Below the pieces are notes generated by a model. The model saw nothing but the letters and a program-made list of their open reading frames with translations, was not told the origin of the DNA and did not search any database. A program made the translations under genes and the position numbers. 64,000 bases of DNA, taken from positions 1 to 64,000 of the IMG/VR virus record IMGVR_UViG_3300028592_000004; one strand, given 5' to 3'. How positions within the stretch are numbered: the stretch's first letter is position 1; each line of letters begins with the position of its first letter. Below are positions 1-64,000 of this stretch, piece after piece.

Positions 1-2
1 AC

Positions 3-281
3 AAGGTTCTCTACGCGGTGATCGTCGCCTGCAACCCACTTCTCCTGAGAGGTAAAACCACTCGTATATAGTGACGCAATTCCGCTGCCAATGAAGGCGT
101 CGCTGCCGAACGCCATGTGCGGCCGGAAGATCATATCGCCCAGCAACAAAACATGCGGCCGTTTGGAGCCCATCAGCAGAGGGGCGCCGTTGGTGGTCTG
201 AAAGACACCAGCCACGTGATTGGGATCACCGGTGTCTTGAACGATGAAGTTCATCGGGATGTGAAACGCCCGATCACCCAT
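3..281 (-). CDS. Hypothetical protein, 3' end outside window
   Basis: Own translation MGDRAFHIPMNFIVQD..., open to window edge; start overlaps stop of upstream gene. Confidence 0.5.
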   Translation of the reverse strand, partial: MGDRAFHIPMNFIVQDTGDPNHVAGVFQTTNGAPLLMGSKRPHVLLLGDMIFRPHMAFGSDAFIGSGIASLYTSGFTSQEKWVAGDDHRVENL

Positions 282-651
282 CAGGAGTTTGGCCGGGTTC
301 GTCCCCAGGAGGTTGTCCATCTGGTGGTGCCTTTCTCATGAGTTGCCAGACTCGATAGCGGTAGTAGATCCACTGCGCGGCCATCGTCGTCAGGAGCAGT
401 GCGCGTTCATTGTGCGACATGTCCTTGATGGCGACGCCACCGAGGCGGTTGTTGTGGAAGTACTTGTAGTGCTTGTTGACGAACAAGACTCCGCAGAGCA
501 TGTTCAATGACGACCCGAGCCACATGCCGGCGAGCTCAGCACGTGCACCAAACACGACACTGAGCAGAAACCCGCCCGCGACAGTCACTAGGAACGAGGT
601 ACAGATCGCGTAGAAGAACTCAGCGACGAGGATTCGATGGAGAGGTCGCAC
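274..651 (-). CDS. Hypothetical membrane protein
   Basis: Two to three hydrophobic segments; GGAG before GTG. Confidence 0.6.
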   Translation of the reverse strand: MRPLHRILVAEFFYAICTSFLVTVAGGFLLSVVFGARAELAGMWLGSSLNMLCGVLFVNKHYKYFHNNRLGGVAIKDMSHNERALLLTTMAAQWIYYRYRVWQLMRKAPPDGQPPGDEPGQTPDG

Positions 652-950
652 TCAATGGTCTCCGATTTTGTAACGACACGGCGAACACGCACTGTGCTCA
701 GGTGCTTGATCGTGTAACCCGCATTGAGCAGGTCAGCGATGCGAGTCTGGTACCAGACCGCGAGCTCCTCTGGCGTATCGCGAACGATGATCCGCTTCCA
801 ACCTTCGGATGTCTTCGTCTCCAGCGCATAATCCAACTGGATCTCAGGCTCATTCGGATCCGGCTCGACCGGACGCTCGATACGATCCAAGGCGGTGTTG
901 TAGTCGGGATCATCCGCACGACGATCCCAGTTGCCAAGTACATCCGGCAT
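588..950 (-). CDS. Hypothetical protein
   Basis: ATG 2 nt after upstream stop. Confidence 0.55.
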   Translation of the reverse strand: MPDVLGNWDRRADDPDYNTALDRIERPVEPDPNEPEIQLDYALETKTSEGWKRIIVRDTPEELAVWYQTRIADLLNAGYTIKHLSTVRVRRVVTKSETIECDLSIESSSLSSSTRSVPRS

Positions 951-952
951 AG

Positions 953-1177
953 CTATCTCCGCGGGTAGTGGGGACCGCCGATCACAGGACCCGGGACGCT
1001 GACCTTGACCGGAAAGCCCTCCCAGTCCGCGATCTTCTCGATCTCCGGATTCTTGCGGTCGAGATAGACGAAGAGGGTCGAGACGGCGGCGCCGATCCCA
1101 ACCCTCCCCTCTGATCCGACACGCTCCTGGAGGCGTTCAGCAGCCTCCTGCATCTGCTGTGGGTTGGGCTCGTTCAT
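953..1177 (-). CDS. Hypothetical protein
   Basis: ATGA overlap with upstream gene (MNEPNPQQ...). Confidence 0.55.
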   Translation of the reverse strand: MNEPNPQQMQEAAERLQERVGSEGRVGIGAAVSTLFVYLDRKNPEIEKIADWEGFPVKVSVPGPVIGGPHYPRR

Positions 1178-1665
1178 AGGCCGAGATCTCTCAGCACGAC
1201 AATGCTGGCGTCCACCGCGGCCAGGAATTGCTGGGGATTCGTCGCATCCCACTTGCACTCCGGCAGAGCTCGCGAACCGGGCTTGTACCTCCGCTGCAAA
1301 GACTTCGCCTTCCCGAACGCCTCAAGCGTCAGAAGGCTCGGCATCTGGACCATGTAGCCGAGCAAGCCAGCCAGCGTCCCGAGCCGAATGCAGTCGATGG
1401 CCTGCATGAGGTTTTGCACCTCTTCGGTCAAGAAGTGATAGCCCTCCTGACCCCACGTCACCGGCCGAATTGGCAGCAGCATGGATCCAGCCAGGCAGAC
1501 CATACAGACATCAGGATTGTCTGCATCAAGCCGGATGAAGACGTGCATGTTGATCTCCACATTCGGAGTCGACATCGCAGTGACGAGGTCATTCCGCGCC
1601 ATCTGCAACCAGTCCGCCATCGAGCGTGCCTTCTCGCCGAACTTCTTCTGATGAAAGTCGTGCAT
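1174..1665 (-). CDS. CxxCLAG-family protein, copy A
   Basis: SMADWLQMARNDL, CMVCLAGS, AIDCIRLG motifs shared with five paralogs. Confidence 0.75.
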   Translation of the reverse strand: MHDFHQKKFGEKARSMADWLQMARNDLVTAMSTPNVEINMHVFIRLDADNPDVCMVCLAGSMLLPIRPVTWGQEGYHFLTEEVQNLMQAIDCIRLGTLAGLLGYMVQMPSLLTLEAFGKAKSLQRRYKPGSRALPECKWDATNPQQFLAAVDASIVVLRDLGL

Positions 1666-2530
1666 CGCGCTCTTGCTTTCCCGGGACAGATCGGCGCCCG
1701 TTCCGGTCCCACACCTTGATCATGGCAATCATGCGCTTGGCAGCGCTGGAGCGATTCTCGGCGGTGATGGGACCGTGAGCCGAGATCGTATCGAGGAGAG
1801 CGTCAGCCAGTGCCTTTTCAAGCGTCGGCCGGTCGCTGCCCATGTTGATCGGCAAGTGGGCCTCGGTATCGAGAGCCTCCTTCCGTTGAGCATTGAGCCT
1901 TGCGGTTTCCTGCCTGTGCTTCTCCAGTGCGATCTCATCACCCTGGAGGCCAGCCAGTGTCTCTCGCAGAACGAGAATCTCGATCTGCCGCGAGGCTTCC
2001 AGCGCGGACCGAAGCCGAACCGCATACTCTTCGAGCGTATGCACGCGGTCGTTGAGGTTCCGGACGATCCGATCGCGCTGAATCCGAATGTCCTCGACAG
2101 GCTCGCCAGCCGGACCCGGAAGATCCTGAGGACCGGCTGCGCCCAGATGACCGGATCGGCCGTCGCAGAAGCCGTCCGGCGCGTGGTGCTGATGGACTGG
2201 CCGAAAGCCGGCCGGCCAACCCGGGCACCGCGGATCCATCGCATACTTGCCACAACCTTTGCAGCGAGGTGCGCGGTGAGGCGGATAAGGCAGCAGTGCC
2301 TTAATCCAGTCGTCAGCGAGCTGGTAGTCGCGAGTGTGCTGGTGCGTGACAGGATGCTCGTAGTCGTCCCACGAGTCGTCACCGCCGCGATACGACTGCG
2401 TGATCAGAGCCCGGCGCAACTGGTCCCAGGGAATTTTGTCGTCAGAGATGGGAACTCCTGCGATGAAGAGCGCACCTCTGACAATGATGAACGTCTCTCT
2501 ATCACGAGAGATGATGATTTCGTCGGACAT
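1589..2530 (-). CDS. Hypothetical protein with CxxC and coiled coil
   Basis: Long ORF from MSDEIII; CKGC motif; heptad-rich middle. Confidence 0.6.
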   Translation of the reverse strand: MSDEIIISRDRETFIIVRGALFIAGVPISDDKIPWDQLRRALITQSYRGGDDSWDDYEHPVTHQHTRDYQLADDWIKALLPYPPHRAPRCKGCGKYAMDPRCPGWPAGFRPVHQHHAPDGFCDGRSGHLGAAGPQDLPGPAGEPVEDIRIQRDRIVRNLNDRVHTLEEYAVRLRSALEASRQIEILVLRETLAGLQGDEIALEKHRQETARLNAQRKEALDTEAHLPINMGSDRPTLEKALADALLDTISAHGPITAENRSSAAKRMIAMIKVWDRNGRRSVPGKQERDARLSSEEVRREGTLDGGLVADGAE

Positions 2531-2531
2531 A

Positions 2532-2594
2532 CTACCCTGCAATGAGCCAGCCCAGGCCGAAGCCCAGTACGAGAAGAAAGAGAAGGCAACCCAC
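2532..2594 (-). CDS. Possible 20-aa hydrophobic peptide
   Basis: GTG start, MGCLLFLLVLGFGLGWLIAG, stop 1 nt before next ATG. Confidence 0.3.
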   Translation of the reverse strand: MGCLLFLLVLGFGLGWLIAG

Positions 2595-2624
2595 CGGACC
2601 GTGCCAAAGCGGCCGGTCCGGTGG
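2591..2624. other. Strong hairpin (terminator or translation-occluding stem)
   Basis: CCACCGGACCG / CGGTCCGGTGG perfect 11-bp inverted repeat; pyrimidine run downstream on minus strand. Confidence 0.55.
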
Positions 2625-2633
2625 ATGCTGCGA

Positions 2634-2653
2634 TTCAATCCGCGGGTTTTGAT
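2634..2653. promoter_or_regulatory. 20-bp TTCAAT-N8-ATTGAA site, copy 1
   Basis: TTCAATCCGCGGGTTTTGAT at gene junction. Confidence 0.7.
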
Positions 2654-3042
2654 CAGGCCTTGGCAGGATAGTAGCCCTCGGGCGGTGCGTGGGCCTCCCA
2701 GAAGGAGTCCTTCTCACCGTTCCAGTAGTTGGCCTGCTGGAGCATCTGCAAGGAGTGCTCCTGATCGTCCGACAGGAGCAGGAGCATGCCAATCCGGGCG
2801 ACCGAAGTGGTGATCTTCCGGCGACGCTCCGAATCGCTGGAAGCGAAGTTAGCGCCGTCCATGAAGTCAGACAGCGCCATCTCCAGGTCGTCGAGTGCTC
2901 GATCCTTCGCCCAGAGGATCCCGGCTTCCGGCATGGAAACGGTCTTCATTCGATTTCCTTCAATACAGCTGCCAAAGGCCCCGGTCGCTTCAGTCAGGGC
3001 CTGCTCCAGCTTCGTCTTTGCCTCGTCGATCCGGGTCGCCAT
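2653..3042 (-). CDS. Hypothetical helical protein
   Basis: ORF in the same-strand gene run. Confidence 0.6.
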   Translation of the reverse strand: MATRIDEAKTKLEQALTEATGAFGSCIEGNRMKTVSMPEAGILWAKDRALDDLEMALSDFMDGANFASSDSERRRKITTSVARIGMLLLLSDDQEHSLQMLQQANYWNGEKDSFWEAHAPPEGYYPAKA

Positions 3043-3904
3043 AGCGTCGCTTCTTGAGGAGTCGAACGGCCGCTGCCGGGTTCAGCAGCGTGAAGAAGAT
3101 CAGATGAGTCGGCTCTCCGGTGAGAAAGGTCCCATCCGGGTGCGGATCGTGGACATAGTCGAAGCCCATGAGGCCACGACAGCGTCCGACAACCGCGTGC
3201 CGACCAGTCGTGCATTCCCGCGGCGAGTTCCCGATGATGATCACTGGGGCCTGGCGCGGGACAGGGTAGAGGATCGGACGGTCGTCGAGAATCAACTCGA
3301 TGGCCTGGAGTCCGAAGCCAGCCAGCCACTCCTGAAACACGTCCCAGTCCCAGGAGTCGCCGTCGCAGGCGGTCGGAACGTGCTCGACAGGGACGTCCAG
3401 CACGGTCGCGACACAAGCCCGGAAACAGCTCGTCGGGGTCGGCTGCGTCACCCGGATGGCCACAGGCACCAGTGTACGGGCAGTCAGCTGCTCCGTTAGC
3501 ACACTAATGTCATTGCAGGCCGCGTCCCAGCAAGCCTTCATGGCTCGGGCGTCGGCGTGTGCCATCCGAAGCATTTTGCGGGCTGCTACGAGCGCAGGCG
3601 TCGCGTCAGGCGGCTCCGAGGACGTTTCCGCGGCCCGAATCTCTCGGGAACGCCTCAAAACGTCTCGGAGAGCCTCTCCGTGACCCATAAGCCCGCCAAA
3701 AGCCAGCTTCGCATCGGAACTCATCCATGCGAAAGCTGGCTCAGATTCAACTCTACCGATCTGTCCGAAGATCTGGGCGGCAATGCCGGCCAGCAGATCG
3801 AGGAGGAGGTTTTCGGTCGGGATCTCCGCCGCAGACCGCGCGAACGACTCGCGTGCTTCTGCGACAAGCTCGTCATAGGACTTAGAGGGTCCACTCGTCG
3901 ACAT
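2990..3904 (-). CDS. Protein with C-terminal papain-like (C39-type) cysteine peptidase domain
   Basis: Q-x5-C in VTQPTPTSCFRACVA, HAVV, VHDP: C39-like Cys/His/Asp order. Confidence 0.5.
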   Translation of the reverse strand: MSTSGPSKSYDELVAEARESFARSAAEIPTENLLLDLLAGIAAQIFGQIGRVESEPAFAWMSSDAKLAFGGLMGHGEALRDVLRRSREIRAAETSSEPPDATPALVAARKMLRMAHADARAMKACWDAACNDISVLTEQLTARTLVPVAIRVTQPTPTSCFRACVATVLDVPVEHVPTACDGDSWDWDVFQEWLAGFGLQAIELILDDRPILYPVPRQAPVIIIGNSPRECTTGRHAVVGRCRGLMGFDYVHDPHPDGTFLTGEPTHLIFFTLLNPAAAVRLLKKRRYGDPDRRGKDEAGAGPD

Positions 3905-4155
3905 CAGTTCGTGTCCAATCCGCGGATGCGATCAAACTCTTGCGGTGCGTCCTCAGGAACGGCGTCCGTGAAGGTCACCAGCCCGAGAATGTAGTGGTAG
4001 CCGTGGTAGTACATCGGCTCACAGCGGGTGATCTCGATTTTCTGCGTCTCGGGGCGAGTCAGCGAAACGATGCAGTTCTGAAACTCCACTTCGGCACCCG
4101 CTTTACTGTCCTCAAAGCCGGTGTCGATCTTCTCCAGGCGAAGTTGCGTTTTCAT
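3904..4155 (-). CDS. Hypothetical protein
   Basis: Tight packing with neighbours. Confidence 0.55.
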   Translation of the reverse strand: MKTQLRLEKIDTGFEDSKAGAEVEFQNCIVSLTRPETQKIEITRCEPMYYHGYHYILGLVTFTDAVPEDAPQEFDRIRGLDTN

Positions 4156-4156
4156 C

Positions 4157-4516
4157 TCAGACCGTCGCGAAGAAGTTGAGGGCCTTCCGAAGCAGCTCCA
4201 TCGTCGTCGGCCGGATGGCGACGCGTTCCGGCATACCGGTCTGTAGATGCCACTTCCGGAACTTCGTGTGCCAGGTGCTGATCAGCTTACGAGCGGCTTC
4301 GCTGAATTGCTTCTGCCACTCACAGCGGACACGACCGTACTTGGTCTTGTCCCACATTTCGACGATGACCGCGTACGGGAAGGTCCTCGCGAACTCATCC
4401 CCGCGGATCGTCATGACGAAAGCGACAGCCTTCGAGCTGTTCATGGACGAGTCGAGATCCTCGAACTCGGTGCGGTGTTCGGGCGGCTCGTACCGCCCTT
4501 GAAGGACTCCGCTCAT
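4157..4516 (-). CDS. Hypothetical protein
   Basis: ATGA overlap. Confidence 0.6.
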   Translation of the reverse strand: MSGVLQGRYEPPEHRTEFEDLDSSMNSSKAVAFVMTIRGDEFARTFPYAVIVEMWDKTKYGRVRCEWQKQFSEAARKLISTWHTKFRKWHLQTGMPERVAIRPTTMELLRKALNFFATV

Positions 4517-4758
4517 TCGAGCACCTCATGATCCGATAGAGACTCGCCGCAAGCGGAGCAACGAGTGTCTGAATGAAGGCCCTTAGCGATGTTGCCGTCT
4601 GTGTCGACCAACTCGGCGCCGGCGCCGAGCCGAGACGGCGTCACCCAGGGCATGCTGCCCGTCGCAACAAACTCGACATCCACCGAGTTCGGTAACAGAA
4701 GGTTGGCCCCACATTCAGGGCATTCAGTGACCTTGTAACGGTGACGGAAGTCGCTCAC
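4513..4758 (-). CDS. Zinc-ribbon protein
   Basis: CPECG ... CSACG. Confidence 0.65.
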   Translation of the reverse strand: MSDFRHRYKVTECPECGANLLLPNSVDVEFVATGSMPWVTPSRLGAGAELVDTDGNIAKGLHSDTRCSACGESLSDHEVLE

Positions 4759-5120
4759 TCCACTACCTCGTCACCCTGGAAGGCGTGCGGGAATTCGTGG
4801 AAGCCGAGCACCTTCCGCTCGCCGGCCACTCGCTTCTCCAGCCGCCACTGCGCCAGGTTGGCGACATTGGCACTGCGGTGGGCGATGAGCCCGTACCGGC
4901 GGTCCCGGTCCCACACCTCTTTGACGACCTTAGAGATCAGGTGCGGTGGCTTGTCGTACCGCTTCGGACGAAAGACTCCCAGGATCGGGCCATAGACGAC
5001 TGGCAACCAGCCATCCTTCTCGGCCCAATCCCAGAGATCCTTCAGAGCCATGTCCACTTCAAGCTGATCTTGCTCGTGGAAGGCTCGAAGAAGACGTTCA
5101 AGGCAAAGCAATGGATCCAG
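4755..5120 (-). CDS. Hypothetical protein (LW-x-[HW]A...LPV family), probable CTG start
   Basis: AAGGAGG 6 nt before CTG-GAT-CCA, 1 nt after upstream TGA; LWDWAEKDGWLPVVYGPILG matches two paralogs. Confidence 0.6.
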   Translation of the reverse strand: MDPLLCLERLLRAFHEQDQLEVDMALKDLWDWAEKDGWLPVVYGPILGVFRPKRYDKPPHLISKVVKEVWDRDRRYGLIAHRSANVANLAQWRLEKRVAGERKVLGFHEFPHAFQGDEVVE

Positions 5121-5121
5121 G

Positions 5122-5673
5122 TCACGCCTCCTTTCCGTTGATGCCACGCAGGATCTGGAACTGGTCCCCAATCAGGAACTGCATACCGTCCCGCTTCTCG
5201 TTGAAGATCCGATGTCCGGCACACTGTGGTTCGCGGCAGTACTTCAGCAGCTCCTGTTCGAATGCGGCGGGGATCACGATAAAGTTTGGCCGAGCGCCAA
5301 CGAACTGACCGCGGGAGTGCTGGATTGCCTCGCCGATCGAGTCTCGGGTGTAGATGTTCCGCCACACCTGCAGGTCGATGTGGTCGAGACTGGCCGTCTG
5401 AGCCGACAGCAGATCGAACTTCGCGCCGACCAGAACCTGGAGGCCGTAGATCGACCTTGTGTAGTCCCGATCGGTGGGCAGCGGAACGACGCCTTGCGGA
5501 TTGTCGTTCCAAAGGTACATCGTCTGCCACATGTCGGGCGGGGCGATGAGGTGGGTCACCCGACGCTTCATCGGGCGAAAGAGCCGGTCGAGCTCCTGGA
5601 TCGCCGGGGACAGCTCCTCCGGCGTCTCGGGATACTCACCGTTCAGGAACTTCGGAGCTTCGAAGTGGGTCAT
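5122..5673 (-). CDS. Hypothetical protein, weak capsid A-domain-like segments
   Basis: THLIAPPDMW...IYGLQVLV and RPNFIVIPAAFE. Confidence 0.55.
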   Translation of the reverse strand: MTHFEAPKFLNGEYPETPEELSPAIQELDRLFRPMKRRVTHLIAPPDMWQTMYLWNDNPQGVVPLPTDRDYTRSIYGLQVLVGAKFDLLSAQTASLDHIDLQVWRNIYTRDSIGEAIQHSRGQFVGARPNFIVIPAAFEQELLKYCREPQCAGHRIFNEKRDGMQFLIGDQFQILRGINGKEA

Positions 5674-6082
5674 GAGTTGCCTCGGGATGGGCGTCGACCT
5701 TCAGGTAGAAGAAATCGACGTCGTGGAATTCGAGATAGACCCGGGCCTGCTGGAAATCCTGCCCGAGAGCGAAGGCAAGATGCTGGACGGCGGCGCGGAA
5801 GTTATGCCAGGTGTCACCGAGCTTCCAGATCTCTGGATTACGAACACCAGTGATGACGAAGACAGGCTCGCCGTCCTCGGGACAGCCGCGGGCCATCTCG
5901 TAGAGGGCATTTCCAAGCATGACAACACAGCTGACTGCATTGCCCCACTTGTCGCGAATGTGGAGGTTGTGCCTGTCGATCGCGTGCTGAAGGAGCCGAC
6001 GATCATTCATCGGCACTTCGCCCTGAAGCTGTTTGTAACCCGGCTGGATGCCAAGAGTGATGCGGAAGGCTTCAGTCTTCAT
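5636..6082 (-). CDS. Hypothetical protein
   Basis: ORF with GCPEDGEP...RNP motif. Confidence 0.6.
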   Translation of the reverse strand: MKTEAFRITLGIQPGYKQLQGEVPMNDRRLLQHAIDRHNLHIRDKWGNAVSCVVMLGNALYEMARGCPEDGEPVFVITGVRNPEIWKLGDTWHNFRAAVQHLAFALGQDFQQARVYLEFHDVDFFYLKVDAHPEATHDPLRSSEVPER

Positions 6083-6530
6083 CTTCAGCTCCGAAGTGGA
6101 GAGCGTCCTTCAAGCGGACTTCCGGGTTGTCCGGAGCCGCAGAGCACTCGTCATTCGCCTGGAACGCCGTCAGGTTCGGCGTCCCACAGTAGACGCACTG
6201 CCCCAGGAAGTCCTGACCCTTCGGGCTCGTGCGTTCGAGAACATGCGTTGCCATGAGGTTCCTCAGGAATGTATCGCCGAGGGGAGCATTCACCGCTGCA
6301 AAACCCAAGCGGCGAGCGAGACACGCGCTGAGCTGGACTGTGTCGTAGAACGGCCTTGTCTTCGACAACTCGATGACGTAGACCGGCCCGCGAATAATCC
6401 CATTCGGTATAGGCCCCGCAAACGGAATAGTGAGCCCTGCGTACGGTGCGAAGTACTGAGTGGCCGGCCGAGCTCCCAAGGCAGCGGCAAAGCCACCCAG
6501 GAGTCGGCCGAAGAAGGTTCTGCGTTTCAC
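6072..6530 (-). CDS. Twin-arginine-signal protein with C-terminal CxxC
   Basis: MKRRTFFGRLLGGFAAALGA; CVYC. Confidence 0.65.
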   Translation of the reverse strand: MKRRTFFGRLLGGFAAALGARPATQYFAPYAGLTIPFAGPIPNGIIRGPVYVIELSKTRPFYDTVQLSACLARRLGFAAVNAPLGDTFLRNLMATHVLERTSPKGQDFLGQCVYCGTPNLTAFQANDECSAAPDNPEVRLKDALHFGAEDED

Positions 6531-7039
6531 GAGTCGTCCTCGTCTTCGTCGGGCGCAAATTCGATCTCGACGTCGAGATGGTGTTGGAGCTTAGCCAGAT
6601 CCGCATCCGAAACAAACCGAAGCGCGATCTGAAAGGCTTGCTGCAGATCACCGATCTCGTGATCCGGTTCAGACTCCTCGCCGTGCCGCTGAGCACGGTC
6701 GATCATCTGCTGATAGATTTCGTCGCGAGACACTGTTGGCTCCTGCCCCGGGCTGGGCATTTCATAAATCCGCGTCGGCGGAAGGATCTGAAGCTGGCCG
6801 AGAGCCCCAGGATTCCGAAGAAGCCCAGTGATCTTCTCGCAGTCGGCCGGCGACAGCCGATTCATCGTGAGCACCGATTGCCGCTCCATCGAGCTGTAGT
6901 CGGCGAGCCGGAACGGCATGGCTCCGGACATCGGCGGCATGTCATAGAGCGGAGACGGCGCCGAAGCCGCCACTTTACCGAGACCGAGCATCGAGGCGAC
7001 ACCGCCCACAACCCGGCCGAAGAAAGTTCTACGTTCCAT
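6527..7039 (-). CDS. Twin-arginine-signal protein
   Basis: MERRTFFGRVVGGVASMLGL. Confidence 0.65.
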   Translation of the reverse strand: MERRTFFGRVVGGVASMLGLGKVAASAPSPLYDMPPMSGAMPFRLADYSSMERQSVLTMNRLSPADCEKITGLLRNPGALGQLQILPPTRIYEMPSPGQEPTVSRDEIYQQMIDRAQRHGEESEPDHEIGDLQQAFQIALRFVSDADLAKLQHHLDVEIEFAPDEDEDDS

Positions 7040-7046
7040 GTAGCAC

Positions 7047-7517
7047 CTAGACTCCCTTTGCTTTGAGCAGAGCGAGGACGGCGTCCATTCCAGTCCGCCA
7101 GTCCTCCGGGCTGTCTGTATACCGGGTCACGTGGACGTTTGGAATCTCATTGCGCAACCAGAGCTCCTCGCACCGCGAGCGCGTCGCGGCAGGGATCAGC
7201 AGCGAATGGCGCACATCACACAGAGCGGATTCGATGTCACCACTTCGAAGGTAATCCAGCGCCTGAAGAATTCGTGCGAATTCAGGCGTCATGTGGTGCG
7301 GATAGGTGGTTCGCTCAAGCGGCACTTCGCCGGTCTGAGCCATGACCGCCCCGCCCAAGCAGACCAGACACACACCCTCCGCCGGGTGGTGCCAGCTGCT
7401 CATGTCGATTTCGTAGCGAGGATCCTGCTCGCATTTGCGTAGGTCCTCAAGGGCAAGCTCCAGCCACTCGGACAAAGCCCGGGGCTGGAGCTGATCAACA
7501 GCAGCAAATTCCGACAT
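7047..7517 (-). CDS. CxxCLAG-family protein, copy B
   Basis: LSEWLELALEDL, CLVCLGG, ALDYLRSG. Confidence 0.75.
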   Translation of the reverse strand: MSEFAAVDQLQPRALSEWLELALEDLRKCEQDPRYEIDMSSWHHPAEGVCLVCLGGAVMAQTGEVPLERTTYPHHMTPEFARILQALDYLRSGDIESALCDVRHSLLIPAATRSRCEELWLRNEIPNVHVTRYTDSPEDWRTGMDAVLALLKAKGV

Positions 7518-7525
7518 AGACTCCT

Positions 7526-7768
7526 TCAGCAGGGCTCGCCCCGCGCTGGTGGGACCATTTCAAAGAGCACCTGAACGAGCTGCTGCTCACTCAGGATCTC
7601 CGGATGCTGTCGCGCAGCCGCGATCAATCGCACCACAGCCACCGGGCCGTCCATACCACGAATGCTGTCGGCCAAATCGTAAAGCGACGTCGTGTCTGCG
7701 TTCGGAAAGGAGCGGTAGTTCGAAAACGACTCCTTGGCGTTGAGAATCAGCGTCGAGAGACCGTTCAT
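7526..7768 (-). CDS. Hypothetical protein
   Basis: ATG 2 nt after 20-bp site. Confidence 0.5.
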   Translation of the reverse strand: MNGLSTLILNAKESFSNYRSFPNADTTSLYDLADSIRGMDGPVAVVRLIAAARQHPEILSEQQLVQVLFEMVPPARGEPC

Positions 7769-7770
7769 TG

Positions 7771-7790
7771 TTCAATACCCGCGGATTGAG
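7771..7790. promoter_or_regulatory. 20-bp site, copy 2 (inverted spacer)
   Basis: TTCAATACCCGCGGATTGAG fills most of the intergenic gap. Confidence 0.75.
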
Positions 7791-7791
7791 T

Positions 7792-8127
7792 TCAGAGCAT
7801 CTTCGCGGCCAAGAGCAGCGTCAGCAGGTGGAACGCATTGTCCACCACGATGCTGCTCCAAGGCCCCATGTTGTCACGGAAGCCGGCCTGGCCGGCATGC
7901 CCCATGTACCAGTGGATAAACTGGCTGCGGTCGATCGCAAAGTGCGTCGCGAACAGCCAGAAAAGCGGCAGCAACGACCAGCAGCCACTGCAGGTCGCCA
8001 CCGCCAGGGTCCAGACAAGGCAATGCACCGCACAGGGCAGTGACGCCTTCTTCTTGTTGAGGGCCATCCAGTGGTTCTGGAGCAGATAGTCCCCAACCAT
8101 GTGGCCGACAATCATCTCGGCAAGCAT
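7792..8127 (-). CDS. DUF3307-like membrane protein
   Basis: GHMVGDYLLQNHWMALNK...VHC...VDNAFHL His/Asp pattern in hydrophobic helices. Confidence 0.65.
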   Translation of the reverse strand: MLAEMIVGHMVGDYLLQNHWMALNKKKASLPCAVHCLVWTLAVATCSGCWSLLPLFWLFATHFAIDRSQFIHWYMGHAGQAGFRDNMGPWSSIVVDNAFHLLTLLLAAKML

Positions 8128-8618
8128 TACAACTCCACCTCTTTCAGTTTGTCGGCGACGGCCTGGATGTAGGCAAAGAACTCAGCGTTCGAATCATTGC
8201 GGCTGTAAACCCACTCGACAGCGTCCGGCAGGCTAACAGGCCAACCAGAAAAACCGAGTGGACTCATCTTTTTGCGATCTGCCTCAGGAATGTAGCCGAC
8301 TGCGTCCTGAGCGTAGATGAGCGAGGTCTGGATGTGGCCACCACGGACAGCGTCGATTGCCTGGAGCAGATTTCGCTCAAACTGCGTGAGGCTGTGGAAC
8401 TCGTCCGCGAACCGGCTTGTCGGGTTGTGCCCGGCACCGGCCAGCACAGAGCCAGCCAGGCAGACGCGGCAGACACCCGGACGGGTGTAGTGCTGTTTGA
8501 GAAAGCAGGTCATATCGACCTCAAAGACTGGGTCCAGTTCGACCCGCTTGAGATCAGCAATAGCGAGTTCAAGCCACGCGGAGAACTTCCGCGGGCTCAT
8601 GTCGTGGGCTGGCGTCAT
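8127..8618 (-). CDS. CxxCLAG-family protein, copy C
   Basis: HDMSPRKFSAWLELAIADL, CRVCLAGS, AIDAVRGG. Confidence 0.75.
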   Translation of the reverse strand: MTPAHDMSPRKFSAWLELAIADLKRVELDPVFEVDMTCFLKQHYTRPGVCRVCLAGSVLAGAGHNPTSRFADEFHSLTQFERNLLQAIDAVRGGHIQTSLIYAQDAVGYIPEADRKKMSPLGFSGWPVSLPDAVEWVYSRNDSNAEFFAYIQAVADKLKEVEL

Positions 8619-9184
8619 ATCCCAAGCTCTTTCAGCTTAGCGACCACCCGATCCATGCCGTCGTAGAACGGCTGTTGGTCCGAAGCCGATTTCTTGTGCT
8701 CCCAGTAGCCGATTTCCAAAGAGCAGTCGTCGCCGGCAAAGCGAAGCTCAGCAATTCTCGGCCGCACAGCAGCGTCAATGAACCGGTTTTCGCTACCCAG
8801 CTCATCAAGTGCCGCGTCGATGTTGCCGTTCCGTAGCTGGTTGATCGCTTGCAGCAGCTCTTGGCTATCGGCACTGAGGTAGTTGAAGACATCTCGTTCA
8901 AAGGTCGTGGAGACGCCGGCGCCGGCCAGGACAGAGCCAGCCAGGCACATTTGGCATTGCGGAGTCAAATAATCCTCATGGCGGTGATGCGGATTGACTC
9001 TCGACTGCACGTAGAACACACCCATGTTCACTACGAACCCGGGCGTGACGGCGAACCGTCGAAGGTCCGCAACGGCAAGTTCGAGCCACGCGGAGAGGGA
9101 CCGCGGACTCATGTCGTGTACGATCTGCTCCTCTTTGAATTCGAGAAGAGATCCCAGCAGCGTCTTCGTGTCAGGCTCAGTCAC
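8615..9184 (-). CDS. CxxCLAG-family protein, copy D
   Basis: GTGA overlap start; HDMSPRSLSAWLELA, CQMCLAGS, AINQLRNG. Confidence 0.75.
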   Translation of the reverse strand: MTEPDTKTLLGSLLEFKEEQIVHDMSPRSLSAWLELAVADLRRFAVTPGFVVNMGVFYVQSRVNPHHRHEDYLTPQCQMCLAGSVLAGAGVSTTFERDVFNYLSADSQELLQAINQLRNGNIDAALDELGSENRFIDAAVRPRIAELRFAGDDCSLEIGYWEHKKSASDQQPFYDGMDRVVAKLKELGI

Positions 9185-9714
9185 AGCCCAAGACCTTTCA
9201 GTTCGAGAAGAACAGAGTGGATGTCTTCGAAGAACGGTTCGTTGTCGGGATCGTTCAGCTCCCAACTCGCCATCTCGTCTTCGAAGTTCGGTAGACGAGA
9301 CCCCTCGTCGAGCAGCTCACGGATCCGCTTCCAGTCGCTCTCGACGATGTAGCGGTTCTCGTCCTTGCTAAGCATGAGGTTGTAGAGAGCGCCCGCGATG
9401 CGACCACGTCGCAGCTTATCGATCGCGAACAGGAGGCCAGCGAGGTCCGCGTCGCCGCGGGTGATGTTTTCCATCGTGCCAGCCGGCGTCCAGTGATCCA
9501 ATCCGGCTCCGACGAGAATGGAACCGGCCAAGCACACGTAGCACGTGTCCGTGTGGAGCGTCGCCAGGAAGTAATCCATGTGCGGCGTGTATCTGGGGTC
9601 CTGCATGACCAGCTTCAGGTCCTGCACCGCCAGTTCGAGCCACTCGGAGAGTTTCCGAGGGCTCATGTCGTGCTGTTTAAGTGCGGTTTCCATCGCTACT
9701 TTCTGCGGCGTCAC
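9181..9714 (-). CDS. CxxCLAG-family protein, copy E
   Basis: HDMSPRKLSEWLELA, CYVCLAGS, AIDKLRRG. Confidence 0.75.
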   Translation of the reverse strand: MTPQKVAMETALKQHDMSPRKLSEWLELAVQDLKLVMQDPRYTPHMDYFLATLHTDTCYVCLAGSILVGAGLDHWTPAGTMENITRGDADLAGLLFAIDKLRRGRIAGALYNLMLSKDENRYIVESDWKRIRELLDEGSRLPNFEDEMASWELNDPDNEPFFEDIHSVLLELKGLGL

Positions 9715-10025
9715 AAGATGCCTTTCCGCGCTTTGAGCGCCTTGAGCTCATCCCAAATCAGACCGAGCCGGCCGCGGTACTGCGCTCCGTAGAACGTGAC
9801 CAGGGCATACCCGGGCATCGCTGTCGGCACGCCAAGGATGCCGGGCTCGGTCGTTTCGATGTTGAGGCCGGGCCAGGTCTGAACGACCTCCCGAAGATGA
9901 GGGATGTCCGCGATCTTGACGTTCTGATCGCACACCCACTGTGCGTTCCCGGTCCGCATCTTTGCTTCGTAGGCCAGAAACTTTTCATGCCAGTCATCGA
10001 AGCCCGGCACCTGCAGCTTGAGCAT
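9711..10025 (-). CDS. Hypothetical protein
   Basis: MLKLQVPGFDDW..., tight packing. Confidence 0.55.
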   Translation of the reverse strand: MLKLQVPGFDDWHEKFLAYEAKMRTGNAQWVCDQNVKIADIPHLREVVQTWPGLNIETTEPGILGVPTAMPGYALVTFYGAQYRGRLGLIWDELKALKARKGIL

Positions 10026-10026
10026 G

Positions 10027-10212
10027 TCAGATCCCCGTAATTTCGTCGTCGAACTCGTCAAACGCGTAGAGCAGCTTGATCGCCCAGTACATGGCAAGCA
10101 GCGTCAGTAGCACAACCTGCGAGAGCGGCTTCACGTGAAAGGCAGTCCACATCAGAGCCACGAAGGTGCCGCCCATCATGATGATGTGGACCCACAGCAG
10201 GAAGCGTTTCAT
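10027..10212 (-). CDS. Small two-helix membrane protein
   Basis: Two hydrophobic stretches. Confidence 0.6.
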   Translation of the reverse strand: MKRFLLWVHIIMMGGTFVALMWTAFHVKPLSQVVLLTLLAMYWAIKLLYAFDEFDDEITGI

Positions 10213-10400
10213 CGCAGCCCTTTCCAGCGGTCGCGAGATCGGAGCTTGCGTCGCTCCTTTCGCTGGGTTTTCTTCTTGGCCCTCAGCCTCTGCAGATCCT
10301 CGCCAGTCGGCTTGACGTGGTAGCCGTTGTGGTGGCTACCCCAGGCCGCAACGATCGCCTGCAGGGTGTCGTGAGGCTTAATCTTGATATCCCAGCTCAC
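10209..10400 (-). CDS. Small basic protein
   Basis: AAGGAGGAG before GTG; K/R-rich C-terminus. Confidence 0.5.
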   Translation of the reverse strand: MSWDIKIKPHDTLQAIVAAWGSHHNGYHVKPTGEDLQRLRAKKKTQRKERRKLRSRDRWKGLR

Positions 10401-10674
10401 GAAGCTCCTCCTTGGCCTGCTTGCCAACTCCGATACGGAGGTGGTGCATGAAGACCGGCTGGCCCGGTGCTTCCAGCGGCGAGCGCATCCATGCGCCAGG
10501 CAGAGCCATAGATTTCCCGATCGAGCGACCGATCCGAAGAACAATGGATCGTTCCTCGTAATACGCAGCCGGCAGGTCAGTGTAGGGCGGTGCTGTAAAG
10601 CGATGAGCCTCCAACAGCATATTCTCCAGCGTCGTGACGTGGTCAAACGACGCTGGATTGGTTGCAGGTCTCAA
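10378..10674 (-). CDS. Hypothetical protein
   Basis: AAGGA before TTG. Confidence 0.5.
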   Translation of the reverse strand: MRPATNPASFDHVTTLENMLLEAHRFTAPPYTDLPAAYYEERSIVLRIGRSIGKSMALPGAWMRSPLEAPGQPVFMHHLRIGVGKQAKEELRELGYQD

Positions 10675-10976
10675 GGCGTTCCTTTCTCTGGCTCTTCAAC
10701 CAGCGTCACTTCCCAGAAGTAGTAGAGCGCGTCAACCGCCTCACCATCCTTGCCGGCAGAGCGGACACGAACCATCTCCGGATAGACTTCACGCACATAG
10801 CCAGGCAAACCGGCCTTTGGCTGCACCCGCTTGCCCTTCCACTGGGTTTCGAGGTCCTGCATCCGGGCGTTGTAGGCTTCGTTGGCCTCCCGGGTCTGGA
10901 TCACAAGGTGAGCCAGCCCGTACAAAACGGCACCGCCGAAAACGGCGGTCAGGACGCCACTCCAGAACTTGTTCAT
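10671..10976 (-). CDS. Protein with N-terminal transmembrane helix
   Basis: MNKFWSGVLTAVFGGAVLYGLAHLVI; ATGA overlap. Confidence 0.6.
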   Translation of the reverse strand: MNKFWSGVLTAVFGGAVLYGLAHLVIQTREANEAYNARMQDLETQWKGKRVQPKAGLPGYVREVYPEMVRVRSAGKDGEAVDALYYFWEVTLVEEPEKGTP

Positions 10977-11629
10977 TCCCTTGCCTCTCCCGTGTAGGTC
11001 TTGCCACACGCCCGCGACCAGCCGTCCGGAATGTCCGGCTCAAAGACGGTGCCAAACTTAACCTTTCGGCAGCCACAAGCCCAGATCGTCCCCTTCGGAC
11101 TGATCAGCATGTCCTCGCAACAGCACCAGTCGTCGTTTGACTGGATGCCGTTCTTGAGAGCCGAGCCGTGAGGAGTGATGATCGTGTTCGACCGCACACC
11201 CTCGTGGTTCTTCCGGCGTTGCAGGTCGCGAAACGCGACAACGACAGCCTTGTCGATCGGGTCGTGCCACTCGTCTTGCGAGAGCACAGCCTCCAGCTTT
11301 CCTTCAGCGCACAGTCGAGCCAGCCGGAGAGCCGTCTTCGTCTGTGAGCCGTTGGTGATGATCAGCAGCGGGATACCGCTGTTGGAGAGCATCACTTCCT
11401 CACGGCGGTCCCACTCGTGGTACTCCAGCGCCCGCGTGACGAACGGCCAGAATTCCGGATGAAGCGTCGGTTCACCGCCACCGAGGCAGAAGTGATCACC
11501 GCGGTCGTGCGTGAGGCCCAGCGCCCGCAGAAAGACCTCACGTGACATGTCGACACCGATGCCCGGTCTGCAGCTGAAACAGCAGTGGGCACAGGCCATA
11601 TCGCAGCGTGTCGTGATCTGGATGTAGAT
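10973..11629 (-). CDS. Radical SAM protein, apparent ATC start
   Basis: IYIQITTRCDMACAHCC gives CxxxCxxC; GGEPTLHP; ITNG; C-terminal CCC...ACGC. Confidence 0.8.
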   Translation of the reverse strand: MYIQITTRCDMACAHCCFSCRPGIGVDMSREVFLRALGLTHDRGDHFCLGGGEPTLHPEFWPFVTRALEYHEWDRREEVMLSNSGIPLLIITNGSQTKTALRLARLCAEGKLEAVLSQDEWHDPIDKAVVVAFRDLQRRKNHEGVRSNTIITPHGSALKNGIQSNDDWCCCEDMLISPKGTIWACGCRKVKFGTVFEPDIPDGWSRACGKTYTGEARE

Positions 11630-11631
11630 GA

Positions 11632-11877
11632 CTACCCTCCGGCGTGAGCGAACTCAGGCGCGCTCTCGGCGAAGTCCTCCACAGTGCACAGCTCAACGAG
11701 CGACGTCGGGCTAACCGAGATCAGGTCGCCAGTCGGCGAAGCGCCGTAAACGAGCCGCGGGTTGAGCCCGTGATGCTGCACGGACTTTGCGCTCAGTCGG
11801 AGATGGACCTTGCCACCGCTCCGCTTCCGGAAGTACTGCCCTTCGGCAATGACCTCCGCGTCAACGATCAGTCTCAT
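11632..11877 (-). CDS. Hypothetical protein
   Basis: ATGA overlap. Confidence 0.55.
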   Translation of the reverse strand: MRLIVDAEVIAEGQYFRKRSGGKVHLRLSAKSVQHHGLNPRLVYGASPTGDLISVSPTSLVELCTVEDFAESAPEFAHAGG

Positions 11878-12107
11878 TTCGACTCCAGGATTTGAGGATC
11901 GAACGAGCTCATCTCCCAGTAGGCGAGAGGATCGAGATCGTCCCAGGCTTGATGTGGCAGATCGCTGAACTGAGGCGAGAATCTCGCTCGCCAGGACGCA
12001 GCAAATTGCCGGACATAGATACGTCTGACATTGACGACCCGGATCCGCGGCACAGGTTCGCTCGGATCCTTCCGACCGAGGCAGATGCAGTAATCGACCT
12101 CAGTCAT
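11874..12107 (-). CDS. Hypothetical protein
   Basis: MTEVDYCICL..., ATGACTGA overlap. Confidence 0.5.
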   Translation of the reverse strand: MTEVDYCICLGRKDPSEPVPRIRVVNVRRIYVRQFAASWRARFSPQFSDLPHQAWDDLDPLAYWEMSSFDPQILESK

Positions 12108-12405
12108 CCGCCGGCTCTCCCCCATCCGGATCCGGATTGGGCCTGTTGTGCCGGCTAGTCTGGTCGACCGTGAAGACTCCAGTCGCCGCGAGAACGCCCT
12201 GGATCCAACCCAGCCAACGGAAGGCTTTGTCGATCCGGTTGTCCCGCACAAACCCGATGATCCCGTCGCAGACGTAGATCAGGTGGTTGTGCTGCTGCTC
12301 GTCAGTCCACAGGCTCCAATCCAGTTCGACTGGACCGCGGACCGGCTCGCCCTTGAGCAGCTTTCGGTAGAGCTGCGCCACCTCAATGATCTTTTCGTTC
12401 GTCAC
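12100..12405 (-). CDS. Hypothetical phage protein (RWLGWIQG motif)
   Basis: HLIYVCDGI...KAFRWLGWIQGVL; paralog at 30783. Confidence 0.65.
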   Translation of the reverse strand: MTNEKIIEVAQLYRKLLKGEPVRGPVELDWSLWTDEQQHNHLIYVCDGIIGFVRDNRIDKAFRWLGWIQGVLAATGVFTVDQTSRHNRPNPDPDGGEPADD

Positions 12406-12415
12406 ACTGTGCCTT

Positions 12416-12526
12416 TCAAATGCTCCAGTACTGCGGAGGGTCGTCGTTCCGTCCCCAGAAGAGGATGATCAGAACAACGATCCCAACCGCGACATAGAAA
12501 CGCCAGTCGCTCGCAGCATCTTGCAT
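12416..12526 (-). CDS. 36-aa single-TM protein
   Basis: Own translation MQDAASDWRFYVAVGIVVLIILFWGRNDDPPQYWSI; AAGGA upstream. Confidence 0.55.
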   Translation of the reverse strand: MQDAASDWRFYVAVGIVVLIILFWGRNDDPPQYWSI

Positions 12527-12541
12527 GGGATCCTTCCCAAG

Positions 12542-12964
12542 TCAGCGGCGTCTGGATCTCACCCGGCGCCGGAGATCCTTCAGCTGTTCAGCCCGGTCAT
12601 GAGCCGTGACCAGGCCTTTCTTCTTCCGCCAATTCTCTACGATCTGGCGAGCTGCATTCCACCATGCGGCCACCTCTTCTTGGCCGTAGATGCCTTTCGT
12701 CTGGCGGTGTGCGACCGGCGAGGGTAGTTCCGCGGCCGTCAACCGGCCCTGGTCTGACCCGTCGATCATGTCTCCGCACTGGATCACCAGCGCGGTGAAA
12801 GCCACCCGGGTTTTGAAGTCCGGGAAAGTCTCCCTCAGGAGATCGGGGAGCGACCTCGCGTTGGGGCGAGGCTCGACGTACGGGCAGAGCTTGGCGCCGG
12901 AGATCTCGGGGATCGGCCAAGCCTCCGCCCAGTTGACAGTCGGATCGAGCCGTGGCTTAGCCAT
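12542..12964 (-). CDS. Hypothetical protein
   Basis: MAKPRLDPTVNW... Confidence 0.55.
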   Translation of the reverse strand: MAKPRLDPTVNWAEAWPIPEISGAKLCPYVEPRPNARSLPDLLRETFPDFKTRVAFTALVIQCGDMIDGSDQGRLTAAELPSPVAHRQTKGIYGQEEVAAWWNAARQIVENWRKKKGLVTAHDRAEQLKDLRRRVRSRRR

Positions 12965-12978
12965 CAGCAAACTCCTTG

Positions 12979-13347
12979 TCAGGCACTGATCGGCGCTTCG
13001 CAACGAGCGCACTTGGCGTCGCCTGGCACAACTGACGGCGACAGATCCTTGTAGTCGTGGGCGTGGCCAGGACTGAATGGGAGCGTTGCCCCGAAACGGC
13101 AATCCGCGCTGCAGAAGTACCAGACGACGCCGGATGGCTCCGGATCCCGATCACTGTTGGGGTTCTTGAACATCCAGTCCTGCCACGGAACTTCGCCCCG
13201 CGAGGCATGCTGACTCGGGGTGAGCACGCTGCCATTGTCGTCAATGGCGAACGCCTCTTCGAGATCCCACTGAATCGAGTTGTTCGGTGCGTCTCGATAG
13301 CTCCAGAGGCAGATGACTGCCTCGACCGGCCGCTTTTCTTTAGCCAT
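12979..13347 (-). CDS. Hypothetical protein, Cys-containing C-terminus
   Basis: FCSADC ... KCARC. Confidence 0.55.
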   Translation of the reverse strand: MAKEKRPVEAVICLWSYRDAPNNSIQWDLEEAFAIDDNGSVLTPSQHASRGEVPWQDWMFKNPNSDRDPEPSGVVWYFCSADCRFGATLPFSPGHAHDYKDLSPSVVPGDAKCARCEAPISA

Positions 13348-13567
13348 CAGCTTCCTCTGCCGCAGCATAGATGCTCTCCTCGGGCTGGCGTCGCTCCGCG
13401 AACAGAGCATAGCCGTACCAAGTACCGGACGCGAAACAGAACATGGCGAGCAGACAGATGCCTGAGAACAAACTGATTCCGCAGACGTCCTCCAGATAGA
13501 GCCACGCCCGAATGACGGCCTTCAAGAGTTCGTCATCTGTCGTGATCGTGAACTCTGTGAGCTGCAC
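13340..13567 (-). CDS. Small membrane protein
   Basis: Hydrophobic central segment. Confidence 0.5.
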   Translation of the reverse strand: MQLTEFTITTDDELLKAVIRAWLYLEDVCGISLFSGICLLAMFCFASGTWYGYALFAERRQPEESIYAAAEEADG

Positions 13568-13866
13568 GGACGGTCCTCGCGAACGATGTTGTGGGGATAG
13601 GAGTAGTCGTGGTGCGTCCCGGTGCAGCGACCGGCGTCCACACTGTCAGTGGAACGATCGTAGCGATGGCGCTTATCGCTACAGATCAGCGTTTCGTAGC
13701 CCCTCGTGGTCGTGCGTCCGAGCACAGTGATCCACTTGCCGGCCTGAGTCAGATACTGCTGGCCGACAACGTACTTGAAGGGGCTCGGTGCGGCTGGCAC
13801 AGCTCCGGGAAGAGCCAGCGCCGCCGTAAGCCCGGCAGTCTGTGCCAGAAAGGTTCGTCGCTTCAT
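13522..13866 (-). CDS. Twin-arginine-signal protein
   Basis: MKRRTFLAQTAGLTAALALPGAVPA. Confidence 0.65.
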   Translation of the reverse strand: MKRRTFLAQTAGLTAALALPGAVPAAPSPFKYVVGQQYLTQAGKWITVLGRTTTRGYETLICSDKRHRYDRSTDSVDAGRCTGTHHDYSYPHNIVREDRPCSSQSSRSRQMTNS

Positions 13867-13878
13867 GGTGCTCCTGTT

Positions 13879-14463
13879 CTACTGGTAGTCGCCAGTGGTT
13901 CTGGGAATGGTCGCCTCGATCTGTCGCTCGCTCGCAAGGGCACGGTCGTGCACTTCTTGAGTGACCTTTTTCTTCCCACGGCAAGTTGGACAAATCGGGT
14001 TGTGCGAATGGACCTCACCCGCTCCGCCACAGGATGGGCAGTCCGCCAACGCCTCGATTTTCTTTGGAACGTAGGCCGGCGGATTGCCGGACAGGCAGCA
14101 GGGCTCGCCGTCCTTATCGAGGTCGATGAAGCCCTTTGAATCGAGCTCCGAGTCCAGCTTGAGCAACGCGTCCCTGGCTGCTTGCTTCTGCTCTTTCGTG
14201 CCAGCAATTGGATCAACGCCGGCGATGAAGTACCGCGTCGGGATGTGCCGCAAGCGGTGCATCTCTTCACGAACGGCCTCTGTGATCGCTGCGACGGCTT
14301 CAGTCTCATTCGCCATCAAGGCGGCGATCAGACTGCCGTTCGGATCCGGCTTCAGTTTCAGAAGCTCCCGACACTCGGTGATGAGCGGGTCGAGCTCTTC
14401 GTCGCTGAGGTCCTCGTCGTACCACTCAACAAGGCGTCGAGCGATCTCTTGAGCTGTCAGCAT
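13879..14463 (-). CDS. Protein with DnaJ-type zinc-finger repeats
   Basis: CPSCGGAG and CPTCRGKK. Confidence 0.6.
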   Translation of the reverse strand: MLTAQEIARRLVEWYDEDLSDEELDPLITECRELLKLKPDPNGSLIAALMANETEAVAAITEAVREEMHRLRHIPTRYFIAGVDPIAGTKEQKQAARDALLKLDSELDSKGFIDLDKDGEPCCLSGNPPAYVPKKIEALADCPSCGGAGEVHSHNPICPTCRGKKKVTQEVHDRALASERQIEATIPRTTGDYQ

Positions 14464-14464
14464 G

Positions 14465-14635
14465 TCAGAGTGCTCCTTTCCGAGTCCAGCCGTAAATGGC
14501 AAGCGCGATCAGCACCATTGCGATCCAGCCTGTCAGCAGACGCGACAGTGGATCCAAGTCGCCCAGACCCACAACCAGGATGAAGCAACCAGCAATGGTG
14601 AGCTGACAGACAGCCAGGAATTGAAGGAAGGTCAT
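14465..14635 (-). CDS. Small membrane protein
   Basis: Two hydrophobic helices; AAGGAG upstream. Confidence 0.55.
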   Translation of the reverse strand: MTFLQFLAVCQLTIAGCFILVVGLGDLDPLSRLLTGWIAMVLIALAIYGWTRKGAL

Positions 14636-14636
14636 G

Positions 14637-14804
14637 TCAAGGCTCCTTATGCCGGTTCGCCCGCCGCTTGTGGATCTCGGCCAAAGCACGCTCGGCTTGC
14701 GCCCGCTCTTCCGGATCCGGCGATTCGTTGATGATCAGACGCAGGGTCAGGGCATCTGTGTCGTCAAGGGCGTCCTGCAGCCAGGGGTCAAGGTCGTCGC
14801 TCAT
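14637..14804 (-). CDS. 55-aa hypothetical protein
   Basis: Own translation MSDDLDPWLQDALDD...; ATGA overlap. Confidence 0.55.
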   Translation of the reverse strand: MSDDLDPWLQDALDDTDALTLRLIINESPDPEERAQAERALAEIHKRRANRHKEP

Positions 14805-15028
14805 GGCTGCGGGATCAGCTCCTTGAGTTTCGCAAGCATCTCCGGCTTCGACTTTGCCACGAAGAAGCCGTCACGTTCCTGCACGCCCCAGGTGTTCGGA
14901 GTCAACTGGCACATGTCGACCAGGAGAGTCCACGAGATGTCGTAGTACGGGATGGGCACCAGCACCACATGAGTCAGCTGCCCGTCCCGAACGAAGTAGC
15001 TTCCGTCACCAAGGCTGACGTCGCTCAC
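14801..15028 (-). CDS. Hypothetical protein
   Basis: GTGA overlap. Confidence 0.5.
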   Translation of the reverse strand: MSDVSLGDGSYFVRDGQLTHVVLVPIPYYDISWTLLVDMCQLTPNTWGVQERDGFFVAKSKPEMLAKLKELIPQP

Positions 15029-15387
15029 GGCTTCAGTCGCTCCTTGAAGGCCTCGACCTTCTTGTTGAACGCGGCCTCCTCACGACGAGCCGCGGCGTCA
15101 CTGCTCCCCGTTCCCAGGAAGTCGAGGTAGCCGGCAGCCTCCTCCATGATGGCGAGGAAGTCCGTCAGCAGTGAGTGCTTGAACCAGCTGATGTCACCTG
15201 TGGTGAGCCCGCGGTGGGCATTCCAGCTGGTGACGAGCCGCTCGTAGACCTCTTTGGTGTCGGGGTTCGTGCGCAGCTCACTGTTTGCCCATCCGTTTGC
15301 AACGAGCTGACCCTCGGTCGTCTCAATGCACAGAGGGTTGTTGGGGTCGATCCGTAGTTCGAGGTTGCGGAGGTCCTTGTCTCTCAT
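15025..15387 (-). CDS. Hypothetical protein (ERL-x-x-x-WNA family)
   Basis: YERLVTSWNAHRGL. Confidence 0.6.
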   Translation of the reverse strand: MRDKDLRNLELRIDPNNPLCIETTEGQLVANGWANSELRTNPDTKEVYERLVTSWNAHRGLTTGDISWFKHSLLTDFLAIMEEAAGYLDFLGTGSSDAAARREEAAFNKKVEAFKERLKP

Positions 15388-15860
15388 CCGATCACCACCT
15401 CTTTCGCGTAGAGGGACTGCGCCTGCTCATCGAGTTCTGCGTAGTCGAGTTTGGCATCGTCACAGGCATGCCGGGCTTCGGCAAGAACTGTAAGGATCGC
15501 CAGCTCGGTGGTCTCCACGCCGAGCTGGATGCGGAGTTGTGCGAAGAGCTTCCGCGCCCGCAGCGTGTGCGGATCGACAGGCTCCTCCAGCGCCTCGGCA
15601 GGGAACTTCAGCTTGTGGCGGGTACACAAGGCCTTGATCGGAGTGATCGCAGCCTTGAGCTTCGCCTCTGTCGCTGTCGTCGGCTCCTGAATCAGAGCCA
15701 CGAGCTTCTGGACAGCCTTCTGTGGCGCCTTCCAGTAGGCCCAGCCGTCTGAGTTGGCGTCGACAAGGTCTTGAAACTCGGACAGCAGGCGGGTTGCGCG
15801 ACCGAGGACGGGATGCGACTTGTGTCGATCCGCAGCCTCGCTCACTTCCCAGGTGTTCAT
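15384..15860 (-). CDS. Hypothetical phage protein
   Basis: NSDGWAYWKAP motif. Confidence 0.6.
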   Translation of the reverse strand: MNTWEVSEAADRHKSHPVLGRATRLLSEFQDLVDANSDGWAYWKAPQKAVQKLVALIQEPTTATEAKLKAAITPIKALCTRHKLKFPAEALEEPVDPHTLRARKLFAQLRIQLGVETTELAILTVLAEARHACDDAKLDYAELDEQAQSLYAKEVVIG

Positions 15861-15865
15861 GAAAA

Positions 15866-16033
15866 TCACGGCTTCTGTCCTTTCTTCTCGCGGACGATGG
15901 AGGCGTCGATCTCTCGAACGCCTGCCTTCGCTGTTTGCCAGACCTTGTGGTCGACAGTGACACCGACGACCCCTTCAAGAATCCAGGCCAGCGTCGTCCA
16001 CTGCCTCGGCGTCAGATCAAGCGTTCGCTTCAT
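15866..16033 (-). CDS. Small hypothetical protein
   Basis: MKRTLDLTPRQW... Confidence 0.5.
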   Translation of the reverse strand: MKRTLDLTPRQWTTLAWILEGVVGVTVDHKVWQTAKAGVREIDASIVREKKGQKP

Positions 16034-16505
16034 CGGGTTTCGGCTCCGCAAACTTGTCTTCCGGCTTGCGCTCAGACTTCGCCTCAATGAAGGAGCTCGG
16101 CTTGCGCGACTGCGTGGCGATGTACGCCTCGGAGTAGATGGTGAAGTCGCCGTAGTAGACCCCGTCGTAGTAGACGAGGTCTTCGACGACCCACAGCATG
16201 TCTTCGTCACCGTTCGCCTTCATCAGGCGAATGGTCGACATGTACGTCTGGTGGACGCAGGTGTAGGGACCGAACAGCGGACCGTTGACGCCCCAGTCAT
16301 CAAGCTCCTCATCCTTCGGACTGCGGCCGTGGAAGAGCTCGATATAGACCCCGCGGCCAGGCTGCTGGATCTCCGGGCTGACCTGGCTGATCGCTTGAAC
16401 CTGGAACCAGCTGCGAAACCATCGCATGAACCACTGCATCAACTCGGATCCCTCGGGAACGGAATAGCGCTTGGGCGGGCGCATTTTGGCGTACATCTCG
16501 GTCAT
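16017..16505 (-). CDS. Hypothetical protein
   Basis: GGAGGAG before ATG. Confidence 0.6.
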   Translation of the reverse strand: MTEMYAKMRPPKRYSVPEGSELMQWFMRWFRSWFQVQAISQVSPEIQQPGRGVYIELFHGRSPKDEELDDWGVNGPLFGPYTCVHQTYMSTIRLMKANGDEDMLWVVEDLVYYDGVYYGDFTIYSEAYIATQSRKPSSFIEAKSERKPEDKFAEPKPDEANA

Positions 16506-16975
16506 AGCTCCTCCACCCACAATGGATCCAGGCGGGCTTCCTGCTGCTCGCTCGGCGGGGAGATTGGCAGCCAGAACCACGTGTACCACATCTCGACCAG
16601 CCCGCTCGCCAGCGGATGCAGGACGAGCTTTGGATAGGAGGCCAGGACCGAGTGCTTCGGTTGCAGCTCGAAGACCTCCATGTACCGCCCGAAGGAGGTC
16701 TGCGCGAAGTTCCGGAAGGCCGGCAGAGTCGGTTCCATCACAGCGTGCGTCGACTGCCGCTTCAGTTGGCCGTGCGGAGCGAGAACAGCCAGGAAGCAGT
16801 CTTGCACGACCTGAACGTACTCGCTCATCATCACATCGCTGCGATGGCCGAGCAGGACTGCCAGCAGCGAGCTCTCAAGGGCTTTCTTCTTCCCCGGAGT
16901 CTCCAGGGACCGCACCACCCGAGAGAACTCCATCTCCAGCATCAGCTTCAGGTCGGGAAATTCCACGGTTGGCAT
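16502..16975 (-). CDS. Hypothetical protein
   Basis: ORF in gene run. Confidence 0.55.
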   Translation of the reverse strand: MPTVEFPDLKLMLEMEFSRVVRSLETPGKKKALESSLLAVLLGHRSDVMMSEYVQVVQDCFLAVLAPHGQLKRQSTHAVMEPTLPAFRNFAQTSFGRYMEVFELQPKHSVLASYPKLVLHPLASGLVEMWYTWFWLPISPPSEQQEARLDPLWVEEL

Positions 16976-17687
16976 CAGGGGCCTCAGGCGCGGGGTCTTC
17001 GGGGACGTGGATCCGATCGCCGGTATCGAGCCACACCCGCTGGGAATAGCTCAGATCCTCATACGGACGGTTCTTCAGCTTCTGCCGCTCGACCTCGATC
17101 ATCTCGGGCGTAACGGGCGAGCGCAGGAAGGGCGGCATCTCTCCGTGGTAGGCGAGATACGCGTCGAGCGACGACCAGTGGAGGCCGTGCTCGGTCATCT
17201 CCCCGGCGAGCATCGTGCGAACTGCTTCGGTGACGGCCTGGACCAGCGTCAAGCTACCGACCGCACGGTGGTAGTGGATGTAGTTGCTGGGATGCAGCCG
17301 ATAGAACACGTAGGCGATGGCGGTTTCCTGGGGCGAATCCCAGGGGACGACCCTCGTCACGTAGAGGCCGGCAGCGACCTTACGGAACTGGACCGGCGCC
17401 ACGTCGTACGGGCTCTTCGCCGTCAGCCTGCGCAGCGCGGGATGCAGCGGGTTCGTTGCTGTGAAGTGGTGGACAGCCAGAGCCTTGGTCGACTGCAGCA
17501 CAGCCGCAACAGTCGACGGGTCCAGTTCGGCCTGGTCCATGTCCAGAACCTGATTGGCTTCGTCTCTGTTTTCCTCCTTGCGCTGGAAGCCGTCCATCGT
17601 AATGGCGGAGTCGAAGATGACCTGGATCTCCGCCGGCGTTATGCCGTACGTGCGGAGTTCCTCAGCGGCAGCTTCACGAATCGTCAT
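16875..17687 (-). CDS. Hypothetical protein
   Basis: 270-aa ORF, ATGA overlap. Confidence 0.6.
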   Translation of the reverse strand: MTIREAAAEELRTYGITPAEIQVIFDSAITMDGFQRKEENRDEANQVLDMDQAELDPSTVAAVLQSTKALAVHHFTATNPLHPALRRLTAKSPYDVAPVQFRKVAAGLYVTRVVPWDSPQETAIAYVFYRLHPSNYIHYHRAVGSLTLVQAVTEAVRTMLAGEMTEHGLHWSSLDAYLAYHGEMPPFLRSPVTPEMIEVERQKLKNRPYEDLSYSQRVWLDTGDRIHVPEDPAPEAPDANRGISRPEADAGDGVLSGGAVPGDSGEEESP

Positions 17688-18106
17688 GGTTTCTCTTTCT
17701 TGAGGAGGGCCTCGGCAACGTCCAAGGCCTCTCGGGCAATCTCGCGGGGCTCTTTGTGGTTTCCCCTAACGGCGTGGTAGGCGATCACCGCCAGGAAGGC
17801 GATCACGCGGACGCCCAGAACGACGGGCAGAATCGGCGTTTCGGTCAGAGGCGATTTCATGGGTGTTCCTTGGAGAATGTGTGTGCGGAGCAGATAGCCG
17901 ACAGCCTTGTGGCCGGGATCCGCCCGCCGGGATGCTTCGCTCTCCCACAGGAATCGCCGAGAGCGGCCGAGGCCAGACTGCATCCAGTGGGAACCAAGAA
18001 CGCAGTTCGGGTAGGTCTTCCGTGCCGCGGCGACCGCCGACCTCTCGTTAGGAAACTGCTGCGTCTCGGGCTCGGTCTTGTACAGGCAGAGGGTGTACCT
18101 CATCAA
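17684..18106 (-). CDS. Hypothetical protein
   Basis: GAGGAG upstream; hydrophobic C-terminal half. Confidence 0.55.
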   Translation of the reverse strand: MMRYTLCLYKTEPETQQFPNERSAVAAARKTYPNCVLGSHWMQSGLGRSRRFLWESEASRRADPGHKAVGYLLRTHILQGTPMKSPLTETPILPVVLGVRVIAFLAVIAYHAVRGNHKEPREIAREALDVAEALLKKEKP

Positions 18107-18110
18107 CTCC

Positions 18111-18500
18111 TCACAGAATCTGGCGGAGGTTGGCTTCGAAGTCCTCGCCTGCGATCTGGATGATGTCCAGGTTGGTGATCTGGTAGTGGAAATTCCACTT
18201 CCCAGAGAACCCGTTCAGGCGAGCCCCGGGATCCTTCGGGTAGTGCGGCAGAAGCCGCTTGGCTTTCTCGACATCATCGAACCGACAGGCGATCCAGTTC
18301 CCGTAGACGTGAACCTTCAGCTCGCCGGCCTGGGTGTCGATGGTGTATTGCGTGGGATCCTCGGTGAGTGCCGGCTCGGCGCCGTGCTTCTGAAGGATCC
18401 CACAGATGGTGCGGATGAAGGTCTGCTCGCGCTTGACCTCAACCTGAGACTTGCCGTGGCGTTTGGTTCTCATAGGCAATCCTATCGGCTGGGTGGTCAT
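18111..18500 (-). CDS. Hypothetical protein
   Basis: GGAG before MTTQPIG. Confidence 0.55.
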   Translation of the reverse strand: MTTQPIGLPMRTKRHGKSQVEVKREQTFIRTICGILQKHGAEPALTEDPTQYTIDTQAGELKVHVYGNWIACRFDDVEKAKRLLPHYPKDPGARLNGFSGKWNFHYQITNLDIIQIAGEDFEANLRQIL

Positions 18501-18507
18501 GGTCTCC

Positions 18508-18789
18508 CTAAGCGAAGTTGACGCGATCAAGGGCCGCACGGCTGTAGATGCACGTGACAACCCAACACTGTCGGGCTGGACAGAAGCCGAGCGACCCCAG
18601 CAGATGCGTGCCGGTGACGCTCTTCTGACTCGGATCCACGATGGCGTTGACAGTCTCGCCGAGCAGACCTTTGAAGGTGACCTGCGTTCCGGCTGGCGGC
18701 GGATTAGCACCGTCCACAAACAGCTCGTCGTGTGGACCGCGGAGCTCTACGCCAACGACCTCGACAGGCATCTGAAAAGTCATGCTCAT
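18508..18789 (-). CDS. Hypothetical protein
   Basis: ATGA overlap. Confidence 0.55.
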   Translation of the reverse strand: MSMTFQMPVEVVGVELRGPHDELFVDGANPPPAGTQVTFKGLLGETVNAIVDPSQKSVTGTHLLGSLGFCPARQCWVVTCIYSRAALDRVNFA

Positions 18790-19205
18790 CTCGCGTGTCG
18801 AAGTTCTACGACGCCGAGAGCTTCCCTCGGCTCCTGGAAGACGCGATTTGCGTCGGTCGACTGCTGGATCTGGAAGTCGATCGGCAGGCCGGTCATCTTG
18901 TGACCCAGCTCACTGAAGGCCATGTTGAACGCCGCTAGCTTACCGTTCAGGCCTTGGTGACGCACGTCACCGAACAGGGCCTGGTATTCGTTGTCGGGCA
19001 GCATCAGCCGCACGTCAACATCTCGCCAGTCCCGAGTGTGGAGCGCGGAGCCAACCAGGTACGGCGGATGCCCGAAGGCGTGCCACACCTGGTGACCGAA
19101 CTCCTGCAGATAGCGATAGGCCGGCATCCCAACGCGGGACGGGCCGTGCCGCTCAGGCTTGGGCGGGTGGATCCGGCTGAGCGCTCTCAGGTTTCCGAAC
19201 AGCAT
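18786..19205 (-). CDS. Pol-beta-superfamily nucleotidyltransferase-like protein
   Basis: YLVGSA...WRDVDVRLM...IDFQIQ; start uncertain (19205 or 19127). Confidence 0.6.
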   Translation of the reverse strand: MLFGNLRALSRIHPPKPERHGPSRVGMPAYRYLQEFGHQVWHAFGHPPYLVGSALHTRDWRDVDVRLMLPDNEYQALFGDVRHQGLNGKLAAFNMAFSELGHKMTGLPIDFQIQQSTDANRVFQEPREALGVVELRHAR

Positions 19206-19545
19206 TATCATCCTCCCATCCATCACGTTGCCGCAGGTACTCGTCGGGAACGGCCGCGAACAAGACCTCAGGTGCGTTGAACTCGACCTCGTCTTCCCAC
19301 GTGCCATCGTAGTCAGAGCGGACGCTCTTGAGCGTGCCTACTGTCAGCACCTGGTAGTTGCCTTCGGCCGGCAGCTTGAACAGATCGCGTAGCTCAGCAT
19401 CATCGTAGGTGAGCTCGATGACCTCCTTGGCCCACGTCGCCAGAGGGATCACTGAGCCACTGGTTGGAACGAGCTCGTGTGCCCAGGTCTCAACCTCGAT
19501 CCCGTCCTCGCCGAGAAGCCACAGGCGTACGAAGAATGTCCTCAC
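19153..19545 (-). CDS. Hypothetical protein
   Basis: GTGA overlap. Confidence 0.55.
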   Translation of the reverse strand: MRTFFVRLWLLGEDGIEVETWAHELVPTSGSVIPLATWAKEVIELTYDDAELRDLFKLPAEGNYQVLTVGTLKSVRSDYDGTWEDEVEFNAPEVLFAAVPDEYLRQRDGWEDDNAVRKPESAQPDPPAQA

Positions 19546-20057
19546 CCGGACGCTCCTCCCGAGATGATGGGCTTCGTCTCGACGTACTCCTCGATCTGCA
19601 CGTGATCGTAGTAGGAGTCGTCATTCGAGTTGAAGATCCACCACTGGTTCTCCTTCTGGAGACGGGCGATCGGTTGGAACGTACCGCCGCCGGATCGCAT
19701 GCCCGGCAGATCATTGTTCGCGAAGCGGACCGTTGAGAATGGCCCCTCGACACGTCGGTCCTTGACGTCGACCTTGTCCCAGAAAGCGACCTGGAATCGC
19801 GTGGACCTCTCCTGCGGCGATGCGAACGCCGGCGAGGTCAGCTGGTTCACGAGGTGCTCGGCGTGCTGGGCGAGCCAACCGTTGCACAGTCGGTGAAGCG
19901 CGTTCGGAGTTTCCAGCAGCACGGCCTCCATCACTCCGGGTGTGACGTGGTCCCGCATCAGGTGGTAGATGAACGCGACCAGCGGCGGGTACTCCACCTC
20001 CAGCCCGCCAGAGGCAGCCACCAGCTTTTCACGGGAATCAGTTCTCGTCAGCGTCAT
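19542..20057 (-). CDS. Hypothetical protein
   Basis: GAGG before MTLTRTD. Confidence 0.55.
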   Translation of the reverse strand: MTLTRTDSREKLVAASGGLEVEYPPLVAFIYHLMRDHVTPGVMEAVLLETPNALHRLCNGWLAQHAEHLVNQLTSPAFASPQERSTRFQVAFWDKVDVKDRRVEGPFSTVRFANNDLPGMRSGGGTFQPIARLQKENQWWIFNSNDDSYYDHVQIEEYVETKPIISGGASG

Positions 20058-20337
20058 CGTCTTCCTCGGTTTCGTCGAGTTCTTCCAGGTCCGCTTCCAG
20101 CTCTTGCAACTCCTCCCCGATCTCTTCGGCGTAGTTCTCCTCGACTGAGAACAGCAGCGTATGGATCGAAAACTCACCGTTACGATGAGCGAGGTGGCAC
20201 AAGTCGACCATCAGATCCGTGATGGCACTCATGGGATCCGCGGTCAGCACTGAGGGGTGATCCCCGCAGGCTTTCACGAATGTTTCGAGCGCTTCCTGCG
20301 CCCAGTCAGCCCGTTGGTCGTTCGTGGGCGTTGTCAT
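20038..20337 (-). CDS. Small acidic protein
   Basis: C-terminus EEIGEELQELEADLEELDETEEDDDADEN. Confidence 0.6.
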   Translation of the reverse strand: MTTPTNDQRADWAQEALETFVKACGDHPSVLTADPMSAITDLMVDLCHLAHRNGEFSIHTLLFSVEENYAEEIGEELQELEADLEELDETEEDDDADEN

Positions 20338-20780
20338 GATGGCTTCTCGGGAGCAGGAATCGGTTCAAGCCGAGTCCGCTCGATGAACTTTTTCGCGGCG
20401 GACGCCAACGCGTTCCACTGCTCAGTGCTGACCTGGACTTTCGTCCAACCGTCTGCCCCGGGGTGACTCATACTTTCAGCCAGAACTCCAGCCACCCGCC
20501 GCACGATCTGGATCGCCTGGTGGGCATCGGAAAGATCGTCATACTGCGGTCGGAACTGCTGTACGGCGAGATCGTCTTCCCACCGGTCGTCGAACATCTG
20601 CATGATGTCGTACTGCACGGTCCCCATCCGTTCGAACAGTTCTCGCAGGTGGAATGCGAGTCTGGCACGCTCTGAAGCGTAGGTCGTAGGTGGGGACAGT
20701 TCTTTGACGACCTCTCTGATCAGGTCGGCGCCGGCGCAGGCCTCCGCTACCCGAGCCAGCAATTTAGTTGCCAGGGCCAC
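20334..20780 (-). CDS. Hypothetical protein
   Basis: AAGGAGG before GTG. Confidence 0.6.
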   Translation of the reverse strand: MALATKLLARVAEACAGADLIREVVKELSPPTTYASERARLAFHLRELFERMGTVQYDIMQMFDDRWEDDLAVQQFRPQYDDLSDAHQAIQIVRRVAGVLAESMSHPGADGWTKVQVSTEQWNALASAAKKFIERTRLEPIPAPEKPS

Positions 20781-20795
20781 GTGGCCCTCCTTTCA

Positions 20796-21119
20796 TTAGG
20801 GTCGGACTGCCGTCTCTCCTGTTTCGCCGGTCCGGATACGGATCGCCTCTTCCAGGTTGCTCACCCAGATGAGTCCGTCTCCAGTCTTACCGGTCCTGGC
20901 CTTTGCGATCGCTGCGACGGCCGCGTCGACCTCGCTGTCCAGGACCACGATGTCGAGCTTCAGCTTCGGCAGGAAGTCGGCGCAAAAGTCCTTCGGGTTT
21001 TGCTTCCGACCGATTCCACGAGCCTCGGTCACCGTCATCGCGTGGATGCCGGCTTCGAGAAGTGCTTGCTGGACATCCGACAGCTTGTAGTGGCGGATGA
21101 CCGCTTCGATCTTCTTCAC
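20796..21119 (-). CDS. glnB: PII-family nitrogen signalling protein with shortened T-loop
   Basis: MKKIEAVIR, MTVTEARGIGR, DFLPKLK, TGKTGDG, IRIRTGE align colinearly with GlnB/GlnK. Confidence 0.9.
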   Translation of the reverse strand: MKKIEAVIRHYKLSDVQQALLEAGIHAMTVTEARGIGRKQNPKDFCADFLPKLKLDIVVLDSEVDAAVAAIAKARTGKTGDGLIWVSNLEEAIRIRTGETGETAVRP

Positions 21120-21130
21120 GTCGATTCTCC

Positions 21131-21601
21131 TCAGACGACCTTGTGCTGGCGGTACACGACCGCCATGTCGACATGGCGGTCAGACTCTGGAAGCCGATAT
21201 CTGCAGGTCTTCGGTTCCGCGGTGAGGTCATAACCTTCTGAGGTTCCGTGGCGAAGCAACCACTTAATCCGGGCAACGGCCGCGTTCCGATTTGCACAGC
21301 CGGCCTGCATCAGGAACAGAAAGGACGCGAGCTGCCCGTTCAATCCAAGATGCGCGGCCGCTGCATCAAACACTCCACGTTGGCGGGCGTGGATGTCGTC
21401 ACCGTGCAGATCAAACAAAATGCACGCGTGCCCAGCAACACACGCAGTTGTCCCGCAGTTGTAGACTGCACCCTTCGTGCCTTTCTTCGCCTGGAACTTC
21501 CGCTCGGCTATCGAGCGCCCGAAGTAGATCTTGTAGTTGAACTTCTCGGGCGGAGATTCCAGCAGGTACTTCATCAACCTTCGCAAACGACCCTTTCGCA
21601 T
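21131..21601 (-). CDS. Hypothetical phage protein (CGTxAC-x-AG motif)
   Basis: FNYKIYF...NCGTTACVAGHA. Confidence 0.6.
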   Translation of the reverse strand: MRKGRLRRLMKYLLESPPEKFNYKIYFGRSIAERKFQAKKGTKGAVYNCGTTACVAGHACILFDLHGDDIHARQRGVFDAAAAHLGLNGQLASFLFLMQAGCANRNAAVARIKWLLRHGTSEGYDLTAEPKTCRYRLPESDRHVDMAVVYRQHKVV

Positions 21602-21603
21602 GA

Positions 21604-21954
21604 TTACTCCTCAGATCGGGTTAGAAGGGATTTGTGGAAGCGAACTTCCTCGTCGGGCAGTGCATCGGGAACGAGATACCCGTGCTCCCAGACCTTTTTG
21701 CCGTGGCTGTCTGCGAACATGACGCCGAAGCAACCTGGCCGGTTGAGTCGATGTCCGGTCAGCGGATTCCAGCCGATGATGATGTAGTCTCGGTATGCGG
21801 AATTGGCGTACGGGGTCCGCGTGTAGGTGAACAGCTCCCCGTTCCGCATCTGCATCAGGATCGGAATTCGCTGGTGTGCGACCATCCGTGTGACCGTGAA
21901 ACTCCTCGCGGAGATCCTCGGGAGCTTGGATAGGGGCGTTGAGTCGTCAGCCAC
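21604..21954 (-). CDS. Hypothetical protein
   Basis: Start uncertain (GTG 21954 or ATG 21885). Confidence 0.5.
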   Translation of the reverse strand: MADDSTPLSKLPRISARSFTVTRMVAHQRIPILMQMRNGELFTYTRTPYANSAYRDYIIIGWNPLTGHRLNRPGCFGVMFADSHGKKVWEHGYLVPDALPDEEVRFHKSLLTRSEE

Positions 21955-22141
21955 TCTTGTCCTCCACGACGAGGGTCTCGTTGCCTTTCGGCTCGCCCTC
22001 ATCGACCCAGCCGATGCCGACCCAACGGAGGCGTTTGCCTCCGGCGACAACTACCTGCGGCAGGTCCTTGCTGTTGGTGAACTCCAGCCGTTTGAGGCGG
22101 GAGTATTCGATGGTCTTCCGTGGCTTCTTTTTAGCCATCAC
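21947..22141 (-). CDS. Small hypothetical protein
   Basis: GGAG upstream. Confidence 0.55.
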   Translation of the reverse strand: MMAKKKPRKTIEYSRLKRLEFTNSKDLPQVVVAGGKRLRWVGIGWVDEGEPKGNETLVVEDKSG

Positions 22142-22520
22142 AATCTCCCGGGTTGAACTGGTTGAGCGGGATCATCGGATAGTGCGTGACCCCGAGAGCC
22201 TTCAGAGCGTAGAGGCGATGGTAGCCGTCTCGCAGCAGGCCACGCAGGCAGTCGATGATCAGCGGCGGGAACTGGCAGCCACGAGCCATCGCAACCACGT
22301 ACTCCGCAGCTTTCTTGTAGTCCTCACTGGACCAGCAGGCGCCGCTGCTGCGGTCGTCGTTGCACAGATCGTCCCACTCGTCCCAGTGGTCTGAGATGGG
22401 GCGGAGCCACACCTGAATGACCTGGTCAGGCCGAAATCCTCGTCTGACCAGGTCGGTGAGCAGCACCTGCATGTCAGCCGGCAGGCTGTCGAAGCGAATC
22501 CGGAATGGCGGACCGCCCAC
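22131..22520 (-). CDS. ParB/sulfiredoxin N-terminal-like domain protein
   Basis: FPPLII...LRDGYHRLYALKALG. Confidence 0.65.
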   Translation of the reverse strand: MGGPPFRIRFDSLPADMQVLLTDLVRRGFRPDQVIQVWLRPISDHWDEWDDLCNDDRSSGACWSSEDYKKAAEYVVAMARGCQFPPLIIDCLRGLLRDGYHRLYALKALGVTHYPMIPLNQFNPGDCDG

Positions 22521-22521
22521 G

Positions 22522-23172
22522 TCAGTTCTGCGGCGTGAACGAGTCGGGATCGGCATCGAACGCCTTCTTGTCCACGATGTCGCCGTGTGGTGTTCGAACG
22601 AGGTTCATGGCAGCCAACTCGGCATCTGAGAGGTGAGGCGCCTGGGCTGGAACGATGTCCTCCGGCCGAGCCGGCATCTGGGGATTGTCCGGCAGCCCCA
22701 CCGCCCGTAGCTGATCGTTGGACGGGTCCACGTAGTCGCGATAGTACCACGTGAAGGTGAGGCGGATTGCTCCAGCCTCCTGTCGCTCTGCCTCGATCGT
22801 AGGCATGGTCAAGAATCGCTGACCGTCCGAGATCAGGTTCTCGCGGATGAAGTCGCCGACCGCCGTCTCCATCGCCAGTTCGACCGAGTTGGAAAGAAGC
22901 ACTGCGGTGTAGAAGGCCACCCGCTTCTTGATGTTTCCTGGGGCGCTGCTGGTCGCCATGACGATCGGCATGACGCTGTGGACCCTCGGGTACGGCGCAC
23001 CGTTGACGTACTTGGTGACGAACCAGAAGTGCTCGACGGGCTGCTTGGTCCCGACTGGCTCCAGCATGAGCTTTCCAAGCTGCTCCATCAGGAGCTTCAT
23101 GGCGAACTGCAGCAGGATGATACCGCCCATTCTCGACTGGGCCTCGTCGATTCCGAATCTCGTAGTGGTCAT
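22522..23172 (-). CDS. Hypothetical protein
   Basis: ATG 4 nt after 20-bp site. Confidence 0.6.
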   Translation of the reverse strand: MTTTRFGIDEAQSRMGGIILLQFAMKLLMEQLGKLMLEPVGTKQPVEHFWFVTKYVNGAPYPRVHSVMPIVMATSSAPGNIKKRVAFYTAVLLSNSVELAMETAVGDFIRENLISDGQRFLTMPTIEAERQEAGAIRLTFTWYYRDYVDPSNDQLRAVGLPDNPQMPARPEDIVPAQAPHLSDAELAAMNLVRTPHGDIVDKKAFDADPDSFTPQN

Positions 23173-23176
23173 TGTG

Positions 23177-23196
23177 TTCAATGCGCGGGTATTGGA
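23177..23196. promoter_or_regulatory. 20-bp site, copy 3
   Basis: TTCAATGCGCGGGTATTGGA, intergenic. Confidence 0.75.
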
Positions 23197-23220
23197 ATTG
23201 GGGATCGGGAATTGGGAATT
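23187..23220. repeat. Five imperfect heptamer tandem repeats (GGGAATT)
   Basis: GGGTATT GGAATT GGGGATC GGGAATT GGGAATT. Confidence 0.7.
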
Positions 23221-23691
23221 TCAGCCAGTGTGGTCCGGATGCGGGTAGGCCGCGATCGACTCCAGCTGCTGCGGCGTCGGCACAGGGCGGAATCGCCAGC
23301 CCCACGAGAAGCCCAGATCCATCGTTTCTGGGCTGGCCCGGGTCACGCGGATCCGCGGCAGGCAGGCCAGACCCACAAGGCCGCTCTTCTCGCCAGGGTC
23401 GCCGGCCAGTGTGAAGCGCTTGTAGATCTCACGCAGGGCGAGGTAAGTCTGATCCGGCTGACCGACAGCGGCCGACTGCGAGAGGTAGCCGTGCTGCAGA
23501 TCACTGGGTTCCCCGGTAATCGCCAGCACCTGCGGAGTGACCAGGTAGATGCGTGGGCAAGGCTCAATCGAGCTCGCCAGCAGGAAGTACAGCGCCGTCA
23601 GATCCTTGGATTGATCCAGGTCGACGCCGGCTGCGTTGCGATGGAGGCGAACAGCCTCCTTGTGGAGCATTTCGTACTGCTCATCCGTCAC
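23221..23691 (-). CDS. Hypothetical protein
   Basis: GAGGAG before GTG-ACG-GAT. Confidence 0.6.
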   Translation of the reverse strand: MTDEQYEMLHKEAVRLHRNAAGVDLDQSKDLTALYFLLASSIEPCPRIYLVTPQVLAITGEPSDLQHGYLSQSAAVGQPDQTYLALREIYKRFTLAGDPGEKSGLVGLACLPRIRVTRASPETMDLGFSWGWRFRPVPTPQQLESIAAYPHPDHTG

Positions 23692-23728
23692 GGGATTCTC
23701 CTCGGGTATTGGAGTTGGTAAGTCGGAT

Positions 23729-23908
23729 CTACCAGTTTCCACCGGCAGTGCTGGCGTCGCCGAAGGAGCAGGGACCGCACATGCCCGTTGCAGGAAGCGT
23801 CGGCACACTTCCACAGACACTGCACGGTTTTGACCAGTCTGGCTTCGTCATCTCGGGCGAGAGGACTTCCGGCTCTGGCTCGTCATTAGCATTTTCAGTA
23901 TCAGACAC
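23729..23908 (-). CDS. 59-aa zinc-ribbon protein
   Basis: Own translation ...PDWSKPCSVCGSVPTLPATGMCGPCSFGDASTAGGNW. Confidence 0.65.
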   Translation of the reverse strand: MSDTENANDEPEPEVLSPEMTKPDWSKPCSVCGSVPTLPATGMCGPCSFGDASTAGGNW

Positions 23909-23911
23909 TAC

Positions 23912-24700
23912 TCAGACCTCAGCTTCGAGAAACAGGGCGACGGCTGCCTCCTGCGCAGGCGTGATGCGCGGCACAAACCGACAGCACCAGCACATCGAAA
24001 ACTCGACTTCCAACTCATTGAACCGATTGGCCCACAGATGCGGCGTAGTCGTGAGGCTGACGAGGTCGCCATCGCCTGGATTCGTAAAAGTGAGGTAGCG
24101 AGCGTAGAGCTGGTCTACCGTCGATACGAATCGAGCAGCACTTCCGGCATCGAGCCCAATCGTAAACAGGAGCTGACCGAACTTGATGTCGGCGGGCGGG
24201 CCAAACATGGCGATAACTTCGGCACCAGCCAGTACGGTGTTCGGCTGCTCCGCCGCGCCGTGAAAGTAGAAGTACGCAGTTTGAACCCGCCGCTTTTCGC
24301 CGATCGGGAACGCCTTGACCTTGCCAAGGAGTTCCTCGGCGTCTGCGAGCGGCGTGAAAGTCGTATGACGGGATGCGTTTGACACGCCAAACTTGTCCTT
24401 TCTGTTGAGATCTCGGAGGAAGGCCTGAACGTGGTAGGCCCCGCTCTGAGCGCTAGCCGCAAAGGCATCGACCGGTAGACCGTAGATGTGCTGCCGCAGC
24501 CGCACAGCAACGAGACCCCGGCACTTTTCGATGAAGCTCTTCTGCAATGGGCCTTCGCTGTGCTGTCCGGCGCGGGCCAAAACGTCCTCCGCCAGGCCGG
24601 CGTCGAACATGGGGAGATCGCCTGCCATCTTACGGAGTTCGTAGTGCGGGCAGTTGCTGAAGATGTTTGGCAGCTTCGGTATGTCAGTTGGTCTTTTCAC
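23912..24700 (-). CDS. Hypothetical protein
   Basis: 262-aa ORF. Confidence 0.6.
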   Translation of the reverse strand: MKRPTDIPKLPNIFSNCPHYELRKMAGDLPMFDAGLAEDVLARAGQHSEGPLQKSFIEKCRGLVAVRLRQHIYGLPVDAFAASAQSGAYHVQAFLRDLNRKDKFGVSNASRHTTFTPLADAEELLGKVKAFPIGEKRRVQTAYFYFHGAAEQPNTVLAGAEVIAMFGPPADIKFGQLLFTIGLDAGSAARFVSTVDQLYARYLTFTNPGDGDLVSLTTTPHLWANRFNELEVEFSMCWCCRFVPRITPAQEAAVALFLEAEV

Positions 24701-24709
24701 AGCGTCTTT

Positions 24710-24877
24710 TCAACTCCAGATACCGATGGCAAAGAGAGCGAAGAAGAACAGCAGCACCCACTCGTACCAGCTCCAGCCCCACCGCTCCCGGTCGCAGTGC
24801 AGGCAGACGTAGCGAAGCGGAACGGGAAAGCGAGCCGGGCAGTGCGGGTTGTTTCGGTTGCAGCGTTTGCAGTGCAT
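24710..24877 (-). CDS. Small Zn-finger plus TM protein
   Basis: CKRC ... CLHC then hydrophobic tail. Confidence 0.55.
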   Translation of the reverse strand: MHCKRCNRNNPHCPARFPVPLRYVCLHCDRERWGWSWYEWVLLFFFALFAIGIWS

Positions 24878-24890
24878 CAGGTTTCCTGGG

Positions 24891-25334
24891 TCAGTAGTCG
24901 CCGGCAACACGGTACGGGAAGACGTGCGACTTGACCGTCTTCAAGACATTCGGCTGCATCTCGATCCACTCGATGTGCCAGCGCCGCTCGGGCGCCGCAT
25001 CTGGATCGTCGGTGTGCTCCTCGAATTCCACGATCCGGATCGACTGAGTGGAGTTAGTGACCGATTTGATCACCTGCCGTCTGAGGTACGGATACGGCTC
25101 CTCGCCGGTGTCGCGCTGTGTTGTTCCGAAGATCGCACCGCGCAGAACCGGCAGAGCCCGTCCTAATTCCGCGTGATCCCACAGAGCTTTCAACGCTTTG
25201 TCGATATCCGCCGTCCCTCGACGCGACTGGCGAACTCCGACAGCCGCGACCAGCCAAGCCACAATCTCCAGACCCTTGGCCGCTTCTTCCATCCGTTGTC
25301 TATGCGCCGGGTTCGTTTCTTCGGTTGCGCTCAT
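24891..25334 (-). CDS. Hypothetical protein (LW-x-HA...LPV family)
   Basis: LWDHAELGRALPVLRGAIFG, VTNST, HVFPYR. Confidence 0.65.
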   Translation of the reverse strand: MSATEETNPAHRQRMEEAAKGLEIVAWLVAAVGVRQSRRGTADIDKALKALWDHAELGRALPVLRGAIFGTTQRDTGEEPYPYLRRQVIKSVTNSTQSIRIVEFEEHTDDPDAAPERRWHIEWIEMQPNVLKTVKSHVFPYRVAGDY

Positions 25335-25843
25335 GATCCGGTGACTTCCTTTCTGAGACGCTTGTAAGGGAATGCGTAGGCGGACACGACACGCAGATCC
25401 TCGTCGCGATCGACCACGCTCTCAATCCGCCATTCTTTGTGCTTGAAGACCTGGCCCAGAATCACCGTCTCGACCTGCCGCATGCGAAGGGTCTTGGTCG
25501 AGTTCACCACGGAGGTATTGTCCGCGTACCAGAGGATCGGAGACTCCGTTTGGCCGGCCAGCAGGAGTTCTGGAATCTCGTAAACCCCGAAGATCGGCCC
25601 TATGAGCACAGGGAGTGCCAGCCCCTCAGAGGCGTGTTCCCAGAGCCGGTTCAGCCATTTGTCCACATCCGCATCCGCCCACGAGCTATTCAGCTGCTTG
25701 ACAAACAGGCCACCCAGCAAAGCTCTGACGTATCCCAGCGCAAGGCGGGCGTCCTCTGTTTCTTTGCTCGTCTGCTCGCTGGGCGCCGGTTTCCGCGGCT
25801 CCCGATCAAACGCGGAACCGGCACTTCCTGGTCCGTCACCCAT
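25331..25843 (-). CDS. Hypothetical protein (LW-x-HA...LPV family)
   Basis: LWEHASEGLALPVLIGPIFG, VVNST, YAFPYK. Confidence 0.65.
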   Translation of the reverse strand: MGDGPGSAGSAFDREPRKPAPSEQTSKETEDARLALGYVRALLGGLFVKQLNSSWADADVDKWLNRLWEHASEGLALPVLIGPIFGVYEIPELLLAGQTESPILWYADNTSVVNSTKTLRMRQVETVILGQVFKHKEWRIESVVDRDEDLRVVSAYAFPYKRLRKEVTGS

Positions 25844-25882
25844 GTTCGTTGTCCTCGTGTATTGGAATCAGCCCTGGCCCGG

Positions 25883-25922
25883 AAAAGGTGAATGAGTGTC
25901 GGGGTTGCCTGACTCATTCACC
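25883..25922 (-). terminator. Probable intrinsic terminator
   Basis: GGTGAATGAGT / ACTCATTCACC 11-bp stem followed by TTTT on minus strand. Confidence 0.55.
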
Positions 25923-25987
25923 CTCCCCGCGCCATTTTGCATCACTCTCCCACGCTCCGCCCAGAGGGGCGCAATCGCACGGGATGG

Positions 25988-26188
25988 TCAAATTCGGCGT
26001 TTCACACTACGCCAGCGAACAAGGGCCGCATCGTGCTCCCGTGACCAGAAGTAGGCAATAATCCACGCCAGCATCAGAAACCGTGTTTTGCACGTCTTCT
26101 GTGGATACGGGCAGATATCGCCGTACCACGTGTGTTTGCTCACCTCGTAGTACACATTCACTCCTTCCTGCGTTGTCTTCAGACGCAT
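25988..26188 (-). CDS. Small hypothetical protein
   Basis: Overlaps upstream stop. Confidence 0.5.
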   Translation of the reverse strand: MRLKTTQEGVNVYYEVSKHTWYGDICPYPQKTCKTRFLMLAWIIAYFWSREHDAALVRWRSVKRRI

Positions 26189-26286
26189 CCCTGGTTTCGC
26201 ATTTCTCTCTCAGGAGTTCTTTCGCCCGTAATCCGCCTGATCTCTCGTTGTTGGCGGGCTTCACGTTCCAATTCTCCCCACGTCAC
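26179..26286 (-). CDS. 35-aa hypothetical protein
   Basis: GGAGGTG then GTG; MTWGELEREARQQREIRR... Confidence 0.45.
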   Translation of the reverse strand: MTWGELEREARQQREIRRITGERTPEREMRNQGCV

Positions 26287-26302
26287 TTCGCATCACCTCC
26301 TC

Positions 26303-26956
26303 TCACGGCCCCAGCAATCTCTCCAGGGCTTGTAGATCCGCAATCGCGTTCTGGCATTCCGTATCGTTCGAGTCTTCCTCCATGACCGCGTACTGCTCTG
26401 TTTCCAGCGCAGCAATCTCATCCTTGATCGTGTTCACTGCAGCATTCTTCTGCGCAATGAGGGCGTCAATGCGTGTCAGCTTCTCTTTTCGCACTTGGGC
26501 TCGGCTCGCAATCGTCTCCAATCGGGCGAGTTTCTCCGACAGGGACAGCTTTGGTGGCTCAGGCTCTGGGGTAGCTGCCTCCAGCGTCTCTGGTTCCTCG
26601 TTCGGTGGCAGAAGTTTGTCGTCGTACCGCTCGAAGTGCATGTGGATGTCTCGGGCGTCCCATTCCTTGAAGTCCCCGATGATCAGGGCTTCATAGATTC
26701 CGCCGTTGTCCATTCCATCCGGCCTGAGCAGGACAATGATGGCGTTTCGTTGGTACGGGCGCAGCCTCACTTCCCCTGGTGGGAGGCCCGACTTCACTCG
26801 CCGCGAGATCCGCACCGAATAAGAGCCTGGCGGAGCATCCCGCTCCTGGAGAAAGTCCAGAACCTGCTCCCGGTAGGGATTCCAGTTCTTCAGAATGAGG
26901 TTCCCGGTCTCGAACTTAGAGATCCGGTGCTGGCTTTGGGCCTTGGTGACGTTCAT
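26303..26956 (-). CDS. Hypothetical protein with C-terminal coiled coil
   Basis: GGAGG before MNVTKAQ. Confidence 0.6.
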   Translation of the reverse strand: MNVTKAQSQHRISKFETGNLILKNWNPYREQVLDFLQERDAPPGSYSVRISRRVKSGLPPGEVRLRPYQRNAIIVLLRPDGMDNGGIYEALIIGDFKEWDARDIHMHFERYDDKLLPPNEEPETLEAATPEPEPPKLSLSEKLARLETIASRAQVRKEKLTRIDALIAQKNAAVNTIKDEIAALETEQYAVMEEDSNDTECQNAIADLQALERLLGP

Positions 26957-27032
26957 AGAGCCTCCCGTGGGTAGAAGTGAGCATCCAAGGCCGGAGCTCT
27001 CTGGCAGGCTCCGGCGCGGGGCGCCCACTCCC

Positions 27033-27500
27033 TTACAGAAGGGCAGAAATGCTGCAGCTCTTCAGCCCAGTCGTGAGATCGGTCAGCTGCAGCCCCTTTG
27101 TGAGCGCTTTCGCCACGTCCTCGTATTCGTCGCGAGCGAAATCCTCGCCGAGACCAGGTCGGCCCGGCCTGCTCAGATGCGTCTCGAACACATTGTCGAA
27201 CAAGCGGATCCTGAACTCGTGTCCGTTGACCGGGTTGTAGATCCTCCTGTCCGTCAGGCGTTCAATCGTTGCTTCGACGCTGTCGGTCTCCAGGTCGCGG
27301 CGTGAAACCACACCCGCCTTGAGATCCTCCAACGAGATGTCTCTGCAGGCATTCCAGCACGCCACGAGGCGCTCAGCGTCCTGCGGATCCGACGCTGTGA
27401 AGATGACAGTCCCAGAGAAGTTCGCCGGGACCGCGTTCGTGTAGTCCTGGTCCTTCTGGAGTTTGGGATACACCATCAGGACCGTAATGGGGTCAGTCAT
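27033..27500 (-). CDS. Hypothetical protein (ERL-x-ACWNAC family)
   Basis: AERLVACWNACRDIS. Confidence 0.6.
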   Translation of the reverse strand: MTDPITVLMVYPKLQKDQDYTNAVPANFSGTVIFTASDPQDAERLVACWNACRDISLEDLKAGVVSRRDLETDSVEATIERLTDRRIYNPVNGHEFRIRLFDNVFETHLSRPGRPGLGEDFARDEYEDVAKALTKGLQLTDLTTGLKSCSISALL

Positions 27501-27699
27501 CGGAACTCCCAGGGTTGATTTCGTGAGCCTGGTCCTCCGGATCGAGCTTCCTACTCATCACGCCCATGACGGTCGTGTACTCCTCATCCTTGGTGTCGCC
27601 GGCCAGGGCCTTCTGGATTGCCGCCTCAAGTGAGTCGGCTTCCACGGTGTAGTCGCACCCGTGCATCTCAGTTGTGATGACGGGAACACGATAGAGCGG
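27493..27699 (-). CDS. Small hypothetical protein
   Basis: AAGGAG before TTG; TVEADSLEAAIQKA. Confidence 0.55.
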   Translation of the reverse strand, partial: PLYRVPVITTEMHGCDYTVEADSLEAAIQKALAGDTKDEEYTTVMGVMSRKLDPEDQAHEINPGSSDD

Positions 27700-27713
27700 C
27701 AAAGCGGCTCCTT

Positions 27714-27956
27714 TCAGGCTGGTGGAAGAAGTTCCTCGGGCTGGTAGCCATACTTGTTGAGAACGGCAGCCATATCGGCTGCCGTAAGAGACTGAGTCAC
27801 CATCCCATCGGACAGCGAGATCGACACATAGCGTTTCGACGGCGTTTCCAGACACTCCGTGCCTGCCACGTAGCCGATCAGCCAGCGTTCTTTCGTATCT
27901 GGCTTTCCATAGCGGCGCCCAGGCTTGATGTCGTCGGCTTGCCATTCAACTTTCAT
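27714..27956 (-). CDS. Hypothetical protein
   Basis: Tight packing. Confidence 0.55.
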   Translation of the reverse strand: MKVEWQADDIKPGRRYGKPDTKERWLIGYVAGTECLETPSKRYVSISLSDGMVTQSLTAADMAAVLNKYGYQPEELLPPA

Positions 27957-28170
27957 TGGGCATCATCCATTCTGGGAAGGTGATGTTGATCCGGACGGGC
28001 ATCCAGTCCCCGTTCGGGTCGCTCGTCACCTCTACGTTGATCTCTGGCGGGCCGTACACCTCCTCAGCGACAGCCTTGAACGCCTGCAGGAACTTCGCGT
28101 GGGTCTCTGGTGTCAGAGGCTTGCCAATGAAGCCCTGGAGGCGTTCGCGTAGCTGGTCCTTGTAGCTCAC
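27946..28170 (-). CDS. Hypothetical protein
   Basis: GTGA overlap. Confidence 0.55.
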   Translation of the reverse strand: MSYKDQLRERLQGFIGKPLTPETHAKFLQAFKAVAEEVYGPPEINVEVTSDPNGDWMPVRINITFPEWMMPNES

Positions 28171-28625
28171 GGGAGCTCGTCCGCGTAGACAGACTCGTAG
28201 TGCAAGCCGAGAGCATGTAGCTCACCGCCCAGAACCGAGCACCACATGTGGAAGAGATACTCCAGGGACAACGCGTTGTATCTCCGCAACAGTTCTCTAC
28301 AGGTTTCGGGATCGGGTTCCTGAAACCAGAGGCAGTGAGGCGCAATACGATCGCCAGAATGCAGAGCCAACGTGAGAGTCGGCCAGTTGCGCTGTGGGAA
28401 CGTAATGCGGATCCCTCGCAGGGCGTACTTCTGGCCAGTGAGGAACTCGTGAGCGGCGGTGATATCGACCAGACGCGGCATGTACTTCTGGCAGATGTAG
28501 TGCAGCTCCCTGAATACCTCGGCATGGCTGCGTCCGTAGACAGGTGCAGCCGCCGGCACCCTGCTGACGACAAAGGTCGACAGGGCCGTGGCAGCCATAG
28601 TTCGTAGAGCGTCGCGTCTGTTCAT
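28167..28625 (-). CDS. Twin-arginine-signal protein
   Basis: MNRRDALRTMAATALSTFVV. Confidence 0.6.
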   Translation of the reverse strand: MNRRDALRTMAATALSTFVVSRVPAAAPVYGRSHAEVFRELHYICQKYMPRLVDITAAHEFLTGQKYALRGIRITFPQRNWPTLTLALHSGDRIAPHCLWFQEPDPETCRELLRRYNALSLEYLFHMWCSVLGGELHALGLHYESVYADELP

Positions 28626-28858
28626 GGCGTTTCGTTCTCGTGGGCGCTGACATCGAAATCTTCCAGATTCCGTATCGGCACAGTTTCGTGAAACCAATCC
28701 AGAGCATCATCCTCTGTTTCGTCGCGGCCGGCGGGGACCTCGTAGTCCCGATAGGACAGCTTTCCGTCGAGGCCGGCTGGCAGGTCCACACGATCGTCAG
28801 CGTCGAGCTTTTGCGTCGGCACCAGCTGCGTGCATCGCACAATGTAACCGAGGCTCAT
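28622..28858 (-). CDS. Small acidic hypothetical protein
   Basis: ATGA overlap. Confidence 0.55.
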   Translation of the reverse strand: MSLGYIVRCTQLVPTQKLDADDRVDLPAGLDGKLSYRDYEVPAGRDETEDDALDWFHETVPIRNLEDFDVSAHENETP

Positions 28859-29064
28859 GGCGACTTCCTCCGATACAGGTCAGTCAGCTGCAGGCGGCGA
28901 TTCTTCCACCAGCCCTGCATATCGTAGTTCCTCTGTCGCTGGTGGAACTCCTCGTGCTGCATTACCGCTAGGGCTGCAGTCGCAAGGGCGTCTCGGGAGA
29001 GACGAAAGTCCTCGGGGAAGAGGTGTGTCAGAACCATGCTTTGAAAGGGGTGGGTCAGAACCAT
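28855..29064 (-). CDS. Hypothetical protein with duplicated N-terminus
   Basis: MVLTHPFQS-MVLTHLFP. Confidence 0.5.
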   Translation of the reverse strand: MVLTHPFQSMVLTHLFPEDFRLSRDALATAALAVMQHEEFHQRQRNYDMQGWWKNRRLQLTDLYRRKSP

Positions 29065-29077
29065 GCTTTGAAAGGGG
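29027..29077. repeat. Tandem duplication, 27-bp period
   Basis: GTCAGAACCATGCTTTGAAAGGGG exact at 29027-29050 and 29054-29077. Confidence 0.9.
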
Positions 29078-29426
29078 CCAGGATGCGACGTAGAGACTTG
29101 GTAGCGCTGTACTCCTCGCCAGTCTCATCGTTCCTGTCCTCGCCAGTATCCTGCAAATCCAGCAGCTGAGCACGGGCCGCGTTGACCACCTTCTTGAGTG
29201 CACCAGTCTTGAGCTGGACTGTCGAAATCCCGCGGCAGGCGTTCCAGCAAGCAATCAAGCGTTCGGTTGTGATCTGCTCAGTGGCGTCGCTGAATTCCGT
29301 ACCTGAGCATTTGGCGATGATCGAGTTTGTTGCGTCTCGCCAGATCGTCGCCTTTGGGCCACTCGACAGCTTTTCGAGTGAAAGATCAATCGGTCCAGAT
29401 GACGTTTTCTTCTTCGCCACACTCAC
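29055..29426 (-). CDS. Hypothetical protein (ERL-x-ACWNAC family)
   Basis: TERLIACWNACRGIS. Confidence 0.6.
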   Translation of the reverse strand: MSVAKKKTSSGPIDLSLEKLSSGPKATIWRDATNSIIAKCSGTEFSDATEQITTERLIACWNACRGISTVQLKTGALKKVVNAARAQLLDLQDTGEDRNDETGEEYSATKSLRRILAPFKAWF

Positions 29427-29959
29427 CTCCGCTCTTTGAATTCCTTGTGGGCCTTAGCGGTCGCCTCGATCAGCGAGGCCCGCTTTCCTACAGCGTCAGC
29501 CCGCTCCAAGTAGGCCTCACACTGGATCTTGGTCTCGGAGTGATCATCCCCAGGCTTCGTCAGGCCGAGTTTCTCTGCCATCCTGTGGCGGGTCACCCAA
29601 GGCAACTCGAAGAGCTGGAACACAAACGTCCGCAACTCTTCTACGGTGAACTCCTTCTCCGGCGGCTTGCCGAAGGTTTCGGTCAGAAGGGCCTCAGCCG
29701 CCTCCACCTCTTCCTTCGTCACCTTCCCTGGATGAACAGGACAGCCATAGACGTAGATGAACTCGCCAGGCCGCTCGCGATAGCCGCGGCCGTAGCAGTT
29801 GTCGATCGCAGGGCACTGGCAGCCAGCCGCGATCGCTTCTTTGGTCCCAGGGTTGGGCGCCAGCTGCTCCTGGTATTTATCGCCGCAGAGGCAGTCGTCT
29901 CCAGGAGCGTAGGGAGCGTCCTGAGTCGAGCCACAGCTGGGGCATTTGAGAAACGTCAT
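29423..29959 (-). CDS. Cys-rich multi-zinc-module protein
   Basis: CPSCG..CLCG; PNPGT-x-EA...GCQCP..DN...CPVH. Confidence 0.6.
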   Translation of the reverse strand: MTFLKCPSCGSTQDAPYAPGDDCLCGDKYQEQLAPNPGTKEAIAAGCQCPAIDNCYGRGYRERPGEFIYVYGCPVHPGKVTKEEVEAAEALLTETFGKPPEKEFTVEELRTFVFQLFELPWVTRHRMAEKLGLTKPGDDHSETKIQCEAYLERADAVGKRASLIEATAKAHKEFKERR

Positions 29960-30357
29960 CAGGGATCCTGTCTGAGCAGCCCGTTCTCACGAGCCTTTTC
30001 CTCGTAGATTGCGTGCAGCTGATCGAGCATTTGTTTTGAGTCTGCACGGACCGGGCCTCGACGTATGCGCTCGGCCCGAAGAGCAAACAGATTCTGGTCG
30101 TAGACGACCTCTCGTCGGCGAGCTTCGACATAGTCTGGGCTGTTAGCGTGGCTGCCCACTGTGCCGAGCATGATCGTACGAATCCGGCTTGTTTTCACCA
30201 GGTCGTCGAAGATGTAGATGAGACGCTGCAGTTGTGCGTCCGACAGCTCAGCAAGCCGATAGGGCCTGATGTCTTTCTCGACAGCACCGGCAACAGGGAT
30301 GCTCGGCAGCACGAGGGCTGCCAGCGTGGTCTTGAGAAACTCTCTGCGGTCCATCAT
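29959..30357 (-). CDS. Twin-arginine-signal protein
   Basis: MMDRREFLKTTLAALVLPSIPVAGA. Confidence 0.65.
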   Translation of the reverse strand: MMDRREFLKTTLAALVLPSIPVAGAVEKDIRPYRLAELSDAQLQRLIYIFDDLVKTSRIRTIMLGTVGSHANSPDYVEARRREVVYDQNLFALRAERIRRGPVRADSKQMLDQLHAIYEEKARENGLLRQDP

Positions 30358-30773
30358 CCCTCCGCCCAGGAGAACCACTCTGCGCCAGCAGCAATCAATG
30401 CAAGGCGAACGGCTACCGACGCTGACACCATGTTGATGTATCCGATCCCGATGAACCATTCCTCGGGAGCTACTTGGCAACGCCCTACGCGGGCGTCTTC
30501 TGAGCCACTGTAGAGAAGACCGAGTTCCGGTTCGAGATCGGCTCGAATGTTGAGCTTGGCCAGGATCTCTTGCTTGAGGGTCAGCTTCTCCGCAGCAAAC
30601 CACTCAGGCTCGTAGTCGTCCTCTTCGTCGTCGAGTTCCTCATCATCGAACTCTTCGTCGTCCGCGCCTTCCGCTTCCTGCAGACGCTTAGCTTCCAGGA
30701 GATGTATGCGAGTGTAGAACTCCTGCGGCACCTGGACGCCGAAGAGAGCATGGACAAAGACGTCCGCGGACAT
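30354..30773 (-). CDS. Protein with acidic tract
   Basis: EAEGADDEEFDDEELDDEEDDYEPE; AAGGA before ATG. Confidence 0.6.
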   Translation of the reverse strand: MSADVFVHALFGVQVPQEFYTRIHLLEAKRLQEAEGADDEEFDDEELDDEEDDYEPEWFAAEKLTLKQEILAKLNIRADLEPELGLLYSGSEDARVGRCQVAPEEWFIGIGYINMVSASVAVRLALIAAGAEWFSWAEG

Positions 30774-30781
30774 GCTGTCCT

Positions 30782-30801
30782 TTCAATGCGCGGGTATTGA
30801 A
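30782..30801. promoter_or_regulatory. 20-bp site, copy 4
   Basis: TTCAATGCGCGGGTATTGAA spanning upstream stop, 8 nt before next ATG. Confidence 0.8.
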
Positions 30802-31109
30802 TCCGGCTCAGGGCCGGAGGGAGGCGGCGAGATGTGAGCCTGAGCTTCCTCGACCGTGATATGGCCAAGGACGATCAGGTAGTTCTGCAGACTCGCCAGG
30901 GTGGCACACATTCCAGCGTACCGGTCCTGCCTGCCGTACAGACTGATCCGCTCCGCCAGATAGGCTATGTGGTCGTACTTCTCATCCTGAGTCCACTTAG
31001 GCCAGTGCTTCTCGACAGGGCCGCGGATGGGCTCTGCGTGCGGAAAGAACCCGGCCCTGTAGGTTCTGACCAAGGCTTCCACGAAGTCCACGTTGAGGAC
31101 GACCATCAC
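30783..31109 (-). CDS. Hypothetical protein, paralog of 12100..12405
   Basis: WTQDEKYDHIAYLAERI...LASLQNYLIVLGHITVEE. Confidence 0.6.
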   Translation of the reverse strand: MMVVLNVDFVEALVRTYRAGFFPHAEPIRGPVEKHWPKWTQDEKYDHIAYLAERISLYGRQDRYAGMCATLASLQNYLIVLGHITVEEAQAHISPPPSGPEPDSIPAH

Positions 31110-31711
31110 AGTTCCTTGAGGGGAATTTCACCCAGTCGCGGCCATTGCTCATCGAGCCACGCGTTCAGCTCGACAAGATTGGCCATCGTCTGAATGTCAG
31201 CTTTGATACTCGGGCTGCTGATGTCACAGCGATACTTGCCGTCGTCGTCAACGTAGGCGAGCAAAGCCGCATCAGCGCCGACGACAAGAATGCCATGCCC
31301 GAAGGCCATAGCTTCTTCAAGGCTCTCGCGATCAAACAAACGAACCACTCCCTTGCTGGCAGCAGACACATTCGGGAGGCCAGACATGGGGATCATGTCC
31401 CATGCTTTGGGGGAGAACTCACCCGGCACTGCTGCCGCGTTTACAACCTCACGAGGATCAGCTCCTCCGAGGTGCTTACTGTCAAAAGCAAGGCTGACCG
31501 CGATCTGCTGCTGCGGATTGAGATGAGCCACGACAACAAGCGGGTATCCAGCATCGTCGATGAGCTCCTGCAAAGCGCCTTGTACGATCTCAGGAAGTAG
31601 CTCAACATCAATGCCTCGCTTATAGAATTCACGCTTGGCGATGTTGATGACCTGGCTGCAAGCCTGTTGAATCTCGGCGAGCACTTCGGCGTTGATCCGG
31701 GGATGCGTCAT
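31106..31711 (-). CDS. Hypothetical protein
   Basis: First ORF after a 440-bp ORF-poor gap. Confidence 0.6.
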   Translation of the reverse strand: MTHPRINAEVLAEIQQACSQVINIAKREFYKRGIDVELLPEIVQGALQELIDDAGYPLVVVAHLNPQQQIAVSLAFDSKHLGGADPREVVNAAAVPGEFSPKAWDMIPMSGLPNVSAASKGVVRLFDRESLEEAMAFGHGILVVGADAALLAYVDDDGKYRCDISSPSIKADIQTMANLVELNAWLDEQWPRLGEIPLKEL

Positions 31712-32150
31712 ACCAGCATCTCTTTCTCTTTGCGGCACATTGTATAGCCGGTTCGGGTACGGCTTTGTCCAACTCCTGGGCGGCGAATGTTTCCACTATG
31801 GCCGGCACCCGCCTTCGGTTGACGACGTAGGTGATACTGGGGCTGTGGGCACGTTGCCCGGAATCCCAAATGCTTTCGCAGCGTTCCGCGAGTGTACCGA
31901 GGCGGCTAGCGCTCTCGGCCTGGTTCGCGCTTGGCCCTAGCCGTGGGCCTGTTCGCAGAGGTTGATGATCAGGGCCTCTGCTGACTGTTGTTTCTGAGAA
32001 TATGGCTTGGCAGCCTCAACTCGGTATGTCGAGCAATGCACTACCGGCAAATCTGGTCGGTTGGACCCGGCTGGTTACCACTCGTTACTGGCTCCCTGTT
32101 CGTTACGGCTGTCGGCTTTCCCGGCAAACTTCCATGAGGAAGCGGCTCAC

Positions 32151-32378
32151 CTACTGAATGACGAAGACCTCAACCAGGGCTTCGCCCTCTTCGAAATCTT
32201 CAGGCTTGAGATCCTCCGGATCTGGTGCCTGACCAAGGCTGCCATCTGGCAGCTCCAAAGCTGTCGCTGATGACATGTCGTAGACCGGTCTATACGCGTG
32301 GTCGTCCGCGGGCACGACCAGCCTTACGCTGTCTGGGAGACTCGCCGTGGCTCTTCGCCAGTCGCCGAGCGTCTTCAT
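32151..32378 (-). CDS. Small hypothetical protein
   Basis: GGAGG before MKTLGDW. Confidence 0.55.
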   Translation of the reverse strand: MKTLGDWRRATASLPDSVRLVVPADDHAYRPVYDMSSATALELPDGSLGQAPDPEDLKPEDFEEGEALVEVFVIQ

Positions 32379-32688
32379 CTGCTGCCTCCTGTTCCTGGTA
32401 CGCTTTGAGAATCTCCGTGGCGTCTCCGGTGATCTCGATGAGCACGAGTTGCTTCCGCTCGTCCATGCCAACAATGCGGTACTCCAGCTCCATCAGATAG
32501 GAAGCGCCGTAGCTGCAGTACTCATCGGCCAGGGCCTCACCCGAGATCTCTTGACTCATGAGATGCTCGAACGAGACCTGGACGACGAAGCTGATTTGCG
32601 TCTTCTCTGTTGAGCCCTTGGGCGCAAACAGAAGCCGACGAAAGGTCTTCTCGGTGAGAGAATTTCTCAGCGGTCTGACGGTGGGCAA
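32290..32688 (-). CDS. Hypothetical protein
   Basis: AGGAGG before TTG. Confidence 0.55.
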   Translation of the reverse strand: MPTVRPLRNSLTEKTFRRLLFAPKGSTEKTQISFVVQVSFEHLMSQEISGEALADEYCSYGASYLMELEYRIVGMDERKQLVLIEITGDATEILKAYQEQEAADEDARRLAKSHGESPRQRKAGRARGRPRV

Positions 32689-32696
32689 GATCCCTC

Positions 32697-33272
32697 CTAG
32701 ACAACAAGGCCATCAGTTTCAGGCAGCATCCATCCCCGAGGTTCAGCCAGGATCTGATCCATGTCCCAGACCTCTTCAATGCCTGCCTGATGCCGCTTCA
32801 GCAAGCGGTCGTAGAGCAGAAGATACACTGCCGCGGCCAGGTTCGTACAGTGCCGCGTGGGGATCACGACAAAGCGGTGACAGTGCCTAGTTTCGACCTT
32901 GTCGAGGCTTCCATCCTCCGGGCCGAACACGTAGACCGGATTCTCCGGATGCTCGAACGAGGTCAGCAGCTCGCTGCCCTGTCTGAGCTCCACAGCGACC
33001 GGTGTGGCCCCTGGAAACTGCTCGAAGGGATAATCGTGTTGCCGAAGCTCCACGCTCTTGTAGCCCTTCATACGCTCTTCTCGCGGCAGCCGCTGGCCCT
33101 TGGCGGGGTCCAGGCTGACACGGTCCCCAGTGAACCAAACCTGGTTCACACCAAAGCAGGCTGCAGCACGCACCGCAGCCCCGACGTTGTGGGCGTACTT
33201 GGGCCGGCACAAGACGATTGCCGGCGCCGTTCCTTGGGGCTTCATCCCCTTGCCATATTGAGCTGTCTGCAT
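32697..33272 (-). CDS. SPOUT (TrmH/SpoU-family) RNA methyltransferase
   Basis: PKYAHNVGAAVRAAACFG; VFGPEDG; IPTRHCTNLAAAV. Confidence 0.85.
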   Translation of the reverse strand: MQTAQYGKGMKPQGTAPAIVLCRPKYAHNVGAAVRAAACFGVNQVWFTGDRVSLDPAKGQRLPREERMKGYKSVELRQHDYPFEQFPGATPVAVELRQGSELLTSFEHPENPVYVFGPEDGSLDKVETRHCHRFVVIPTRHCTNLAAAVYLLLYDRLLKRHQAGIEEVWDMDQILAEPRGWMLPETDGLVV

Positions 33273-33323
33273 GTGTACGAGGGCCGCGGGAGATCCCGCG
33301 GCCAGGTTCCTTTCTTGTAGCTA

Positions 33324-33827
33324 TCAGGACTTCGATTCGAGCGGCGCCGGGTACTCGATCAGATGGCCCGTGACGAGCCAGATCCACTTCCCCGCCGTCG
33401 CCATTGGCTCACAGGAATCCACCGACATCAGCATCCGCGCGATCAGCGGCGCCATGTCCTTAGCAGACTCCCAGTGGTAGACAGGAATGTTCTCACGAGT
33501 TGAAGCTCGGTACTGGACACGGAGTCTAACCGTGGCCTCCCCGCCCTTGAACTCGACGAACTTGAATCGGCTGAAGCCGAACTCTTCGAGCAGGAGGATC
33601 TTCTCACCCGACTTATAGAGTGGCTTCGCCGAGTGGTAAACGTTTTGAGTATGGTTCCCTCCCCACCAAGTCCAGTTTGGCTCACCACGATGAGGCGGAT
33701 CCACACTCCGGTGCTTAGGGTCTGGCGTCGGCTGCGGGTCCATCGGGATGGACTGGGACAGGATCGCTCCTACCCCAGTCGTCCACAGCCGCTTTGCGGT
33801 GTCGAGATCGACGGCGAGTGTCTTCAC
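33324..33827 (-). CDS. Possible ASCH/PUA-like phage protein
   Basis: LYKSGEKILLLEE...YRAS...WESAKDM...ARML resembles the G-D-x-LWVRE...W-x-PSIHMPR family. Confidence 0.4.
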   Translation of the reverse strand: MKTLAVDLDTAKRLWTTGVGAILSQSIPMDPQPTPDPKHRSVDPPHRGEPNWTWWGGNHTQNVYHSAKPLYKSGEKILLLEEFGFSRFKFVEFKGGEATVRLRVQYRASTRENIPVYHWESAKDMAPLIARMLMSVDSCEPMATAGKWIWLVTGHLIEYPAPLESKS

Positions 33828-34105
33828 TCGGCGGGCTCCGCTTTGTCGACTTCGTCGCGGTTCTTGAGCATGGCGTCAAAGAAGACGTTCTGCATCATGA
33901 ACCGAGTTCGACTATGCACCTCGGCAAACCGACTGGCGATATCGGACCGGATCCAGGCAGCCTTTGTCGCCTCGTCCAGGGCCGGTTGCAGCCCGTCGAA
34001 GATGGACATCACGTGCATCGTAGCGGTGAAGTCGACCGGCTCAAGTTGCTCCACTGTTGGAGGGTTGGCCAGCATGTACTCCAGGCTCTGTAGCCCCTTC
34101 TCCAC
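33824..34105 (-). CDS. Hypothetical protein
   Basis: ORF in gene run. Confidence 0.5.
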   Translation of the reverse strand: MEKGLQSLEYMLANPPTVEQLEPVDFTATMHVMSIFDGLQPALDEATKAAWIRSDIASRFAEVHSRTRFMMQNVFFDAMLKNRDEVDKAEPAE

Positions 34106-34580
34106 CAGGGTCAGCAGCTCCGGAACCGTCTCCTGGCTCAGGGTCTTGCCGTTGAACAGAATCGGTCTCAGTCTCCTTCTGGGCCGGAATCCCGGCGGTG
34201 TTGATCATCACGTACGGCATCCCTCCAGGAAGAAGGGGCCAGGTCTCACGCTCAGACATGAACGCGGCGTAGCCGAGGGCCATGCCCAAGCACAGCAGCC
34301 CTTCGGCCTGGATGTGGAACCCCGTCCACATGACTCCATCCTTGCGAGTGACGAGGTTGAGGAAGCTCCATCCTTCCTTGAATTGATCCGGGAGCTGGTC
34401 GAGCATCGCGATCACGTTTTTGCGTTGCTCCTCCAGCCTCTCGGGATGAAACGCGAGCCTGTGAACTGGCCCGATGACAACCTTGGCCCACTCCGGAGCC
34501 GTGACACCGTCGATCAAGTCCTTCCTATCAAGCAGGCACGCCAATGCGACTGCGTCAACGTTCTCCCCTGTGAGCTCCAT
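34041..34580 (-). CDS. Conserved-looking phage hypothetical protein
   Basis: FHPERL...GWSFL...WTG-x-H...LPGGMPY. Confidence 0.6.
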   Translation of the reverse strand: MELTGENVDAVALACLLDRKDLIDGVTAPEWAKVVIGPVHRLAFHPERLEEQRKNVIAMLDQLPDQFKEGWSFLNLVTRKDGVMWTGFHIQAEGLLCLGMALGYAAFMSERETWPLLPGGMPYVMINTAGIPAQKETETDSVQRQDPEPGDGSGAADPGGEGATEPGVHAGQPSNSGAT

Positions 34581-34581
34581 G

Positions 34582-34926
34582 TCACCTGTCCTTTGCTTGG
34601 TTGTAGGCCGCGGCAAACTCCGCCAAGGAGTACGGCGTGGCCCGCTTTCCTTCCTCGATTGCGTCGGCGATCTGCTTTCTAACCGTCTTGCGGTCAGTCG
34701 CTTCCAGATCCTTGACGACCTGGTCCAGATCGTTACCGACAATGCCTCCACTCTCATGCTCGACAATCAGTGTTCGGTCAACGCCCGGCAGATTGACGAC
34801 ATGAAGCTGGACTCCGTGCTTGTACTTCTTCGGGCGTCCGAGACTGACCTCGATCGAAATCGGGGTATGCGGACTGCCGAACAGGAACGGCCGATATGCG
34901 GCGGTGTAGATCTTACGTTTGGCCAC
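34582..34926 (-). CDS. Hypothetical protein
   Basis: AAGGA before GTG. Confidence 0.55.
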   Translation of the reverse strand: MAKRKIYTAAYRPFLFGSPHTPISIEVSLGRPKKYKHGVQLHVVNLPGVDRTLIVEHESGGIVGNDLDQVVKDLEATDRKTVRKQIADAIEEGKRATPYSLAEFAAAYNQAKDR

Positions 34927-35299
34927 GGCGCTTTCCTTTCTTGCGAGCTTTCACGCGCTCCTGGATGTGGGCTTCGATGAACTCTTCACGGCTCGCGTAG
35001 ACGGGCGCGTTCATGTCCATCGCTTCGTAGTCCCACCCAGTTCGAGCGAAGATACGGGCCATCTGGCCCAGGTTCTCCTCCTTGAGCTGGAGGATCAGAT
35101 GACCAGCACAATGCTGCGCGGTCGGCGGCGGGGCAAAGACTTTCGGCACGTCGCCTTCATCGTTGTCCACGGTCTTGTGACACGGGAACACCCCATCCAT
35201 GTGAGCCACGATCTCCCGCGCTCGGCCCAGTGTCAGGAAGACGGGAATGTCGCTCCTGAACGGGCACTGCGAGCACGGACTCTTCAGATCGGTGCGCAT
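34913..35299 (-). CDS. Cys/His metal-binding phage protein
   Basis: PCSQCPFR...FPCHKT...HCAG. Confidence 0.65.
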   Translation of the reverse strand: MRTDLKSPCSQCPFRSDIPVFLTLGRAREIVAHMDGVFPCHKTVDNDEGDVPKVFAPPPTAQHCAGHLILQLKEENLGQMARIFARTGWDYEAMDMNAPVYASREEFIEAHIQERVKARKKGKRRGQT

Positions 35300-35820
35300 C
35301 AGAGACCCACGATCTTCAAGATCTCGATCGTCCGGTTGATCTGCGTGTAGAAAGTCGTATCACCCTTCGCCCACTGCCACTGACGTGCAGGATAAACAGG
35401 CAGCGGTCGGGGTTGACCGAGGATCTCCGCCAAAGACAAACCTTCGCCAAATCTCCTGACGACTGTCCTCACCCGATTACGAGTTTCGCGATCGAGTAGC
35501 TCCGGAATGTTGTCTGCGCAGGCGATCGCGTGTCGCAAATCACCGCCGCGAAGCGAGTCGACCATATCGAGAAGCCATCTCTCAGAAGGCAGCGTCGAAG
35601 ACCAGGCGTTGAAGTCGATAGGTAGTGACGCGGGATCACATCGCCTGTAGAGCATTGCTCCCGCCAAGCAGACATGGCACTTTCCATCGCTGCCGCTTGA
35701 GAGGAAGGTTCGCATGTTGACAACGACATCGGGCAGATCCTCGATCCGCTGCAAGTCGTCCCGAGCTGCTTCAAGCCAGCCCGACATTGATCTCTGCTCG
35801 TTCGCAAACTTCGGTTTCAT
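35299..35820 (-). CDS. CxxCLAG-family protein, copy F
   Basis: SMSGWLEAARDDL, CHVCLAGA, MVDSLRGG. Confidence 0.75.
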   Translation of the reverse strand: MKPKFANEQRSMSGWLEAARDDLQRIEDLPDVVVNMRTFLSSGSDGKCHVCLAGAMLYRRCDPASLPIDFNAWSSTLPSERWLLDMVDSLRGGDLRHAIACADNIPELLDRETRNRVRTVVRRFGEGLSLAEILGQPRPLPVYPARQWQWAKGDTTFYTQINRTIEILKIVGL

Positions 35821-35830
35821 GTTCTCTCCA

Positions 35831-35850
35831 TTCAATCCGCGGGTATTGAA
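35831..35850. promoter_or_regulatory. 20-bp site, copy 5
   Basis: TTCAATCCGCGGGTATTGAA, intergenic, directly upstream of GGAG RBS. Confidence 0.85.
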
Positions 35851-35861
35851 ACGCCCGCAGA

Positions 35862-36110
35862 TCAGTCACCCAGTTTCTGCTGCCAATCGTCGTCAACGTC
35901 TGGCGGTTCGGCCTCTACATTTCGACGGGCCGCGTCAAGCATGTCGATAGCAACAGAGTCCGGTGCGTTCGTCGACAGATAGCTGAAGCCGGATTCCGTA
36001 TGCAGCACGATCGTCATCAACAGAACGCTCGGATGTTTTCGGGTAAGCGCGTCGGTCAGCTCACGCGCGACGTTCTGAAGTTCTTCCCTTATAGCCTCTT
36101 CGTCTGCCAT
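35862..36110 (-). CDS. Small hypothetical protein
   Basis: MADEEAIREEL... Confidence 0.55.
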   Translation of the reverse strand: MADEEAIREELQNVARELTDALTRKHPSVLLMTIVLHTESGFSYLSTNAPDSVAIDMLDAARRNVEAEPPDVDDDWQQKLGD

Positions 36111-36120
36111 GAGTTTCCCC

Positions 36121-36152
36121 AAAAGCACCGGCCCAGTTTCCCGGGCCGGTGC
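36121..36152 (-). terminator. Intrinsic terminator
   Basis: GCACCGGCCC / GGGCCGGTGC stem followed by TTTT on minus strand. Confidence 0.7.
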
Positions 36153-36189
36153 GAACTCATCTAGTTAAGGTCTTACGACCTACTCAGAA

Positions 36190-36378
36190 CTAACGGTCGC
36201 TGTCGGCATCGCCGGCCGCGGGCGGATCGGACTGCTCGGCGCCGGCCTCGGTGGGCTCGCCCGGCGTCGGTTCATCGGCGCTGGCCTCTTCAACGGGCAG
36301 TTTGCTCTCGTCAGCAACGGCCACGCCGCCCTCATCCCGACGACCCCGATACCCGTGACGCGGTTCATTTCCACACAT
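36190..36378 (-). CDS. 62-aa acidic, probably disordered peptide
   Basis: GAGGAG before ATG; E/D/P/A-rich tail. Confidence 0.5.
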   Translation of the reverse strand: MCGNEPRHGYRGRRDEGGVAVADESKLPVEEASADEPTPGEPTEAGAEQSDPPAAGDADSDR

Positions 36379-36433
36379 GGCGAACTCCTCAGAAACGTTT
36401 TGGCTCCTCTCGAAATGAGAGGTCGGCCCAGCA

Positions 36434-36456
36434 GAGCACCGGAACATCCGGTGCTC
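36434..36456. other. Perfect 10-bp hairpin
   Basis: GAGCACCGGA-ACA-TCCGGTGCTC, no U-tract. Confidence 0.6.
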
Positions 36457-36844
36457 ACTCGTCATTGAGACAGTGGCACATGCGTCCAGCAGGAGTTTCA
36501 TCTCCGCAATGAACGCAGAAGTCATGCCTGAGCTGTCCCATCACCTCTTCCCGCTGGAGAGCAGGGAGTGATCGCAAATGAGCGAAGAACTGCGCGGGGA
36601 CGCCCGCGGACAGCTCTTCAAAGGTCGGCATCTTCGGTCCAATGGCTGACGGGGCCATGTGGAAGAGCCATTTCTCGCCGGTCCAGAAATTGAAGAAGTC
36701 GACGGTGATCCAGGCCAGGTGGTCCTGCTGCCAGATCTTGCAGGTATACCACCCCGGTTCTGTTGGGTCCTGGATGTCACCGCTTCCAAGCTCCGGATCC
36801 TTAGTCGGAATCTTCGGGTCGCTCTGCGCTTTTGACCGCGGCAT
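36455..36844 (-). CDS. Hypothetical protein with C-terminal zinc ribbon
   Basis: FCVHCG...CHC. Confidence 0.55.
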   Translation of the reverse strand: MPRSKAQSDPKIPTKDPELGSGDIQDPTEPGWYTCKIWQQDHLAWITVDFFNFWTGEKWLFHMAPSAIGPKMPTFEELSAGVPAQFFAHLRSLPALQREEVMGQLRHDFCVHCGDETPAGRMCHCLNDE

Positions 36845-37001
36845 CAACTTCCTTCCTGGCCTGTTCGGCACGGTTGTAGGTGTTCGAGAGCTGCTTGACG
36901 CCTTCGGCGATGGCAGGATGGCCGAGCACACGCAGATTGGCCTCAACATCTGCGAAGCCCTCCACCGTCTCCGAGGCTGTTTGTTTACGCGGTTTGGTCA
37001 T
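36801..37001 (-). CDS. Small helical protein
   Basis: MTKPRKQTASE... Confidence 0.5.
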   Translation of the reverse strand: MTKPRKQTASETVEGFADVEANLRVLGHPAIAEGVKQLSNTYNRAEQARKEVDAAVKSAERPEDSD

Positions 37002-37140
37002 GGCTCTTTCGAGGCAAGAGAACGGAGGGCCTAGCGGCCAACTCACCACACGGCAGGTGACGCCTCTGGACGGCCAAGTGTGGGGTAGGGCTGGCCGCAC
37101 CGTCCCTGGATGGGGAATGTGCCGCGGTGCCCTGCTCGGC

Positions 37141-37365
37141 CTATACGGTGACCGGAACCGTTCGCGCGATCCTTCGACCCTCGCGATCGATCCGGTAGTT
37201 CTTGACATGGCAAGCCGCACAGAGGTGCAGCTTGGCCTTTCGATAAATGTCCCACTTCGAGCGCCTAGCCTCCTGTACAGCTGTACTGAAGTTGCGCGCT
37301 TCGAAGCTACGAACGGCTCCGCAAATGGTGCAGACGAGCTTCAAAACGGTCGTTTGGCGGTCCAA
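37141..37365 (-). CDS. Zinc-ribbon protein
   Basis: CTICG ... CAAC; AGGAGG before TTG. Confidence 0.6.
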   Translation of the reverse strand: MDRQTTVLKLVCTICGAVRSFEARNFSTAVQEARRSKWDIYRKAKLHLCAACHVKNYRIDREGRRIARTVPVTV

Positions 37366-37482
37366 AGTGGCCTCCTAGGGCGTTGAGAAAGTTGCCCACG
37401 TGGTCTCCAAAATCCGGTTTCATTTGTCAACAAGACCGGTTTTGGGCGATTTTCCTGGAACTATTTCGATTTTCTGTCCGAG

Positions 37483-38301
37483 TTACGGTCGACTGAGACG
37501 CGCAATCACAGGCACCTTCCAGAGCCACGGAGAGGGATGCTGGAAGGTGTCGGTCGTCGCGACCGTGTCGTACATACTCAGCGCGTCGAGGCCTTTGGAG
37601 AAGATTCCGTGGGCCACAAACAGGGCTGTTGATCTGGCGCCGGCGAGCCGCGGATGAAGCATCTTGAAGGTTGCTCCACCATCGCAGATGTCGTCCACAA
37701 CGAGGACGTGCAGACCAGTGGCATCAACAGGCTTGTCGTCAACGCCGCGGATCTCCTTGTAGACGAGAGATCCGGTCGACGGATCTCGCGACTTCTCGCC
37801 GTACCAGACGTGAAAAGAGGGAACACGAACCGCCGCTTCCTGCTGACTGCGAAGGAAGGCTCCCTTATCCGGCAACAGGATGACCGTATCTTCGCTTGGC
37901 CAGCCCAGGCGCTGCAGGAGAGTGTCGACCTCGGGCCACATCGAAACGTTCTCAAGATTGTCGATCTCAGCGAACGCTGCCGCACTGTGGGCCTCGTAGG
38001 TACGCACGCGGGAGTAACCGAGCTCGTTGATCAGCCGGCCGAACACGCGTAGCGAGAACGGCGACAGCTTCTCAGGGTCAGTCACACGATCCTGCCGGCC
38101 GTACGGTAGATAAGGGAGAACGAGAGTCCTCGGCTGCATACCGTTCCGCTTGAGGACGTCTGTCGCAAGGAGCAGATTCATCAGCGCGGAACTGGATCGA
38201 ATGTCGGCCAGGAGAAACCCGTCGTTCTCCATGCCGGCTTGCAGCACAACATGCTGCTCCCCGGCGGAGAAGGTCAGCGTCTTAAAACTGGACAGAAGCA
38301 T
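37483..38301 (-). CDS. prs: PRPP synthetase-like protein (possible Adps of NARP1)
   Basis: FSAGEQHV, LPYLPYGRQDR, EAHS, LPDKGA, VVDDICDGGATF, AHGIFSKG. Confidence 0.85.
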   Translation of the reverse strand: MLLSSFKTLTFSAGEQHVVLQAGMENDGFLLADIRSSSALMNLLLATDVLKRNGMQPRTLVLPYLPYGRQDRVTDPEKLSPFSLRVFGRLINELGYSRVRTYEAHSAAAFAEIDNLENVSMWPEVDTLLQRLGWPSEDTVILLPDKGAFLRSQQEAAVRVPSFHVWYGEKSRDPSTGSLVYKEIRGVDDKPVDATGLHVLVVDDICDGGATFKMLHPRLAGARSTALFVAHGIFSKGLDALSMYDTVATTDTFQHPSPWLWKVPVIARLSRP

Positions 38302-39685
38302 GGAAGTTCCTTCGCACTTCGTCGAACGTGTAGCGCCGCAGGATCTGCCCGTTTCGGAAAACAGGCATGAGTTCGCTGGGCGCGTCGGGCGGTGCCGAGT
38401 CGTAGGTGACCCCGGCGCGGAGAGCGACCCGGCCAACATGGCTCTTCTTGCCAGAGTCGGTGATCGGGTCCTTGAAGATGTTGACGTTGCGACCGTTCCG
38501 CGTGATCTGCGTGGCCTTGATCGCCATCCCCAGAGTGTCCCGCGTGCCGGCCCGGAGCAGACCACCAGCTCCGATGACGATATTCGATCCGTCGTACCCA
38601 GAGCCGACAGAGCGAATCAGCGTCTCCTCGTACCGCTGATGGTACATCCCGTCCCCGTAGATCAGCCCGATCTTCGGATTCAAGATACGGTACGGACTGT
38701 CGGCCAGCCGCTCGCTGCCGAACAACTCGTCCAACAGGACCAGCACACCCTTGGCCTCCGGCGTACCTGGCTCAGCCTTGGCATCACCGCAGATGATGTC
38801 CGGCGGGTAACCGCTATCGGGACGGATGATGACCCGACCGTTACGGGCAAGGATCTTGTCCTTCAGCCGCGGCAGAATGTTCGTACAGACGTGCCAGATC
38901 GAGTAGGTGTCCGAGACGATGGAAACGTAGCCGTCCGGATACAACTCCAGCATCCGCTCGAACGCCTCGAACTCGAACTCGCGACCGTAGGAGCACATGA
39001 CAGAGTGCTCGGAGGCGGGCACAGACATCATGCACGGCGATTCCGTTGGGAGGCTGTAGTACTCCTCAATGAACGGCTCGGCCACGATCGTGTCGCTGCC
39101 GCGGAACACGATGAGATGCGCTGCGCCGGAGATTGCCGCTGACTCCTCAGACGTGTCGCTCCGGTAGCCGAAGTCGTGCACGTTGAATTCCAGAGGCTGT
39201 CGCGAGTAGCGACGAGCGATTCGGTAATACTCCAGACTGTTTGTCGCGACGGTGCAGGGATACCACACCTTCAGCAGCAACGATTCCAGAAAGCCCGGCG
39301 CCCACGGGAAGTCGTCGTGCGTCGACTCCAGCGTGAGCAGGGCATTCTTCACCGGCAGGACGGTGCCCTCAGGCACGGCGCTGATCTCGACAGGCCACTG
39401 ACCGAGGTCAGCGATGCCGTGGAGCTTCTCCTTGATGTCGTCGCTCGGCTCGGACCCGAGGATCCGCCGACGCCGCTTGAGGAAGTCCTCGACGTTGGCC
39501 GTCGTGATGGGCTGAGTCAAGTACTCCATCAGGTAGTACTGCAAGCCGAAGAACAGGAGCTCCTCGAAGTACTTGTCGCTTCGGGCGTTCAGATACGAAA
39601 TCACCCGGGTGGTCCCGGGTGCGTACTGTTCCATGTGGCCCATCTTGTAGACGTCAGTCCGCAGAAGCGGGTGAACTAGCTTCAT
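38282..39685 (-). CDS. nadV: Nicotinamide phosphoribosyltransferase-like protein (possible Namat of NARP1)
   Basis: TDVYKMGH-x-x-QY, HDFGYR, ASEHSVM, SIVSDTY, IIRPDSG, IYGDG, KDPITD-x-GK-x-S. Confidence 0.92.
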   Translation of the reverse strand: MKLVHPLLRTDVYKMGHMEQYAPGTTRVISYLNARSDKYFEELLFFGLQYYLMEYLTQPITTANVEDFLKRRRRILGSEPSDDIKEKLHGIADLGQWPVEISAVPEGTVLPVKNALLTLESTHDDFPWAPGFLESLLLKVWYPCTVATNSLEYYRIARRYSRQPLEFNVHDFGYRSDTSEESAAISGAAHLIVFRGSDTIVAEPFIEEYYSLPTESPCMMSVPASEHSVMCSYGREFEFEAFERMLELYPDGYVSIVSDTYSIWHVCTNILPRLKDKILARNGRVIIRPDSGYPPDIICGDAKAEPGTPEAKGVLVLLDELFGSERLADSPYRILNPKIGLIYGDGMYHQRYEETLIRSVGSGYDGSNIVIGAGGLLRAGTRDTLGMAIKATQITRNGRNVNIFKDPITDSGKKSHVGRVALRAGVTYDSAPPDAPSELMPVFRNGQILRRYTFDEVRRNFHASVQF

Positions 39686-39694
39686 GACTCGCTT

Positions 39695-40087
39695 TCATTC
39701 GATGTCGATGCCTCGCACGTTTGTTGGCGAGGCTGGTGGAGGAGGTGATTCAGGCGACAACATAGCCTGACGCTGCAGAAAGTCGAGCAAGGCGACAGCC
39801 TGAGAACGTGTCACAGGTTTCATCGCCGTCAGCTGCTCAGTGCCGCGAACCCAGACCTCGAACTTCACGGGGTCTGTTTCGATGATGAGGTTGAGTCGGC
39901 CGAAGCGGAGTGAAAAGCCAGAAGCCGACTGCGAATGCTTCGGTCCTGGATCCTGGTCAGCGAAGACAGCCAACGCATTCGCCTGCGGACCAGTCATCAG
40001 CAGAACAAGATCGACATCGGAGTTGGGCTTTGGCGATCCGTAGACGCGACTCCCTGTCAGGATAGCGTTCGGCCGCAGGTCAGGCAC
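39695..40087 (-). CDS. Minimal nucleotidyltransferase (MNT)-like protein
   Basis: ILTGSRVYG...SDVDLVLL. Confidence 0.7.
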   Translation of the reverse strand: MPDLRPNAILTGSRVYGSPKPNSDVDLVLLMTGPQANALAVFADQDPGPKHSQSASGFSLRFGRLNLIIETDPVKFEVWVRGTEQLTAMKPVTRSQAVALLDFLQRQAMLSPESPPPPASPTNVRGIDIE

Positions 40088-40496
40088 CGGTCTTGAACCG
40101 CCCCGGCCAGAAGATCTCAAGCTCGCGAGCCGCCGCTTCGGGGCTATCGCTCGTGTGGGACACCGAGAACGGCAACCTCCGCATGAAGTCCCCGCGGATG
40201 GTGCCCGGCTCCGGGTCCACAGTAGAACCCTGCATTGCTCGGGCTTTCTCGATCGCGTTCTCTCCGGAGATGACCACTGCGATCATCTCCAAGTCCGCGG
40301 TGACGTCGATCAACCGCTCGAAGAAGTCCTTTGACTTATGCTCTTCGTACAGCTTCTCGATCTTGCCGTAGTTCGGCGTAATCATCTCCACATGGAGAAT
40401 ATCGAACCGACGCTCAAGCCGGGCCAAGATCGTCCCTGCCAGCTCTCGCTTCAGGGCGTGGTTCTTGATGAGAAAGAGGGTGACTTGCTGCGACAT
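40080..40496 (-). CDS. ndk: Nucleoside diphosphate kinase (divergent)
   Basis: TLFLIK, HKSKDFF, PGTIRGDF, HTSDSPEAAAREL. Confidence 0.85.
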   Translation of the reverse strand: MSQQVTLFLIKNHALKRELAGTILARLERRFDILHVEMITPNYGKIEKLYEEHKSKDFFERLIDVTADLEMIAVVISGENAIEKARAMQGSTVDPEPGTIRGDFMRRLPFSVSHTSDSPEAAARELEIFWPGRFKTGA

Positions 40497-40771
40497 TTGG
40501 AAACCGTGCTCCTCGGTGAGAGGTCTGCGGACAGACCCAGGGCGGAAAGAACGACGCCAAGAAGTCGACGCTGAGCCAGGCGTCGATATCGACCGTAAAT
40601 CGCAACCCAGTTGATAGGCCCGTGGGTGCGGCCGGCGGCGTCTGACAGAAACGACGGAAGATCACGCCAGGTGACTGGCATGGTGACGTAGTAGTGGAGA
40701 GCGAGGGCCACGCACTTCGAGCTCACGACGGGCTTGCGCCCGCAAGTGATCTCGCCTTTCGCCTCAGCCAA
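40451..40771 (-). CDS. Hypothetical basic protein
   Basis: TTG start overlapping upstream stop; uncertain. Confidence 0.4.
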   Translation of the reverse strand: MAEAKGEITCGRKPVVSSKCVALALHYYVTMPVTWRDLPSFLSDAAGRTHGPINWVAIYGRYRRLAQRRLLGVVLSALGLSADLSPRSTVSKCRSKSPSFSSRTTP

Positions 40772-41108
40772 AGCAGTCGCCGCGAGGGCGAGCTGCCTTC
40801 GGTTCGGCGGGACCCATGCTGAGGAATTGCTCGAACCAGTGCCAGCACGACAGATCAATTTCCGACTTGTGCTGCTCGATCGACCTGCGGACATACTGGA
40901 AGTTCCCGACGTACTTTTGGTGGCCAATGCCGAACCCGTACACGCCGAGATTGAGCGATTGTGAGCCCAGGTCGTCGTCCGTCAGGCGAAGCACAGCCTG
41001 CGTGAGAACGACCTGGCGACCGTCCGACATCGTGCGGACGAAAGAAGGCTCCTCGAACATGTCGACGATTTCGACCTGTCGGGGAGGATCGTAAAGATTC
41101 AGCATCAA
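40764..41108 (-). CDS. Hypothetical protein
   Basis: Overlap with upstream stop. Confidence 0.55.
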   Translation of the reverse strand: MMLNLYDPPRQVEIVDMFEEPSFVRTMSDGRQVVLTQAVLRLTDDDLGSQSLNLGVYGFGIGHQKYVGNFQYVRRSIEQHKSEIDLSCWHWFEQFLSMGPAEPKAARPRGDCFG

Positions 41109-41332
41109 CGCATCCAGTGGGACTTGGTCATATCCCAGCCCCCTGTCGGCACCGGTGCGATCGTCGCCTGAGGCGCCTGTGCGTTGACCCCGGGAGGAGC
41201 CATCGGCGACATCGGCTTCTGCGGCATGGCAAGGGGCTTGGGCAGAGCGCTGGGTGGCTGCGGAAGCGGAGGCTTGCCGAGACCCATGCCCATCTTCTCC
41301 AGTGCCTTCATGGCAATTTTGACGCGGTCCAT
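41105..41332 (-). CDS. Small Pro-rich protein
   Basis: KPPLPQPPSALPKPLAMPQKPMSPMAPP. Confidence 0.45.
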   Translation of the reverse strand: MDRVKIAMKALEKMGMGLGKPPLPQPPSALPKPLAMPQKPMSPMAPPGVNAQAPQATIAPVPTGGWDMTKSHWMR

Positions 41333-41362
41333 CGCTTAGGTCTCAATCGAGGTCAAGGTGCC

Positions 41363-41686
41363 TCAGTGTGTGATCTGGATCGCCCGGAAGTCCGCGCTGG
41401 TTGAGCGTGCGGGCGGGTTCCCCGCCAGTTCGCCCGTCACCGGAATCACGTCGCGATCCTGCATCTGCAGCTCTTCCTCCGGCTTCTGGATCAGGACCTG
41501 ACGGCCGTCCTGGAGCAGGAGGGAGTTGTACCCCGCATGATACCCGTTCCCGGTCACGGGATTTCGCGCGAGCCGCTCGTTCGAGAAGTTCACGAACTCT
41601 CGCAGCGCGGAGGAGACCGCTTCGGGTAGTGATCGGCCGGCCGAAAACTCGTCCAGCGCATGCTCGTAGATCGTCTTCACATCCAT
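41363..41686 (-). CDS. Hypothetical protein
   Basis: MDVKTIYEHALDEF... Confidence 0.55.
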   Translation of the reverse strand: MDVKTIYEHALDEFSAGRSLPEAVSSALREFVNFSNERLARNPVTGNGYHAGYNSLLLQDGRQVLIQKPEEELQMQDRDVIPVTGELAGNPPARSTSADFRAIQITH

Positions 41687-41692
41687 CGGTGT

Positions 41693-42100
41693 TCATTCCG
41701 TGTCTATGTATCGGGCTTCAGATGGAGTCTGTTGAACGGCCTCATGATACGTGACCGTCAACTCTTCCGACAACGGAATTGCCTGGTCGTACCTCTCGGC
41801 CAGGCGGAACGTCCAGTCCAACTGGGCAAAGCGATTGACCCGTTCCGTGATCAGCAGCCGGCAGCGAACCGGACTCGACAGCAGAACGGAGAGTTCACCG
41901 TCTTTGGCCGAACAGGTGTTGACGGTGCCTTCCAGATCGTGAATCGAACACCGGACATCAAAGAGGCGATCCAAAGCGAACTGGATCATCAACAACAGCT
42001 GTGAGCTGGCGATGTCGTGGGTGTTGATGTCCCACAGCGACTGCCGGATGGCTTCAATCGTCCAGGCGCACTTACGACTCAGTCCCGGGAAGAGGCTCAT
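41693..42100 (-). CDS. Hypothetical protein
   Basis: ATGA overlap. Confidence 0.55.
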   Translation of the reverse strand: MSLFPGLSRKCAWTIEAIRQSLWDINTHDIASSQLLLMIQFALDRLFDVRCSIHDLEGTVNTCSAKDGELSVLLSSPVRCRLLITERVNRFAQLDWTFRLAERYDQAIPLSEELTVTYHEAVQQTPSEARYIDTE

Positions 42101-42723
42101 TTGCGGCGAGGGGTCCGGGCCAGATCAAGCGGGCGTCCTGCCTCCTCGAACAGCCGGTCAATCTCTTTCACTTCACTGCGAAAGAATGGACTTTGACACA
42201 GGGGATCCTCAAACGCAGCCAGAAGATCCCGACAGTCTTCCACCCACACTCGCACAGCTTCGCCGTGGTCTTTGTAGGTGAACGGTGTGAATCCGATCGT
42301 GAGATCGGCCGCGGCGCGGAGCTCAGCCAGCTTGGCGAGTTTCTCAGGCTCCTCGGCAGTGACGATGGCGGAGCGGAGAGCTTGATGGCGCCTGGCGGTG
42401 CCGATGCGAGGATCAGGCGAAAGCATGCAGACGGCCCGAGCGATCGAAAGCTCGCTCATGTCGCAGACCTCTTCGAAGGTCATGCCGTAGTGCTGAACAC
42501 AGTAGATCATGCGGGAGGCACAGCGAATGACCGCGACGTAGATCTGGATGTCATCCAGGGTCGGGTCGGCCCACTCGCGGGCATAGCGATCGGCGATGTC
42601 TCCGATCGCTTCTGGGTCCGCAATGGTCGGATCCTTTCGGCGAGCAAGCAAGTAGACATGCTGCCGATTGACCTGATCCATGAGCGCGTCCAAGTCAATG
42701 GACGGAGAGAACTGCAGTGACAT
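42097..42723 (-). CDS. Degenerate Mesh1/SpoT-like HD-domain protein
   Basis: RRKDP, MTFEEV, ARAV-x-x-LS-x-D, KLAKLAE align with Mesh1, but LHD-x-x-ED is MIY-x-x-QH. Confidence 0.6.
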   Translation of the reverse strand: MSLQFSPSIDLDALMDQVNRQHVYLLARRKDPTIADPEAIGDIADRYAREWADPTLDDIQIYVAVIRCASRMIYCVQHYGMTFEEVCDMSELSIARAVCMLSPDPRIGTARRHQALRSAIVTAEEPEKLAKLAELRAAADLTIGFTPFTYKDHGEAVRVWVEDCRDLLAAFEDPLCQSPFFRSEVKEIDRLFEEAGRPLDLARTPRRK

Positions 42724-42741
42724 CCCTGCCTCGCGTGAGGA

Positions 42742-43104
42742 CTACTTACCCGAGTTGCCGGAGAACCGGCCACCCTTCTGATCCTTGTCCTTCTTGTCCT
42801 CTCGCGACTGCTGGCCCTTACCGCCCTTCTGGGCCTGGGCAGTCGCCTTCGGGGGCTCCGCGGCCTTCTCAGCCGGAGCGCTGGCAACCACCTGAGGAGC
42901 CGGCGTGCTGGTCACCGGCGGGTCGACAACCGCTGGCACCGGAGCAGGGGACGCAGCGACCGGTGCAACGACCGTTTCGGCAGTTGCTGCAGGTTTGGAA
43001 GTGACAGGCTCGGGAGCGGGCTGGGTTGTTGCCGACCGCGGCCGAGCCCGATCCACCAGTTTGCCCTGTTGCCGAAGACGTTCGCGGTAGTCGATCTGAC
43101 TCAT
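42742..43104 (-). CDS. Pro/Ala/Thr/Val-rich low-complexity protein
   Basis: TTQPAPEPVTSKPAATAETVVAPVAASPAPVPAVVDPPVTSTPAP. Confidence 0.6.
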   Translation of the reverse strand: MSQIDYRERLRQQGKLVDRARPRSATTQPAPEPVTSKPAATAETVVAPVAASPAPVPAVVDPPVTSTPAPQVVASAPAEKAAEPPKATAQAQKGGKGQQSREDKKDKDQKGGRFSGNSGK

Positions 43105-43116
43105 TCTCGGAATCCA

Positions 43117-45333
43117 TTACGAGTTAAGTCCGTAGTGCCAGCGGATTTCTTTCTGCCAATCTGAGCCGTACTTCGCACGGAAGACGTCTCTGGCAGCCGC
43201 GGCATCACAAATCTGGTGATGAGCGATCTGGTCGCCCCTTTGACCGTCCAAGTATACCCGACGCGAGCGATAATGGAACACGAAGCACCGGTCTGTCAAT
43301 AGAACCCGGAATCCGTCATCCCGAGCCCGCTTCTGAAGTTCGTGGCCTGCGCCAAATCCACTCAGTGGAAAGTCCTCGTCCAGGAGGCCCACGCGATCAA
43401 ACACAGACCGGGAAACCATCATGGCCTCAGTCGAAACGACGGGGCATTCTTCAGTCGTCACGCCAGCTTCGTAGTGGTGGATATCACCGAAATGTCCACG
43501 GTTCTGCAACTCCTGAGCGTTCGACACAGCGGCGATGATTCCATCCGCAGGCTGCGGGTGGTCATGAGCGACGACAGCCATCTCGTGAAAGAAGCCTGCG
43601 CTCAGAGCCACGTCATTGTGCAGCAGCAGAAAACGGTCGTATGCCGGATTCGGCATAACCGATTCCAGAGCCATGTTGACTGCCTTCGACCAGCCGATGT
43701 TCTTGCCCGGCACCAGTACAGTCTCGTCAGCAACAGCGTGGTAGTCCCCACTGTTGTCGACCACCACGACCGGTAACCCGGCGTCCCGCGCCTTATGCAC
43801 GAGCCCGGTCGTCATGTCGTGATACTTGAAGGTGACGATGATCACGACAATTCGGCCTGCTGTCTTCTCCGCTGGGTCGAGCCACTGGTCGTCCAGCCGT
43901 TTGAGCATTCGCCTCAGCGACTGACGACGGACATTGAGGCGGTGCCCCATGTCCCGCTCAACCTGATGATTGTCGAGAGCGACGTGGTTGCAGTGGCCGA
44001 CCACAACCGTCTTTGCATGCTTGGAGAGTACGCGAAGCTCGCGGCCCCGGACGTGCCCCAGCCGGTACATGAGCTCGTACTTGTCGTTGTTGCCAAAGCT
44101 GATGTCCTCCCGGAATTGCTCCTTCGTCAACCCGCGGAAAGCAAGCATGCACTCCGTGGCCGGCGACAGCACGTGACCTGACTGCGATGTGCGCTGACAA
44201 GGGATCGAGTAGTAGCGGCGGCTCTGATGCTGCTCACAACCCTGCCGGAACGCCTCCCACTGCCGATCGGTGAAGAACGTGTCACCATCGAAGACGACTG
44301 TCACCTGAGCCACGAGCGAGCCGTACCAGATCCCGAGGTTGCGAGCCCGGTTGATCTGGATGGCCCGCACGACCTTCTGTGCGGTCGACTTGGCCTTGCG
44401 GTAGGCGTGAGGAGAGAACGGCAGTTCCATCCAATGCCGCTGGTACTTCTCCAGCAGCTCGATGTACTTTGCGCGAAGCTCCTCGTTGTGGAGCGAGTTC
44501 ACGATGTAGATCTCGTGACAGTCCTCTTGAGCCGGCATCTGGAGAATGTGCTCCAGCGTGGCTAGCCGTGAGCCCGCGTTGTCCCGCGGCGGCAGCTCGT
44601 TGCCGACGATCCGCACGACGCAGAACGAGAACTTACGGAGCACCTCTTTGCCAGGCAGCTCCACCTTGTGATTTCGGGATCCACGGCGCCGAATCGTGAC
44701 GAACTGATTCGGCGGTCCGTGGTGGATGAACCCGGGTCCCAGAACGTGGCCCTTCACCTTGTGCTTCCACAAGACATAGGGCAGGCTGATCTGGTCCCGG
44801 TAGGAACCACGGGCGATCTCTTTCCACCAGGAGGCCAAGATCGGAGCCGCGGCGCGATCGGCGATCAGAACGCCTGTCTCGAAGTGGTCTCCCTTGTCAG
44901 GGAACCCTTCCTTGCGATACCGGCGGAGTTGGCGGTTCTGAATACCGCTCTTGTCCCACCCGTCACGGTTGATGCAGTCGACCTCCTGGGCCACAGAGTG
45001 AACCAGGGGCCGGCGGAAGGCCGCAATCGGCCCGTGGAGCTTCATGTCCCGAAAGACCGCCAGATCCATCTTGGCGATCAGGTTCGAGTCCATCCAGACG
45101 ACGCGTTTCGCCCTCGGGAAGAGCCTCAGGATGTGGGTCTTGTGCCACCGGGCGGTCCGGCGGGACGGCAGCGCCACGTCGATCGTAGGGACCGCAATCC
45201 AGCCTTTCCGTCCCATTCGCTCACGAACCGTAGGATCGGAGCAGAAAGCAATGCACGGGTATTGAACAGACGGCACCCGTGGAATGACATCGGTCGCCCC
45301 GATCATCGCCGTGACAAAGACCAAGTCGTCCAT
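43117..45333 (-). CDS. Three-domain glycosyltransferase (DUF616/TOD1-MUCI70-like, GT-A-like, GT2-like)
   Basis: RWHK...VVWMDSN...RDQISLPYVLW; VVFDGD; VVVVDNSG...NIGWSKAVN...LLLHND...FDRVGLLDEDF. Confidence 0.75.
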   Translation of the reverse strand: MDDLVFVTAMIGATDVIPRVPSVQYPCIAFCSDPTVRERMGRKGWIAVPTIDVALPSRRTARWHKTHILRLFPRAKRVVWMDSNLIAKMDLAVFRDMKLHGPIAAFRRPLVHSVAQEVDCINRDGWDKSGIQNRQLRRYRKEGFPDKGDHFETGVLIADRAAAPILASWWKEIARGSYRDQISLPYVLWKHKVKGHVLGPGFIHHGPPNQFVTIRRRGSRNHKVELPGKEVLRKFSFCVVRIVGNELPPRDNAGSRLATLEHILQMPAQEDCHEIYIVNSLHNEELRAKYIELLEKYQRHWMELPFSPHAYRKAKSTAQKVVRAIQINRARNLGIWYGSLVAQVTVVFDGDTFFTDRQWEAFRQGCEQHQSRRYYSIPCQRTSQSGHVLSPATECMLAFRGLTKEQFREDISFGNNDKYELMYRLGHVRGRELRVLSKHAKTVVVGHCNHVALDNHQVERDMGHRLNVRRQSLRRMLKRLDDQWLDPAEKTAGRIVVIIVTFKYHDMTTGLVHKARDAGLPVVVVDNSGDYHAVADETVLVPGKNIGWSKAVNMALESVMPNPAYDRFLLLHNDVALSAGFFHEMAVVAHDHPQPADGIIAAVSNAQELQNRGHFGDIHHYEAGVTTEECPVVSTEAMMVSRSVFDRVGLLDEDFPLSGFGAGHELQKRARDDGFRVLLTDRCFVFHYRSRRVYLDGQRGDQIAHHQICDAAAARDVFRAKYGSDWQKEIRWHYGLNS
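45247..45266. promoter_or_regulatory. Variant of 20-bp site inside 5' end of GT gene
   Basis: AGCAATGCACGGGTATTGAA. Confidence 0.4.
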
Positions 45334-45336
45334 GAC

Positions 45337-46140
45337 TTACCAAGTTGTACGCGTCCTGGGAACGTTGCCACCGATCGCGGTCGGGGTCTCCGTGAACTCC
45401 GCAACATACGCTGGCCGGAGCAGGGATTCCAGACCGAGAAGAATCGCAGCCTGGATGATGTTGGGTGCCCAGGTCGCTCTACGCCAGGAAACATGCCCAG
45501 GCGTGAACATGTAGTAGAGGGTGGCACGCTGCTGCGTCGTCTTCAGCGGCCTGGCGCCGTGAATCATCGTCTCAGTGAAAGCGATGATGTCGCCCTGTTC
45601 CAGCCGCGGAGCAACGAGAGCACCGTCAGCCACGGGATAGCCATCCTCAAAGACATGCTTTCGGACAGCACCACCCTGCATAGCGAAGGCACTCTTGTGA
45701 GAGCCCGGAAGGAGCACCAGGCCACCCTCGTCACCACCTTGTGCGTGAAGTGGGATCCCGACAGAGACCTGCGTACAGAAGGGCGATCCGTTCTGGTTGA
45801 AGAACAGATGGGTTCCTTGGGCGGCGCCTGGACCGCCATGAAGATTGCTGACTTCGACCCCGTTGCTGTCTGGCTGCAGTCGAATGAAAGCGTGGTCCAA
45901 GCGAAATCCGCTGCCCAGGACCTTTTCAAGCAACTTCATCAAGTTGATGCTCTTCAGCAAGCGAAGCCCGCCGTACGGAGTGACGTCAAGGAAGGGCACC
46001 TTGACCGACTTGGCTTCCTTGATTCGGGCCTCAAGACCCACCCGAACCTCCTCAACCCAGTCCGCCGGCAGCAACTTGCTAAAGTGGACAAAGCCGAGGG
46101 AGTCGAACAGATACTCTTCACGACTCGGAACATAGCTCAT
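45337..46140 (-). CDS. PhyH-like 2OG-Fe(II) oxygenase, copy 1
   Basis: RLDH, LHGG, GGLVLLPGSHKS, GDIIAFTETMIHG. Confidence 0.8.
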   Translation of the reverse strand: MSYVPSREEYLFDSLGFVHFSKLLPADWVEEVRVGLEARIKEAKSVKVPFLDVTPYGGLRLLKSINLMKLLEKVLGSGFRLDHAFIRLQPDSNGVEVSNLHGGPGAAQGTHLFFNQNGSPFCTQVSVGIPLHAQGGDEGGLVLLPGSHKSAFAMQGGAVRKHVFEDGYPVADGALVAPRLEQGDIIAFTETMIHGARPLKTTQQRATLYYMFTPGHVSWRRATWAPNIIQAAILLGLESLLRPAYVAEFTETPTAIGGNVPRTRTTW

Positions 46141-46913
46141 GTGGGAGGCCTTCTTTCATTGCCGATCGGCATCGGCTTTCCGGGGGAATCATCGAACCGA
46201 CCAGACCACGGCAGAGCAATGAGGCGTCTCTCCTCATCGTTCCTCGGATAAGATCCGTATCGATTCTGTTGTTGGATCGGATCGCGCCAGGCAATGAAGC
46301 CGGGAGCGAACTTGTAGTACAAGACACGGCGCTCTGAGGCGCCAATTTTCAACCCGCGATCGCCATGCACCAGGCTCTCGCTGAAGACAACAACGTCGCC
46401 CTCAAACAGATCCGGCGTATAGGTCGCTTCGGCCATAGTGTCGAACACCTCGGCCATCAGCTTGTGGCCGTCTGCGTCGTACCGCGACTTGTGAGAGCCC
46501 GGGATGAAGCAAAACCCGCCATCGTCTTTGAGCTGACCCCGGAGTGTGACACCGATCGTCAACTGGCTGTAGAGCACGCGCTCGCCGACGCCGGTGATGA
46601 AACAGGTGCTCTGGGAGGAGAGCGGGCCGCCGTGGAGATTCGGCTTTGAGGAGTTGCTGGAGAGCCCGACTGCGTGATCCAGCCGATAGCGATCGCCGCA
46701 CAGCGTGCGACAGATGTCACGAATCGCTGGCAGCGCCATGATGTCCCAGAACACAGCCCCAAGATCCAGGATCGGGAACCGGTGCGGGAGAGTTTCACCG
46801 AAGCGGGACACGATAGCGGCATTGGCCTTCTGCGTCAGGTCGGCCGAGATCGCATTTCGAACAACGGTGCAGCCAACCGAGTCGAGGATGTAGTTTTGAG
46901 CTTTTGTCAGCAC
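46137..46913 (-). CDS. PhyH-like 2OG-Fe(II) oxygenase, copy 2
   Basis: RLDH, LHGG, GGFCFIPGSHKS, GDVVVFSESLVHG. Confidence 0.8.
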   Translation of the reverse strand: MLTKAQNYILDSVGCTVVRNAISADLTQKANAAIVSRFGETLPHRFPILDLGAVFWDIMALPAIRDICRTLCGDRYRLDHAVGLSSNSSKPNLHGGPLSSQSTCFITGVGERVLYSQLTIGVTLRGQLKDDGGFCFIPGSHKSRYDADGHKLMAEVFDTMAEATYTPDLFEGDVVVFSESLVHGDRGLKIGASERRVLYYKFAPGFIAWRDPIQQQNRYGSYPRNDEERRLIALPWSGRFDDSPGKPMPIGNERRPPT

Positions 46914-47974
46914 AGGGGTTCCCTTTCGGAAAGCAGATCGAGCCAGCGCTTCTTGAAAAGCTGTTCGGATTTGACGGCCGTCGCGCCACACCCATTCTGC
47001 AGGTGATTCAAGACGCGCACGTTGTTGGAAAGGAGCATGACCGAATCGGCAACAAGTTGCGGGTCCACCTTCACAGTCGGAATGTGGCCGCAGTTATCTT
47101 TGAGGCGACCCTCAAACAGGATCCCGTCTTCACCATCGGTTAGCAGCTGATTGATCGGCGGGTTGTTCGGCGCTACAACGGGCGTACCGCTTCGTACCGA
47201 GAGGTACGGCATGAGACCAAAGATCTCTTGAGCCACCGGGAACACCGTCACGTCGTGAGCAGCCAGGGCCAGCAGCTGATCCGTATACGAAGCAAACCGG
47301 ACCAGATCCAGTCGGCCGCGGACCTGACGCGACATCCGCTTGAGCAGGACATCCGCCCCGGAGGACAAACGACCGTGCAAGATCGTCAGGCCCACTCGTG
47401 GATTCTCCAGAAGCGAATTGCAGACGTCGAAGAACGACTGGTCGACGAACTCAGTCTGAGAGTACGTCAGAGGGATCAGCACCCGAAACAGGGACAGATC
47501 CTTCTTGGGCAGCTTTCGCTGTTGTGGCCGCGGTGGAGCCCAAGGGACATGGAAGGGGCTGCCGTAGTCATAGCGGCGTCGCAGGACCATCTTCGCTGCA
47601 GCGTTCGGCGCGACAACGAAGTCGAACTTCTTCAGCAGATCCTTCCAGTTCCCAGCGTCCTCATGCCACTGATAAACGAAGATCGTCCGAATCTTCTGCC
47701 GCTTAACCCACTCAACTTGAGCGATGGCGTGGGTGGGATCGTCATCTGGCAAGTTGGCCCAGATAACGACTTCCTGCTTGCGAGCCCACTCAGCAAAGCG
47801 AAGGCGTTTGTGATTGAAAACACTCTTGTCCCACTCCGGTCGCACGACAGGGATTTGTCGCAGCGACGTATGGAACGTGACAGTCATGCCGCGCTGATAG
47901 AGGAAGTCGGCAAGCGCGAGCACGGCCAGAGTTGAGTCCTGACGCTGGTAACGCAAGCAGATTCCAACATTCAC
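46907..47974 (-). CDS. GT-B (GT4-like) glycosyltransferase
   Basis: DFVVAPN; HDVTVFP...EIFGL...LSVRSGTPVV...LLTDGEDGILF. Confidence 0.75.
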   Translation of the reverse strand: MNVGICLRYQRQDSTLAVLALADFLYQRGMTVTFHTSLRQIPVVRPEWDKSVFNHKRLRFAEWARKQEVVIWANLPDDDPTHAIAQVEWVKRQKIRTIFVYQWHEDAGNWKDLLKKFDFVVAPNAAAKMVLRRRYDYGSPFHVPWAPPRPQQRKLPKKDLSLFRVLIPLTYSQTEFVDQSFFDVCNSLLENPRVGLTILHGRLSSGADVLLKRMSRQVRGRLDLVRFASYTDQLLALAAHDVTVFPVAQEIFGLMPYLSVRSGTPVVAPNNPPINQLLTDGEDGILFEGRLKDNCGHIPTVKVDPQLVADSVMLLSNNVRVLNHLQNGCGATAVKSEQLFKKRWLDLLSEREPLC

Positions 47975-48750
47975 TTTCCGCCTCCGAGAACGGTCAGACA
48001 CTTTGAGCGGTGCATGATTCGAACCGGACCATCGCCAAAGTGGAAGAACCGACTCTCGGCCTCAATCTTAGGGAGCATCTCGCGAATTGAGGAGCGGCTA
48101 GGCGCCTTTGTTCGCACGTTGGCCCATAGTCGGTCGTGATCCCAGGTGTTTTGACCGTGACAAACACGCATGTACAGCCAGGGTTTTCCCTTAACCCAGG
48201 AGAGGCTGTCAAGGTCGATCCCGTCGCGAATGACGGAATCCTCGCCAATCCGTTGCTCGGGATAGAGGAGCGGAAGGGGGACCCGGTGGATGATCGTGCC
48301 CGGAATGAACTTCTTCCGGTAGTCGCGAACGATCACCGAATCCCAGGAAACAACATGCAGCTCGCGATCCGCAGGAAACCAGTAAAGCTGAGACGTCAGG
48401 AACGAGGCGGTGATCGACGGCCCATGCGTCGCCAGCTGCGTGAACAACCGGTTCGGATGCGACTGGTCATCATCGTCCCACTGGACTGCGAGCGGCGTCT
48501 GGACGGCGTTGACGGCGATCTGCCTCAGGAAGCCCAACGTTTGCTTCTCCGAGTGGATGATTCTCACCTTCAACCCGTAGCCGTCGCAGAGCTTCAGCAG
48601 CAGATCCTGGTCACGAGGCGTGAAGTCGTCTTCGACAACGATGAGCTGACTAACGCGATGAGTCTGGCGACTCAAGCTGGCCAAGCTCCATTGAACCATC
48701 GGCAGGCGGGAAGCCTGCGTGACCATGAGCGCGGTGATTGCTTGCGACAT
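47971..48750 (-). CDS. GT2-family glycosyltransferase
   Basis: SLSRQT, LIVVEDD, TLG-x-LRQIAV, QWDDDDQSHPNRL. Confidence 0.8.
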   Translation of the reverse strand: MSQAITALMVTQASRLPMVQWSLASLSRQTHRVSQLIVVEDDFTPRDQDLLLKLCDGYGLKVRIIHSEKQTLGFLRQIAVNAVQTPLAVQWDDDDQSHPNRLFTQLATHGPSITASFLTSQLYWFPADRELHVVSWDSVIVRDYRKKFIPGTIIHRVPLPLLYPEQRIGEDSVIRDGIDLDSLSWVKGKPWLYMRVCHGQNTWDHDRLWANVRTKAPSRSSIREMLPKIEAESRFFHFGDGPVRIMHRSKCLTVLGGGK

Positions 48751-49441
48751 CTCGACCCTCATCGAATAGGAGACCTCGACGGCCCCATTGAATGCTAGGG
48801 ATCTTGTGTCGTCCGAGGGTGCTCCACTCATTTCCAGTGTGATCCACAAGGCTGGGAACGTGGACCAGGATAGGAAGTCGAAGCTCGACACGGAACACGT
48901 TCCCGACGAGAACGTCCACCTTGCGGTGGCTGTCGTGCTTCTGGAAGCGAGGGTGAGCCAGCAGGGCGTTGGCGGATTCTCGCGGCATGCAGATGGCCAG
49001 GGCGCCCACGAACGCGTTGTCGTGGAACGTCGCTTCCTGCCAATGATCAGGCTCACGAACCTTTTCCCGCTGGTAATGCGGGACCATCTTCGGGCTCGTG
49101 TAAGGCGACAGGAAGCCCACGGTCGGATGCGGAGAGAACGCATCCTTGAGGATGTCCGCCGCTCCGGGACGCCAGACATGGTCGTCCTGAAGCATCAGGA
49201 TCCAGCTGGCATTCGTATGCGTCAGAAGATGGTGCACACCGCGCTTCCAGTTCGGAAAGCACCCGAGCGGATGATCCGAAGGAAGCCATTCGCAGCTGTC
49301 CACGAGCTGAGGCCGCTCCATCGGTTCAGCGAAGACGTGGATCGTCTCGCTGAAGCCGGCCTCACGGATACTGCGAAGCGTCTTGAGAAGGAGAGACCGC
49401 GGACGAAACGCGGTCTGGATTCCAATCGCGAGCGACTGCAT
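48650..49441 (-). CDS. GT-A-fold glycosyltransferase-like protein
   Basis: LGCFPNW, WILMLQDD, PSLVDHTG-x-x-WST. Confidence 0.65.
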   Translation of the reverse strand: MQSLAIGIQTAFRPRSLLLKTLRSIREAGFSETIHVFAEPMERPQLVDSCEWLPSDHPLGCFPNWKRGVHHLLTHTNASWILMLQDDHVWRPGAADILKDAFSPHPTVGFLSPYTSPKMVPHYQREKVREPDHWQEATFHDNAFVGALAICMPRESANALLAHPRFQKHDSHRKVDVLVGNVFRVELRLPILVHVPSLVDHTGNEWSTLGRHKIPSIQWGRRGLLFDEGRDVASNHRAHGHAGFPPADGSMELGQLESPDSSR

Positions 49442-49445
49442 GGTC

Positions 49446-51434
49446 CTACTTCACCAGGTTGAATACCCGGCACGCAAAGGCTCCTGGCATGATCTTCGGC
49501 TTGGGCTTCGGCAGCGCCGCTGCCTTCTGACCGCCTCCGAACTGCTGAGACAGGATCTGAGCGCCACCGGCTGTCTGGGCATCGTTTCGATACTGCTCCA
49601 CTTTCGATTTGACAATGCTGTGGAGGGCTTCATTTTCCTTCTTGAGCTGCATCATCTCGGAGCGCCGCTGCGTCTCCTCCATGCCCAGCAGCTCCTGAGC
49701 AATCTGATCGGCCTGGGCCATGAGGTCCTGCGGCGTATCGGCACTGGTCTGACCGCCCGCTCCTCCACCCATACCGCCACCCATGCCACCCATCATGCCA
49801 GCTGCAGCCTGAGCGTTCGGGTCTCCCTGACCGCCGGCCGCGGCATTCGGATCCCCGGGCGGAGGCTGTTGCCCAGCCATCGCGCCGAGCTGCTGCTGAT
49901 CGGCCTGACCCTGCATGTCTTCCTGGAACTGCTTCTGCAGCTGCATGACGTACCGCTGCTCTTCCAGAAGCCGCTTCTGCTCTTCGCGGAAGTCGACACC
50001 CATCGCGGCCAGCCCGGTCTCCTGGCTGATCTGCTGCCCCATCATGAGCTGCAGTTTCGCCATCTGCTGATTGAGATCGTCCGCCATCGTGATCGGCTTG
50101 AGGCGGGCCGACACCGGCTCCCACGAGAAGTACTGGGCGACGGACTTGATGAGCCACCGCAGGAATCCGTTGAGATTGTGCGTGAGCGGCGTCCAGAGGC
50201 TCTCGAACAGCCGCAGGGCTGCCGGAGCTGCCTGGGCCGTGAGGGTGCCCTTGTAGAGCTCTTGAGGCACACCCACGTCGTTCAGCAGCGTGTTCTGGCC
50301 GAACTCCATGAGCTGGTACGGAGCCATCTGCGCAGCTTCGCCACCAAGAGCCTGGTACTGCACGGCCTGGGGCAAGACGTTCCACGCCGCGGGATCCCGG
50401 CGCCGGCGCCGCAGCATCGCATTGACGTGCGACACGAACTGACCCATGTTCGTTCCGACGAGCGGATCCGACGCAGCCTCGTTGGCACCGCCGCGGGGCA
50501 TGGGCGTGATGACGCGGAAGGGGATGACGTAATCGAGCGCGATCGCTTCGTTGAAGCGATGCAGGACCTGGACGTACCACGCCTGGCGGAAGTTCGTGAT
50601 GGCCCGCGGGATCCCCCAGCTGCGGTTGCGAAGCCCGGACAGGGCCGCATCCTTCATGTGGAAGACAATCTCGGGATCGAACAGCAGGTCGTGGTTCTTC
50701 TTGACGGCCTGAATGATCTCCCAGTCGGCTCGCTCCAACACGAACAGGTCGTCGCCGCGGGTGATCTGCTGGCGATAGTCGTGGGGGATCTTCCAGCGGT
50801 ACTGGCAGTCTCCCGACTTCGGATCTTCCTTGATCTCGATCTCGTGCGGGCTCCACCGCTTGATCTTGACCTCGCCCTCTTCCCCGGACCTGCGGTCGAT
50901 GTGGTTCCACTCGCCGTCGTAGCCGCACTTGGGGCACTTGGCATGGAAGTTGAAGTCCTTCCAGCGGAAGTTGTACTTGTCGTTGTTGTAGATCTCGCGC
51001 AGAGGTGCTTCGTGGCCGCAGCCTCGACCCTCCGGCCCGTGACCTTTGCAGGAGAGCGAGCGACGGAACGGAACCAGCAAGGACAGGAACGCGTTCCCGT
51101 AGCACAGATAGTCGCTCGCAACCTCCCGGCAGAGGTTGTAGATGTTCAGGCGATCTTCGAGGAACTCCTTGAACTTCTCTTTTTCCTCATCACTGGCCTC
51201 GGTGTCCGTGAACTCCACGGTCGTGATGAAGTACGCAATGACACGTTCCATCGCTTGGCGATAGGTGCCATTGGCCATCCAGATGTACTCGGCCCAGCGC
51301 AGCGCATCCTGCATCGAGTCCGGCATAGCCGTGCTGGCCATGTCGCAGAACGGATCCGGAAACAGCTCGCCGCTACGGAGCGAACTGTAGTAGGAGCCGC
51401 TGCCAGCTCGATTGGAGAGGAGTCCCTGCGCCAT
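49446..51434 (-). CDS. Probable portal protein with zinc-finger insertion
   Basis: 662 aa; DYLCYGNAF...IKRWSP...VFHMK...GIP pattern and Q/G/M-rich disordered tail typical of portals; no search performed. Confidence 0.55.
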   Translation of the reverse strand: MAQGLLSNRAGSGSYYSSLRSGELFPDPFCDMASTAMPDSMQDALRWAEYIWMANGTYRQAMERVIAYFITTVEFTDTEASDEEKEKFKEFLEDRLNIYNLCREVASDYLCYGNAFLSLLVPFRRSLSCKGHGPEGRGCGHEAPLREIYNNDKYNFRWKDFNFHAKCPKCGYDGEWNHIDRRSGEEGEVKIKRWSPHEIEIKEDPKSGDCQYRWKIPHDYRQQITRGDDLFVLERADWEIIQAVKKNHDLLFDPEIVFHMKDAALSGLRNRSWGIPRAITNFRQAWYVQVLHRFNEAIALDYVIPFRVITPMPRGGANEAASDPLVGTNMGQFVSHVNAMLRRRRRDPAAWNVLPQAVQYQALGGEAAQMAPYQLMEFGQNTLLNDVGVPQELYKGTLTAQAAPAALRLFESLWTPLTHNLNGFLRWLIKSVAQYFSWEPVSARLKPITMADDLNQQMAKLQLMMGQQISQETGLAAMGVDFREEQKRLLEEQRYVMQLQKQFQEDMQGQADQQQLGAMAGQQPPPGDPNAAAGGQGDPNAQAAAGMMGGMGGGMGGGAGGQTSADTPQDLMAQADQIAQELLGMEETQRRSEMMQLKKENEALHSIVKSKVEQYRNDAQTAGGAQILSQQFGGGQKAAALPKPKPKIMPGAFACRVFNLVK

Positions 51435-51457
51435 CGTCGATCCTTCGACTTCGCGGA

Positions 51458-51477
51458 TTCAATGCCCGCGGATTGAA
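51458..51477. promoter_or_regulatory. 20-bp site, copy 6 (inverted spacer)
   Basis: TTCAATGCCCGCGGATTGAA, 23 nt upstream of portal ATG. Confidence 0.8.
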
Positions 51478-51642
51478 CTACGAACGCCGAATCCGGTCCT
51501 TGGCTCGTTCGAGCAGGTCCCGGCGATACTCAGCCTGGTTGTCCTCTGCGGACTTGGACCGTGGCTGCGGCGTCGGGCGTGTCTCAGTCGGACGGTCGTC
51601 AAGGTCGGGCGTGTGTGCTCCGATATCAGCGCGTTTGATCAT
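51478..51642 (-). CDS. 54-aa hypothetical protein
   Basis: Own translation MIKRADIGAHTPDLDD... Confidence 0.5.
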   Translation of the reverse strand: MIKRADIGAHTPDLDDRPTETRPTPQPRSKSAEDNQAEYRRDLLERAKDRIRRS

Positions 51643-52627
51643 CCTGATCTCTCCTGACGTCGAACACCATCAACACGCAGTAGTGCGTATCGCCGTCTTG
51701 GAAGTCCATGCCGACCGACCGGCAGAGGTACGAGCAACGGTGGCTTGCGACGTAAACTCCAATGTTATCGTCGGATGCAGGAGGGAAGTAGCGGTAGCCC
51801 TTGTAGGATCGCTGGAAGGCCAGGATCAGGAAGCCCGTGGTCTCCGTCTTGAGCGACAGGACAACCCGGTGGTAGTAGCTCTCGTGATGCCCGGAACCGT
51901 CGATCTCAAACTCAACCTGCTCTTCGGGTTCTGCAGCGTGAGAGCGAGGTGCTGCAGGCGCGGGCGAAGGTGCAGCGCCGAAGTTCTCACCCGAGAACTG
52001 CTGGATGATCTGCCGGGACGGAGCTGCTGCCGATGCCTGGGCTCGATTCGCATTCGACCGGAACGCACCCACGACTCCGGCCTGTGGTGCGGGGGCCGGA
52101 GCGGCCGGCGGGGCCTGTGCCGTCTTGACGTCGTCCGGCAGGATGAGGGACTTACGCGTCGGACCTGCCGTCTCGTCGGCGAGACCGGCGACGAACATGC
52201 TGAGAAGCCGGCGGCGACCGACCTCGTCATCGGTGATCTCGATGCCCTGGCTCTGAAGTCTGGCCTTGAGGTTCGCCAGGGCCTGCTGCATTGCCTCGCC
52301 GGTGAGGTTGCACTGATTCATGACGTGCGAGGAGAAGCCGTCCTCGTCCGGATCGACCACAACCGGGATCTTCCGATAGTCGGTCTGGCCGTTCAGAGCC
52401 CTCGGAACGCCGTTCTCAGTCGCCCGGGAGAGCATCACAGCTCCGCCACCTGCGGAGAAGCGCGGGGCGTTGACGGCAACACCGTCCGAACTCGGCGAAC
52501 TCATCCCCAGGGCTGCGCCGCTGTGGTAGTTGCTCGGATCAGGCGTGTGGGCCACCCAGCCCAGCGAACCGGTCTGCGTCGGCGGGGCCTCGTTGAAGAA
52601 CGGGTTGAGAAGAATGTGTCCGGCCAT
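51626..52627 (-). CDS. Hypothetical protein with Ala/Pro linker
   Basis: 333-aa ORF, AAGGA upstream. Confidence 0.65.
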   Translation of the reverse strand: MAGHILLNPFFNEAPPTQTGSLGWVAHTPDPSNYHSGAALGMSSPSSDGVAVNAPRFSAGGGAVMLSRATENGVPRALNGQTDYRKIPVVVDPDEDGFSSHVMNQCNLTGEAMQQALANLKARLQSQGIEITDDEVGRRRLLSMFVAGLADETAGPTRKSLILPDDVKTAQAPPAAPAPAPQAGVVGAFRSNANRAQASAAAPSRQIIQQFSGENFGAAPSPAPAAPRSHAAEPEEQVEFEIDGSGHHESYYHRVVLSLKTETTGFLILAFQRSYKGYRYFPPASDDNIGVYVASHRCSYLCRSVGMDFQDGDTHYCVLMVFDVRRDQDDQTR

Positions 52628-52675
52628 GTGAATCCTTTCCTTGGGACGCCGGCATCATAGCCAGAGGCAATAGCT

Positions 52676-52725
52676 AAAGAAAAGCACGGATTGCCCGGTC
52701 CCGGTCGGGACCGGGCATCTGTGCT
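52676..52725 (-). terminator. Intrinsic terminator
   Basis: TGCCCGGTCCC-GGTC-GGGACCGGGCA stem, extendable, followed by TTTTCTTT on minus strand. Confidence 0.8.
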
Positions 52726-53093
52726 CATCGGTCAGTGGGAAAATCAAAATCTAACGATCGTGGCAAGTGGTTTCGAACGACTTCGCGCGGTGCGAGATAG
52801 TACATCTTGGGGACGTAGTCTTCTCTCGCTACCAGTGTTTCAAGCCCCTGGACCGTATGGGCAATGACGAGTCGAAGTGTTGGCTTCGACTCACCTGCCT
52901 GTGCGGGTGCGTCACCGTAGAAGTGACACATCGCCAAGACGACTACTGCGGCGTTCGCATCCAGAGGAGCGAGCGGCATTGTCGTCGGTCGGGACCTTGC
53001 GTTGTCGTCGATCCATTGCCACGGATCATCAGATTCGATTTCCCAAAGACCATCAGGAAGAGGCTTCGGCAGATCCCTCGGACGGGTGATCAC
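52725..53093 (-). CDS. Hypothetical protein
   Basis: GGAGG before GTG. Confidence 0.55.
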   Translation of the reverse strand: MITRPRDLPKPLPDGLWEIESDDPWQWIDDNARSRPTTMPLAPLDANAAVVVLAMCHFYGDAPAQAGESKPTLRLVIAHTVQGLETLVAREDYVPKMYYLAPREVVRNHLPRSLDFDFPTDR

Positions 53094-54510
53094 TGCTATC
53101 TGCCTCCACTGTTACTGAGGAGTGACCCATCAAAACGGGCATCATCTCCGGAGACTTCGGTTGGGTGTGGGCCGGCTCTTCAGGCATTTCTGCCTGCAGG
53201 ACCTGCGTCTCTTCCGGGGCCTCATTCTCAGGACCCTGGTTCTTGTTGCGGCGCTTCTTGTTCCGCTTCTTGCCAATCGGCTTGGACGCCGGCGGAGGCG
53301 CCGGCACGGGCTTCGGAATGGTGATCGGCATCCGGGCGCTTCTGTCCCTCCACAAGGCTTTCGGCACCGGGTCGAACTTACCACTCAGGGAGTAGAGATC
53401 CAAGTCCAGGCCCCTTCCCTTGAAGGTCAGGGCTTCGAGACTCGGATATCCGATCTCCAGCACGTCGATACGTCCTTGCTTCATGTTGACAATCGGCTCA
53501 AACGGATCGGTAATCGCGGCGACCACGTCGGCTTCCGCGAGACCGATAGCCGAACTCCCCAGGCGACTGCGAACCTCGTCAATCAGACCTCGCAGCTCGG
53601 GTTCAGCGAGTTGCTCGATCTGAGTCCGATACGCCTCGACATTGCCAGGGGAAAGAGACTTCGGCCAGATGCCGATGTCCTGCACCGCGCCGATCGTCGG
53701 GTTGTTGACCACCAGACCCCGGAGTTTCTCCGTGTCGACGATCACCCGATCCGGCTTCACATCCCGTCTGCCGATCAGATACGCCTGCGGGAGAAACGAC
53801 TCCGAGAAGCCTTCCGGCGACCAGGTGTTTCCGACCCAACAGGCTGCGAGGATATCGGCAATCACCGCATCACCGTAGCGAGCCTTCGCCGCCGCCCAAT
53901 CGGGCGCAACAGGCCAGTGCTCAATCTCCGGCGCTCCGCCAACCGTGACCAGACCACGAACGTACTTCAACCCGTCCTGTTCCAGTGCCGGCGTCACCTG
54001 GTAGCTCGGGAGAGCCCCATCGGCGAAACCGAACCAGACGTCAGGCATCCGCGGAGACAACACGGGATTCTGCGCCCCGTGGTGAACCGCCTCGATCGAA
54101 TCGAAGCAATTCACAACCAGCGTGGACATCGCCAGGCTGCGCTCGGGGTTGAATCGCCGGTTGTCCCACTTCATTTGAGCGGGCAGGAGCAGTTCGAACT
54201 CAGCGTGAGGATCCGGCTTGGCGACGACGATGTTGTCGGCGTTCAGCACCAGATTGAACACGGTGAGGGGTGCAGACTTCCAGGGACGACCCCCGCGAGG
54301 CTGCACGAACTGACGACGAAACACAACAGCCTGCAGAGATTGCAGGGGAATGAAGTCCGGTAGGATTCCTCCACCGGCTCCGTCAGGACGGTCCGACCTC
54401 CAAGTGAGGACGGCGAAACGGGAAAGATCTTCATGATCTCGGTTGGCCGTTTCACCCAACGCAAAAAGCCTGTCGTGAACAGGCGGGCCTTGCATCGCGT
54501 TCATTTGCAC
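53053..54510 (-). CDS. Large hypothetical protein
   Basis: 485-aa ORF, GAGGAG upstream. Confidence 0.7.
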   Translation of the reverse strand: MQMNAMQGPPVHDRLFALGETANRDHEDLSRFAVLTWRSDRPDGAGGGILPDFIPLQSLQAVVFRRQFVQPRGGRPWKSAPLTVFNLVLNADNIVVAKPDPHAEFELLLPAQMKWDNRRFNPERSLAMSTLVVNCFDSIEAVHHGAQNPVLSPRMPDVWFGFADGALPSYQVTPALEQDGLKYVRGLVTVGGAPEIEHWPVAPDWAAAKARYGDAVIADILAACWVGNTWSPEGFSESFLPQAYLIGRRDVKPDRVIVDTEKLRGLVVNNPTIGAVQDIGIWPKSLSPGNVEAYRTQIEQLAEPELRGLIDEVRSRLGSSAIGLAEADVVAAITDPFEPIVNMKQGRIDVLEIGYPSLEALTFKGRGLDLDLYSLSGKFDPVPKALWRDRSARMPITIPKPVPAPPPASKPIGKKRNKKRRNKNQGPENEAPEETQVLQAEMPEEPAHTQPKSPEMMPVLMGHSSVTVEADSSDHPSEGSAEASS

Positions 54511-54590
54511 ACTCCTCGCACTGCCCTCCGCCTCGACAACGTGTCATGGCTAGAAAGCATCAAGGATAATGACGCGTATCCGCACGCAAT

Positions 54591-55070
54591 TTAGGACTTC
54601 GCAGTGCCCATGAAACCCGTCTCGTCGAGCGATTCATCGTCGCCAACGTCGAACAGGGCGTGGCGTCCGCCAGGAGTCACAAGGAACCGCGGCGGCTTGG
54701 AGATGCCCAGCCTCTGACCGGAGAACGCGAACACCTGGCAGTCCTTACCGTGGAAGGGCCGCAGGAGTTTGGCGAGCTCTTCGGCTGTCGCCGCGGAGAT
54801 GCACTGCGCGGAACCGGAATCCGGAACGAGAACGGCGTAGTGCGCGACCGGCGGAAGCGCCGCCTGAGCGATCGCAATGTCGATGGAATCCCGCAGGAGC
54901 TTCAGTGCGTCGACGGCCGGCAGTACTGGCGTCGGATCCGGCACGGGAGGCCCGGACTCAACCTGTTCTGGCTCGGGCGTAACTGCGGCCTCAATCAAGG
55001 CCGTGACCGGAGCCTCCGGTGCCTGCGGTGCTTCGGGTTCACTCTTCGACTTACGCGGCGTCTTGCTCAC
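54591..55070 (-). CDS. Hypothetical protein
   Basis: GTGA overlap. Confidence 0.6.
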   Translation of the reverse strand: MSKTPRKSKSEPEAPQAPEAPVTALIEAAVTPEPEQVESGPPVPDPTPVLPAVDALKLLRDSIDIAIAQAALPPVAHYAVLVPDSGSAQCISAATAEELAKLLRPFHGKDCQVFAFSGQRLGISKPPRFLVTPGGRHALFDVGDDESLDETGFMGTAKS

Positions 55071-55711
55071 TTGAGATTCACTCCTGACATCGTGCCGGAT
55101 AGGACCTTCTCTGCCAGCTCCACAGTCTCGGGACGGACGGGCAGCGGCATCAGCTTAACCGCTACACCCTGTCCCACGTTTACGTCAGAGAAAGAGCGAT
55201 GGCAGTCCGTTGCGTCCACACCATACGCGACAACGTCGATCGTCGGCAACGGGGAAGGAACGACACCAGGCTTCAGCATGATGACCGGATCGAACACCTT
55301 CACCTGCTGAGCGAAGGTCCGCATGAACCGCTTACGGACTCGGTCGACACCGGCGACCTGGGCCAACGCGTGGCTGATCGTTGAGAAGTGCTTGTGCGGT
55401 GTGGCCAGGAGTCGACGGTTCCAGACCGCGAACTCCGAGCTGTGTTTGTTCGGGACGTAGATGTTCGAGAAGAGCATCACTGGGTAGTCGAGGACGGCCA
55501 CGACAACTTCCAGAGAGCTCTCATTGATGATGTCCTGAAGGGGATCGGTGTCGAACCCACCCCAGGTGAAAAGAGCCCCATGCGTGAAGAACGCGTAGTC
55601 GACAGCGAGATCAGACAAGGACACCGCCGTGGAATGGCGTAGGGGCGCGAGATCCTCGGGATCGTTGTCGCGATCGATCTGACTGACGCCTTCACGCATG
55701 GGGGTGGACAT
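55067..55711 (-). CDS. Hypothetical protein
   Basis: ATG 2 nt after upstream stop. Confidence 0.6.
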   Translation of the reverse strand: MSTPMREGVSQIDRDNDPEDLAPLRHSTAVSLSDLAVDYAFFTHGALFTWGGFDTDPLQDIINESSLEVVVAVLDYPVMLFSNIYVPNKHSSEFAVWNRRLLATPHKHFSTISHALAQVAGVDRVRKRFMRTFAQQVKVFDPVIMLKPGVVPSPLPTIDVVAYGVDATDCHRSFSDVNVGQGVAVKLMPLPVRPETVELAEKVLSGTMSGVNLK

Positions 55712-55713
55712 AA

Positions 55714-56316
55714 CTAGCTCCCGAGCAGACCACTCAGCTTCGCAAGGGCCATCGCCTGTTTGGCTGCCCGTTCGGCGAGGTCTTCGACCTCAGAGTAGGT
55801 GATCTTGAGATCACCGAGAAGGTTCTCGCGAGGGACGAAATCCTCTTCGCCCGAACGAATGATCGCCTTGTACGGATCGACCAGGCCGCAGTCGATTTCA
55901 CCCCAGTGGCGAACGGGGTGAACCCAGAACCGTTCGGGAGGGAGCGTGGCGCGTTCCGTCAGCAAGCTGTGGAGCGCTGCGATCCGGAACAGGGCGTTGA
56001 CCTCGAAGCCGAGGATCCGCTGCGTCTCTTGGACGACCATCTTGTGGCCGAAGTCCGCCAGCTTGACCCCAGCATCGTCACCGGCAGCCCGGGCGACCAG
56101 CTCGCCAGTCGGGCCAACGGCACACCAGCTGTCGATCTTGCTCTTGCCGGGCATCGTAAAGGTCTCGACGTACTTCTTCTGCAGCCATTCGCCCTGCTTG
56201 GGAGCGCTGTACGTCGACGGCGGGGCAGGCATAAACGTGTCTTCGAGCGCCTTGAGCGGAATCGAGACAAACCCAAAGGCAATCGCCGATGGGAGGGGAC
56301 GGGTTGACTTGCTCAC
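55714..56316 (-). CDS. Hypothetical protein
   Basis: GTGA overlap start MSKSTRP. Confidence 0.6.
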   Translation of the reverse strand: MSKSTRPLPSAIAFGFVSIPLKALEDTFMPAPPSTYSAPKQGEWLQKKYVETFTMPGKSKIDSWCAVGPTGELVARAAGDDAGVKLADFGHKMVVQETQRILGFEVNALFRIAALHSLLTERATLPPERFWVHPVRHWGEIDCGLVDPYKAIIRSGEEDFVPRENLLGDLKITYSEVEDLAERAAKQAMALAKLSGLLGS

Positions 56317-57305
56317 AGAATGAGTCCTGAGGAAACGCCGACCAGACCGGCGGGCACCTGCACCGTAATGTCCCCCATCATCCCCAGGTGGACATCGGCA
56401 ATGCCGTCTCTGATCGAACCAATGGAAAGAACACGGAGATCGGCATGCTGCCGAACTTCCGCTTCCCCGGGGATCTCCCAGGGAACACCAGCCAGTCGTC
56501 CGCCGGGGATCCCAGCGAAGACGGCACAACCATACTTCTTCGAGGCTCGCGAGAGGCGCTTCATCGCCTCCGGAATGCTCTTGTTGAAGAGCGTCAGATC
56601 TTCCAGCACGATCAGGTCAATCTTGCCCTTGAGGTAGATCGAAGCCGTGTCGAGCAGTTCATTGAGTTTGTTCGCTCCAGCGTTCTTCCACAGCTTCTCG
56701 GCATAGGAGGCCAGGAAAGGACTGTCGGTCAGCTCGGAAGCGGAGGTGAAGGCCACGACACGTTGCCGGTCATAGCCCTTCGTATCCGGAGGCATCAGCA
56801 GAGCCCCCTCCATTGCCTTTCGGCAGATGAAGGTCAGCACATCCGGATGGCCAGCCAGGACAGTCGGTCGCTTCCGATCCACAATCATGAAGCCGACGTT
56901 GATGTCCTTGCTGAGACGATACGTTTCGAGGTCGCCGTGCTTGGCGCGGATCGCGTCCTCCTCAGCAGCCCTCTTCTCCTCCATCCGCTTGGTCAGGTAG
57001 GGGAGAACGCTACCACGGAGCGTCGTGAGCATGTCGTCCATCTCGAATGGCTGGGCGCCAGCATTGAGGGCAGACTGCATCAGAATAAAGGCGTACTTCT
57101 CGACCGCAGCCGGCGAGAACTTATCGACAGGAATCGTTCCTGGCTGCTGAAGGAGCTCAACCACTAGGTCCCGAGCAACGGCGTAAACCTGCTCGGCCAT
57201 GACGGCGATCTGGAAAGCAACATTGAGCTTCGGGTTGCCCTTGATCAGGGCCACCAGCTCACGTCCGCCTTCCAGCAGTTCGTCCTTGGAGTACTTCTCT
57301 GCCAT
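56313..57305 (-). CDS. Protein with degenerate RecA/DnaB-like ATPase domain
   Basis: TVLAGHPDVLTF (no GKT), DLIVLEDL, RLSRASKKYGCAVFAG. Confidence 0.4.
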   Translation of the reverse strand: MAEKYSKDELLEGGRELVALIKGNPKLNVAFQIAVMAEQVYAVARDLVVELLQQPGTIPVDKFSPAAVEKYAFILMQSALNAGAQPFEMDDMLTTLRGSVLPYLTKRMEEKRAAEEDAIRAKHGDLETYRLSKDINVGFMIVDRKRPTVLAGHPDVLTFICRKAMEGALLMPPDTKGYDRQRVVAFTSASELTDSPFLASYAEKLWKNAGANKLNELLDTASIYLKGKIDLIVLEDLTLFNKSIPEAMKRLSRASKKYGCAVFAGIPGGRLAGVPWEIPGEAEVRQHADLRVLSIGSIRDGIADVHLGMMGDITVQVPAGLVGVSSGLIL

Positions 57306-57325
57306 TTCAATTCCCGCGTTTTGAT
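57306..57325. promoter_or_regulatory. 20-bp site, copy 7 (inverted spacer)
   Basis: TTCAATTCCCGCGTTTTGAT spanning MTase stop and abutting next ATG. Confidence 0.65.
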
Positions 57326-58164
57326 TTCTTCTTGGGAGGTTTTGGAGCTGGATCGATGTGCGGCGGGTCGAGCAGGCTGGCTGGCTTCACCATCGCCACC
57401 CGCGCATTCGCCGCCTTCCCATACTCCTTGGACAGCTCGAAGCCCAGGCCAAGACGACCCAGCTTCTTCGCGACGGCGATTGTTGTACCCGATCCGGAGA
57501 ACGGATCCATCACCAGATCGCCAACATTCGAGCACAGGCGGATGATCCGCCCCAGGATCTGCTCCGGCATCTGCGTCTTCACGAGCTTCTGACGGCCCTT
57601 GAAGGTGCCGCAGATCCGCGGGCAGTGCCAAACATCACCGGTCTCTTCGTAGACGAACGGGATGTCCTGGGGACGCATGATCCAGGTGTTGTCGGGAAGC
57701 CGACCATCCGGGTTCTGGCGCTGATCGTTGTAGACCAGCTGCCGAGCGCTCGGCAGACGGACCTGATCAGCGTTGAACGTGAAATTGCTCTTCTGCTTGG
57801 TGTAGTACAGCAGGTGGGTGTGGGACCGCGTGAAGTTGTTCGCACAGTTCACGCCGAACGTGTAGTGCCAGATAACGTGAGAACGTTTCCGGAACCCCTC
57901 GTTCTTGCAGACGATGTCCAGCTCCGAGACGTACTCGTCGCCGATGGCCAGCCAGAAGCTCCCGCTGGCTTTCAGAACACGCTCAACGCCAGCGATCCAC
58001 TGCTTCGACCACGTCAGGTAGTCCTGCACGGTCCGCTTGTCGTCGTAGACGTCGTAGTCAAAGCCAATGTTGAATGGCGGATCTGCGAAGACCAAGTCGA
58101 CGGATCGCTCCTCAACTTTGGCCATTCCCTTGATGCAGTCCCCCGGGCGGATCTCATGATCCAT
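57307..58164 (-). CDS. Orphan beta-class DNA amino-methyltransferase (m6A/m4C)
   Basis: DLVFADPPFN (motif IV) N-terminal to MDPFSGSGTT (motif I). Confidence 0.9.
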   Translation of the reverse strand: MDHEIRPGDCIKGMAKVEERSVDLVFADPPFNIGFDYDVYDDKRTVQDYLTWSKQWIAGVERVLKASGSFWLAIGDEYVSELDIVCKNEGFRKRSHVIWHYTFGVNCANNFTRSHTHLLYYTKQKSNFTFNADQVRLPSARQLVYNDQRQNPDGRLPDNTWIMRPQDIPFVYEETGDVWHCPRICGTFKGRQKLVKTQMPEQILGRIIRLCSNVGDLVMDPFSGSGTTIAVAKKLGRLGLGFELSKEYGKAANARVAMVKPASLLDPPHIDPAPKPPKKKSKRGN

Positions 58165-58892
58165 TACTCGTCATCCTCACTTTCCAGTGGCACCAATTTG
58201 CGTGTCTTCTTGCCTTTGTGTTCGATCCGTATCGGTTCAACAACGTCGACGTGCTCCACAGGCTTGAGTCCGGGGCGAATCTCTTCGACACCGACTGTCA
58301 GCGCCCAGAAGGCATCACAGGCATTGTCGAGCCCCGGCTCAGTGACGTCGAAGTTCAGCCCAAGCCGCTCGCCAGCGGCCTTGATGACGGCCTCCTTGTT
58401 TGCATTCCCCTTGCCTGTCGCACGGAGCTTGATCGTCTTGATCGGCACCGAGGCCTGGGCCACGCCGTGCTCTTCGCACCAGGCAGTAGCCGTCCCCATC
58501 ATGGCGCCGAAGAACTCTGTCGACGTGGCCGATCGCGCGAGCACCGCGGCGACACCCAACCGCATCATCTCTGAGGGCGGCGTGAAGCGGACATGCTCGA
58601 AGAACACGAGCTCCGGGCTGACCATCGACAGAAAGTAGCGCAACCGGAGGAACCGGATGGCGCCACTGTCGAACTGGCCAGCCGAGCAGTCCCATAGTCC
58701 GAGGTGCGTCTCGTGCTTGCTCGGATCGTAGAGCTCTCCCGGAGGGATCCAGGCGTAGGCATATCCAGTTGTCGTACCTAGGTCGGCCCCGAGGCACAGG
58801 ATCTTCTTGCCGGACGGTTTCGTTTTAGCGACGACGAGTTTGAACTCGGCGGGGTCCTTGTGCTTTTGGACGGCACGTTCCTTCTTCGCCAA
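58164..58892 (-). CDS. RuvC-like Holliday junction resolvase
   Basis: LGADLGTTTGYA, FFEHV, TIKLRATGKGNANK, DNACDA. Confidence 0.8.
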   Translation of the reverse strand: MAKKERAVQKHKDPAEFKLVVAKTKPSGKKILCLGADLGTTTGYAYAWIPPGELYDPSKHETHLGLWDCSAGQFDSGAIRFLRLRYFLSMVSPELVFFEHVRFTPPSEMMRLGVAAVLARSATSTEFFGAMMGTATAWCEEHGVAQASVPIKTIKLRATGKGNANKEAVIKAAGERLGLNFDVTEPGLDNACDAFWALTVGVEEIRPGLKPVEHVDVVEPIRIEHKGKKTRKLVPLESEDDE

Positions 58893-59616
58893 GACAACGT
58901 CTCCTCATGGCCTCGACCAATCGAGTGTTGAGCTCGCAGTCGAAAGGCGCTCGGTGAACATGGCGCTGCTCGCTTGCAGCCAAGGGCAGCTTGTACTCCT
59001 CAACGCAGTTACTGAGGCTCCACTTTGCTTTGCATTGCCAGGCGTTCAGCCTCTCGTACCACTTGTCGAGCGGGAATCCATCCTCAGGAATGGATCGCTC
59101 CAGGCGGATGGCCTTCTCGAACATGCCGGTATCGAAGACGTCCTGCGCCTTGAACCGGAAGCCCTTCATCAGCCGGCGGAAGAAGTGCCGCTCCATGACC
59201 CTCGCGTCGGAACACCAGAAGTTATGGCCAACGATCCGCAAGCCTTCCTGCTGAGCCTGCAGACAGATCTCGTGGAGTTTGCGGAGCGCATCCACAACAT
59301 CCACGCCGTCTTTCTGCATTTCGCGATAGGAGATGAACTCCGTTTGGAAGCCCTTCTTCTGCAGAGCTGTTTCCGTCTCTTCCAGAGTCTGACGCAGCCA
59401 CTCCTGATCGATACCCAGCTCGGGATTCGTCCAGTCGAGAACAATGCCGTTCTTGTCCAGAATCTTCCCGTTACGAACGTAGCACCAGCCGGCCTCGATC
59501 AAGAGGGTGCGATTGTCCTTTGCGTCCTTGCCAGCAGTCTCCACGTCAATGACGAGGTACTCATCCGGGATGCCTCCCAGATACTGCAAGGCCCGCTTCA
59601 GCCACGAGGCATCCAT
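58825..59616 (-). CDS. DEDDh 3'-5' exonuclease
   Basis: IDVET, VGHNFWCSD, HRAPFDC. Confidence 0.85.
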   Translation of the reverse strand: MDASWLKRALQYLGGIPDEYLVIDVETAGKDAKDNRTLLIEAGWCYVRNGKILDKNGIVLDWTNPELGIDQEWLRQTLEETETALQKKGFQTEFISYREMQKDGVDVVDALRKLHEICLQAQQEGLRIVGHNFWCSDARVMERHFFRRLMKGFRFKAQDVFDTGMFEKAIRLERSIPEDGFPLDKWYERLNAWQCKAKWSLSNCVEEYKLPLAASEQRHVHRAPFDCELNTRLVEAMRRRCLGEEGTCRPKAQGPRRVQTRRR

Positions 59617-60095
59617 GCGGTCAGCCGATTGAGGACTCTCTTCCAGAACGGAAGGGGTTGCTGAGCGAAGACCGTCTCCGCGGCGCTCACCAGACCAGCC
59701 AGGTCTACGATCGCCGGCACCTTGCCGTCGAACGTGACATCGCGAATCGACATGAACCAGGCACCGGTCACCATCTGGCCAATCTTGGCCGACAGGATCA
59801 GCTGCAGCCGCGGATCGAGCAGGAAGAAGCCAGCCGTCTCCAGTGCCTCACGAGGCGATTTGACAGCGGAGTTCGGGAACTCCTGCATGGCCCGCGAGAA
59901 CACCGCGCAGGCGGCTCCCAGCTGCTGGTGGGTGATTCCCTCCTTCGCCATGAAGTCGTCGATCCAGGGCTCACGAGAGGAGCTCAGGCCCATTACCGCT
60001 GCCCTCACCAGCGGCGGAACCGCGTAGGCAAGATCTCGCTGAGGCGAGTAGGGGATGGCATTCTCTGCGCCCTTAGGCGCGAACTGAAGCGTCAC
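59598..60095 (-). CDS. Hypothetical protein
   Basis: ORF in gene run. Confidence 0.6.
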   Translation of the reverse strand: MTLQFAPKGAENAIPYSPQRDLAYAVPPLVRAAVMGLSSSREPWIDDFMAKEGITHQQLGAACAVFSRAMQEFPNSAVKSPREALETAGFFLLDPRLQLILSAKIGQMVTGAWFMSIRDVTFDGKVPAIVDLAGLVSAAETVFAQQPLPFWKRVLNRLTAWMPRG

Positions 60096-60879
60096 GGTAG
60101 AGTACCTCGATCTTCGGGGTGGCGCCGGTGCGCGGACCAGGCGTGAGCTTCACGACTGTCTCACGCCCGTCAGCCGCGGTGAGAACATACAGCCCGACCG
60201 GCACGGATGCAAGAACCTTGCAGATAGGCGACTCGCTCTCGATGGCCTCCGTCAGGGTCAGGAAGCTGACGAAAACTGGATCCACTGCGCTACCAGGATG
60301 CGGAACTTCCACAACAGCACCCGTCCAACCGAGCTTGATCCGCTCCTGAACTTCCGGCGGGTGATGCGCGATCAGGGCATTCAGCACGCGACCCTGATCA
60401 GCCGGGACATGGTCCTTGGGCTTGATCCGCTTTCCATCTTCAGGACGGATGGTGGACCGACCGACCTTCATGAGGTTGTTCTGATCGACTTCTTCGAGGA
60501 CCGGGATGTCGGGGACGCCCATGCAGCACAGGCCTCCCTCGTTGACCACGGAGATATCGCTATGGGCGTCGACGGCTTCTTTGACGTTCGGGACGGCCGT
60601 CTGGATGCACATCAACGCCGCCGACTCCGGGTCCGTGATGTCCAGCGTCAGACCCTGCAGCGCCTTGTGGTCCCGGATGTCGATCACGATCTTCATGCCG
60701 TAGCCATCCTTGGCCAGCTCACGCCATTCTTCGAAGATCAGATTTAGCCGCAGCCGCATCTCTTCGGTTGTGGGAGCCGCGGGGATGACACGGACGTTCT
60801 GACCCCAGCCGACCATCAAATCCCACACACGTCGGAAGTGTGCGGTGGCCCGGCTGAAGAGGATTCCAAGTTCGAGCAT
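60073..60879 (-). CDS. MazG/PRA-PH-like NTP pyrophosphatase fused to GreA/GreB C-terminal-like domain
   Basis: LRLNLIFEEWREL, EAVDAHSD, EVDQNNLMK...EDGKRIKP; then IESESPICKVLASVPVG. Confidence 0.65.
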   Translation of the reverse strand: MLELGILFSRATAHFRRVWDLMVGWGQNVRVIPAAPTTEEMRLRLNLIFEEWRELAKDGYGMKIVIDIRDHKALQGLTLDITDPESAALMCIQTAVPNVKEAVDAHSDISVVNEGGLCCMGVPDIPVLEEVDQNNLMKVGRSTIRPEDGKRIKPKDHVPADQGRVLNALIAHHPPEVQERIKLGWTGAVVEVPHPGSAVDPVFVSFLTLTEAIESESPICKVLASVPVGLYVLTAADGRETVVKLTPGPRTGATPKIEVLYRDASVRA

Positions 60880-60888
60880 ACGAACCTT

Positions 60889-61842
60889 TCACTGAGAGGA
60901 GCACTGAATGCAGACACCCGATTCGGCGTCCGCGGGATCAAAGACCGACATCTTTTCGCAGCGGAAGCACTTCCGCTTGATGAAGGTCTTGGGGTGTGTC
61001 GCAACCGGACATTTGTCGTATCCGATCGCACAATGGTGGCACGGGTGATGAAACCCCTTCGGACATTTGAACCCCTGCCGCTTACGTTTCGCCAGCAGCT
61101 TGTGGTTAAACCCCTTGAAGGAAGCCGTTACCCGCAAGTGGAAGAAGGTCAGCCGATCTGCGCAGTGCTCCGTGGAGAAGAACACATAGAGCCGCATCAG
61201 CGTGAGTTGACGCACGTCCGCAAACCGTACTGCCTTCTTGCCTTTGTTGTAGGGCGAGGAGAAGCCTAGTGCCTGCGCGTAGAACTTGCACTGCTTGCGA
61301 GTCCAGAACTTGTCGAACATCTGGCCGGCCGGAGCACCAGCCAGGACGCAGAACGTGACCCAAGCCCCGGGCTCTCCCTTCCGATTGGTCGCCTTCCGCA
61401 CATTCGTGATCTGGACCGGGCACCACTCGTCAGAGCGTTGCTTCCGCCAGGCTCGCACAGGACGGCCCTTCTTGAGCAGCCGCAGGTTCCCAGCCAGGGT
61501 CCAGCTGTAGTCCCTGAGAAACGCATCCGTCAGGGTGACCCCAACGAGCGAACGCAGAGTCTCGAACCAGACACTGGCCGGTACGTCCTTGATCAGCTTG
61601 TCGAGCCGCTGGCCGAGAGCCGGAATGTCCTCGATCCCGAACTCAAACTCCTCGAAGCCGTGGAAGGCCTCGTGGTAGATCAAACGACGCAGTTCGAAGA
61701 CCCGCTTCAGCGACGTCGAGTAGAACTCAACGCTTGGAGCTCTTCTTCGTTGCTTTTGGTCGGCCCGCTGCCTTTCCGCCTCTTGCTGTTCGCGCCGGAC
61801 GAGTCGCTCGTCCTTCCTCCCACCGGAACTCGACATTGCCAT
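60889..61842 (-). CDS. Hypothetical protein with C-terminal Cys/His zinc cluster
   Basis: CPKGFHHPCHHC...CPVATH...CFRC...CIQC. Confidence 0.65.
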   Translation of the reverse strand: MAMSSSGGRKDERLVRREQQEAERQRADQKQRRRAPSVEFYSTSLKRVFELRRLIYHEAFHGFEEFEFGIEDIPALGQRLDKLIKDVPASVWFETLRSLVGVTLTDAFLRDYSWTLAGNLRLLKKGRPVRAWRKQRSDEWCPVQITNVRKATNRKGEPGAWVTFCVLAGAPAGQMFDKFWTRKQCKFYAQALGFSSPYNKGKKAVRFADVRQLTLMRLYVFFSTEHCADRLTFFHLRVTASFKGFNHKLLAKRKRQGFKCPKGFHHPCHHCAIGYDKCPVATHPKTFIKRKCFRCEKMSVFDPADAESGVCIQCSSQ

Positions 61843-61909
61843 CTCGCTTGCAGACGTACTCGCCGGGCGGAATCTCCCTGTTGCACCGGTTGCAGATTTT
61901 AACCTTCAT
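61727..61909 (-). CDS. Small zinc-ribbon basic protein
   Basis: ICNRCN...YVC. Confidence 0.45.
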   Translation of the reverse strand: MKVKICNRCNREIPPGEYVCKRDGNVEFRWEEGRATRPARTARGGKAAGRPKATKKSSKR

Positions 61910-62348
61910 CGAGCAATCCTGCCTGGAGGGCTGCCTGCGCCTCCGCTGCGGTCATCCAGATCGTCTCCACGCCTGGCTTGACCATGACAACGTCCTCGTC
62001 CTTGCGGCCGAAGATCGCGAACTCCAGACGCGGATCAACAGCGATCAGTTCGCCATCGACTGGAATCGCTGCACCAGACTTCGGCGCGCCGTACAGAGAC
62101 TTGACCATGCGAGCCAGGAAGATCGGCGTCATGCCGAAGTTGATCGCCGTTGCGATTGCATTCGCCGCGGCCTGAACCAGCTGCAGGTCAGCTTCATCGT
62201 CATTTGGCCCGTAGGTGGCAACGACAGCTTCCCTGCCGACTTCACCCTTCTCGTTCGTGTGGACCAGAAGTAGCGTCCGGTAGCCTTCGGCCTCCGGTCG
62301 AATCAGGCTCGACCACCCCACCAGGTGCAGATTGGGCTGCTGCCGCAT
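61899..62348 (-). CDS. Hypothetical protein, weak resemblance to RNR C-terminal (TSCPD-type) domain
   Basis: TNEKGEVGREA...AIATAINFGMTP...MVKSL. Confidence 0.45.
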   Translation of the reverse strand: MRQQPNLHLVGWSSLIRPEAEGYRTLLLVHTNEKGEVGREAVVATYGPNDDEADLQLVQAAANAIATAINFGMTPIFLARMVKSLYGAPKSGAAIPVDGELIAVDPRLEFAIFGRKDEDVVMVKPGVETIWMTAAEAQAALQAGLLDEG

Positions 62349-62646
62349 CGATCGCTTCCTTAAAGGCCTGACGCATGTCTGCTGCGGTAGACTCAACGAG
62401 TTCGATTGCCGCGTCGACATCCGCCAAGCATTTCTCTTGAATTCTCACGACGAGATCCTGAGTGGCCGCGTCACTCAGATTTGTAATGCGAATCGAAGTG
62501 CCGCCAACGTCGATATCGGCGTACCGACCACTCGCCAGCTTCTTGAGCAAGTCCGGCAAGCGCATGCCGGTTGTGATCGCGACCTCCAGGCGCCGTGCGG
62601 CAGAACACACGCTCTCCTGATGGACTTTGATGGATCGAATGTTCAT
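62242..62646 (-). CDS. Hypothetical protein
   Basis: ATGA overlap. Confidence 0.55.
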   Translation of the reverse strand: MNIRSIKVHQESVCSAARRLEVAITTGMRLPDLLKKLASGRYADIDVGGTSIRITNLSDAATQDLVVRIQEKCLADVDAAIELVESTAADMRQAFKEAIDAAAAQSAPGGVVEPDSTGGRRLPDATSGPHEREG

Positions 62647-63023
62647 TTCTTAAACGCGAACCCCAGGTAGAACCGGAAACGACCATCGCTGGTCTCTTCG
62701 ATGTCTCCAGAAAGGAAGATGTGGATGTGGTTCGGCTGAACACCAGCCGCCGCAACTTCGAAGGCGAGCTGCAGCGCCAAGGAAGCCGCGTACGCGATCG
62801 CGTGCGTCGGCTTGTTCACCGACAGGTACTCGAACATCTGTGCAACCGCCATCGCTTCCGTGCGACAGTGGGTGATCGACGTCTGGGCATCAGCTTTGAT
62901 CGGCGAAGCGGCGATATACCACGTGTCACCGGGTTTCTTTCGAATGAACCCAGCAGGTGTCTCGCGACGACCAATGGTCGCCACAATGTCCTCAAGCGGA
63001 ATCTCAGAGTGTGTGACTCTCAT
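62643..63023 (-). CDS. Hypothetical protein
   Basis: GAG before MRVTHSE. Confidence 0.55.
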   Translation of the reverse strand: MRVTHSEIPLEDIVATIGRRETPAGFIRKKPGDTWYIAASPIKADAQTSITHCRTEAMAVAQMFEYLSVNKPTHAIAYAASLALQLAFEVAAAGVQPNHIHIFLSGDIEETSDGRFRFYLGFAFKK

Positions 63024-63798
63024 GGTCTCGGAACGGGATGATGGAAGTGACAGGCTGCGGATCGACATGATCCGGGTAAAGACCCAGCGGCCTCTGACTG
63101 GTGCCGCGGCGACTGGCCGAGCTCTCCTTCTCAGGAGCCTCCAATGATGCGTTAAAACCAACGAGGTCGCGATTGATGCCGATCACCGCCGCACAGAGCT
63201 CTCCAACGGCGATGGAAAAAGCAATGTCGCCACCGCAGTGATCCAACTCCTTCCAGGGAAAGCCGAGCCGACGAACGATGTCCATTCGAGCGGCCCAGAA
63301 GGCACCTGGCATGAATCGAATCTTCGGACGTGCCAGGTCTCGACCGTTGTACCACGGCTGGGCGCGAATCCACGCAATCTGCTCTGGACGCAGCTGACGA
63401 TACAGGTACTCCCGACCAAGCAAGCCCACGTGCTCCATCTTGAACAGCGAGTTCAGATGTCGGATCAGAGGTCCAGCCTGGCGAACGAACGAGTCGTCAT
63501 CTGCCCAGATTACGAAGGGTGTGTCGATCGGATGATCGCCGTCAAACATGTACCGCATCAGTGGGTACTTGTGAGCATTTCGTCCGGAGTCGTAGATCTC
63601 TTCCGGCGTGAGTTGCTCAGCTCGGATCAACCCAGACAGGTAAGATCGTGTCGCGCCGCACGCTTCGTTGAGCCCGATACGCAGCTGAGCCCCGAGGAGT
63701 CGCAGCTTCAACAAAGAAGAAACGCACCGTACTGCATAGAGGGTGTTGTCCCCGTACAGTACGGTGCATGCAGTGTAGGCCTGGGCGTTGGGCTCCAT
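63004..63798 (-). CDS. GT-A-fold glycosyltransferase-like protein
   Basis: LRIGLNE, KYPLMR, FVIWADDDSFV, GAFWAAR. Confidence 0.65.
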   Translation of the reverse strand: MEPNAQAYTACTVLYGDNTLYAVRCVSSLLKLRLLGAQLRIGLNEACGATRSYLSGLIRAEQLTPEEIYDSGRNAHKYPLMRYMFDGDHPIDTPFVIWADDDSFVRQAGPLIRHLNSLFKMEHVGLLGREYLYRQLRPEQIAWIRAQPWYNGRDLARPKIRFMPGAFWAARMDIVRRLGFPWKELDHCGGDIAFSIAVGELCAAVIGINRDLVGFNASLEAPEKESSASRRGTSQRPLGLYPDHVDPQPVTSIIPFRDHESHTL

Positions 63799-63989
63799 TA
63801 CCGACGCCGCGCCACTTCCCGACGACCGGCCTTGGTCGCCTTTGCCGGCGCTTCGGCCTTCTCGCCTTCTTCGGCTTCCGCGGCGGGAGCCTCCGCCGGC
63901 TGCTCTTCGGCCTTCTCGTCGACGATCTTGCGACCGGCGTTGATCGCGTCAACGACACGCTCGCGGTCCGCGTCGATCTGCTCGGCCAT
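63798..63989 (-). CDS. Small Ala/Glu-rich protein
   Basis: Stop overlaps next ATG; upstream context truncated. Confidence 0.45.
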   Translation of the reverse strand: MAEQIDADRERVVDAINAGRKIVDEKAEEQPAEAPAAEAEEGEKAEAPAKATKAGRREVARRR

Positions 63990-64000
63990 CTTGTCGAGGT

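What the first reader, a model, noticed from the sequence alone, without database searches (positions are those of the whole stretch)
37483..39685. Adjacent NAMPT-like and PRPS-like genes: likely NARP1-type NAD+ reconstitution pathway
Seen: a complete NAMPT-fold gene overlapping a PRPS-fold gene. Known: phage NARP1 uses a PRPS homologue (Adps; ADP-ribose to ADPR-PP) and a NAMPT homologue (Namat) to rebuild NAD+ after cleavage by Thoeris/SIR2-type defences. Inference: this pair is NARP1-like rather than classical salvage, since no NadR/NadM/NadD adenylyltransferase was recognised in the window.
Basis: partly seen in the sequence, partly recalled or inferred. Interest (0 to 1): 0.6.

Follow-up and report, generated by a model that had tools for sequence, protein, structure and literature searches.

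The report
Clamp-less NARP1-like NAD+ rebuilding gene pair
A 229-kb soil phage carries two overlapping genes that most likely rebuild NAD+ from ADP-ribose and nicotinamide after host defences destroy it, but the second enzyme belongs to a separate branch that lacks the adenine clamp said to define the known phage enzyme.

Summary
A 467-aa NAMPT-family gene (38282-39685, minus) overlaps by 20 bases a 272-aa PRPS-family gene (37483-38301, minus; the 360-aa ORF is over-extended).

- The PRPS-like protein groups with proven Adps enzymes (ICP1, FADO, a Bas63 relative) against cellular Prs, with SH-aLRT 100.
- It carries the Adps-type loop DDICDGGxTF, not the canonical DDMIDTGGT.
- The complete 229-kb genome has no NMN adenylyltransferase. 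Its only nucleotidyltransferase hit is HldE-like.

The NAMPT partner is not a canonical Namat.
- It lacks both aromatic clamp residues (GAGGLLRAGTRD, against GSFTYQYNTRD in Namat) and has the short Nampt-type loop.
- It falls in a third clade, "type C", separate from Namat (A) and from NARP2-type Nampt (B).
- All 13 distinct type-C viral loci have an Adps-like neighbour. None of four near-complete type-C genomes has an NMNAT.
- Type C shares a 13-residue loop and the YGD motif with Namat.
- In soil Bacteroidota the same pair sits between the regulator NrtR and NADAR or ADP-ribosylglycohydrolase genes.

Best reading: a NARP1-like ADPR-to-NAD+ module with a clamp-less transferase. This is a new variant of a known kind. 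Substrate preference is untested.

The parts
38282..39685 (-). NAMPT-family gene, 467 aa, of the 'type C' clade. The catalytic core is intact but the Namat aromatic clamp is absent.
   Evidence: Core residues map to SPbetaL1 Namat through the PDB alignment: D11, Y13, F172, R175, D198, A224, H227 (catalytic His), R288, D290, G344, D345, R382.
37483..38301 (-). Adps-like PRPS-family gene, 272 aa.
   Evidence: It groups with ICP1, FADO and FelixO1 Adps and apart from 7 canonical-type Prs (6 cellular plus the one in viral locus L052), with SH-aLRT 100. TIGR01251 scores it below the cut-off. The identical 272-aa protein is on record.
38282..38311 (-). Gene junction. It holds the AGGA ribosome-binding site (38311-38308), the Adps-like start ATG (38301-38299) and the NAMPT stop TAA (38284-38282). 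The two genes overlap by 20 bases.
   Evidence: Read directly from the sequence.
38537..38575 (-). SCH-equivalent helix of the NAMPT homologue, residues 371-383 (IGAGGLLRAGTRD). There is no aromatic residue at clamp positions 3 and 7. R378 is conserved and specific to type C.
   Evidence: R378 is conserved in 93% of 137 type-C sequences, against 1% of type A and 0% of type B.
39545..39583 (-). SCL-equivalent loop, residues 35-47 (RSDKYFEELLFFG). It is 15 residues by the ruler, as in Nampt. Namat loops measure 17-23.
   Evidence: K38-Y39 resembles the K-W of the Bas63-like (FelixO1) loop.
37666..37695 (-). Adps-type PP loop, residues 203-212 (DDICDGGATF).
   Evidence: Alignment A1 and the table of 59 sequences. 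All A-linked and C-linked proteins have DD[IL]C.GG.TF-like loops. E. coli Prs has DDMIDTGGTL, and the Prs beside a type-B Nampt (L052) has DDMIDTGATI.
37792..37794 (-). K170, the equivalent of the catalytic Lys185 of ICP1 Adps.
   Evidence: It is invariant in alignment A1. Its role in ICP1 Adps is described in PMC13586617.
38753..38791 (-). Residues 299-311 (CGDAKAEPGTPEA). This loop is shared by type A and type C and is absent from type B and from cellular Nampt.
   Evidence: Gaps opposite this loop appear in the alignments to Xanthomonas and mammalian Nampt.

Best explanation
The two overlapping genes form a self-contained NAD+ reconstitution module of the NARP1 kind.

Proposed mechanism:
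- Step 1 (inferred from family membership): the Adps-like enzyme uses ATP to pyrophosphorylate ADP-ribose, the product of host NADase defences, giving ADPR-PP.
- Step 2 (inferred, less certain): the NAMPT-family enzyme joins nicotinamide to ADPR-PP and gives NAD+ directly. No NMN adenylyltransferase is then needed.

The transferase belongs to a distinct 'type C' lineage.
- It is a sister lineage to Namat, but it keeps a Nampt-like pocket entrance with no aromatic adenine clamp.
- It probably discriminates less against PRPP, or it holds the AMP moiety with other residues. Candidates are the type-C-specific R378, Y348 and Y352, and K38/Y39.

The likely benefit to the phage is escape from NAD+-depleting defences such as Thoeris, DSR, SIR2-HerA and similar systems.
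For: Adps side:
- In two trees the protein falls with ICP1 Adps (biochemically and structurally characterised), FADO Adps (deletion-tested) and a Bas63 relative. This clade is separated from 7 canonical Prs by a branch with SH-aLRT 100.
- It has the conserved donor-site loop DDICDGGxTF, which PMC13586617 proposes as the annotation rule.
- Catalytic K170 is present and the C-terminus is short.
- SPbetaL1 Adps gave no product in the Prs-type assay.
- As a contrast, the one PRPS gene found beside a type-B Nampt (L052) has the canonical loop and groups with cellular Prs.

Pathway logic:
- 13 of 13 distinct type-C viral loci have an Adps-like neighbour. Only 1 of 24 type-B loci has a PRPS neighbour, and that one is canonical.
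- No NMNAT was found in four type-C genomes at least 90% complete. The only hits were HldE-like or CoaD-like.
- All 3 type-B genomes at least 90% complete have an NMNAT-like ORF within 1-3 kb of the Nampt gene, though one of the three hits is below the family cut-off.
- No third conserved gene was found across type-C loci.

NAMPT side:
- The catalytic core is intact.
- Type C shares 25 diagnostic positions with type A that type B lacks. These include YGD (QGD in Nampt) and a 13-residue loop missing from type B and from cellular Nampt.
- The C-terminal half scores 181-185 bits against Namat-type structures and 120-124 bits against cellular Nampt.
- Type-C-specific conserved residues cluster beside the AMP-contact positions (347/348/352 and 371-378).
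- Even the clamp-less KVP40 Nampt makes NAD+ from ADPR-PP in vitro.

Bacterial context:
- The closest relatives (Pedobacter, Mucilaginibacter, Ilyomonas; 490-520 bits) sit in loci of the form nrtR, adps-like, nampt, then NADAR or ADP-ribosylglycohydrolase.
- ADP-ribose is the NrtR effector (PMC2330246).
Against: - The transferase fails the published Namat signature at every AMP-side position that separates Namat from Nampt. Window residues G173, G346, G375, L376 and A379 stand where SPbetaL1 has S190, A362, S391, F392 and Y396.
- Clamp double mutants of SPbetaL1 Namat lost anti-defence activity in vivo yet kept PRPP-dependent NMN synthesis.
- The window belongs to a sub-group (R-x-G-TRD) that also lacks the His or aromatic residue most type-C members have after the conserved Arg.
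- No type-C enzyme and no C-linked Adps has been assayed.
- The absence of a phage NMNAT does not exclude use of a host NMNAT.
- C-linked and A-linked Adps are interspersed and poorly resolved in the tree, so nothing shows that the pairs co-evolved.
Confidence: 0.6

Rival explanations
1. A PRPP-based salvage pair. The PRPS-like enzyme makes PRPP from ribose-5-phosphate. The Nampt-like enzyme makes NMN from PRPP and nicotinamide. A host NMN adenylyltransferase (NadR or NadM), or the NMN deamidase route, completes NAD+.
For: - The transferase's pocket entrance is Nampt-like at all five positions that separate Namat from Nampt, and its SCL loop has Nampt length.
- Namat clamp mutants keep the PRPP-to-NMN activity.
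- prs-nadV operons under NrtR were originally read this way (PMC2330246).
- A real Prs plus Nampt pair does exist in a viral contig (L052).
Against: - The PRPS-like protein is in the Adps clade, not the Prs clade (support 100).
- It lacks the canonical D-T-G-G-T loop that L052 and all cellular Prs keep.
- The one Adps assayed that way showed no Prs activity.
- Type-B Nampts, the true PRPP users, come with an NMNAT next door. Type C never does in the genomes examined.
- Type C shares derived characters with Namat rather than with Nampt.
Confidence: 0.2
2. A dual-substrate or differently specialised module. The clamp-less transferase accepts both PRPP and ADPR-PP. Alternatively the pair acts on a different ADP-ribose derivative or a different base than nicotinamide. 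The product mix would then depend on what the host defence leaves behind.
For: - The open Nampt-like entrance lies beside type-C-specific conserved residues at the AMP site (R378, Y348, Y352).
- Both KVP40 Nampt and SPbetaL1 Namat use both donors in vitro, with opposite preferences.
- Defences that produce modified ADPR products exist (abstract of 10.64898/2026.01.28.702374).
Against: - Nothing in the sequence points to another base. The nicotinamide-binding residues F172, D198, R288 and Y13 are all conserved.
- No accessory phosphatase, Macro, NADAR or ARH gene is present in this genome.
Confidence: 0.15
3. A bacterial housekeeping NAD+/ADPR recycling cassette picked up by the phage. It would serve as a general metabolic booster, with no role in counter-defence.
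For: - The closest relatives are chromosomal genes of soil Bacteroidota, Planctomycetes and others.
- The Adps-type loop occurs in more than 585 bacterial contigs.
- The neighbouring gene upstream but one is a nucleoside diphosphate kinase.
Against: - This concerns origin and selective benefit, not mechanism, so it is compatible with the best explanation.
- Type-C pairs recur in many large viral contigs.
- NARP1 in phages has a demonstrated anti-defence role.
Confidence: 0.05

Closest known systems
NARP1 (Adps + Namat) of phages Bas63, SPbetaL1, FADO and ICP1
   Same: - A two-gene module of one PRPS-family and one NAMPT-family gene on the same strand, with no NMNAT in the genome.
- The PRPS homologue is in the Adps clade, with the Adps PP loop, the catalytic Lys and a short C-terminus.
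- The NAMPT homologue shares the catalytic core, the YGD motif and a 13-residue loop with Namat.
   Different: - The transferase lacks the SCH motif GS-x-x-x-x-x-x-TRD with aromatics at positions 3 and 7. It has a helix one residue shorter, GGLLR-x-G-TRD.
- Its SCL loop is short.
- Gly replaces SPbetaL1 S190, A362 and S391.
- It forms a separate clade at about 40% identity.
- Gene order is namat-like first, then adps-like. That order was seen in 3 of 13 distinct type-C loci and in 1 pair of near-identical type-A loci.
NARP2 (Nampt + bifunctional Nmnat) of Vibrio phage KVP40
   Same: The pocket entrance is Nampt-like (GG-LL helix, HDFG-R, GDG) and the loop has similar length.
   Different: - There is no Nmnat anywhere in the genome, and an Adps-like gene sits next door.
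- The enzyme lies outside clade B (support 100).
- It has YGD rather than QGD, and it has the 13-residue loop that clade B and cellular Nampts lack.
Bacterial nrtR-prs-nadV operons (Rodionov et al. 2008, PMC2330246) and bacterial NARP1 (Paenibacillus foliorum, PMC12774641)
   Same: - The same gene pair.
- The closest relatives of the window's NAMPT are type-C genes of Pedobacter, Mucilaginibacter and Ilyomonas. They lie downstream of an NrtR regulator that responds to ADP-ribose.
   Different: - The window has no NrtR, NADAR or ARH gene.
- The biochemically tested bacterial pair (P. foliorum, 72% identical to SPbetaL1 Namat) should be type A, not type C.
Canonical ribose-phosphate pyrophosphokinase (Prs)
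   Same: The fold is shared, as are the RQDR and DD motifs and the catalytic Lys.
   Different: - It scores below the TIGR01251 cut-off.
- It lies outside the Prs clade.
- It has DGGAT-F where Prs has DTGGT-L.
- About 25 N-terminal and 25 C-terminal residues of the Prs model are missing.

Membership tests
Adps (NARP1 ADPR-PP synthetase) | Falls in the Adps clade, separate from cellular Prs (Osterman et al. criterion). | tested here: met
   The clade of 40-56 A-linked and C-linked proteins includes ICP1, FADO and FelixO1. It is separated from E. coli Prs, five other bacterial Prs and L052 with SH-aLRT 100.
Adps (NARP1 ADPR-PP synthetase) | Remodelled PP loop (ICP1 C215-S220 plus F221), conserved across Adps homologues. 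| tested here: met
   The window has DDICDGGATF, ICP1 has DDICDGAASF and FelixO1 has DDICDGGRTF. Canonical Prs has DDMIDTGGTL.
Adps (NARP1 ADPR-PP synthetase) | Catalytic Lys on the beta-hairpin (ICP1 K185). | tested here: met
   K170 is invariant in alignment A1. It is also conserved in Prs, so this feature does not discriminate.
Adps (NARP1 ADPR-PP synthetase) | Loss of the C-terminal alpha11-alpha12 regulatory module. | tested here: met
   36 residues follow the HGIFSKG motif, against 59 in E. coli Prs. The TIGR01251 match ends at model position 282 of 309. This is sequence-level evidence only.
Adps (NARP1 ADPR-PP synthetase) | A NAMPT-family gene in the immediate vicinity (97% of the clade). 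| tested here: met
   The two genes overlap by 20 bases.
Adps (NARP1 ADPR-PP synthetase) | Converts ADPR and ATP to ADPR-PP, and does not convert R5P to PRPP. | not testable with these tools
   This needs an enzyme assay.
Namat (NARP1 nicotinamide ADPR-transferase) | Nampt-like catalytic core with the catalytic His. | tested here: met
   F172, R175, D198, A224, H227, R288, D290, G344, D345, D11, Y13 and R382 map to the SPbetaL1 contact residues.
Namat (NARP1 nicotinamide ADPR-transferase) | [quoted passage not shown] | tested here: not met
   The window has G-G-L-L-(gap)-R-A-G-T-R-D, so L376 and A379 stand at the two clamp positions. All 119 closest database relatives also lack the motif.
Namat (NARP1 nicotinamide ADPR-transferase) | Extended SCL loop that provides a stacking residue (R40, or K/Y followed by the next residue). 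| tested here: inconclusive
   The loop is 15 residues, as in Nampt (14-15), against 17-23 in type A. It does begin R-S-D-K-Y-F, like the FelixO1/Bas63-type R-S-D-K-W-F. Type B often has K plus an aromatic there too.
Namat (NARP1 nicotinamide ADPR-transferase) | Falls in the Adps-associated Namat clade. | tested here: not met
   Clade A (48 sequences including ICP1, FADO and FelixO1) has support 100 and excludes the window. The window lies in clade C (13 sequences, support 91). Shared derived characters place C on the Namat side of the family.
Namat (NARP1 nicotinamide ADPR-transferase) | Prefers ADPR-PP over PRPP and forms NAD+ directly. | not testable with these tools
   This needs an enzyme assay.
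NARP2 (Nampt + Nmnat) | Nampt of the Adps-free clade, together with an Nmnat encoded in the same phage. | tested here: not met
   The window is not in clade B. The whole genome has one CTP_transf_like hit, which is HldE-like (324.7 bits to NF008454, against 35 bits to the generic cytidylyltransferase domain). The stand-alone 158-aa Nudix protein has no adenylyltransferase domain.
NARP3 (PnuC + NadR) | A NadR-like bifunctional enzyme with an NMNAT domain. | tested here: not met
   No NadR-type CTP_transf_like hit was found in the genome. PnuC itself was not searched.
Canonical Prs (TIGR01251 ribP_PPkin) | Scores above the curated cut-off and groups with cellular Prs. | tested here: not met
   It scores 98.7 bits against a cut-off of 113 and lies outside the Prs clade.

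The most novel reading that the evidence does not exclude
Type C would be a previously undescribed third lineage of the Nampt/Namat family. It would be obligately paired with Adps and widespread in soil phages and bacteria. It would make NAD+ from ADPR-PP without the aromatic selectivity clamp. Recognition would rest on a different set of residues (conserved R378 in a shortened helix, Y348 and Y352 after the GDG motif). Alternatively type C would be the evolutionary intermediate between Nampt and Namat. Either way the clamp would not be the universal determinant of ADPR-PP use, and the shared A+C features (the YGD motif and the 13-residue loop) would be candidates for the 'additional determinants' that clamp transplantation into human Nampt failed to supply.
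Probability: 0.45. Interest if true: 0.7.

Novelty: new variant of a known kind. Interest (0 to 1): 0.6.

Why it matters
NARP1 is a major phage answer to NAD+-depleting immunity. Its transferase was recently defined structurally by an adenine 'selectivity clamp' said to be as important as the catalytic centre.

This window shows an abundant lineage in which a bona fide Adps-clade enzyme is always paired with a transferase that lacks that clamp. More than 119 sequence clusters at 48-64% identity belong to it, from both phages and bacteria.

If the pair works as NARP1, two things follow. The motif-based rule for calling Namat misses a whole branch. And the question of what really determines ADPR-PP use becomes directly testable with natural proteins.

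If it does not work as NARP1, then Adps-clade enzymes are not all ADPR-specific, and genomic counts of NARP1 based on Adps adjacency are inflated.

The link to NrtR, NADAR and ARH in soil Bacteroidota also bears on the old puzzle of why bacteria keep a second 'prs' beside nadV.

Tried and rejected
- Near-identity DNA search of the phage collection found no match. The best protein matches there are at most 41.5% identical. The two I inspected (Gordonia OneUp, Pseudomonas JG004) are type A. I did not show that type C is absent from cultured phages.
- PDB sequence search for an Adps structure found only canonical PRPS chains, the best being Sulfolobus at 51.8 bits. The ICP1 Adps entries seem not to be in the copy, so no structure-based comparison was possible.
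- Accession guesses for Bas63 and SPbetaL1 were wrong (MZ501111 is Bas51; OM236515 is SPR, which has no NAMPT homologue). FelixO1 (same genus as Bas63) and FADO were used instead. SPbetaL1 Namat was compared only through the printed PDB alignment.
- A single-protein scan of bacterial genomes with the PRPS-like protein found nothing. The alignment-based scan succeeded.
- I asked whether Chitinophaga pinensis Nampt, a well-used PRPP-dependent enzyme, is type C. Genomes in that family carry all three types, and the large genomes carry type B, so this gives no evidence on type C.
- I looked for a third conserved gene in type-C viral loci and found none.
- Macro, NADAR and ADP-ribosylglycohydrolase genes were sought in the phage genome and not found.
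- No sigma-70-like promoter lies in 36000-41500, and terminator-like hits do not exceed chance.
- Read laying gave only short contig fragments. No RNA run holds the region, so expression is unknown.
- Not run, because they could not decide the donor substrate: structure prediction, complex prediction and the large representative-protein search.
- Only genetic code 11 was used.
Full report
SETTING. The window is the first 64 kb of a single 229,210-base virus record. CheckV rates it 100% complete, and it has about 60% G+C. The same DNA, or close strains of it, occurs only in soil metagenomes (8 runs). Genes near the finding are small, tightly packed and mostly on the minus strand.

OBSERVATION. 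ORF 38282-39685 (minus, 467 aa) is a full-length NAMPT-family protein. It matches Pfam NAMPT_N plus NAPRTase, phrog_448 at 444.8 bits, and NF006629 at 439.7 bits, above its cut-off of 405.

The ORF 37483-38565 is mechanically 360 aa, but its first 88 residues are read in an alternative frame of the NAMPT gene's 3' end. The homologous part starts at ATG 38301, six bases after an AGGA. A 272-aa protein with that exact start is on record from independent gene calls. This protein is a PRPS homologue: Pribosyltran_N, phrog_619 at 185.7 bits, and TIGR01251 at 98.7 bits, below its cut-off of 113.

The genes therefore overlap by 20 bases. Variant contigs in other soil samples differ at 28 positions in the two genes, 25 of them synonymous. 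Both frames are real and under purifying selection.

IS THE PRPS HOMOLOGUE AN ADPS? I fetched three reference loci:
- ICP1, whose Adps has solved structures and assays (PMC13586617).
- FADO, whose NARP1 was deletion-tested.
- FelixO1, in the same genus as Bas63.

I also fetched E. coli prs, five canonical Prs genes from bacteria that also carry an Adps-like paralogue, and about 90 IMG/VR loci.

In two maximum-likelihood trees, all PRPS-like proteins that sit beside a NAMPT homologue of type A or C form one side of a branch with SH-aLRT 100. The seven canonical Prs form the other side. The window's protein lies inside the Adps side.

The loop that binds the ATP donor in ICP1 Adps (C215-S220, F221) reads as follows:
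- DDICDGAASF in ICP1.
- DDICDGGRTF in FelixO1.
- DDICDGGATF in the window.
- DDMIDTGGTL in E. coli Prs.

One viral contig, L052, has a PRPS gene beside a type-B Nampt. That PRPS has the canonical loop (DDMIDTGATI), is 309 aa long and groups with cellular Prs. This shows what a true Prs plus Nampt pair looks like, and the window is not like it. SPbetaL1 Adps gave no product in the Prs-type assay. By every sequence-level criterion the window's protein is an Adps-family member.

IS THE NAMPT HOMOLOGUE A NAMAT? PMC12774641 defines Namat by a 'selectivity clamp'. [quoted passage not shown] The other is an extended SCL loop that gives a third stacking residue (R40).

The PDB search aligns the window to SPbetaL1 Namat itself (9w5x, 293.7 bits). 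From that alignment:
- The NMN-side contacts are all conserved: D11, Y13, F172, R175, D198, A224, H227, R288, D290, G344, D345 and R382.
- The AMP-side contacts are not. S190 becomes G173, A362 becomes G346, S391 becomes G375, F392 becomes L376 and Y396 becomes A379. R40 becomes K38, followed by Y39.
- The helix is one residue shorter.

Alignments with ICP1, FelixO1, FADO and KVP40 give the same picture. The three NARP1 references have G-[IV]-G-S-[FY]-T-Y-Q-Y-x-T-R-D. KVP40 NadV has GMGGGLLQQLDRD and the window has GAGGLLRAGTRD.

THREE TYPES. Across 90 viral loci plus the references, the family splits cleanly:
- Type A (Namat; 50 loci). It has the aromatic SCH, an SCL of 17-23 residues, HDFS-x-R and YGD[SA]. 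An Adps-like gene was found in 46 of 50 loci; the four without one are contig ends or fragments.
- Type B (Nampt, NARP2-like, including KVP40; 24 loci). It has GG[GA]LLQ, an SCL of 14-15 residues, HDFG-x-R and QGDG. No PRPS neighbour occurs except the canonical one in L052.
- Type C (the window plus 16 loci, 13 of them distinct). It has GG[IL]L(L)[RQ], an SCL of 15 residues, HDFGYR and YGDG. An Adps-like neighbour is present in every locus.

In the tree each type is one side of a branch, with support 100 for A, 100 for B and 91 for C. The Namat membership test by motif and by clade is therefore not met. Membership of the NARP2 Nampt clade is not met either.

WHICH SIDE OF THE FAMILY IS TYPE C ON? 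A site-by-site comparison used 137 type-C, 100 type-A and 22 type-B sequences.
- 25 positions are shared by C and A but not B. They include Y343 (YGD against QGD), R351, G340, G386, T392 and residues 299-313.
- 15 positions are shared by C and B but not A. These are concentrated at the AMP site: G173, G346, G375 and L377.
- 18 positions are specific to C. They include R378 (93%), M347, Y348 and Y352, which flank the AMP-contact residues.

The 13-residue loop 299-311 is present in the Namat-type PDB chains and absent from Xanthomonas and mammalian Nampt. The C-terminal half of the window's protein scores 181-185 bits against Namat-type chains and 120-124 bits against cellular Nampts.

Type C is thus most simply a sister lineage of Namat that never acquired the aromatic clamp, or lost it. 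[quoted passage not shown] The characters shared by A and C are candidates for those determinants.

PATHWAY LOGIC.
- The whole genome has one CTP_transf_like hit. It is a 478-aa PfkB-plus-cytidylyltransferase protein that matches HldE (324.7 bits) and sits among glycosyltransferase-like genes.
- It also has one stand-alone 158-aa Nudix protein.
- Three further type-C genomes at least 90% complete also have no NMNAT. One has a CoaD-like protein (100.9 bits to CoaD, 29 bits to NMNAT), one has an HldE-like protein, and one has nothing.
- As a positive control, all three type-B genomes at least 90% complete have an NMNAT-like ORF of 346-407 aa within 1-3 kb of the Nampt gene. One of these hits is weak.
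- No third gene is conserved across type-C viral loci.

Type C therefore behaves genomically like NARP1 (two genes suffice), not like NARP2.

BACTERIAL RELATIVES. Among the 80 fetched, most have type-A partners. Eight have type-C partners, from Pedobacter, Mucilaginibacter, Ilyomonas and an unnamed Bacteroidota genome. These eight are the closest known relatives of the window's NAMPT, at 486-522 bits.

In those eight loci the pair follows an NrtR regulator (Nudix plus NrtR winged helix). In some it is followed by a NADAR protein or an ADP-ribosylglycohydrolase. NrtR is released from DNA by ADP-ribose, and nrtR-prs-nadV operons with an unexplained second prs were noted in 2008 (PMC2330246). This context fits an ADPR-consuming function, though it does not prove one.

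The word search shows that type C is large. 119 clusters at 48-64% identity were listed, and none of them carries the Namat SCH motif. They come from contigs of both phage size and bacterial size. Within one bacterial family (Chitinophagaceae) all three types occur.

MECHANISM AND CONFIDENCE.
- Shown: gene structure; family and clade membership of both proteins; presence or absence of the signatures; absence of NMNAT; strict linkage of type C to Adps-like genes.
- Inferred: Adps activity on ADPR, from clade and loop.
- Inferred with less certainty: direct NAD+ formation by the transferase from ADPR-PP.

KVP40 Nampt, which has no clamp, still forms NAD+ from ADPR-PP in vitro. A clamp-less enzyme fed by a dedicated Adps is therefore plausible. 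On the other side, clamp mutants of SPbetaL1 Namat failed in vivo, and the window's sub-group (R-x-G-TRD) lacks even the His or aromatic residue that most type-C members have.

I put 0.6 on a NARP1-like ADPR-to-NAD+ module, 0.2 on a PRPP/NMN route finished by the host, and 0.15 on a dual or differently specialised substrate range. The remainder goes to a purely metabolic role.

NOVELTY. The kind of system (NARP1) is known, and the Adps half is an ordinary member. The transferase half is a distinct lineage that fails the published defining motif. I found no description of it in the papers held, but the literature search was not exhaustive. I rate it a new variant of a known kind, with interest 0.6.

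LIMITS.
- The trees used the quick search with SH-aLRT support only.
- The NAMPT tree is unrooted, and the A+C grouping rests on the midpoint root plus the shared indel and sites.
- Relationships among Adps proteins are unresolved.
- Sample sizes for complete genomes are small (4 type C, 3 type B).
- SPbetaL1 and Bas63 sequences themselves were not available as references.
- No expression data exist.

Noticed in passing
window 40080-40496 (-): A nucleoside diphosphate kinase gene (PF00334, 104.8 bits) lies two genes upstream of the NAMPT-like gene. It is on the same strand, with overlapping or 9-base gene junctions. It may be in the same transcription unit. It is not conserved in other type-C loci.
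   Followed up: partly
window 43117-46140 (-); G000:C1:86702-89968 (L001): There is a 738-aa glycosyltransferase-like ORF and a PhyH-like dioxygenase in the window. About 88 kb into the genome lies an HldE-like heptose-7-phosphate kinase/adenylyltransferase with glycosyltransferase-like neighbours. The phage seems to encode a sugar (heptose) modification pathway. A related type-C phage (L103) has the same HldE-like gene.
   Followed up: partly
L072 (IMGVR_UViG_3300049929_000026), NAMPT ORF of 773 aa: A type-A NAMPT homologue carries an insertion of about 290 aa exactly inside the SCH clamp motif (between GVGSF and TYQHVTRD). It looks like an intein.
   Followed up: no
L052 (IMGVR_UViG_3300025161_000004) 10001-12400: A type-B Nampt is followed 54 bases later by a 309-aa PRPS. 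That PRPS has the canonical DDMIDTGATI loop and groups with cellular Prs. This is a genuine viral Prs plus Nampt pair, distinct from NARP1.
   Followed up: partly
L116, L123, L127, L131, L134, L139, L150, L160 (Bacteroidota genomes): Type-C pairs in Pedobacter, Mucilaginibacter and Ilyomonas lie in loci of the form nrtR, adps-like, nampt. In some a NADAR or an ADP-ribosylglycohydrolase gene follows, and in L139/L116 a further three-gene block whose last member is adenylosuccinate-synthetase-like.
   Followed up: partly
PDB 9ke8 / 9keo: This solved NAMPT-family chain of 495 aa has SCH GVGAQTYQRNTRD, IYGDG and the A/C-type loop. That is another clamp variant, with only one aromatic residue. No paper naming these entries was found.
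   Followed up: partly
L022 (Salmonella phage FelixO1) 1468-3249: The FelixO1 NAMPT homologue (593 aa) has an insertion of about 100 residues just after the RPDSGDP motif, relative to all other sequences.
   Followed up: no
G000:C1:200152-203499 (L002): A stand-alone 158-aa Nudix hydrolase lies between an epimerase-like ORF (297 aa) and a 456-aa ORF of unknown role. It has only weak family matches (YtkD-like, 27.7 bits). I did not test whether it acts on ADP-ribose or NAD+.
   Followed up: partly
window 37546-38218: In one soil run (X3) two contig variants coexist over the Adps-like gene. One is identical to the window and the other about 5-7% divergent, almost entirely at third codon positions. 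This indicates co-occurring strains.
   Followed up: yes

What the first reader, a model, noticed from the sequence alone, without database searches (positions are those of the whole stretch)
42097..42723. Catalytically dead Mesh1/SpoT-type hydrolase: candidate alarmone sponge
Seen: RRKDP...SRMIYCVQHYGMTFEEV...IARAVCMLSPD...KLAKLAE. Known (recalled human MESH1): RRKDP...PYINHP...ALLHDTVEDTDTTLDEV...VRRLVEEVTDD...KLVKLAD. Spacing and hydrophobic pattern match, but the first His, the HD dyad, the ED pair and the KLAD Asp are all replaced while the frame is intact. Inference: a pseudo-enzyme that binds (p)ppGpp/(p)ppApp or NADPH without hydrolysis, or interacts with toxSAS/CapRel-type defence enzymes.
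Basis: partly seen in the sequence, partly recalled or inferred. Interest (0 to 1): 0.65.

Follow-up and report, generated by a model that had tools for sequence, protein, structure and literature searches.

The report
Phage alarmone-hydrolase fold without its metal site
A soil jumbo phage carries a well-conserved protein with the fold of a MESH1/SpoT-type small alarmone hydrolase, in which all four metal-binding residues and the catalytic acid pair are replaced; it most likely binds something rather than hydrolysing it, but what it binds is not known.

The parts
42097..42723 (-). SAH/MESH1-fold gene (208 aa, P0001) with a dismantled metal site
42616..42618 (-). Codon of D36, at the position of MESH1 metal ligand H35
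   Evidence: GAC on the minus strand. Alignment. Family at this position: D27, E7, H7.
42502..42507 (-). Codons of I73-Y74, at the position of the signature HD dyad (MESH1 H61-D62)
   Evidence: ATC TAC on the minus strand. Family: V26/I13/H4 and Y43/E4.
42490..42495 (-). Codons of Q77-H78, at the position of the catalytic E65-D66 pair
   Evidence: CAG CAC on the minus strand. Family position 77: E25/D12/Q3. Position 78 is variable.
42322..42324 (-). Codon of E134 in KLAE, at the position of MESH1 metal ligand D122 (KLAD)
   Evidence: GAG on the minus strand. Family: E44/D6.
42742..43104 (-). Upstream 120-aa low-complexity (Pro/Ala-rich, basic C-terminus) protein with an N-terminal QIDYRERLR motif; its stop lies 18 nt before the SAH-like start
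   Evidence: The motif is invariant in the window, L004, L006 and L007. Related YR.RLR or YR.QLA N-termini occur in L017 and L018. It is absent upstream in L008, L010, L014 and L015.
41693..42100 (-). 135-aa ORF whose ATG overlaps the SAH-like stop (ATGA); lineage-specific, with no homologue in related loci
   Evidence: No Pfam, PHROG or PADLOC hit.
41363..41686 (-). Conserved ~104-aa neighbour (107 aa here): a small alpha/beta domain plus a disordered tail, of unknown fold
49446..51434 (-). Portal protein (662 aa), which anchors the conserved synteny
   Evidence: tblastn to the annotated portal of Salmonella phage Arash, E 5e-57. Weak phrog_64 match. 43-53% identical orthologues lie upstream of the SAH-like gene in L004, L008, L010, L017 and L018.
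43117..49179 (-). Variable glycosyltransferase / PhyH-dioxygenase block between the portal and the cassette
   Evidence: Pfam and PHROG hits. GT content varies from 0 to 4 genes among related loci.

Best explanation
The gene encodes a stand-alone pseudo-hydrolase (or at least non-canonical member) of the small-alarmone-hydrolase (MESH1/SpoT HD_4) fold. It belongs to a family found so far only in uncultured, mostly soil, large phages. In most of that family the H..HD..D Mn2+ site has been rebuilt as D/E..(V/I)Y..E, and the rebuilt site has been kept under purifying selection. Shown: the fold, the homology, the substitutions, their conservation, a single split from relatives that keep the histidines, and a fixed genomic position just downstream of the portal gene, together with a small Arg-motif low-complexity protein and a ~104-aa protein. 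Inferred: it no longer performs Mn2+-dependent 3'-pyrophosphohydrolysis. It most likely works by binding, using the still-conserved former active-site cleft (R28, D36, Y74, Y79-G80, D104, R106, R112, K131, E134). My sub-estimates: not a canonical hydrolase, 0.85. Acts by binding rather than catalysis, about 0.55-0.6. The thing bound belongs to host alarmone/RSH-type signalling or immunity (a nucleotide with Mg2+, or an RSH/toxSAS enzyme), about 0.25-0.3. The overall confidence given is for 'non-catalytic binder on an SAH scaffold'.
Against: No ligand or partner was demonstrated. The complex prediction with the conserved 107-aa neighbour gave no verdict. The retained carboxylates (D/E36, E/D77 in 37/53 members, D104, E134) could form a Mg2+ site, so residual or altered catalysis is not excluded. 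The phosphate-contacting residues Y32 and N126 are not conserved, so binding of the ancestral ligands in the ancestral pose is unlikely. The phage has no RelA_SpoT or second HD_4 gene. The gene's context is portal-proximal rather than an anti-defence island, apart from an NAD-salvage-like cluster 2-5 kb away. No RNA evidence of expression was available.
Confidence: 0.55

Rival explanations
1. It is still an enzyme. The H/HD/D site was converted into an all-carboxylate (D36, E/D77, E134, possibly D104) Mg2+ site with new Tyr residues, giving a phosphohydrolase with changed metal preference and substrate.
For: Acidic residues are conserved at positions 36, 77, 104 and 134. Carboxylates next to a phosphate-binding cleft are most easily explained by metal binding. 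The basic residues R28, R106, R112 and K131 are conserved. The whole motif framework HD1-HD5 is retained.
Against: Two of the four ligand positions are now hydrophobic or aromatic (V/I73, Y74). The second residue of the ED pair is variable across the family. In the target and its closest relatives the first is Q, and MESH1 E65A is inactive. Even the His-keeping clade lacks the ED pair.
Confidence: 0.22
2. It is a morphogenesis or virion-associated protein of the portal-proximal module, possibly packaged and injected. The acidic former active-site cleft would bind the Arg-rich YR.RLR motif of the adjacent low-complexity protein, and the function would have no link to alarmones. This is a special case of 'binder', so it overlaps with the best explanation.
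For: The position just downstream of the portal is fixed across loci that share only 25-45% identity. The motif protein co-occurs in 6 of 8 substituted-clade loci with enough upstream sequence, and in 0 of 2 His-clade loci. The genes are tightly spaced or overlapping.
Against: The motif protein is missing in L014 and L015, although these have the substituted site. There is no virion proteomics. The co-occurrence counts are phylogenetically non-independent.
Confidence: 0.2
3. One reading: it is a stoichiometric sponge for (p)ppGpp, (p)ppApp or NADPH. This is also a special case of 'binder'.
For: The SAH fold is retained, with a conserved cleft and a base-stacking-region Arg (R28). Q at the E65 position resembles substrate-trap mutants. 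Sponges are an established phage strategy (PMC13728456).
Against: The metal, Y32, D66 and N126, which hold the phosphate in MESH1, are all gone. The cleft is acidic. Alarmones accumulate to very high concentrations (general knowledge). No sponge-like fold or oligomer evidence was found. The phage-side context does not point to anti-defence.
Confidence: 0.12

Closest known systems
Metazoan MESH1 / HDDC3 (PDB 5vxa, 3nr1, 3nqw)
   Different: All four metal ligands, the E65/D66 pair, and Y32/N126 are replaced. The protein has about 30 extra residues, including a longer C-terminal helix and a basic tail. It comes from a phage.
Bacterial and phage small alarmone hydrolases (RelH 7qod, Pa-SAH 6yvc, Lmo0812, ATfaRel, phage PVP-SE1 and SSU5 SAHs)
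   Different: Those enzymes keep H..HD..ED..D and act catalytically. This family fails the Pfam HD_4 model and lacks the catalytic set.
Pseudo-hydrolase domain of RelA-type long RSHs
   Same: An HD_4-fold domain that lost its hydrolase residues yet is conserved and serves a non-catalytic (regulatory) role. This is the precedent for a 'dead' alarmone hydrolase (PMC12226406 text; 10.1101/670703).
   Different: RelA's pseudo-HD is fused to a synthetase and ribosome-binding domains. This protein stands alone, and the phage has no RelA_SpoT domain.
HD-alarmone PDEases of jumbo phages (Iyer et al. 2021, PMC7824862)
   Same: An HD-superfamily alarmone-hydrolase homologue carried by jumbo phages.
   Different: Those were described as predicted active enzymes. 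I did not compare sequences with them directly. The present family has no relative in the 50,697 deposited phage genomes by tblastn.

Membership tests
Small alarmone hydrolase / Pfam HD_4 (PF13328), RSH superfamily | All-helical HD_4 fold spanning the whole protein | tested here: met
Small alarmone hydrolase / Pfam HD_4 (PF13328), RSH superfamily | Significant sequence match to the family | tested here: inconclusive
   The family profile hits MESH1 at E 1e-10. The protein alone gives no Pfam hit at E<=1 and no PDB hit. HD_4 is not among the families listed for any of the 53 members, and PF13328 finds nothing in the phage.
Small alarmone hydrolase / Pfam HD_4 (PF13328), RSH superfamily | H...HD...D metal-ligand set | tested here: not met
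   D36, I73-Y74 and E134 stand in place of H35, H61-D62 and D122.
Small alarmone hydrolase / Pfam HD_4 (PF13328), RSH superfamily | Catalytic ED pair after the HD motif | tested here: not met
   Q77-H78 in the target. The family has E/D at the first position in 37/53 members, and the second position is variable.
Small alarmone hydrolase / Pfam HD_4 (PF13328), RSH superfamily | Mn2+-dependent 3'-pyrophosphohydrolase activity | not testable with these tools
   Needs biochemistry.
Type IV SAH antitoxin of toxSAS modules (ATfaRel-like) | Encoded next to a toxSAS (RelA_SpoT-domain) gene | tested here: not met
   No PF04607 match anywhere in the 229-kb genome at E<=1. The neighbours are unrelated.
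RelA-type pseudo-hydrolase domain | HD_4 fold with lost catalytic residues, fused N-terminally to a SYNTH domain | tested here: not met
   The loss of catalytic residues is met. The fusion is not: this is a 208-aa single-domain protein.
Phage nucleotide sponges (Tad1/Tad2/Acb2-type) | High-affinity non-hydrolytic binding of an immune nucleotide | not testable with these tools
No known sponge appears among the structural matches.

The most novel reading that the evidence does not exclude
A clade of soil jumbo phages has turned an alarmone hydrolase into a non-enzymatic counter-measure. It would be a stand-alone pseudo-SAH, possibly delivered with or expressed alongside the head/portal module, that blocks host RSH/toxSAS-type signalling by trapping its product or by clamping the synthetase in trans, much as the hydrolase domain restrains the synthetase domain inside long RSH enzymes.
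Probability: 0.2. Interest if true: 0.8.

Novelty: new variant of a known kind. Interest (0 to 1): 0.56.

Why it matters
Active alarmone hydrolases are a known phage answer to stringent-response and toxSAS immunity. The only well-known 'dead' version is the domain built into RelA. A free-standing family that has swapped out the entire metal site, is under purifying selection and sits at a fixed place in phage genomes would be the first pseudo-enzyme branch of the SAH group. It gives a clean natural experiment: sister clades with and without the histidines, in the same genomic slot. That lets one ask what an alarmone-hydrolase scaffold can do without chemistry. If it does act on alarmone signalling, it would add a non-catalytic mode to phage counter-defence. 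If it does not, it shows the HD_4 fold recruited to phage morphogenesis.

Tried and rejected
1. Single-sequence searches of P0001 gave nothing: Pfam, NCBIfam, PADLOC, PDB phmmer, the word-index protein search, tblastn against 50,697 phage genomes, and ESM Atlas feature search. Only phrog_11147 gave a weak hit (E 1e-3).
2. The search for related loci with the full alignment failed because no stretch was conserved enough. With a tighter alignment it found one viral locus, two short metagenome loci and none in the genome collection. The genome scan used a single narrow pattern, so it is weak evidence for absence from bacteria.
3. The translationally coupled 135-aa ORF as a partner: rejected, because it is not conserved in any related locus.
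4. Complex prediction of the SAH-like protein with the conserved 107-aa neighbour gave no verdict (score 0.00). This is not evidence either way.
6. The profile word search for named relatives returned only family members labelled 'hypothetical protein'.
7. A link to the MuF/Apk2 toxin-immunity arrangement or to an aRES/NARP1 phosphatase was considered and dropped. The phage has no RelA_SpoT domain, and the NARP1-associated phosphatase is a Macro-domain protein.
8. Cultured relatives: the portal has only distant matches (Arash and Vibrio phages, 26-29% identity), with no synteny beyond the portal.
9. Expression: no RNA run holds the locus. Read laying was not used, because contigs cannot show expression.
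10. Mapping conservation onto the model's coordinates was not possible, because coordinates are not exported.

Full report
**What is there.** Its codon-position GC pattern matches the surrounding minus-strand genes. A GAGG motif lies a few bases before the ATG, the upstream gene ends 18 nt before it, and its TGA overlaps the ATG of the next ORF. The window is the first 64 kb of a 229,210-bp virus record that CheckV rates complete. The same contig and locus occur in several soil metagenome runs, and no RNA run holds it.

**Is the MESH1 resemblance real?** The protein alone is invisible to Pfam (even at E<=1), NCBIfam, PADLOC, a phmmer search of all PDB chains, the word-indexed protein search and tblastn against deposited phage genomes. 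Only phrog_11147, of unknown function, gave a weak hit. The exhaustive HMMER search found 53 relatives of 185-294 aa, with E from 4e-43 to 7e-4. A profile built from their alignment (A1) hits human MESH1 (5vxa, E 1e-10), HDDC3 (3nr1, 3.8e-10), Drosophila Mesh1 (1.1e-8), Lmo0812 (2.6e-4) and, more weakly, Rel/RelA hydrolase domains.

**The active site.** The MESH1-NADPH paper (10.1101/325266) states that the metal is held by H35, H61, D62 and D122. It also states that the scissile phosphate contacts Y32, residue 66 and N126, that R24/K25 hold the base, and that E65A and D66K abolish activity. In the profile alignment these positions correspond in P0001 to D36, I73, Y74 and E134 (metal ligands), T33, H78 and A138 (phosphate contacts), A27/R28 (base), and Q77/H78 (the ED pair). 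I checked the codons directly in the DNA. The literal 'RRKDP' match is slightly out of register, and only R28 and P32 of it are conserved in the family.

**Decay or maintained variant?** The replacements are themselves conserved across the family. The counts are Y74 in 43/53, E134 in 44/53, V/I73 in 39/53, D/E36 in 34/53 and Y79 in 43/53. H22, A44, G80, A95, D104, R112, L132 and A133 are at least 90% conserved. dN/dS on the closest available pairs is 0.14-0.28. dS is near saturation, so the values are rough, but they are clearly below 1. Five distant members (P0045, P0049, P0052, P0053, P0054) keep H at 36, HE at 73-74 and D at 134, although they too lack the ED pair. They form one clade (SH-aLRT 97), so a single change on the tree accounts for the switch; the root is not determined.

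**Genomic context.** The 662-aa protein at 49446..51434 is the portal. It matches the annotated portal of Salmonella phage Arash by tblastn at E 5e-57 and gives a weak phrog_64 hit. Orthologous portals (43-53% identity) lie upstream of the SAH-like gene in every related locus long enough to show it: L004 (a 226-kb IMG/VR contig), L008, L010-12, L017 and L018. Between the portal and the SAH-like gene there are 0-4 glycosyltransferase or dioxygenase genes.

Immediately upstream in the window, L004, L006, L007, L017 and L018 is a low-complexity Pro/Ala-rich protein. Its only conserved element is an N-terminal Arg-rich motif, QI[GD]YR[DE]RLR or a looser YR.[RQ]L[RA]. It is absent in L014, L015 and the two His-clade loci.

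Downstream, either directly or after one lineage-specific ORF, lies a ~104-aa protein. It is conserved in the window (41363..41686), L003, L010, L013, L015, L017 and L018/19. Its first 70 residues fold confidently but match no known structure. The 135-aa ORF that overlaps the target's stop is not conserved.

The phage has no second HD_4 gene and no RelA_SpoT synthetase. No family member carries a name. One is binned in a Planctomycetes MAG. No relative was found in deposited phage genomes.

**How it most likely works.** Shown: an SAH scaffold whose canonical Mn2+ site, catalytic acids and phosphate-contact layer are gone, while the cleft-lining positions remain conserved and the gene is under purifying selection in a fixed genomic slot. 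Inferred: canonical pyrophosphohydrolysis is lost, and I am fairly confident of that because single mutations at E65 or D66 already cripple MESH1. The protein most likely acts by binding through the remodelled cleft.

What it binds is open. It is weakened by the loss of every residue that holds the phosphate in MESH1, by the carboxylate-rich character of the new cleft, by the very high cellular levels that alarmones reach (general knowledge), and by the lack of any alarmone-related partner in the phage. A protein-level action on host RSH or toxSAS enzymes would be stoichiometrically easier. It has precedents in RelA's pseudo-hydrolase domain, and in the T7 portal inhibiting RelA/SpoT as reported in the review read. 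It is untested.

Two rivals deserve weight. The first is a remodelled all-carboxylate Mg2+ enzyme, since acidic residues are conserved at 36, 77, 104 and 134. The second is a morphogenesis-linked role in which the acidic cleft binds the neighbouring protein's Arg-rich motif. My one complex job went to the 107-aa neighbour and returned no verdict, so the motif-protein pairing remains untested.

**Comparison with known systems and novelty.** Active SAHs in phages, their ability to neutralise toxSAS (PMC7229694) and HD-alarmone PDEases in jumbo phages (PMC7824862) are all known. A catalytically dead HD_4 domain is known inside RelA. Full-text searches found no stand-alone pseudo-SAH. The protein passes the fold test for SAH membership but fails the metal-ligand and ED tests and the Pfam model. 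I therefore file it as a new variant of a known kind, not as an SAH enzyme. Interest is moderate to good for RSH and phage-defence specialists, limited by the absence of any functional evidence.

Noticed in passing
window 37483..39685 (-), plus 39695..40120 and 40080..40496 (-): A PRPP-synthetase-like gene (phrog_619, E 3.5e-54) sits next to a NAMPT-like gene (phrog_448, E 9e-133), followed by a small nucleotidyltransferase-like ORF and a nucleoside diphosphate kinase. A PRPS-like plus NAMPT-like pair is the signature of phage NAD+ reconstitution pathways (NARP1 Adps/Namat, or NAMPT-based salvage). These scans cannot tell which one it is. The cluster lies 2-5 kb from the SAH-like gene.
   Followed up: partly
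window 43117..49179 (-): A block of three glycosyltransferase-like genes (TOD1/MUCI70+GT2-like 738 aa, GT1/4 364 aa, GT2 402 aa) and two PhyH-type dioxygenase-like genes lies between the portal and the cassette. The number of GT genes varies from 0 to 4 among related phages. The adjacent Pro/Ala/Thr-rich protein could be a glycosylation substrate.
   Followed up: partly
window 42742..43104 (-); L004:6922-7920, L006:12-527, L007:675-1655, L017:8666-8971, L018:8681-8941: These are low-complexity proteins of very different lengths (86-332 aa). Their only shared element is a short Arg-rich motif (QI[GD]YR[DE]RLR or YR.[RQ]L[RA]). Some have His/Lys-rich C-terminal repeats (AEHHAKP in L004). Their function is unknown.
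   Followed up: partly
L004:8864-9208, 9872-10363, 10375-11028: Three ORFs in the related jumbo phage end in nearly the same C-terminal peptide (RRRIVDT, RRRIIDT, RVRVIDT). This may reflect a conserved ribosome-binding or start region of the following gene overlapping the reading frame, or it may be a real C-terminal signal. The window's 135-aa ORF ends in RYIDTE.
   Followed up: no
window 57307..58164 (-): A DNA methyltransferase (phrog_67, E 7.9e-55).
   Followed up: no
window 42193..42720 (+): A 175-aa ORF lies antisense to the SAH-like gene. It has similar GC statistics, and weak antisense similarity also appears in L006. This is the expected shadow ORF of a high-GC gene, not a second gene.
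   Followed up: partly
P0057 (NCBI ODU02673.1) and L017:1-786: One family member is deposited in a MAG labelled Planctomycetes bacterium SCN 63-9, on a 5.9-kb contig. A near-identical copy sits on a 35-kb contig that carries a phage integrase. This may hint at the host, and suggests that some relatives are temperate or smaller phages.
   Followed up: no
window 1..64000: There are no tRNA genes in the window. Almost all long ORFs between 37 kb and 63 kb are on the minus strand with very short or overlapping junctions, which suggests long polycistronic units. Promoter- and terminator-like sites around the target are no more frequent than in shuffled sequence.
   Followed up: partly

Follow-up and report, generated by a model that had tools for sequence, protein, structure and literature searches.

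What do six glycosyltransferase (GT) domains and two oxygenases, encoded side by side next to the portal gene of a phage, build, and on what acceptor? The genes in question lie in the window analysed here, the first 64,000 nucleotides of the 229-kb genome of a soil phage. Six minus-strand genes are placed back-to-back between a gene for a Pro/Ala-rich protein (42742-43104) and the portal gene (49446-51434), in the order, from the portal, of GT-A, GT2, GT4, two oxygenases of the PhyH superfamily and a 738-aa protein in which three GT-A domains are joined. The initial annotation proposed hydroxylation followed by O-glycosylation resembling plant AGP/extensin chemistry, with DNA hypermodification as the alternative.

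Glycosyltransferases of the portal-side array

The genes named in that annotation were confirmed at or near their coordinates, on the minus strand. Neighbouring genes overlap or are separated by 3-18 nt, and the array lies downstream of a late structural gene, the portal. The 662-aa portal protein was identified by tblastn similarity to the annotated portal of Salmonella phage Arash (E = 5e-57) and to Vibrio phage D69 (E = 1e-59), with 26-29% identity to the two, and by a match to the phrog_64 portal profile (4.6e-4); its C-terminus is a low-complexity stretch rich in Q/G/M/A. Ten related contigs carry portals about 50% identical to it, and the portal gene forms the conserved anchor on the upstream side of the locus.

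The GT-A-fold protein (48650-49441, minus strand, 263 aa) starts 4 nt past the portal stop codon. It matches the phrog_854 glucosyltransferase profile (4.2e-9), carries a DxD-like motif near residue 86 (LMLQDDH), and has phage GT-A, GNT-I and GT25-like clusters as its Atlas structural neighbours (TM 0.70-0.76 over residues 1-230). The GT2 protein (47971-48750, minus strand, 259 aa) has a DDDD motif at residue 92 and matches PF00535, at 5e-5 with a shortened query and, above the cut-off, at 3.2e-9 in the genome scan (48430-48702). Its start is at 48750, where the ATG is preceded by a GAGG at 8-9 nt, or alternatively at 48762; some 100 nt of the gene are therefore shared with the end of the GT-A gene. 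The GT4-like protein (46907-47974, minus strand, 355 aa; ORF open to 48001) matches Glyco_trans_1_4 (4.4e-7), its Atlas structural matches show a full GT-B fold (TM 0.78-0.84 to GT4 clusters), and its profile finds GT-B enzymes in the PDB (7e-6). The canonical E-x7-E motif is degenerate in the family alignments (A3 and A5), and because a clean motif is missing, GT4 activity is not assured.

The 738-aa protein (43117-45333, minus strand) was divided into three GT-A domains by Pfam, PHROG, AF2 and homolog families. The N domain (residues ~1-215, nt 44689-45333) is TOD1/MUCI70-like, matching PF04765 (4.6e-5) and phrog_26101 (1.7e-9). The DUF616/MUCI70 resemblance had been taken as a hint of plant-type chemistry; the match is weak and covers a partial GT-A domain, and implies no plant chemistry. 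The middle domain (residues ~230-495, nt 43849-44646) belongs to a GT2-like family outside Pfam. Its DGD motif is at residue 349, it has 659 homologs, and its AF2 model (pLDDT 94.8) shows a GT-A fold; 20 of 74 members of this family match PF00535. The C domain (residues ~495-680, nt ~43290-43851) is GT2-like by its motifs and by its single profile match, a weak one to phrog_2456 (8.7e-5), and a sequence search of the PDB returned no match to it. In one relative, L016, three separate genes correspond to the fused domains. All 39 of the strain variants listed in the 738-aa gene fall at third codon positions, showing purifying selection on the gene. The initial description, of a cluster that builds glycans and has some six GT domains, is upheld. 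No strong hydrophobic segment was found in any cluster protein, and from their sequences all the cluster enzymes look soluble.

Our preferred reading, to which we give about an even chance, is that 43117-49441 is a cassette for cytoplasmic glycan assembly and tailoring, whose likeliest acceptor is a phage-made virion protein. Six soluble GT domains (GT-A, GT2, GT4/GT-B and the fused TOD1-like, novel GT2-like and GT2-like domains) would build an oligosaccharide stepwise from host nucleotide-sugars. The two HygX-like oxygenases would then oxidise sugar residues of the glycan, by hydroxylation or by HygX-style oxidative cyclisation. The acceptor would be a protein of the phage's own making, destined for the inside or the surface of the virion, and the purpose may be surface diversification or shielding. 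Observed here are the genes with their folds and motifs, the three-into-one gene fusion, the changing cassette content, the oxygenase-GT2 linkage and the lack of what known DNA glycosylation requires; we infer the action of the oxygenases on sugars, the order of the steps and the acceptor; for the last, a virion protein is our best guess.

Two viral systems resemble this arrangement. In the chlorovirus PBCV-1, A111/114R (with three GT functions) and A064R build capsid-protein glycans in the cytoplasm, independently of the host secretory machinery (PMC7826918). As in PBCV-1, a virus-encoded soluble polypeptide with three transferase domains stands alongside further virus GTs; unlike PBCV-1, the host is a bacterium and the cassette includes oxygenases (sulfotransferases in relatives), and the likeness is one of layout. 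A064R combines a GT with a methyltransferase, a layout echoed by a GT2-methyltransferase fusion elsewhere in the phage genome. Mycobacteriophages of the Che8, Corndog and Myrna type, which have just a few GT genes, also encode their own GTs. These are believed to place an O-linked glycan shield on virion proteins, at the C-termini of capsid and tail-tube subunits (Freeman et al. 2023, cited in PMC12619734). The present phage differs in its six cluster GT domains plus others, its tailoring oxygenases and its fixed portal-side site, and is known from its genes alone.

HygX-like oxygenases and their GT partners

Oxygenase 1 (46137-46913, minus strand, 258 aa) starts at a GTG at 46913 in an ORF open to 46991, and its residue numbers follow the 284-aa ORF. 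It matches PF05721 above the cut-off (1.4e-4) and carries LHGG at 119-122 (H-X-G), GSHK at 165, E205-x3-H209 and R221. Oxygenase 2 (45337-46140, minus strand, 267 aa), 28% identical to oxygenase 1, also matches PF05721 above the cut-off (2e-7), with LHGG at 100, GSHK at 146, E190-x3-H194 and R205. LHGG, GSHK and E-x3-HG are invariant in the family (alignment A2).

By sequence profile, modelled structure and iron-site motif, the closest characterised relative of both is HygX, an enzyme acting on a glycoside. HygX (PDB 4XC9, 4XCA, 4XCB, 4ZPI) is the Fe(II)/2-oxoglutarate oxygenase that forms the orthoester in hygromycin B biosynthesis. It was the phmmer match to oxygenase 1 in the PDB (7e-7) and the best match to the family profile (4.4e-16, full-length; the next was EctD, 9e-9), and it accounted for all of the best 16 Foldseek matches to the AF2 model of oxygenase 1 (E ~1e-17). 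HygX and the phage enzymes share a double-stranded beta-helix fold, YxxDxxG and GSHK motifs and an unusual iron site, in which H-X-G is combined with a relocated Glu in E-X3-H. The invariant motifs agree with the H-X-G...E-X3-H site reported for HygX, which turns the glycoside hygromycin C into hygromycin B (PMC13374393). Like HygX, the phage enzymes are placed among glycosyltransferases. Unlike it, they are phage-encoded and paired with a GT2-like gene, outside an actinomycete antibiotic cluster, and identity to HygX is just ~22%. Many bacterial proteins of the PhyH family (25-30% identity), encoded away from these GTs, carry the H-X-G/E-X3-H/GSHK signature too; the motif therefore marks a wider subfamily and is no proof of a sugar substrate. 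Since many of these proteins are uncharacterised, the phage enzymes may simply hydroxylate their substrate instead of forming an orthoester. A P4H-type prolyl hydroxylase was rejected as an identification: there is no H-x-D...H site, the carboxylate position is Gly, and both profile and fold lead to HygX.

In all seven loci where its nearest homologs are found (the window, L008, L011, L013, L014, L017 and L045), the oxygenase adjoins, or lies one gene from, a GT2-type gene. The partner belongs to the middle-domain family at every one of these except L045, where it is a GT2; homologs of oxygenase 2 (41-42% identity) adjoin GT2-like genes in L008 and L011. This constancy led us to read the oxygenases as sugar-tailoring enzymes and not as the first step of hydroxylate-then-glycosylate chemistry. 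The middle-domain GT is also found without an oxygenase (L015, L016, L018-L024), which fits tailoring rather than priming.

Cassette variation and the Pro/Ala-rich protein

Large soil phages of one lineage carry the cassette at a conserved yet variable site between the portal and the Pro/Ala-rich gene. Portal, GT4 and Pro/Ala-rich gene are syntenic in ten related contigs, so the cluster keeps its place beside both flanking genes, and the genes in between differ. GT4 is the sole cassette gene found beside the portal in every relative. It is the only one in L004-L007, L034 and L038, and likewise in L037 and L040, where the gap before GT4 holds no recognisable cluster gene. L016 has a sulfotransferase and four separate GTs (GT4 and three others) and no oxygenase, and L017 has GT4, an oxygenase and GTs. 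Changing gene content at a fixed site marks the locus as a variable glycan cassette. Gene adjacency in phage core regions can, however, reflect inherited order rather than functional linkage.

The 120-aa Pro/Ala/Thr/Val-rich protein (42742-43104, minus strand) is probably disordered, with an N-terminal SQIDYRERLR, an internal VVDPP motif and a Lys-rich tail. Homologs with NQIxHR and VDPP motifs lie downstream of GT4 in all relatives in which the region is covered, making this gene the conserved downstream anchor. The next gene of the tight array encodes a 208-aa protein with no assigned function (42097-42723, minus strand), which matches phrog_11147 (unknown function; 1.2e-3) and, by tblastn, a gene in L016 (35% identity, 3.6e-20) that is likewise downstream of the Pro/Ala-rich gene.

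If the oxygenases hydroxylated Pro (or Lys) of the 120-aa protein, the GTs could O-glycosylate the hydroxyls in the manner of extensins, AGPs or collagen, an explanation that we consider quite improbable. Chlorovirus prolyl 4-hydroxylase and the mimivirus L230 hydroxylase-GT are viral precedents, and, as in these and in plant P4H with Hyp-O-GTs, a 2-oxoglutarate oxygenase is found by GTs near a Pro-rich protein. The protein is compositionally exceptional, being one of 2 of the 279 predicted genome proteins that pass a P/A/T/S-rich filter; its gene is present downstream of the cassette in the window and in all ten relatives, and a constant oxygenase-GT pairing would also be expected of a hydroxylase and its GT. 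Against this, the oxygenases belong to another branch from P4H and lysyl hydroxylase, the PhyH superfamily, and lack the canonical triad. They are dispensable: relatives retain GT4 and the Pro/Ala-rich protein without them. Ser/Thr content and Pro positions are not conserved in the Pro/Ala-rich family beyond three short motifs. Unrelated phages pair the oxygenase with a GT2-like gene and never with a Pro-rich one, no Pro-rich ORF being found within 8 kb of the module. The initial proposal of plant-like O-glycosylation is therefore not sustained, and the Pro/Ala-rich protein is a weak candidate acceptor for the glycan of our preferred reading.

The acceptor and the rest of the genome

The absence of TET/JBP-like and thymidylate-synthase (ThyA)-like genes, reported initially for the window, extends to the whole 229-kb genome, in which no ThyA homolog, TET/JBP or C5-methylase was found. 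ThyX, for ordinary dTMP, is encoded. This combination argues against the known routes of DNA glycosylation, and we find it very doubtful that the GTs glycosylate a modified base before packaging, with the oxygenases making or tailoring the handle. No PhyH-family enzyme is known to act on DNA bases. Phage DNA glycosylation proceeds by T4 alpha/beta-GT on 5hmC, by TET/5mYOX and GT clusters, or by ThyA-homolog 5hoC with arabinosyltransferases; the defining partner (a ThyA homolog, the source of 5hmC, 5hmU or 5hoC, or a C5-methylase with TET/JBP) is missing genome-wide, and GT4-only relatives would be without a hydroxyl handle. Many phage GT-A and GT-B enzymes, the folds present here, do glycosylate DNA, and they can work in series to give di- or trisaccharides (10.1101/2023.12.21.572611; PMC13326640), but known pathways usually cluster with a base-modifying enzyme (10.1101/2023.12.21.572611). 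The cluster also lies beside the portal and near genes for NDK, PRPP synthetase, a pyrophosphohydrolase and an N6/N4 methylase, and variable glycan cassettes would suit an arms race with restriction systems.

The target could instead be neither phage protein nor phage DNA but a protein of the host, a precursor of the envelope, or an oligosaccharide or glycoside that is soluble and arises during infection, in which case the phage would encode a natural-product-like pathway; this we regard as unlikely. The nearest characterised relative of the oxygenases uses a small-molecule glycoside (PMC13374393), and the company of the oxygenase-GT module elsewhere resembles a biosynthetic cluster. In a 436-kb phage it stands among methyltransferases, a hexapeptide acyltransferase, a PIG-L deacetylase and a sulfotransferase; radical SAM genes also accompany it, a polysaccharide deacetylase is nearby in L011 and a sulfotransferase in L016. 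The methyltransferase, acyltransferase, deacetylase and sulfotransferase genes are of the sugar-tailoring kind and also favour our preferred reading. No conserved candidate acceptor common to the unrelated module loci was found, which weighs against that reading. The cluster itself, however, encodes soluble proteins throughout, with no transporter, flippase, polymerase, lipid-carrier GT or scaffold-forming enzyme (e.g. a cyclitol or aminosugar synthase), and over deep divergence it has stayed in one place, flanked by the portal gene and a second conserved phage gene. Further GTs are encoded elsewhere in the genome, and one of them, the GT2-methyltransferase, lies within the structural module, flanked by the genes for the candidate major head protein and for the tail sheath.

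The reported lack of nucleotide-sugar synthesis genes holds within the window; the genome does encode a single one, an SDR NAD epimerase/dehydratase at 200 kb. This near-absence counts against our preferred reading. A further putative GT of 264 aa lies outside the cluster (63004-63798, minus strand) and had been called GT-A. It has a GT2-like N-terminus and an invariant W-x-DDDS motif, but GT-A status lacks statistical confirmation: hhalign against GT-A family A1 aligned the DxD strand alone (probability 0.3%), and no match was found in Pfam, in PHROG or, by sequence or profile, in the PDB. Five homologs share 35-40% identity with it, and L005 and L006 have a partial homolog on the upstream side of the portal.

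Transferase genes behind the portal

The window covers the first 64 kb of the virus record, which comprises 229,210 bp with a CheckV completeness rating of 100% and a GC content of about 60%, and near-identical sequence is present in several 2019 soil metagenome runs. Almost all genes of the window are carried on the minus strand, and downstream of the portal gene they follow one another closely, either overlapping or separated by 3-18 nt. The 662-aa portal (49446-51434, minus strand) was recognised from tblastn matches at 26-29% identity, with E-values of 5e-57 for the portal annotated in Salmonella phage Arash and 1e-59 for Vibrio phage D69, and a weak match to phrog_64 agrees with this. In these distant relatives, genes for a small protein and a giant RNA-polymerase-like protein come after the portal in place of transferases; no literature was found on phage Arash itself. 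The 'Moraphage' jumbo phages, which PMC12619734 describes with four core glycosyltransferases (GTs), were set aside, since their core gene set is T4-like whereas the portal here is nearest to Arash and D69. A promoter and terminator scan from 41.5 to 53 kb gave no more sites than shuffled sequence.

Gene calls, family matches and packing bore out the initial annotation of a run of transferases and PhyH-like oxygenases behind the portal, and we hold the enzyme identities of the cluster genes with high confidence. The exceptions were gene-boundary details and the GT-A label of a further gene at 63004. The protein encoded there had no match in Pfam, in PHROGs or in the PDB by phmmer or profile search, and in an hhalign comparison with the GT-A family the DxD strand was all that aligned, which leaves the label unproven and GT-A a guess.

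The first gene after the portal (48650-49441, minus strand) encodes a GT-A-fold protein with a QDD motif, a match to phrog_854 (4e-9) and phage GT-A/GNT-I-like clusters as Atlas neighbours (TM ~0.75). It overlaps the following GT2 gene by about 100 nt in a different frame (48650-48762), and its last ~30 residues fall outside the predicted fold. The GT2 gene (47971-48750 or 48762, minus strand) matches PF00535 over the cut-off, carries a DDDD motif and has GAGG before the ATG at 48750. The GT4 protein (46907-47974, minus strand) has the two-Rossmann GT-B fold according to its Pfam match and its Atlas structural matches (TM 0.78-0.84). Its E-x7-E donor-binding motif has degenerated, with a first Glu that varies and a second position that is no longer Glu, being Ser in most aligned relatives.

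The last transferase gene of the cluster (43117-45333, minus strand) encodes a 738-aa protein with three GT-A-type domains. All 39 strain variants listed from two other soil samples fall at third codon positions of this ORF, indicating that the gene is real and under purifying selection. A search with the whole sequence returned one match besides itself, to the middle domain, and the domains were hence searched separately. The N domain matches phrog_26101 (1.7e-9) and, weakly and partially, PF04765 (TOD1/MUCI70, DUF616; 4.6e-5). The PF04765 match scores 23.3 bits (cut-off 21.4) and covers only profile positions 143-291 of 314. GT8 is matched equally weakly, and we read the TOD1/MUCI70 match as probably generic GT-A similarity.

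The middle domain has no Pfam match but has 659 homologs in a library of 1.8 billion proteins, mostly stand-alone and of about 255 aa; 20 of 74 family members touch PF00535. Its AF2 model, built with the homolog alignment, reached pLDDT 94.8, and Foldseek matched it to GT-A enzymes, among them chondroitin polymerase K4CP, GlcAT-P and SpsA. Its DGD motif contains the invariant Asp, D120. A GT-A fold together with a DxD-type motif was thus found in the middle domain, the GT2 protein and the GT-A protein. For the C domain the indications are weaker, namely a GT match to phrog_2456 (8.7e-5), a GT2-like beta-1 strand and an NDV motif; PDB sequence searches with this domain and with the whole 738-aa protein gave nothing usable. 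In L016, a 226-kb contig whose portal is 52% identical, each of the three domains has a gene of its own and their order differs, so that the 738-aa gene of the window is a fusion. At least nine GT domains are recognisable in the genome, or ten counting the unconfirmed 63004 gene.

Genes of other function lie just downstream of the cluster on the minus strand, encoding a nicotinamide phosphoribosyltransferase (38282-39685; phrog_448, 9e-133), a ribose-phosphate pyrophosphokinase-like protein (37483-38301) and a nucleoside diphosphate kinase (40080-40496). The first two resemble phage gene pairs for NAD+ salvage or reconstitution that counter NAD-depleting defences.

HygX-like oxygenases and their GT2-like partner

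Oxygenase 1 (46137-46913) and oxygenase 2 (45337-46140), both on the minus strand, had 4XC9 and 4XCB as their closest PDB sequence matches. In an alignment of 12 family members, the motifs LHGG, PGSHK and E-x3-HG were invariant or almost so and one Arg was conserved; both window proteins carry LHGG and E-x3-HG, which align to the same motifs of HygX. Searched against the PDB, the family profile matched HygX over its full length (4.4e-16), with ectoine hydroxylase (9e-9) and phytanoyl-CoA hydroxylase (3e-7) following far behind. Furthermore, the AF2 model of oxygenase 1 (pLDDT 74) has a double-stranded beta-helix fold, and in Foldseek against the PDB ranks 1-16 were all HygX chains (E 9e-18 to 2e-15, TM 0.58-0.70). 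HygX is thus the nearest analogue of the two enzymes. According to a 2026 review, it has an unusual iron site, H-X-G...E-X3-H, with a relocated carboxylate, and converts the glycoside hygromycin C to hygromycin B by orthoester formation (PMC13374393).

The initial annotation had suggested hydroxylation followed by O-glycosylation, as in plant AGP/extensin chemistry. A P4H-type prolyl hydroxylase identity was not borne out for the two oxygenases: their sole Pfam match is PF05721, the H-x-D...H triad of P4H is lacking, Gly follows H-X where that triad would have Asp or Glu, and HygX came out on top by both profile and fold. The only proline hydroxylase in the Foldseek list, 7DT0, ranked below HygX and DhiD, and is an enzyme that acts on free proline. 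A TET/JBP identity was likewise rejected, the proteins being clearly PhyH/HygX-like by profile and Foldseek. We lean slightly towards the view that the oxygenases act on sugars. Among 51 bacterial loci encoding 25-30%-identical proteins, the same motifs are kept in many and phage GTs lie nearby in none, so the motif identifies a broader subfamily of uncharacterised proteins. A literature search returned nothing on a phage HygX-like enzyme or on phytanoyl-CoA dioxygenases with phage glycosyltransferases.

Other phage-like contigs encode homologs of oxygenase 2 (41-42% identity) and of oxygenase 1 (33-44%), always beside a member of the middle-domain GT family and usually also a TOD1-like GT. 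In the closest loci, a GT2-type gene is adjacent to the oxygenase or one gene off in 7 of 7. One phage-like contig (L008) carries an oxygenase with two middle-type GTs and a TOD1-like GT, another (L011) an oxygenase with a middle-type GT and a polysaccharide deacetylase, and L013, L014 and L017 an oxygenase with a middle-type GT. The nearest match in bacterial MAGs (L045, 34% identity) has a GT2 directly after the oxygenase. The oxygenase and GT2-like pair is a recurrent, uncharacterised module. Middle-type GTs also occur without the oxygenase (L015, L016, L018-L024), which fits tailoring of the GT product better than priming of the GT site. An all-against-all comparison of the module loci gave no common candidate acceptor, and in the unrelated phages a search around the module turned up no Pro-rich ORF. 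The oxygenase and GT2-like pair could widen the known Fe/2OG carbohydrate chemistry and provide compact enzymes for glycoengineering.

In L014, a 436-kb IMG/VR phage contig, the segment 4000-14100 forms a large glycan-tailoring cluster in which the HygX-like oxygenase and several GT-A genes are accompanied by two to three methyltransferases, a hexapeptide acyltransferase, a PIG-L de-N-acetylase and a sulfotransferase.

A variable cassette between fixed anchors

The arrangement of portal and Pro-rich gene around the cluster was examined in relatives. In ten distinct contigs with portals ~50% identical to that of the window, the order is always portal, zero to two inserted genes, GT4 and then the Pro/Ala-rich protein, sometimes with a small membrane protein before the last. 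The Pro/Ala-rich homologs have NQIxHR at the N-terminus and also a VDPP motif. The loss of synteny that would have refuted the initial annotation was thus not observed, but GT4 is the sole cassette gene constant across the window and the ten relatives. Most of these contigs have GT4 alone between the anchors; L017 has GT4, an oxygenase and two GTs, L016 a sulfotransferase (PF13469, 6.5e-14), GT4 and three separate GTs, and the window a GT-A, GT2, GT4, two oxygenases and the fused GT.

Some neighbouring genes vary as well. In L007 (10022-12970) and L034 (1098-3653) an insertion of ~1 kb, absent from the window portal, interrupts the portal match; in L007 portal and insertion form one 982-aa ORF, which suggests an intein or similar in-frame insertion. 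After the Pro/Ala-rich gene, most relatives (L006 13872-14450, L007 14939-15466 and others) encode a protein with SEC-C-type Cys motifs (CPCGSG...KKCC). In the window and L016 this place is taken by an unrelated 208-aa protein, whose window copy, also minus-strand, comes directly after the 120-aa Pro/Ala/Thr-rich gene in the same tight array.

Glycosylation encoded by phages is known to act on DNA (T-even phages, TET-type clusters) and, as found more recently, on the virions of mycobacteriophages, and is usually pictured with one or two transferases. Phage glycosylation cassettes as such are already known; what is new here is that the cassette next to the portal varies, that it includes a possibly mobile module of HygX-like oxygenase and GT2-like transferase, and that three GTs are fused. 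With its many GT domains, sugar-type oxygenases and, in relatives, sulfotransferases, this bacterial virus has a giant-virus-like toolkit, part of which is a variable cassette at a fixed site. To our knowledge, HygX-type sugar cross-linking chemistry has so far been seen only in actinomycete antibiotics and never on a virus. The most far-reaching reading is that a lineage of large soil phages carries a swappable portal-side glycan cassette, some versions of it with HygX-like oxidative cyclases, that their virions bear oligosaccharides whose sugars are oxidatively cross-linked, as orthoesters or in another unusual way, or else sulfated in relatives, and that the oxygenase and novel GT2 pair moves among unrelated phages, including the 436-kb one; taken as a whole, we consider it improbable.

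Possible targets of the glycans

The nearest functional analogues of the cassette are the multidomain GTs with which chloroviruses build capsid glycans (PMC7826918) and mycobacteriophage virion glycosylation, as cited in PMC12619734. Indirect pointers to such a system are the position of the cluster after the portal and a further GT inside the head-tail module.

DNA hypermodification had been raised as the alternative to glycan building. Known DNA-glycosylation pathways need ThyA-homolog or C5-methylase/TET-type partners, usually clustered (PMC13326640, 10.1101/2023.12.21.572611). No such base-modifying partner that would supply a hydroxyl handle was found here: the 229-kb genome has no match to ThyA (PF00303; positive control in 10 of 14 reference genomes) or to C5-methylase (PF00145; 9 of 14), and it encodes ThyX. 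PF12851 (Tet_JBP) also had no match, in a scan whose control was without a match anywhere and whose sensitivity is thus unproven. DNA is accordingly a very unlikely target. Upstream of the portal region, the minus strand encodes an N6/N4 DNA methyltransferase (57307-58164; PF01555, 6e-51), so ordinary methylation of the phage DNA is likely whatever the GTs do, and a nucleotide pyrophosphohydrolase-like protein (60073-60879).

A lipid-linked surface-glycan route would be expected to show membrane components. In the cluster proteins, no 19-residue window exceeded a mean Kyte-Doolittle hydropathy of ~1.6, and no Pfam matches to flippases, polymerases or membrane GTs of the GtrABC or Wzx/Wzy type were found, which argues against this route. 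No sugar nucleotidyltransferase was found in the genome. Outside the window, an NAD-dependent epimerase/dehydratase (SDR; genome 200434-202050, minus strand, L025; PF01370 1e-43, also GDP_Man_Dehyd) is the only nucleotide-sugar-type enzyme found. Its direct neighbour encodes a PAS-domain protein, and a NUDIX hydrolase gene is found two genes away. Elsewhere, a 611-aa protein joins a heptosyltransferase-like GT9 to a GT2-like part (genome 114389-116224, minus strand; L028 1324-3159).

A 417-aa GT2-methyltransferase fusion (genome 152278-153531, minus strand; L026 670-1923) lies between a candidate major head protein (genome 154400-155326; phrog_2522, 1e-5) and the tail sheath (genome 145421-148207), a second hint of virion-linked glycan chemistry. 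Taking together the lack of membrane components, the lack of partners for DNA glycosylation and this GT in the head-tail module, we infer that the most economical acceptor is a phage-made protein, probably a virion component; that it is a virion protein is a serious possibility, to which we give slightly less than even weight. Should the product decorate the virion, phages would have their own equivalent of O-antigen diversity, with a bearing on adsorption, on recognition by defences and predators and on stability in soil.

As the acceptor, the initial annotation had favoured the 120-aa protein next to the cluster (42742-43104, minus strand), described as mucin-like. It is indeed Pro/Ala/Thr-rich and compositionally rare, being one of only two among 279 predicted genome proteins to pass a filter for P/A/T/S richness. 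However, its family consists of three short conserved motifs and disordered linkers, and Ser/Thr richness is not conserved among the homologs, which weakens the mucin-like reading. A complex prediction with GT4 scored 0.00 with a disordered partner, which is not evidence either way. We regard this protein as an unlikely acceptor. Alternative candidates are a 333-aa protein just upstream of the portal (51626-52627, minus strand), whose Pro/Ala-rich linker is also found in its L016 and L017 homologs, and a 960-aa protein (genome 188371-191253, minus strand), the only other one to pass the P/A/T/S filter.
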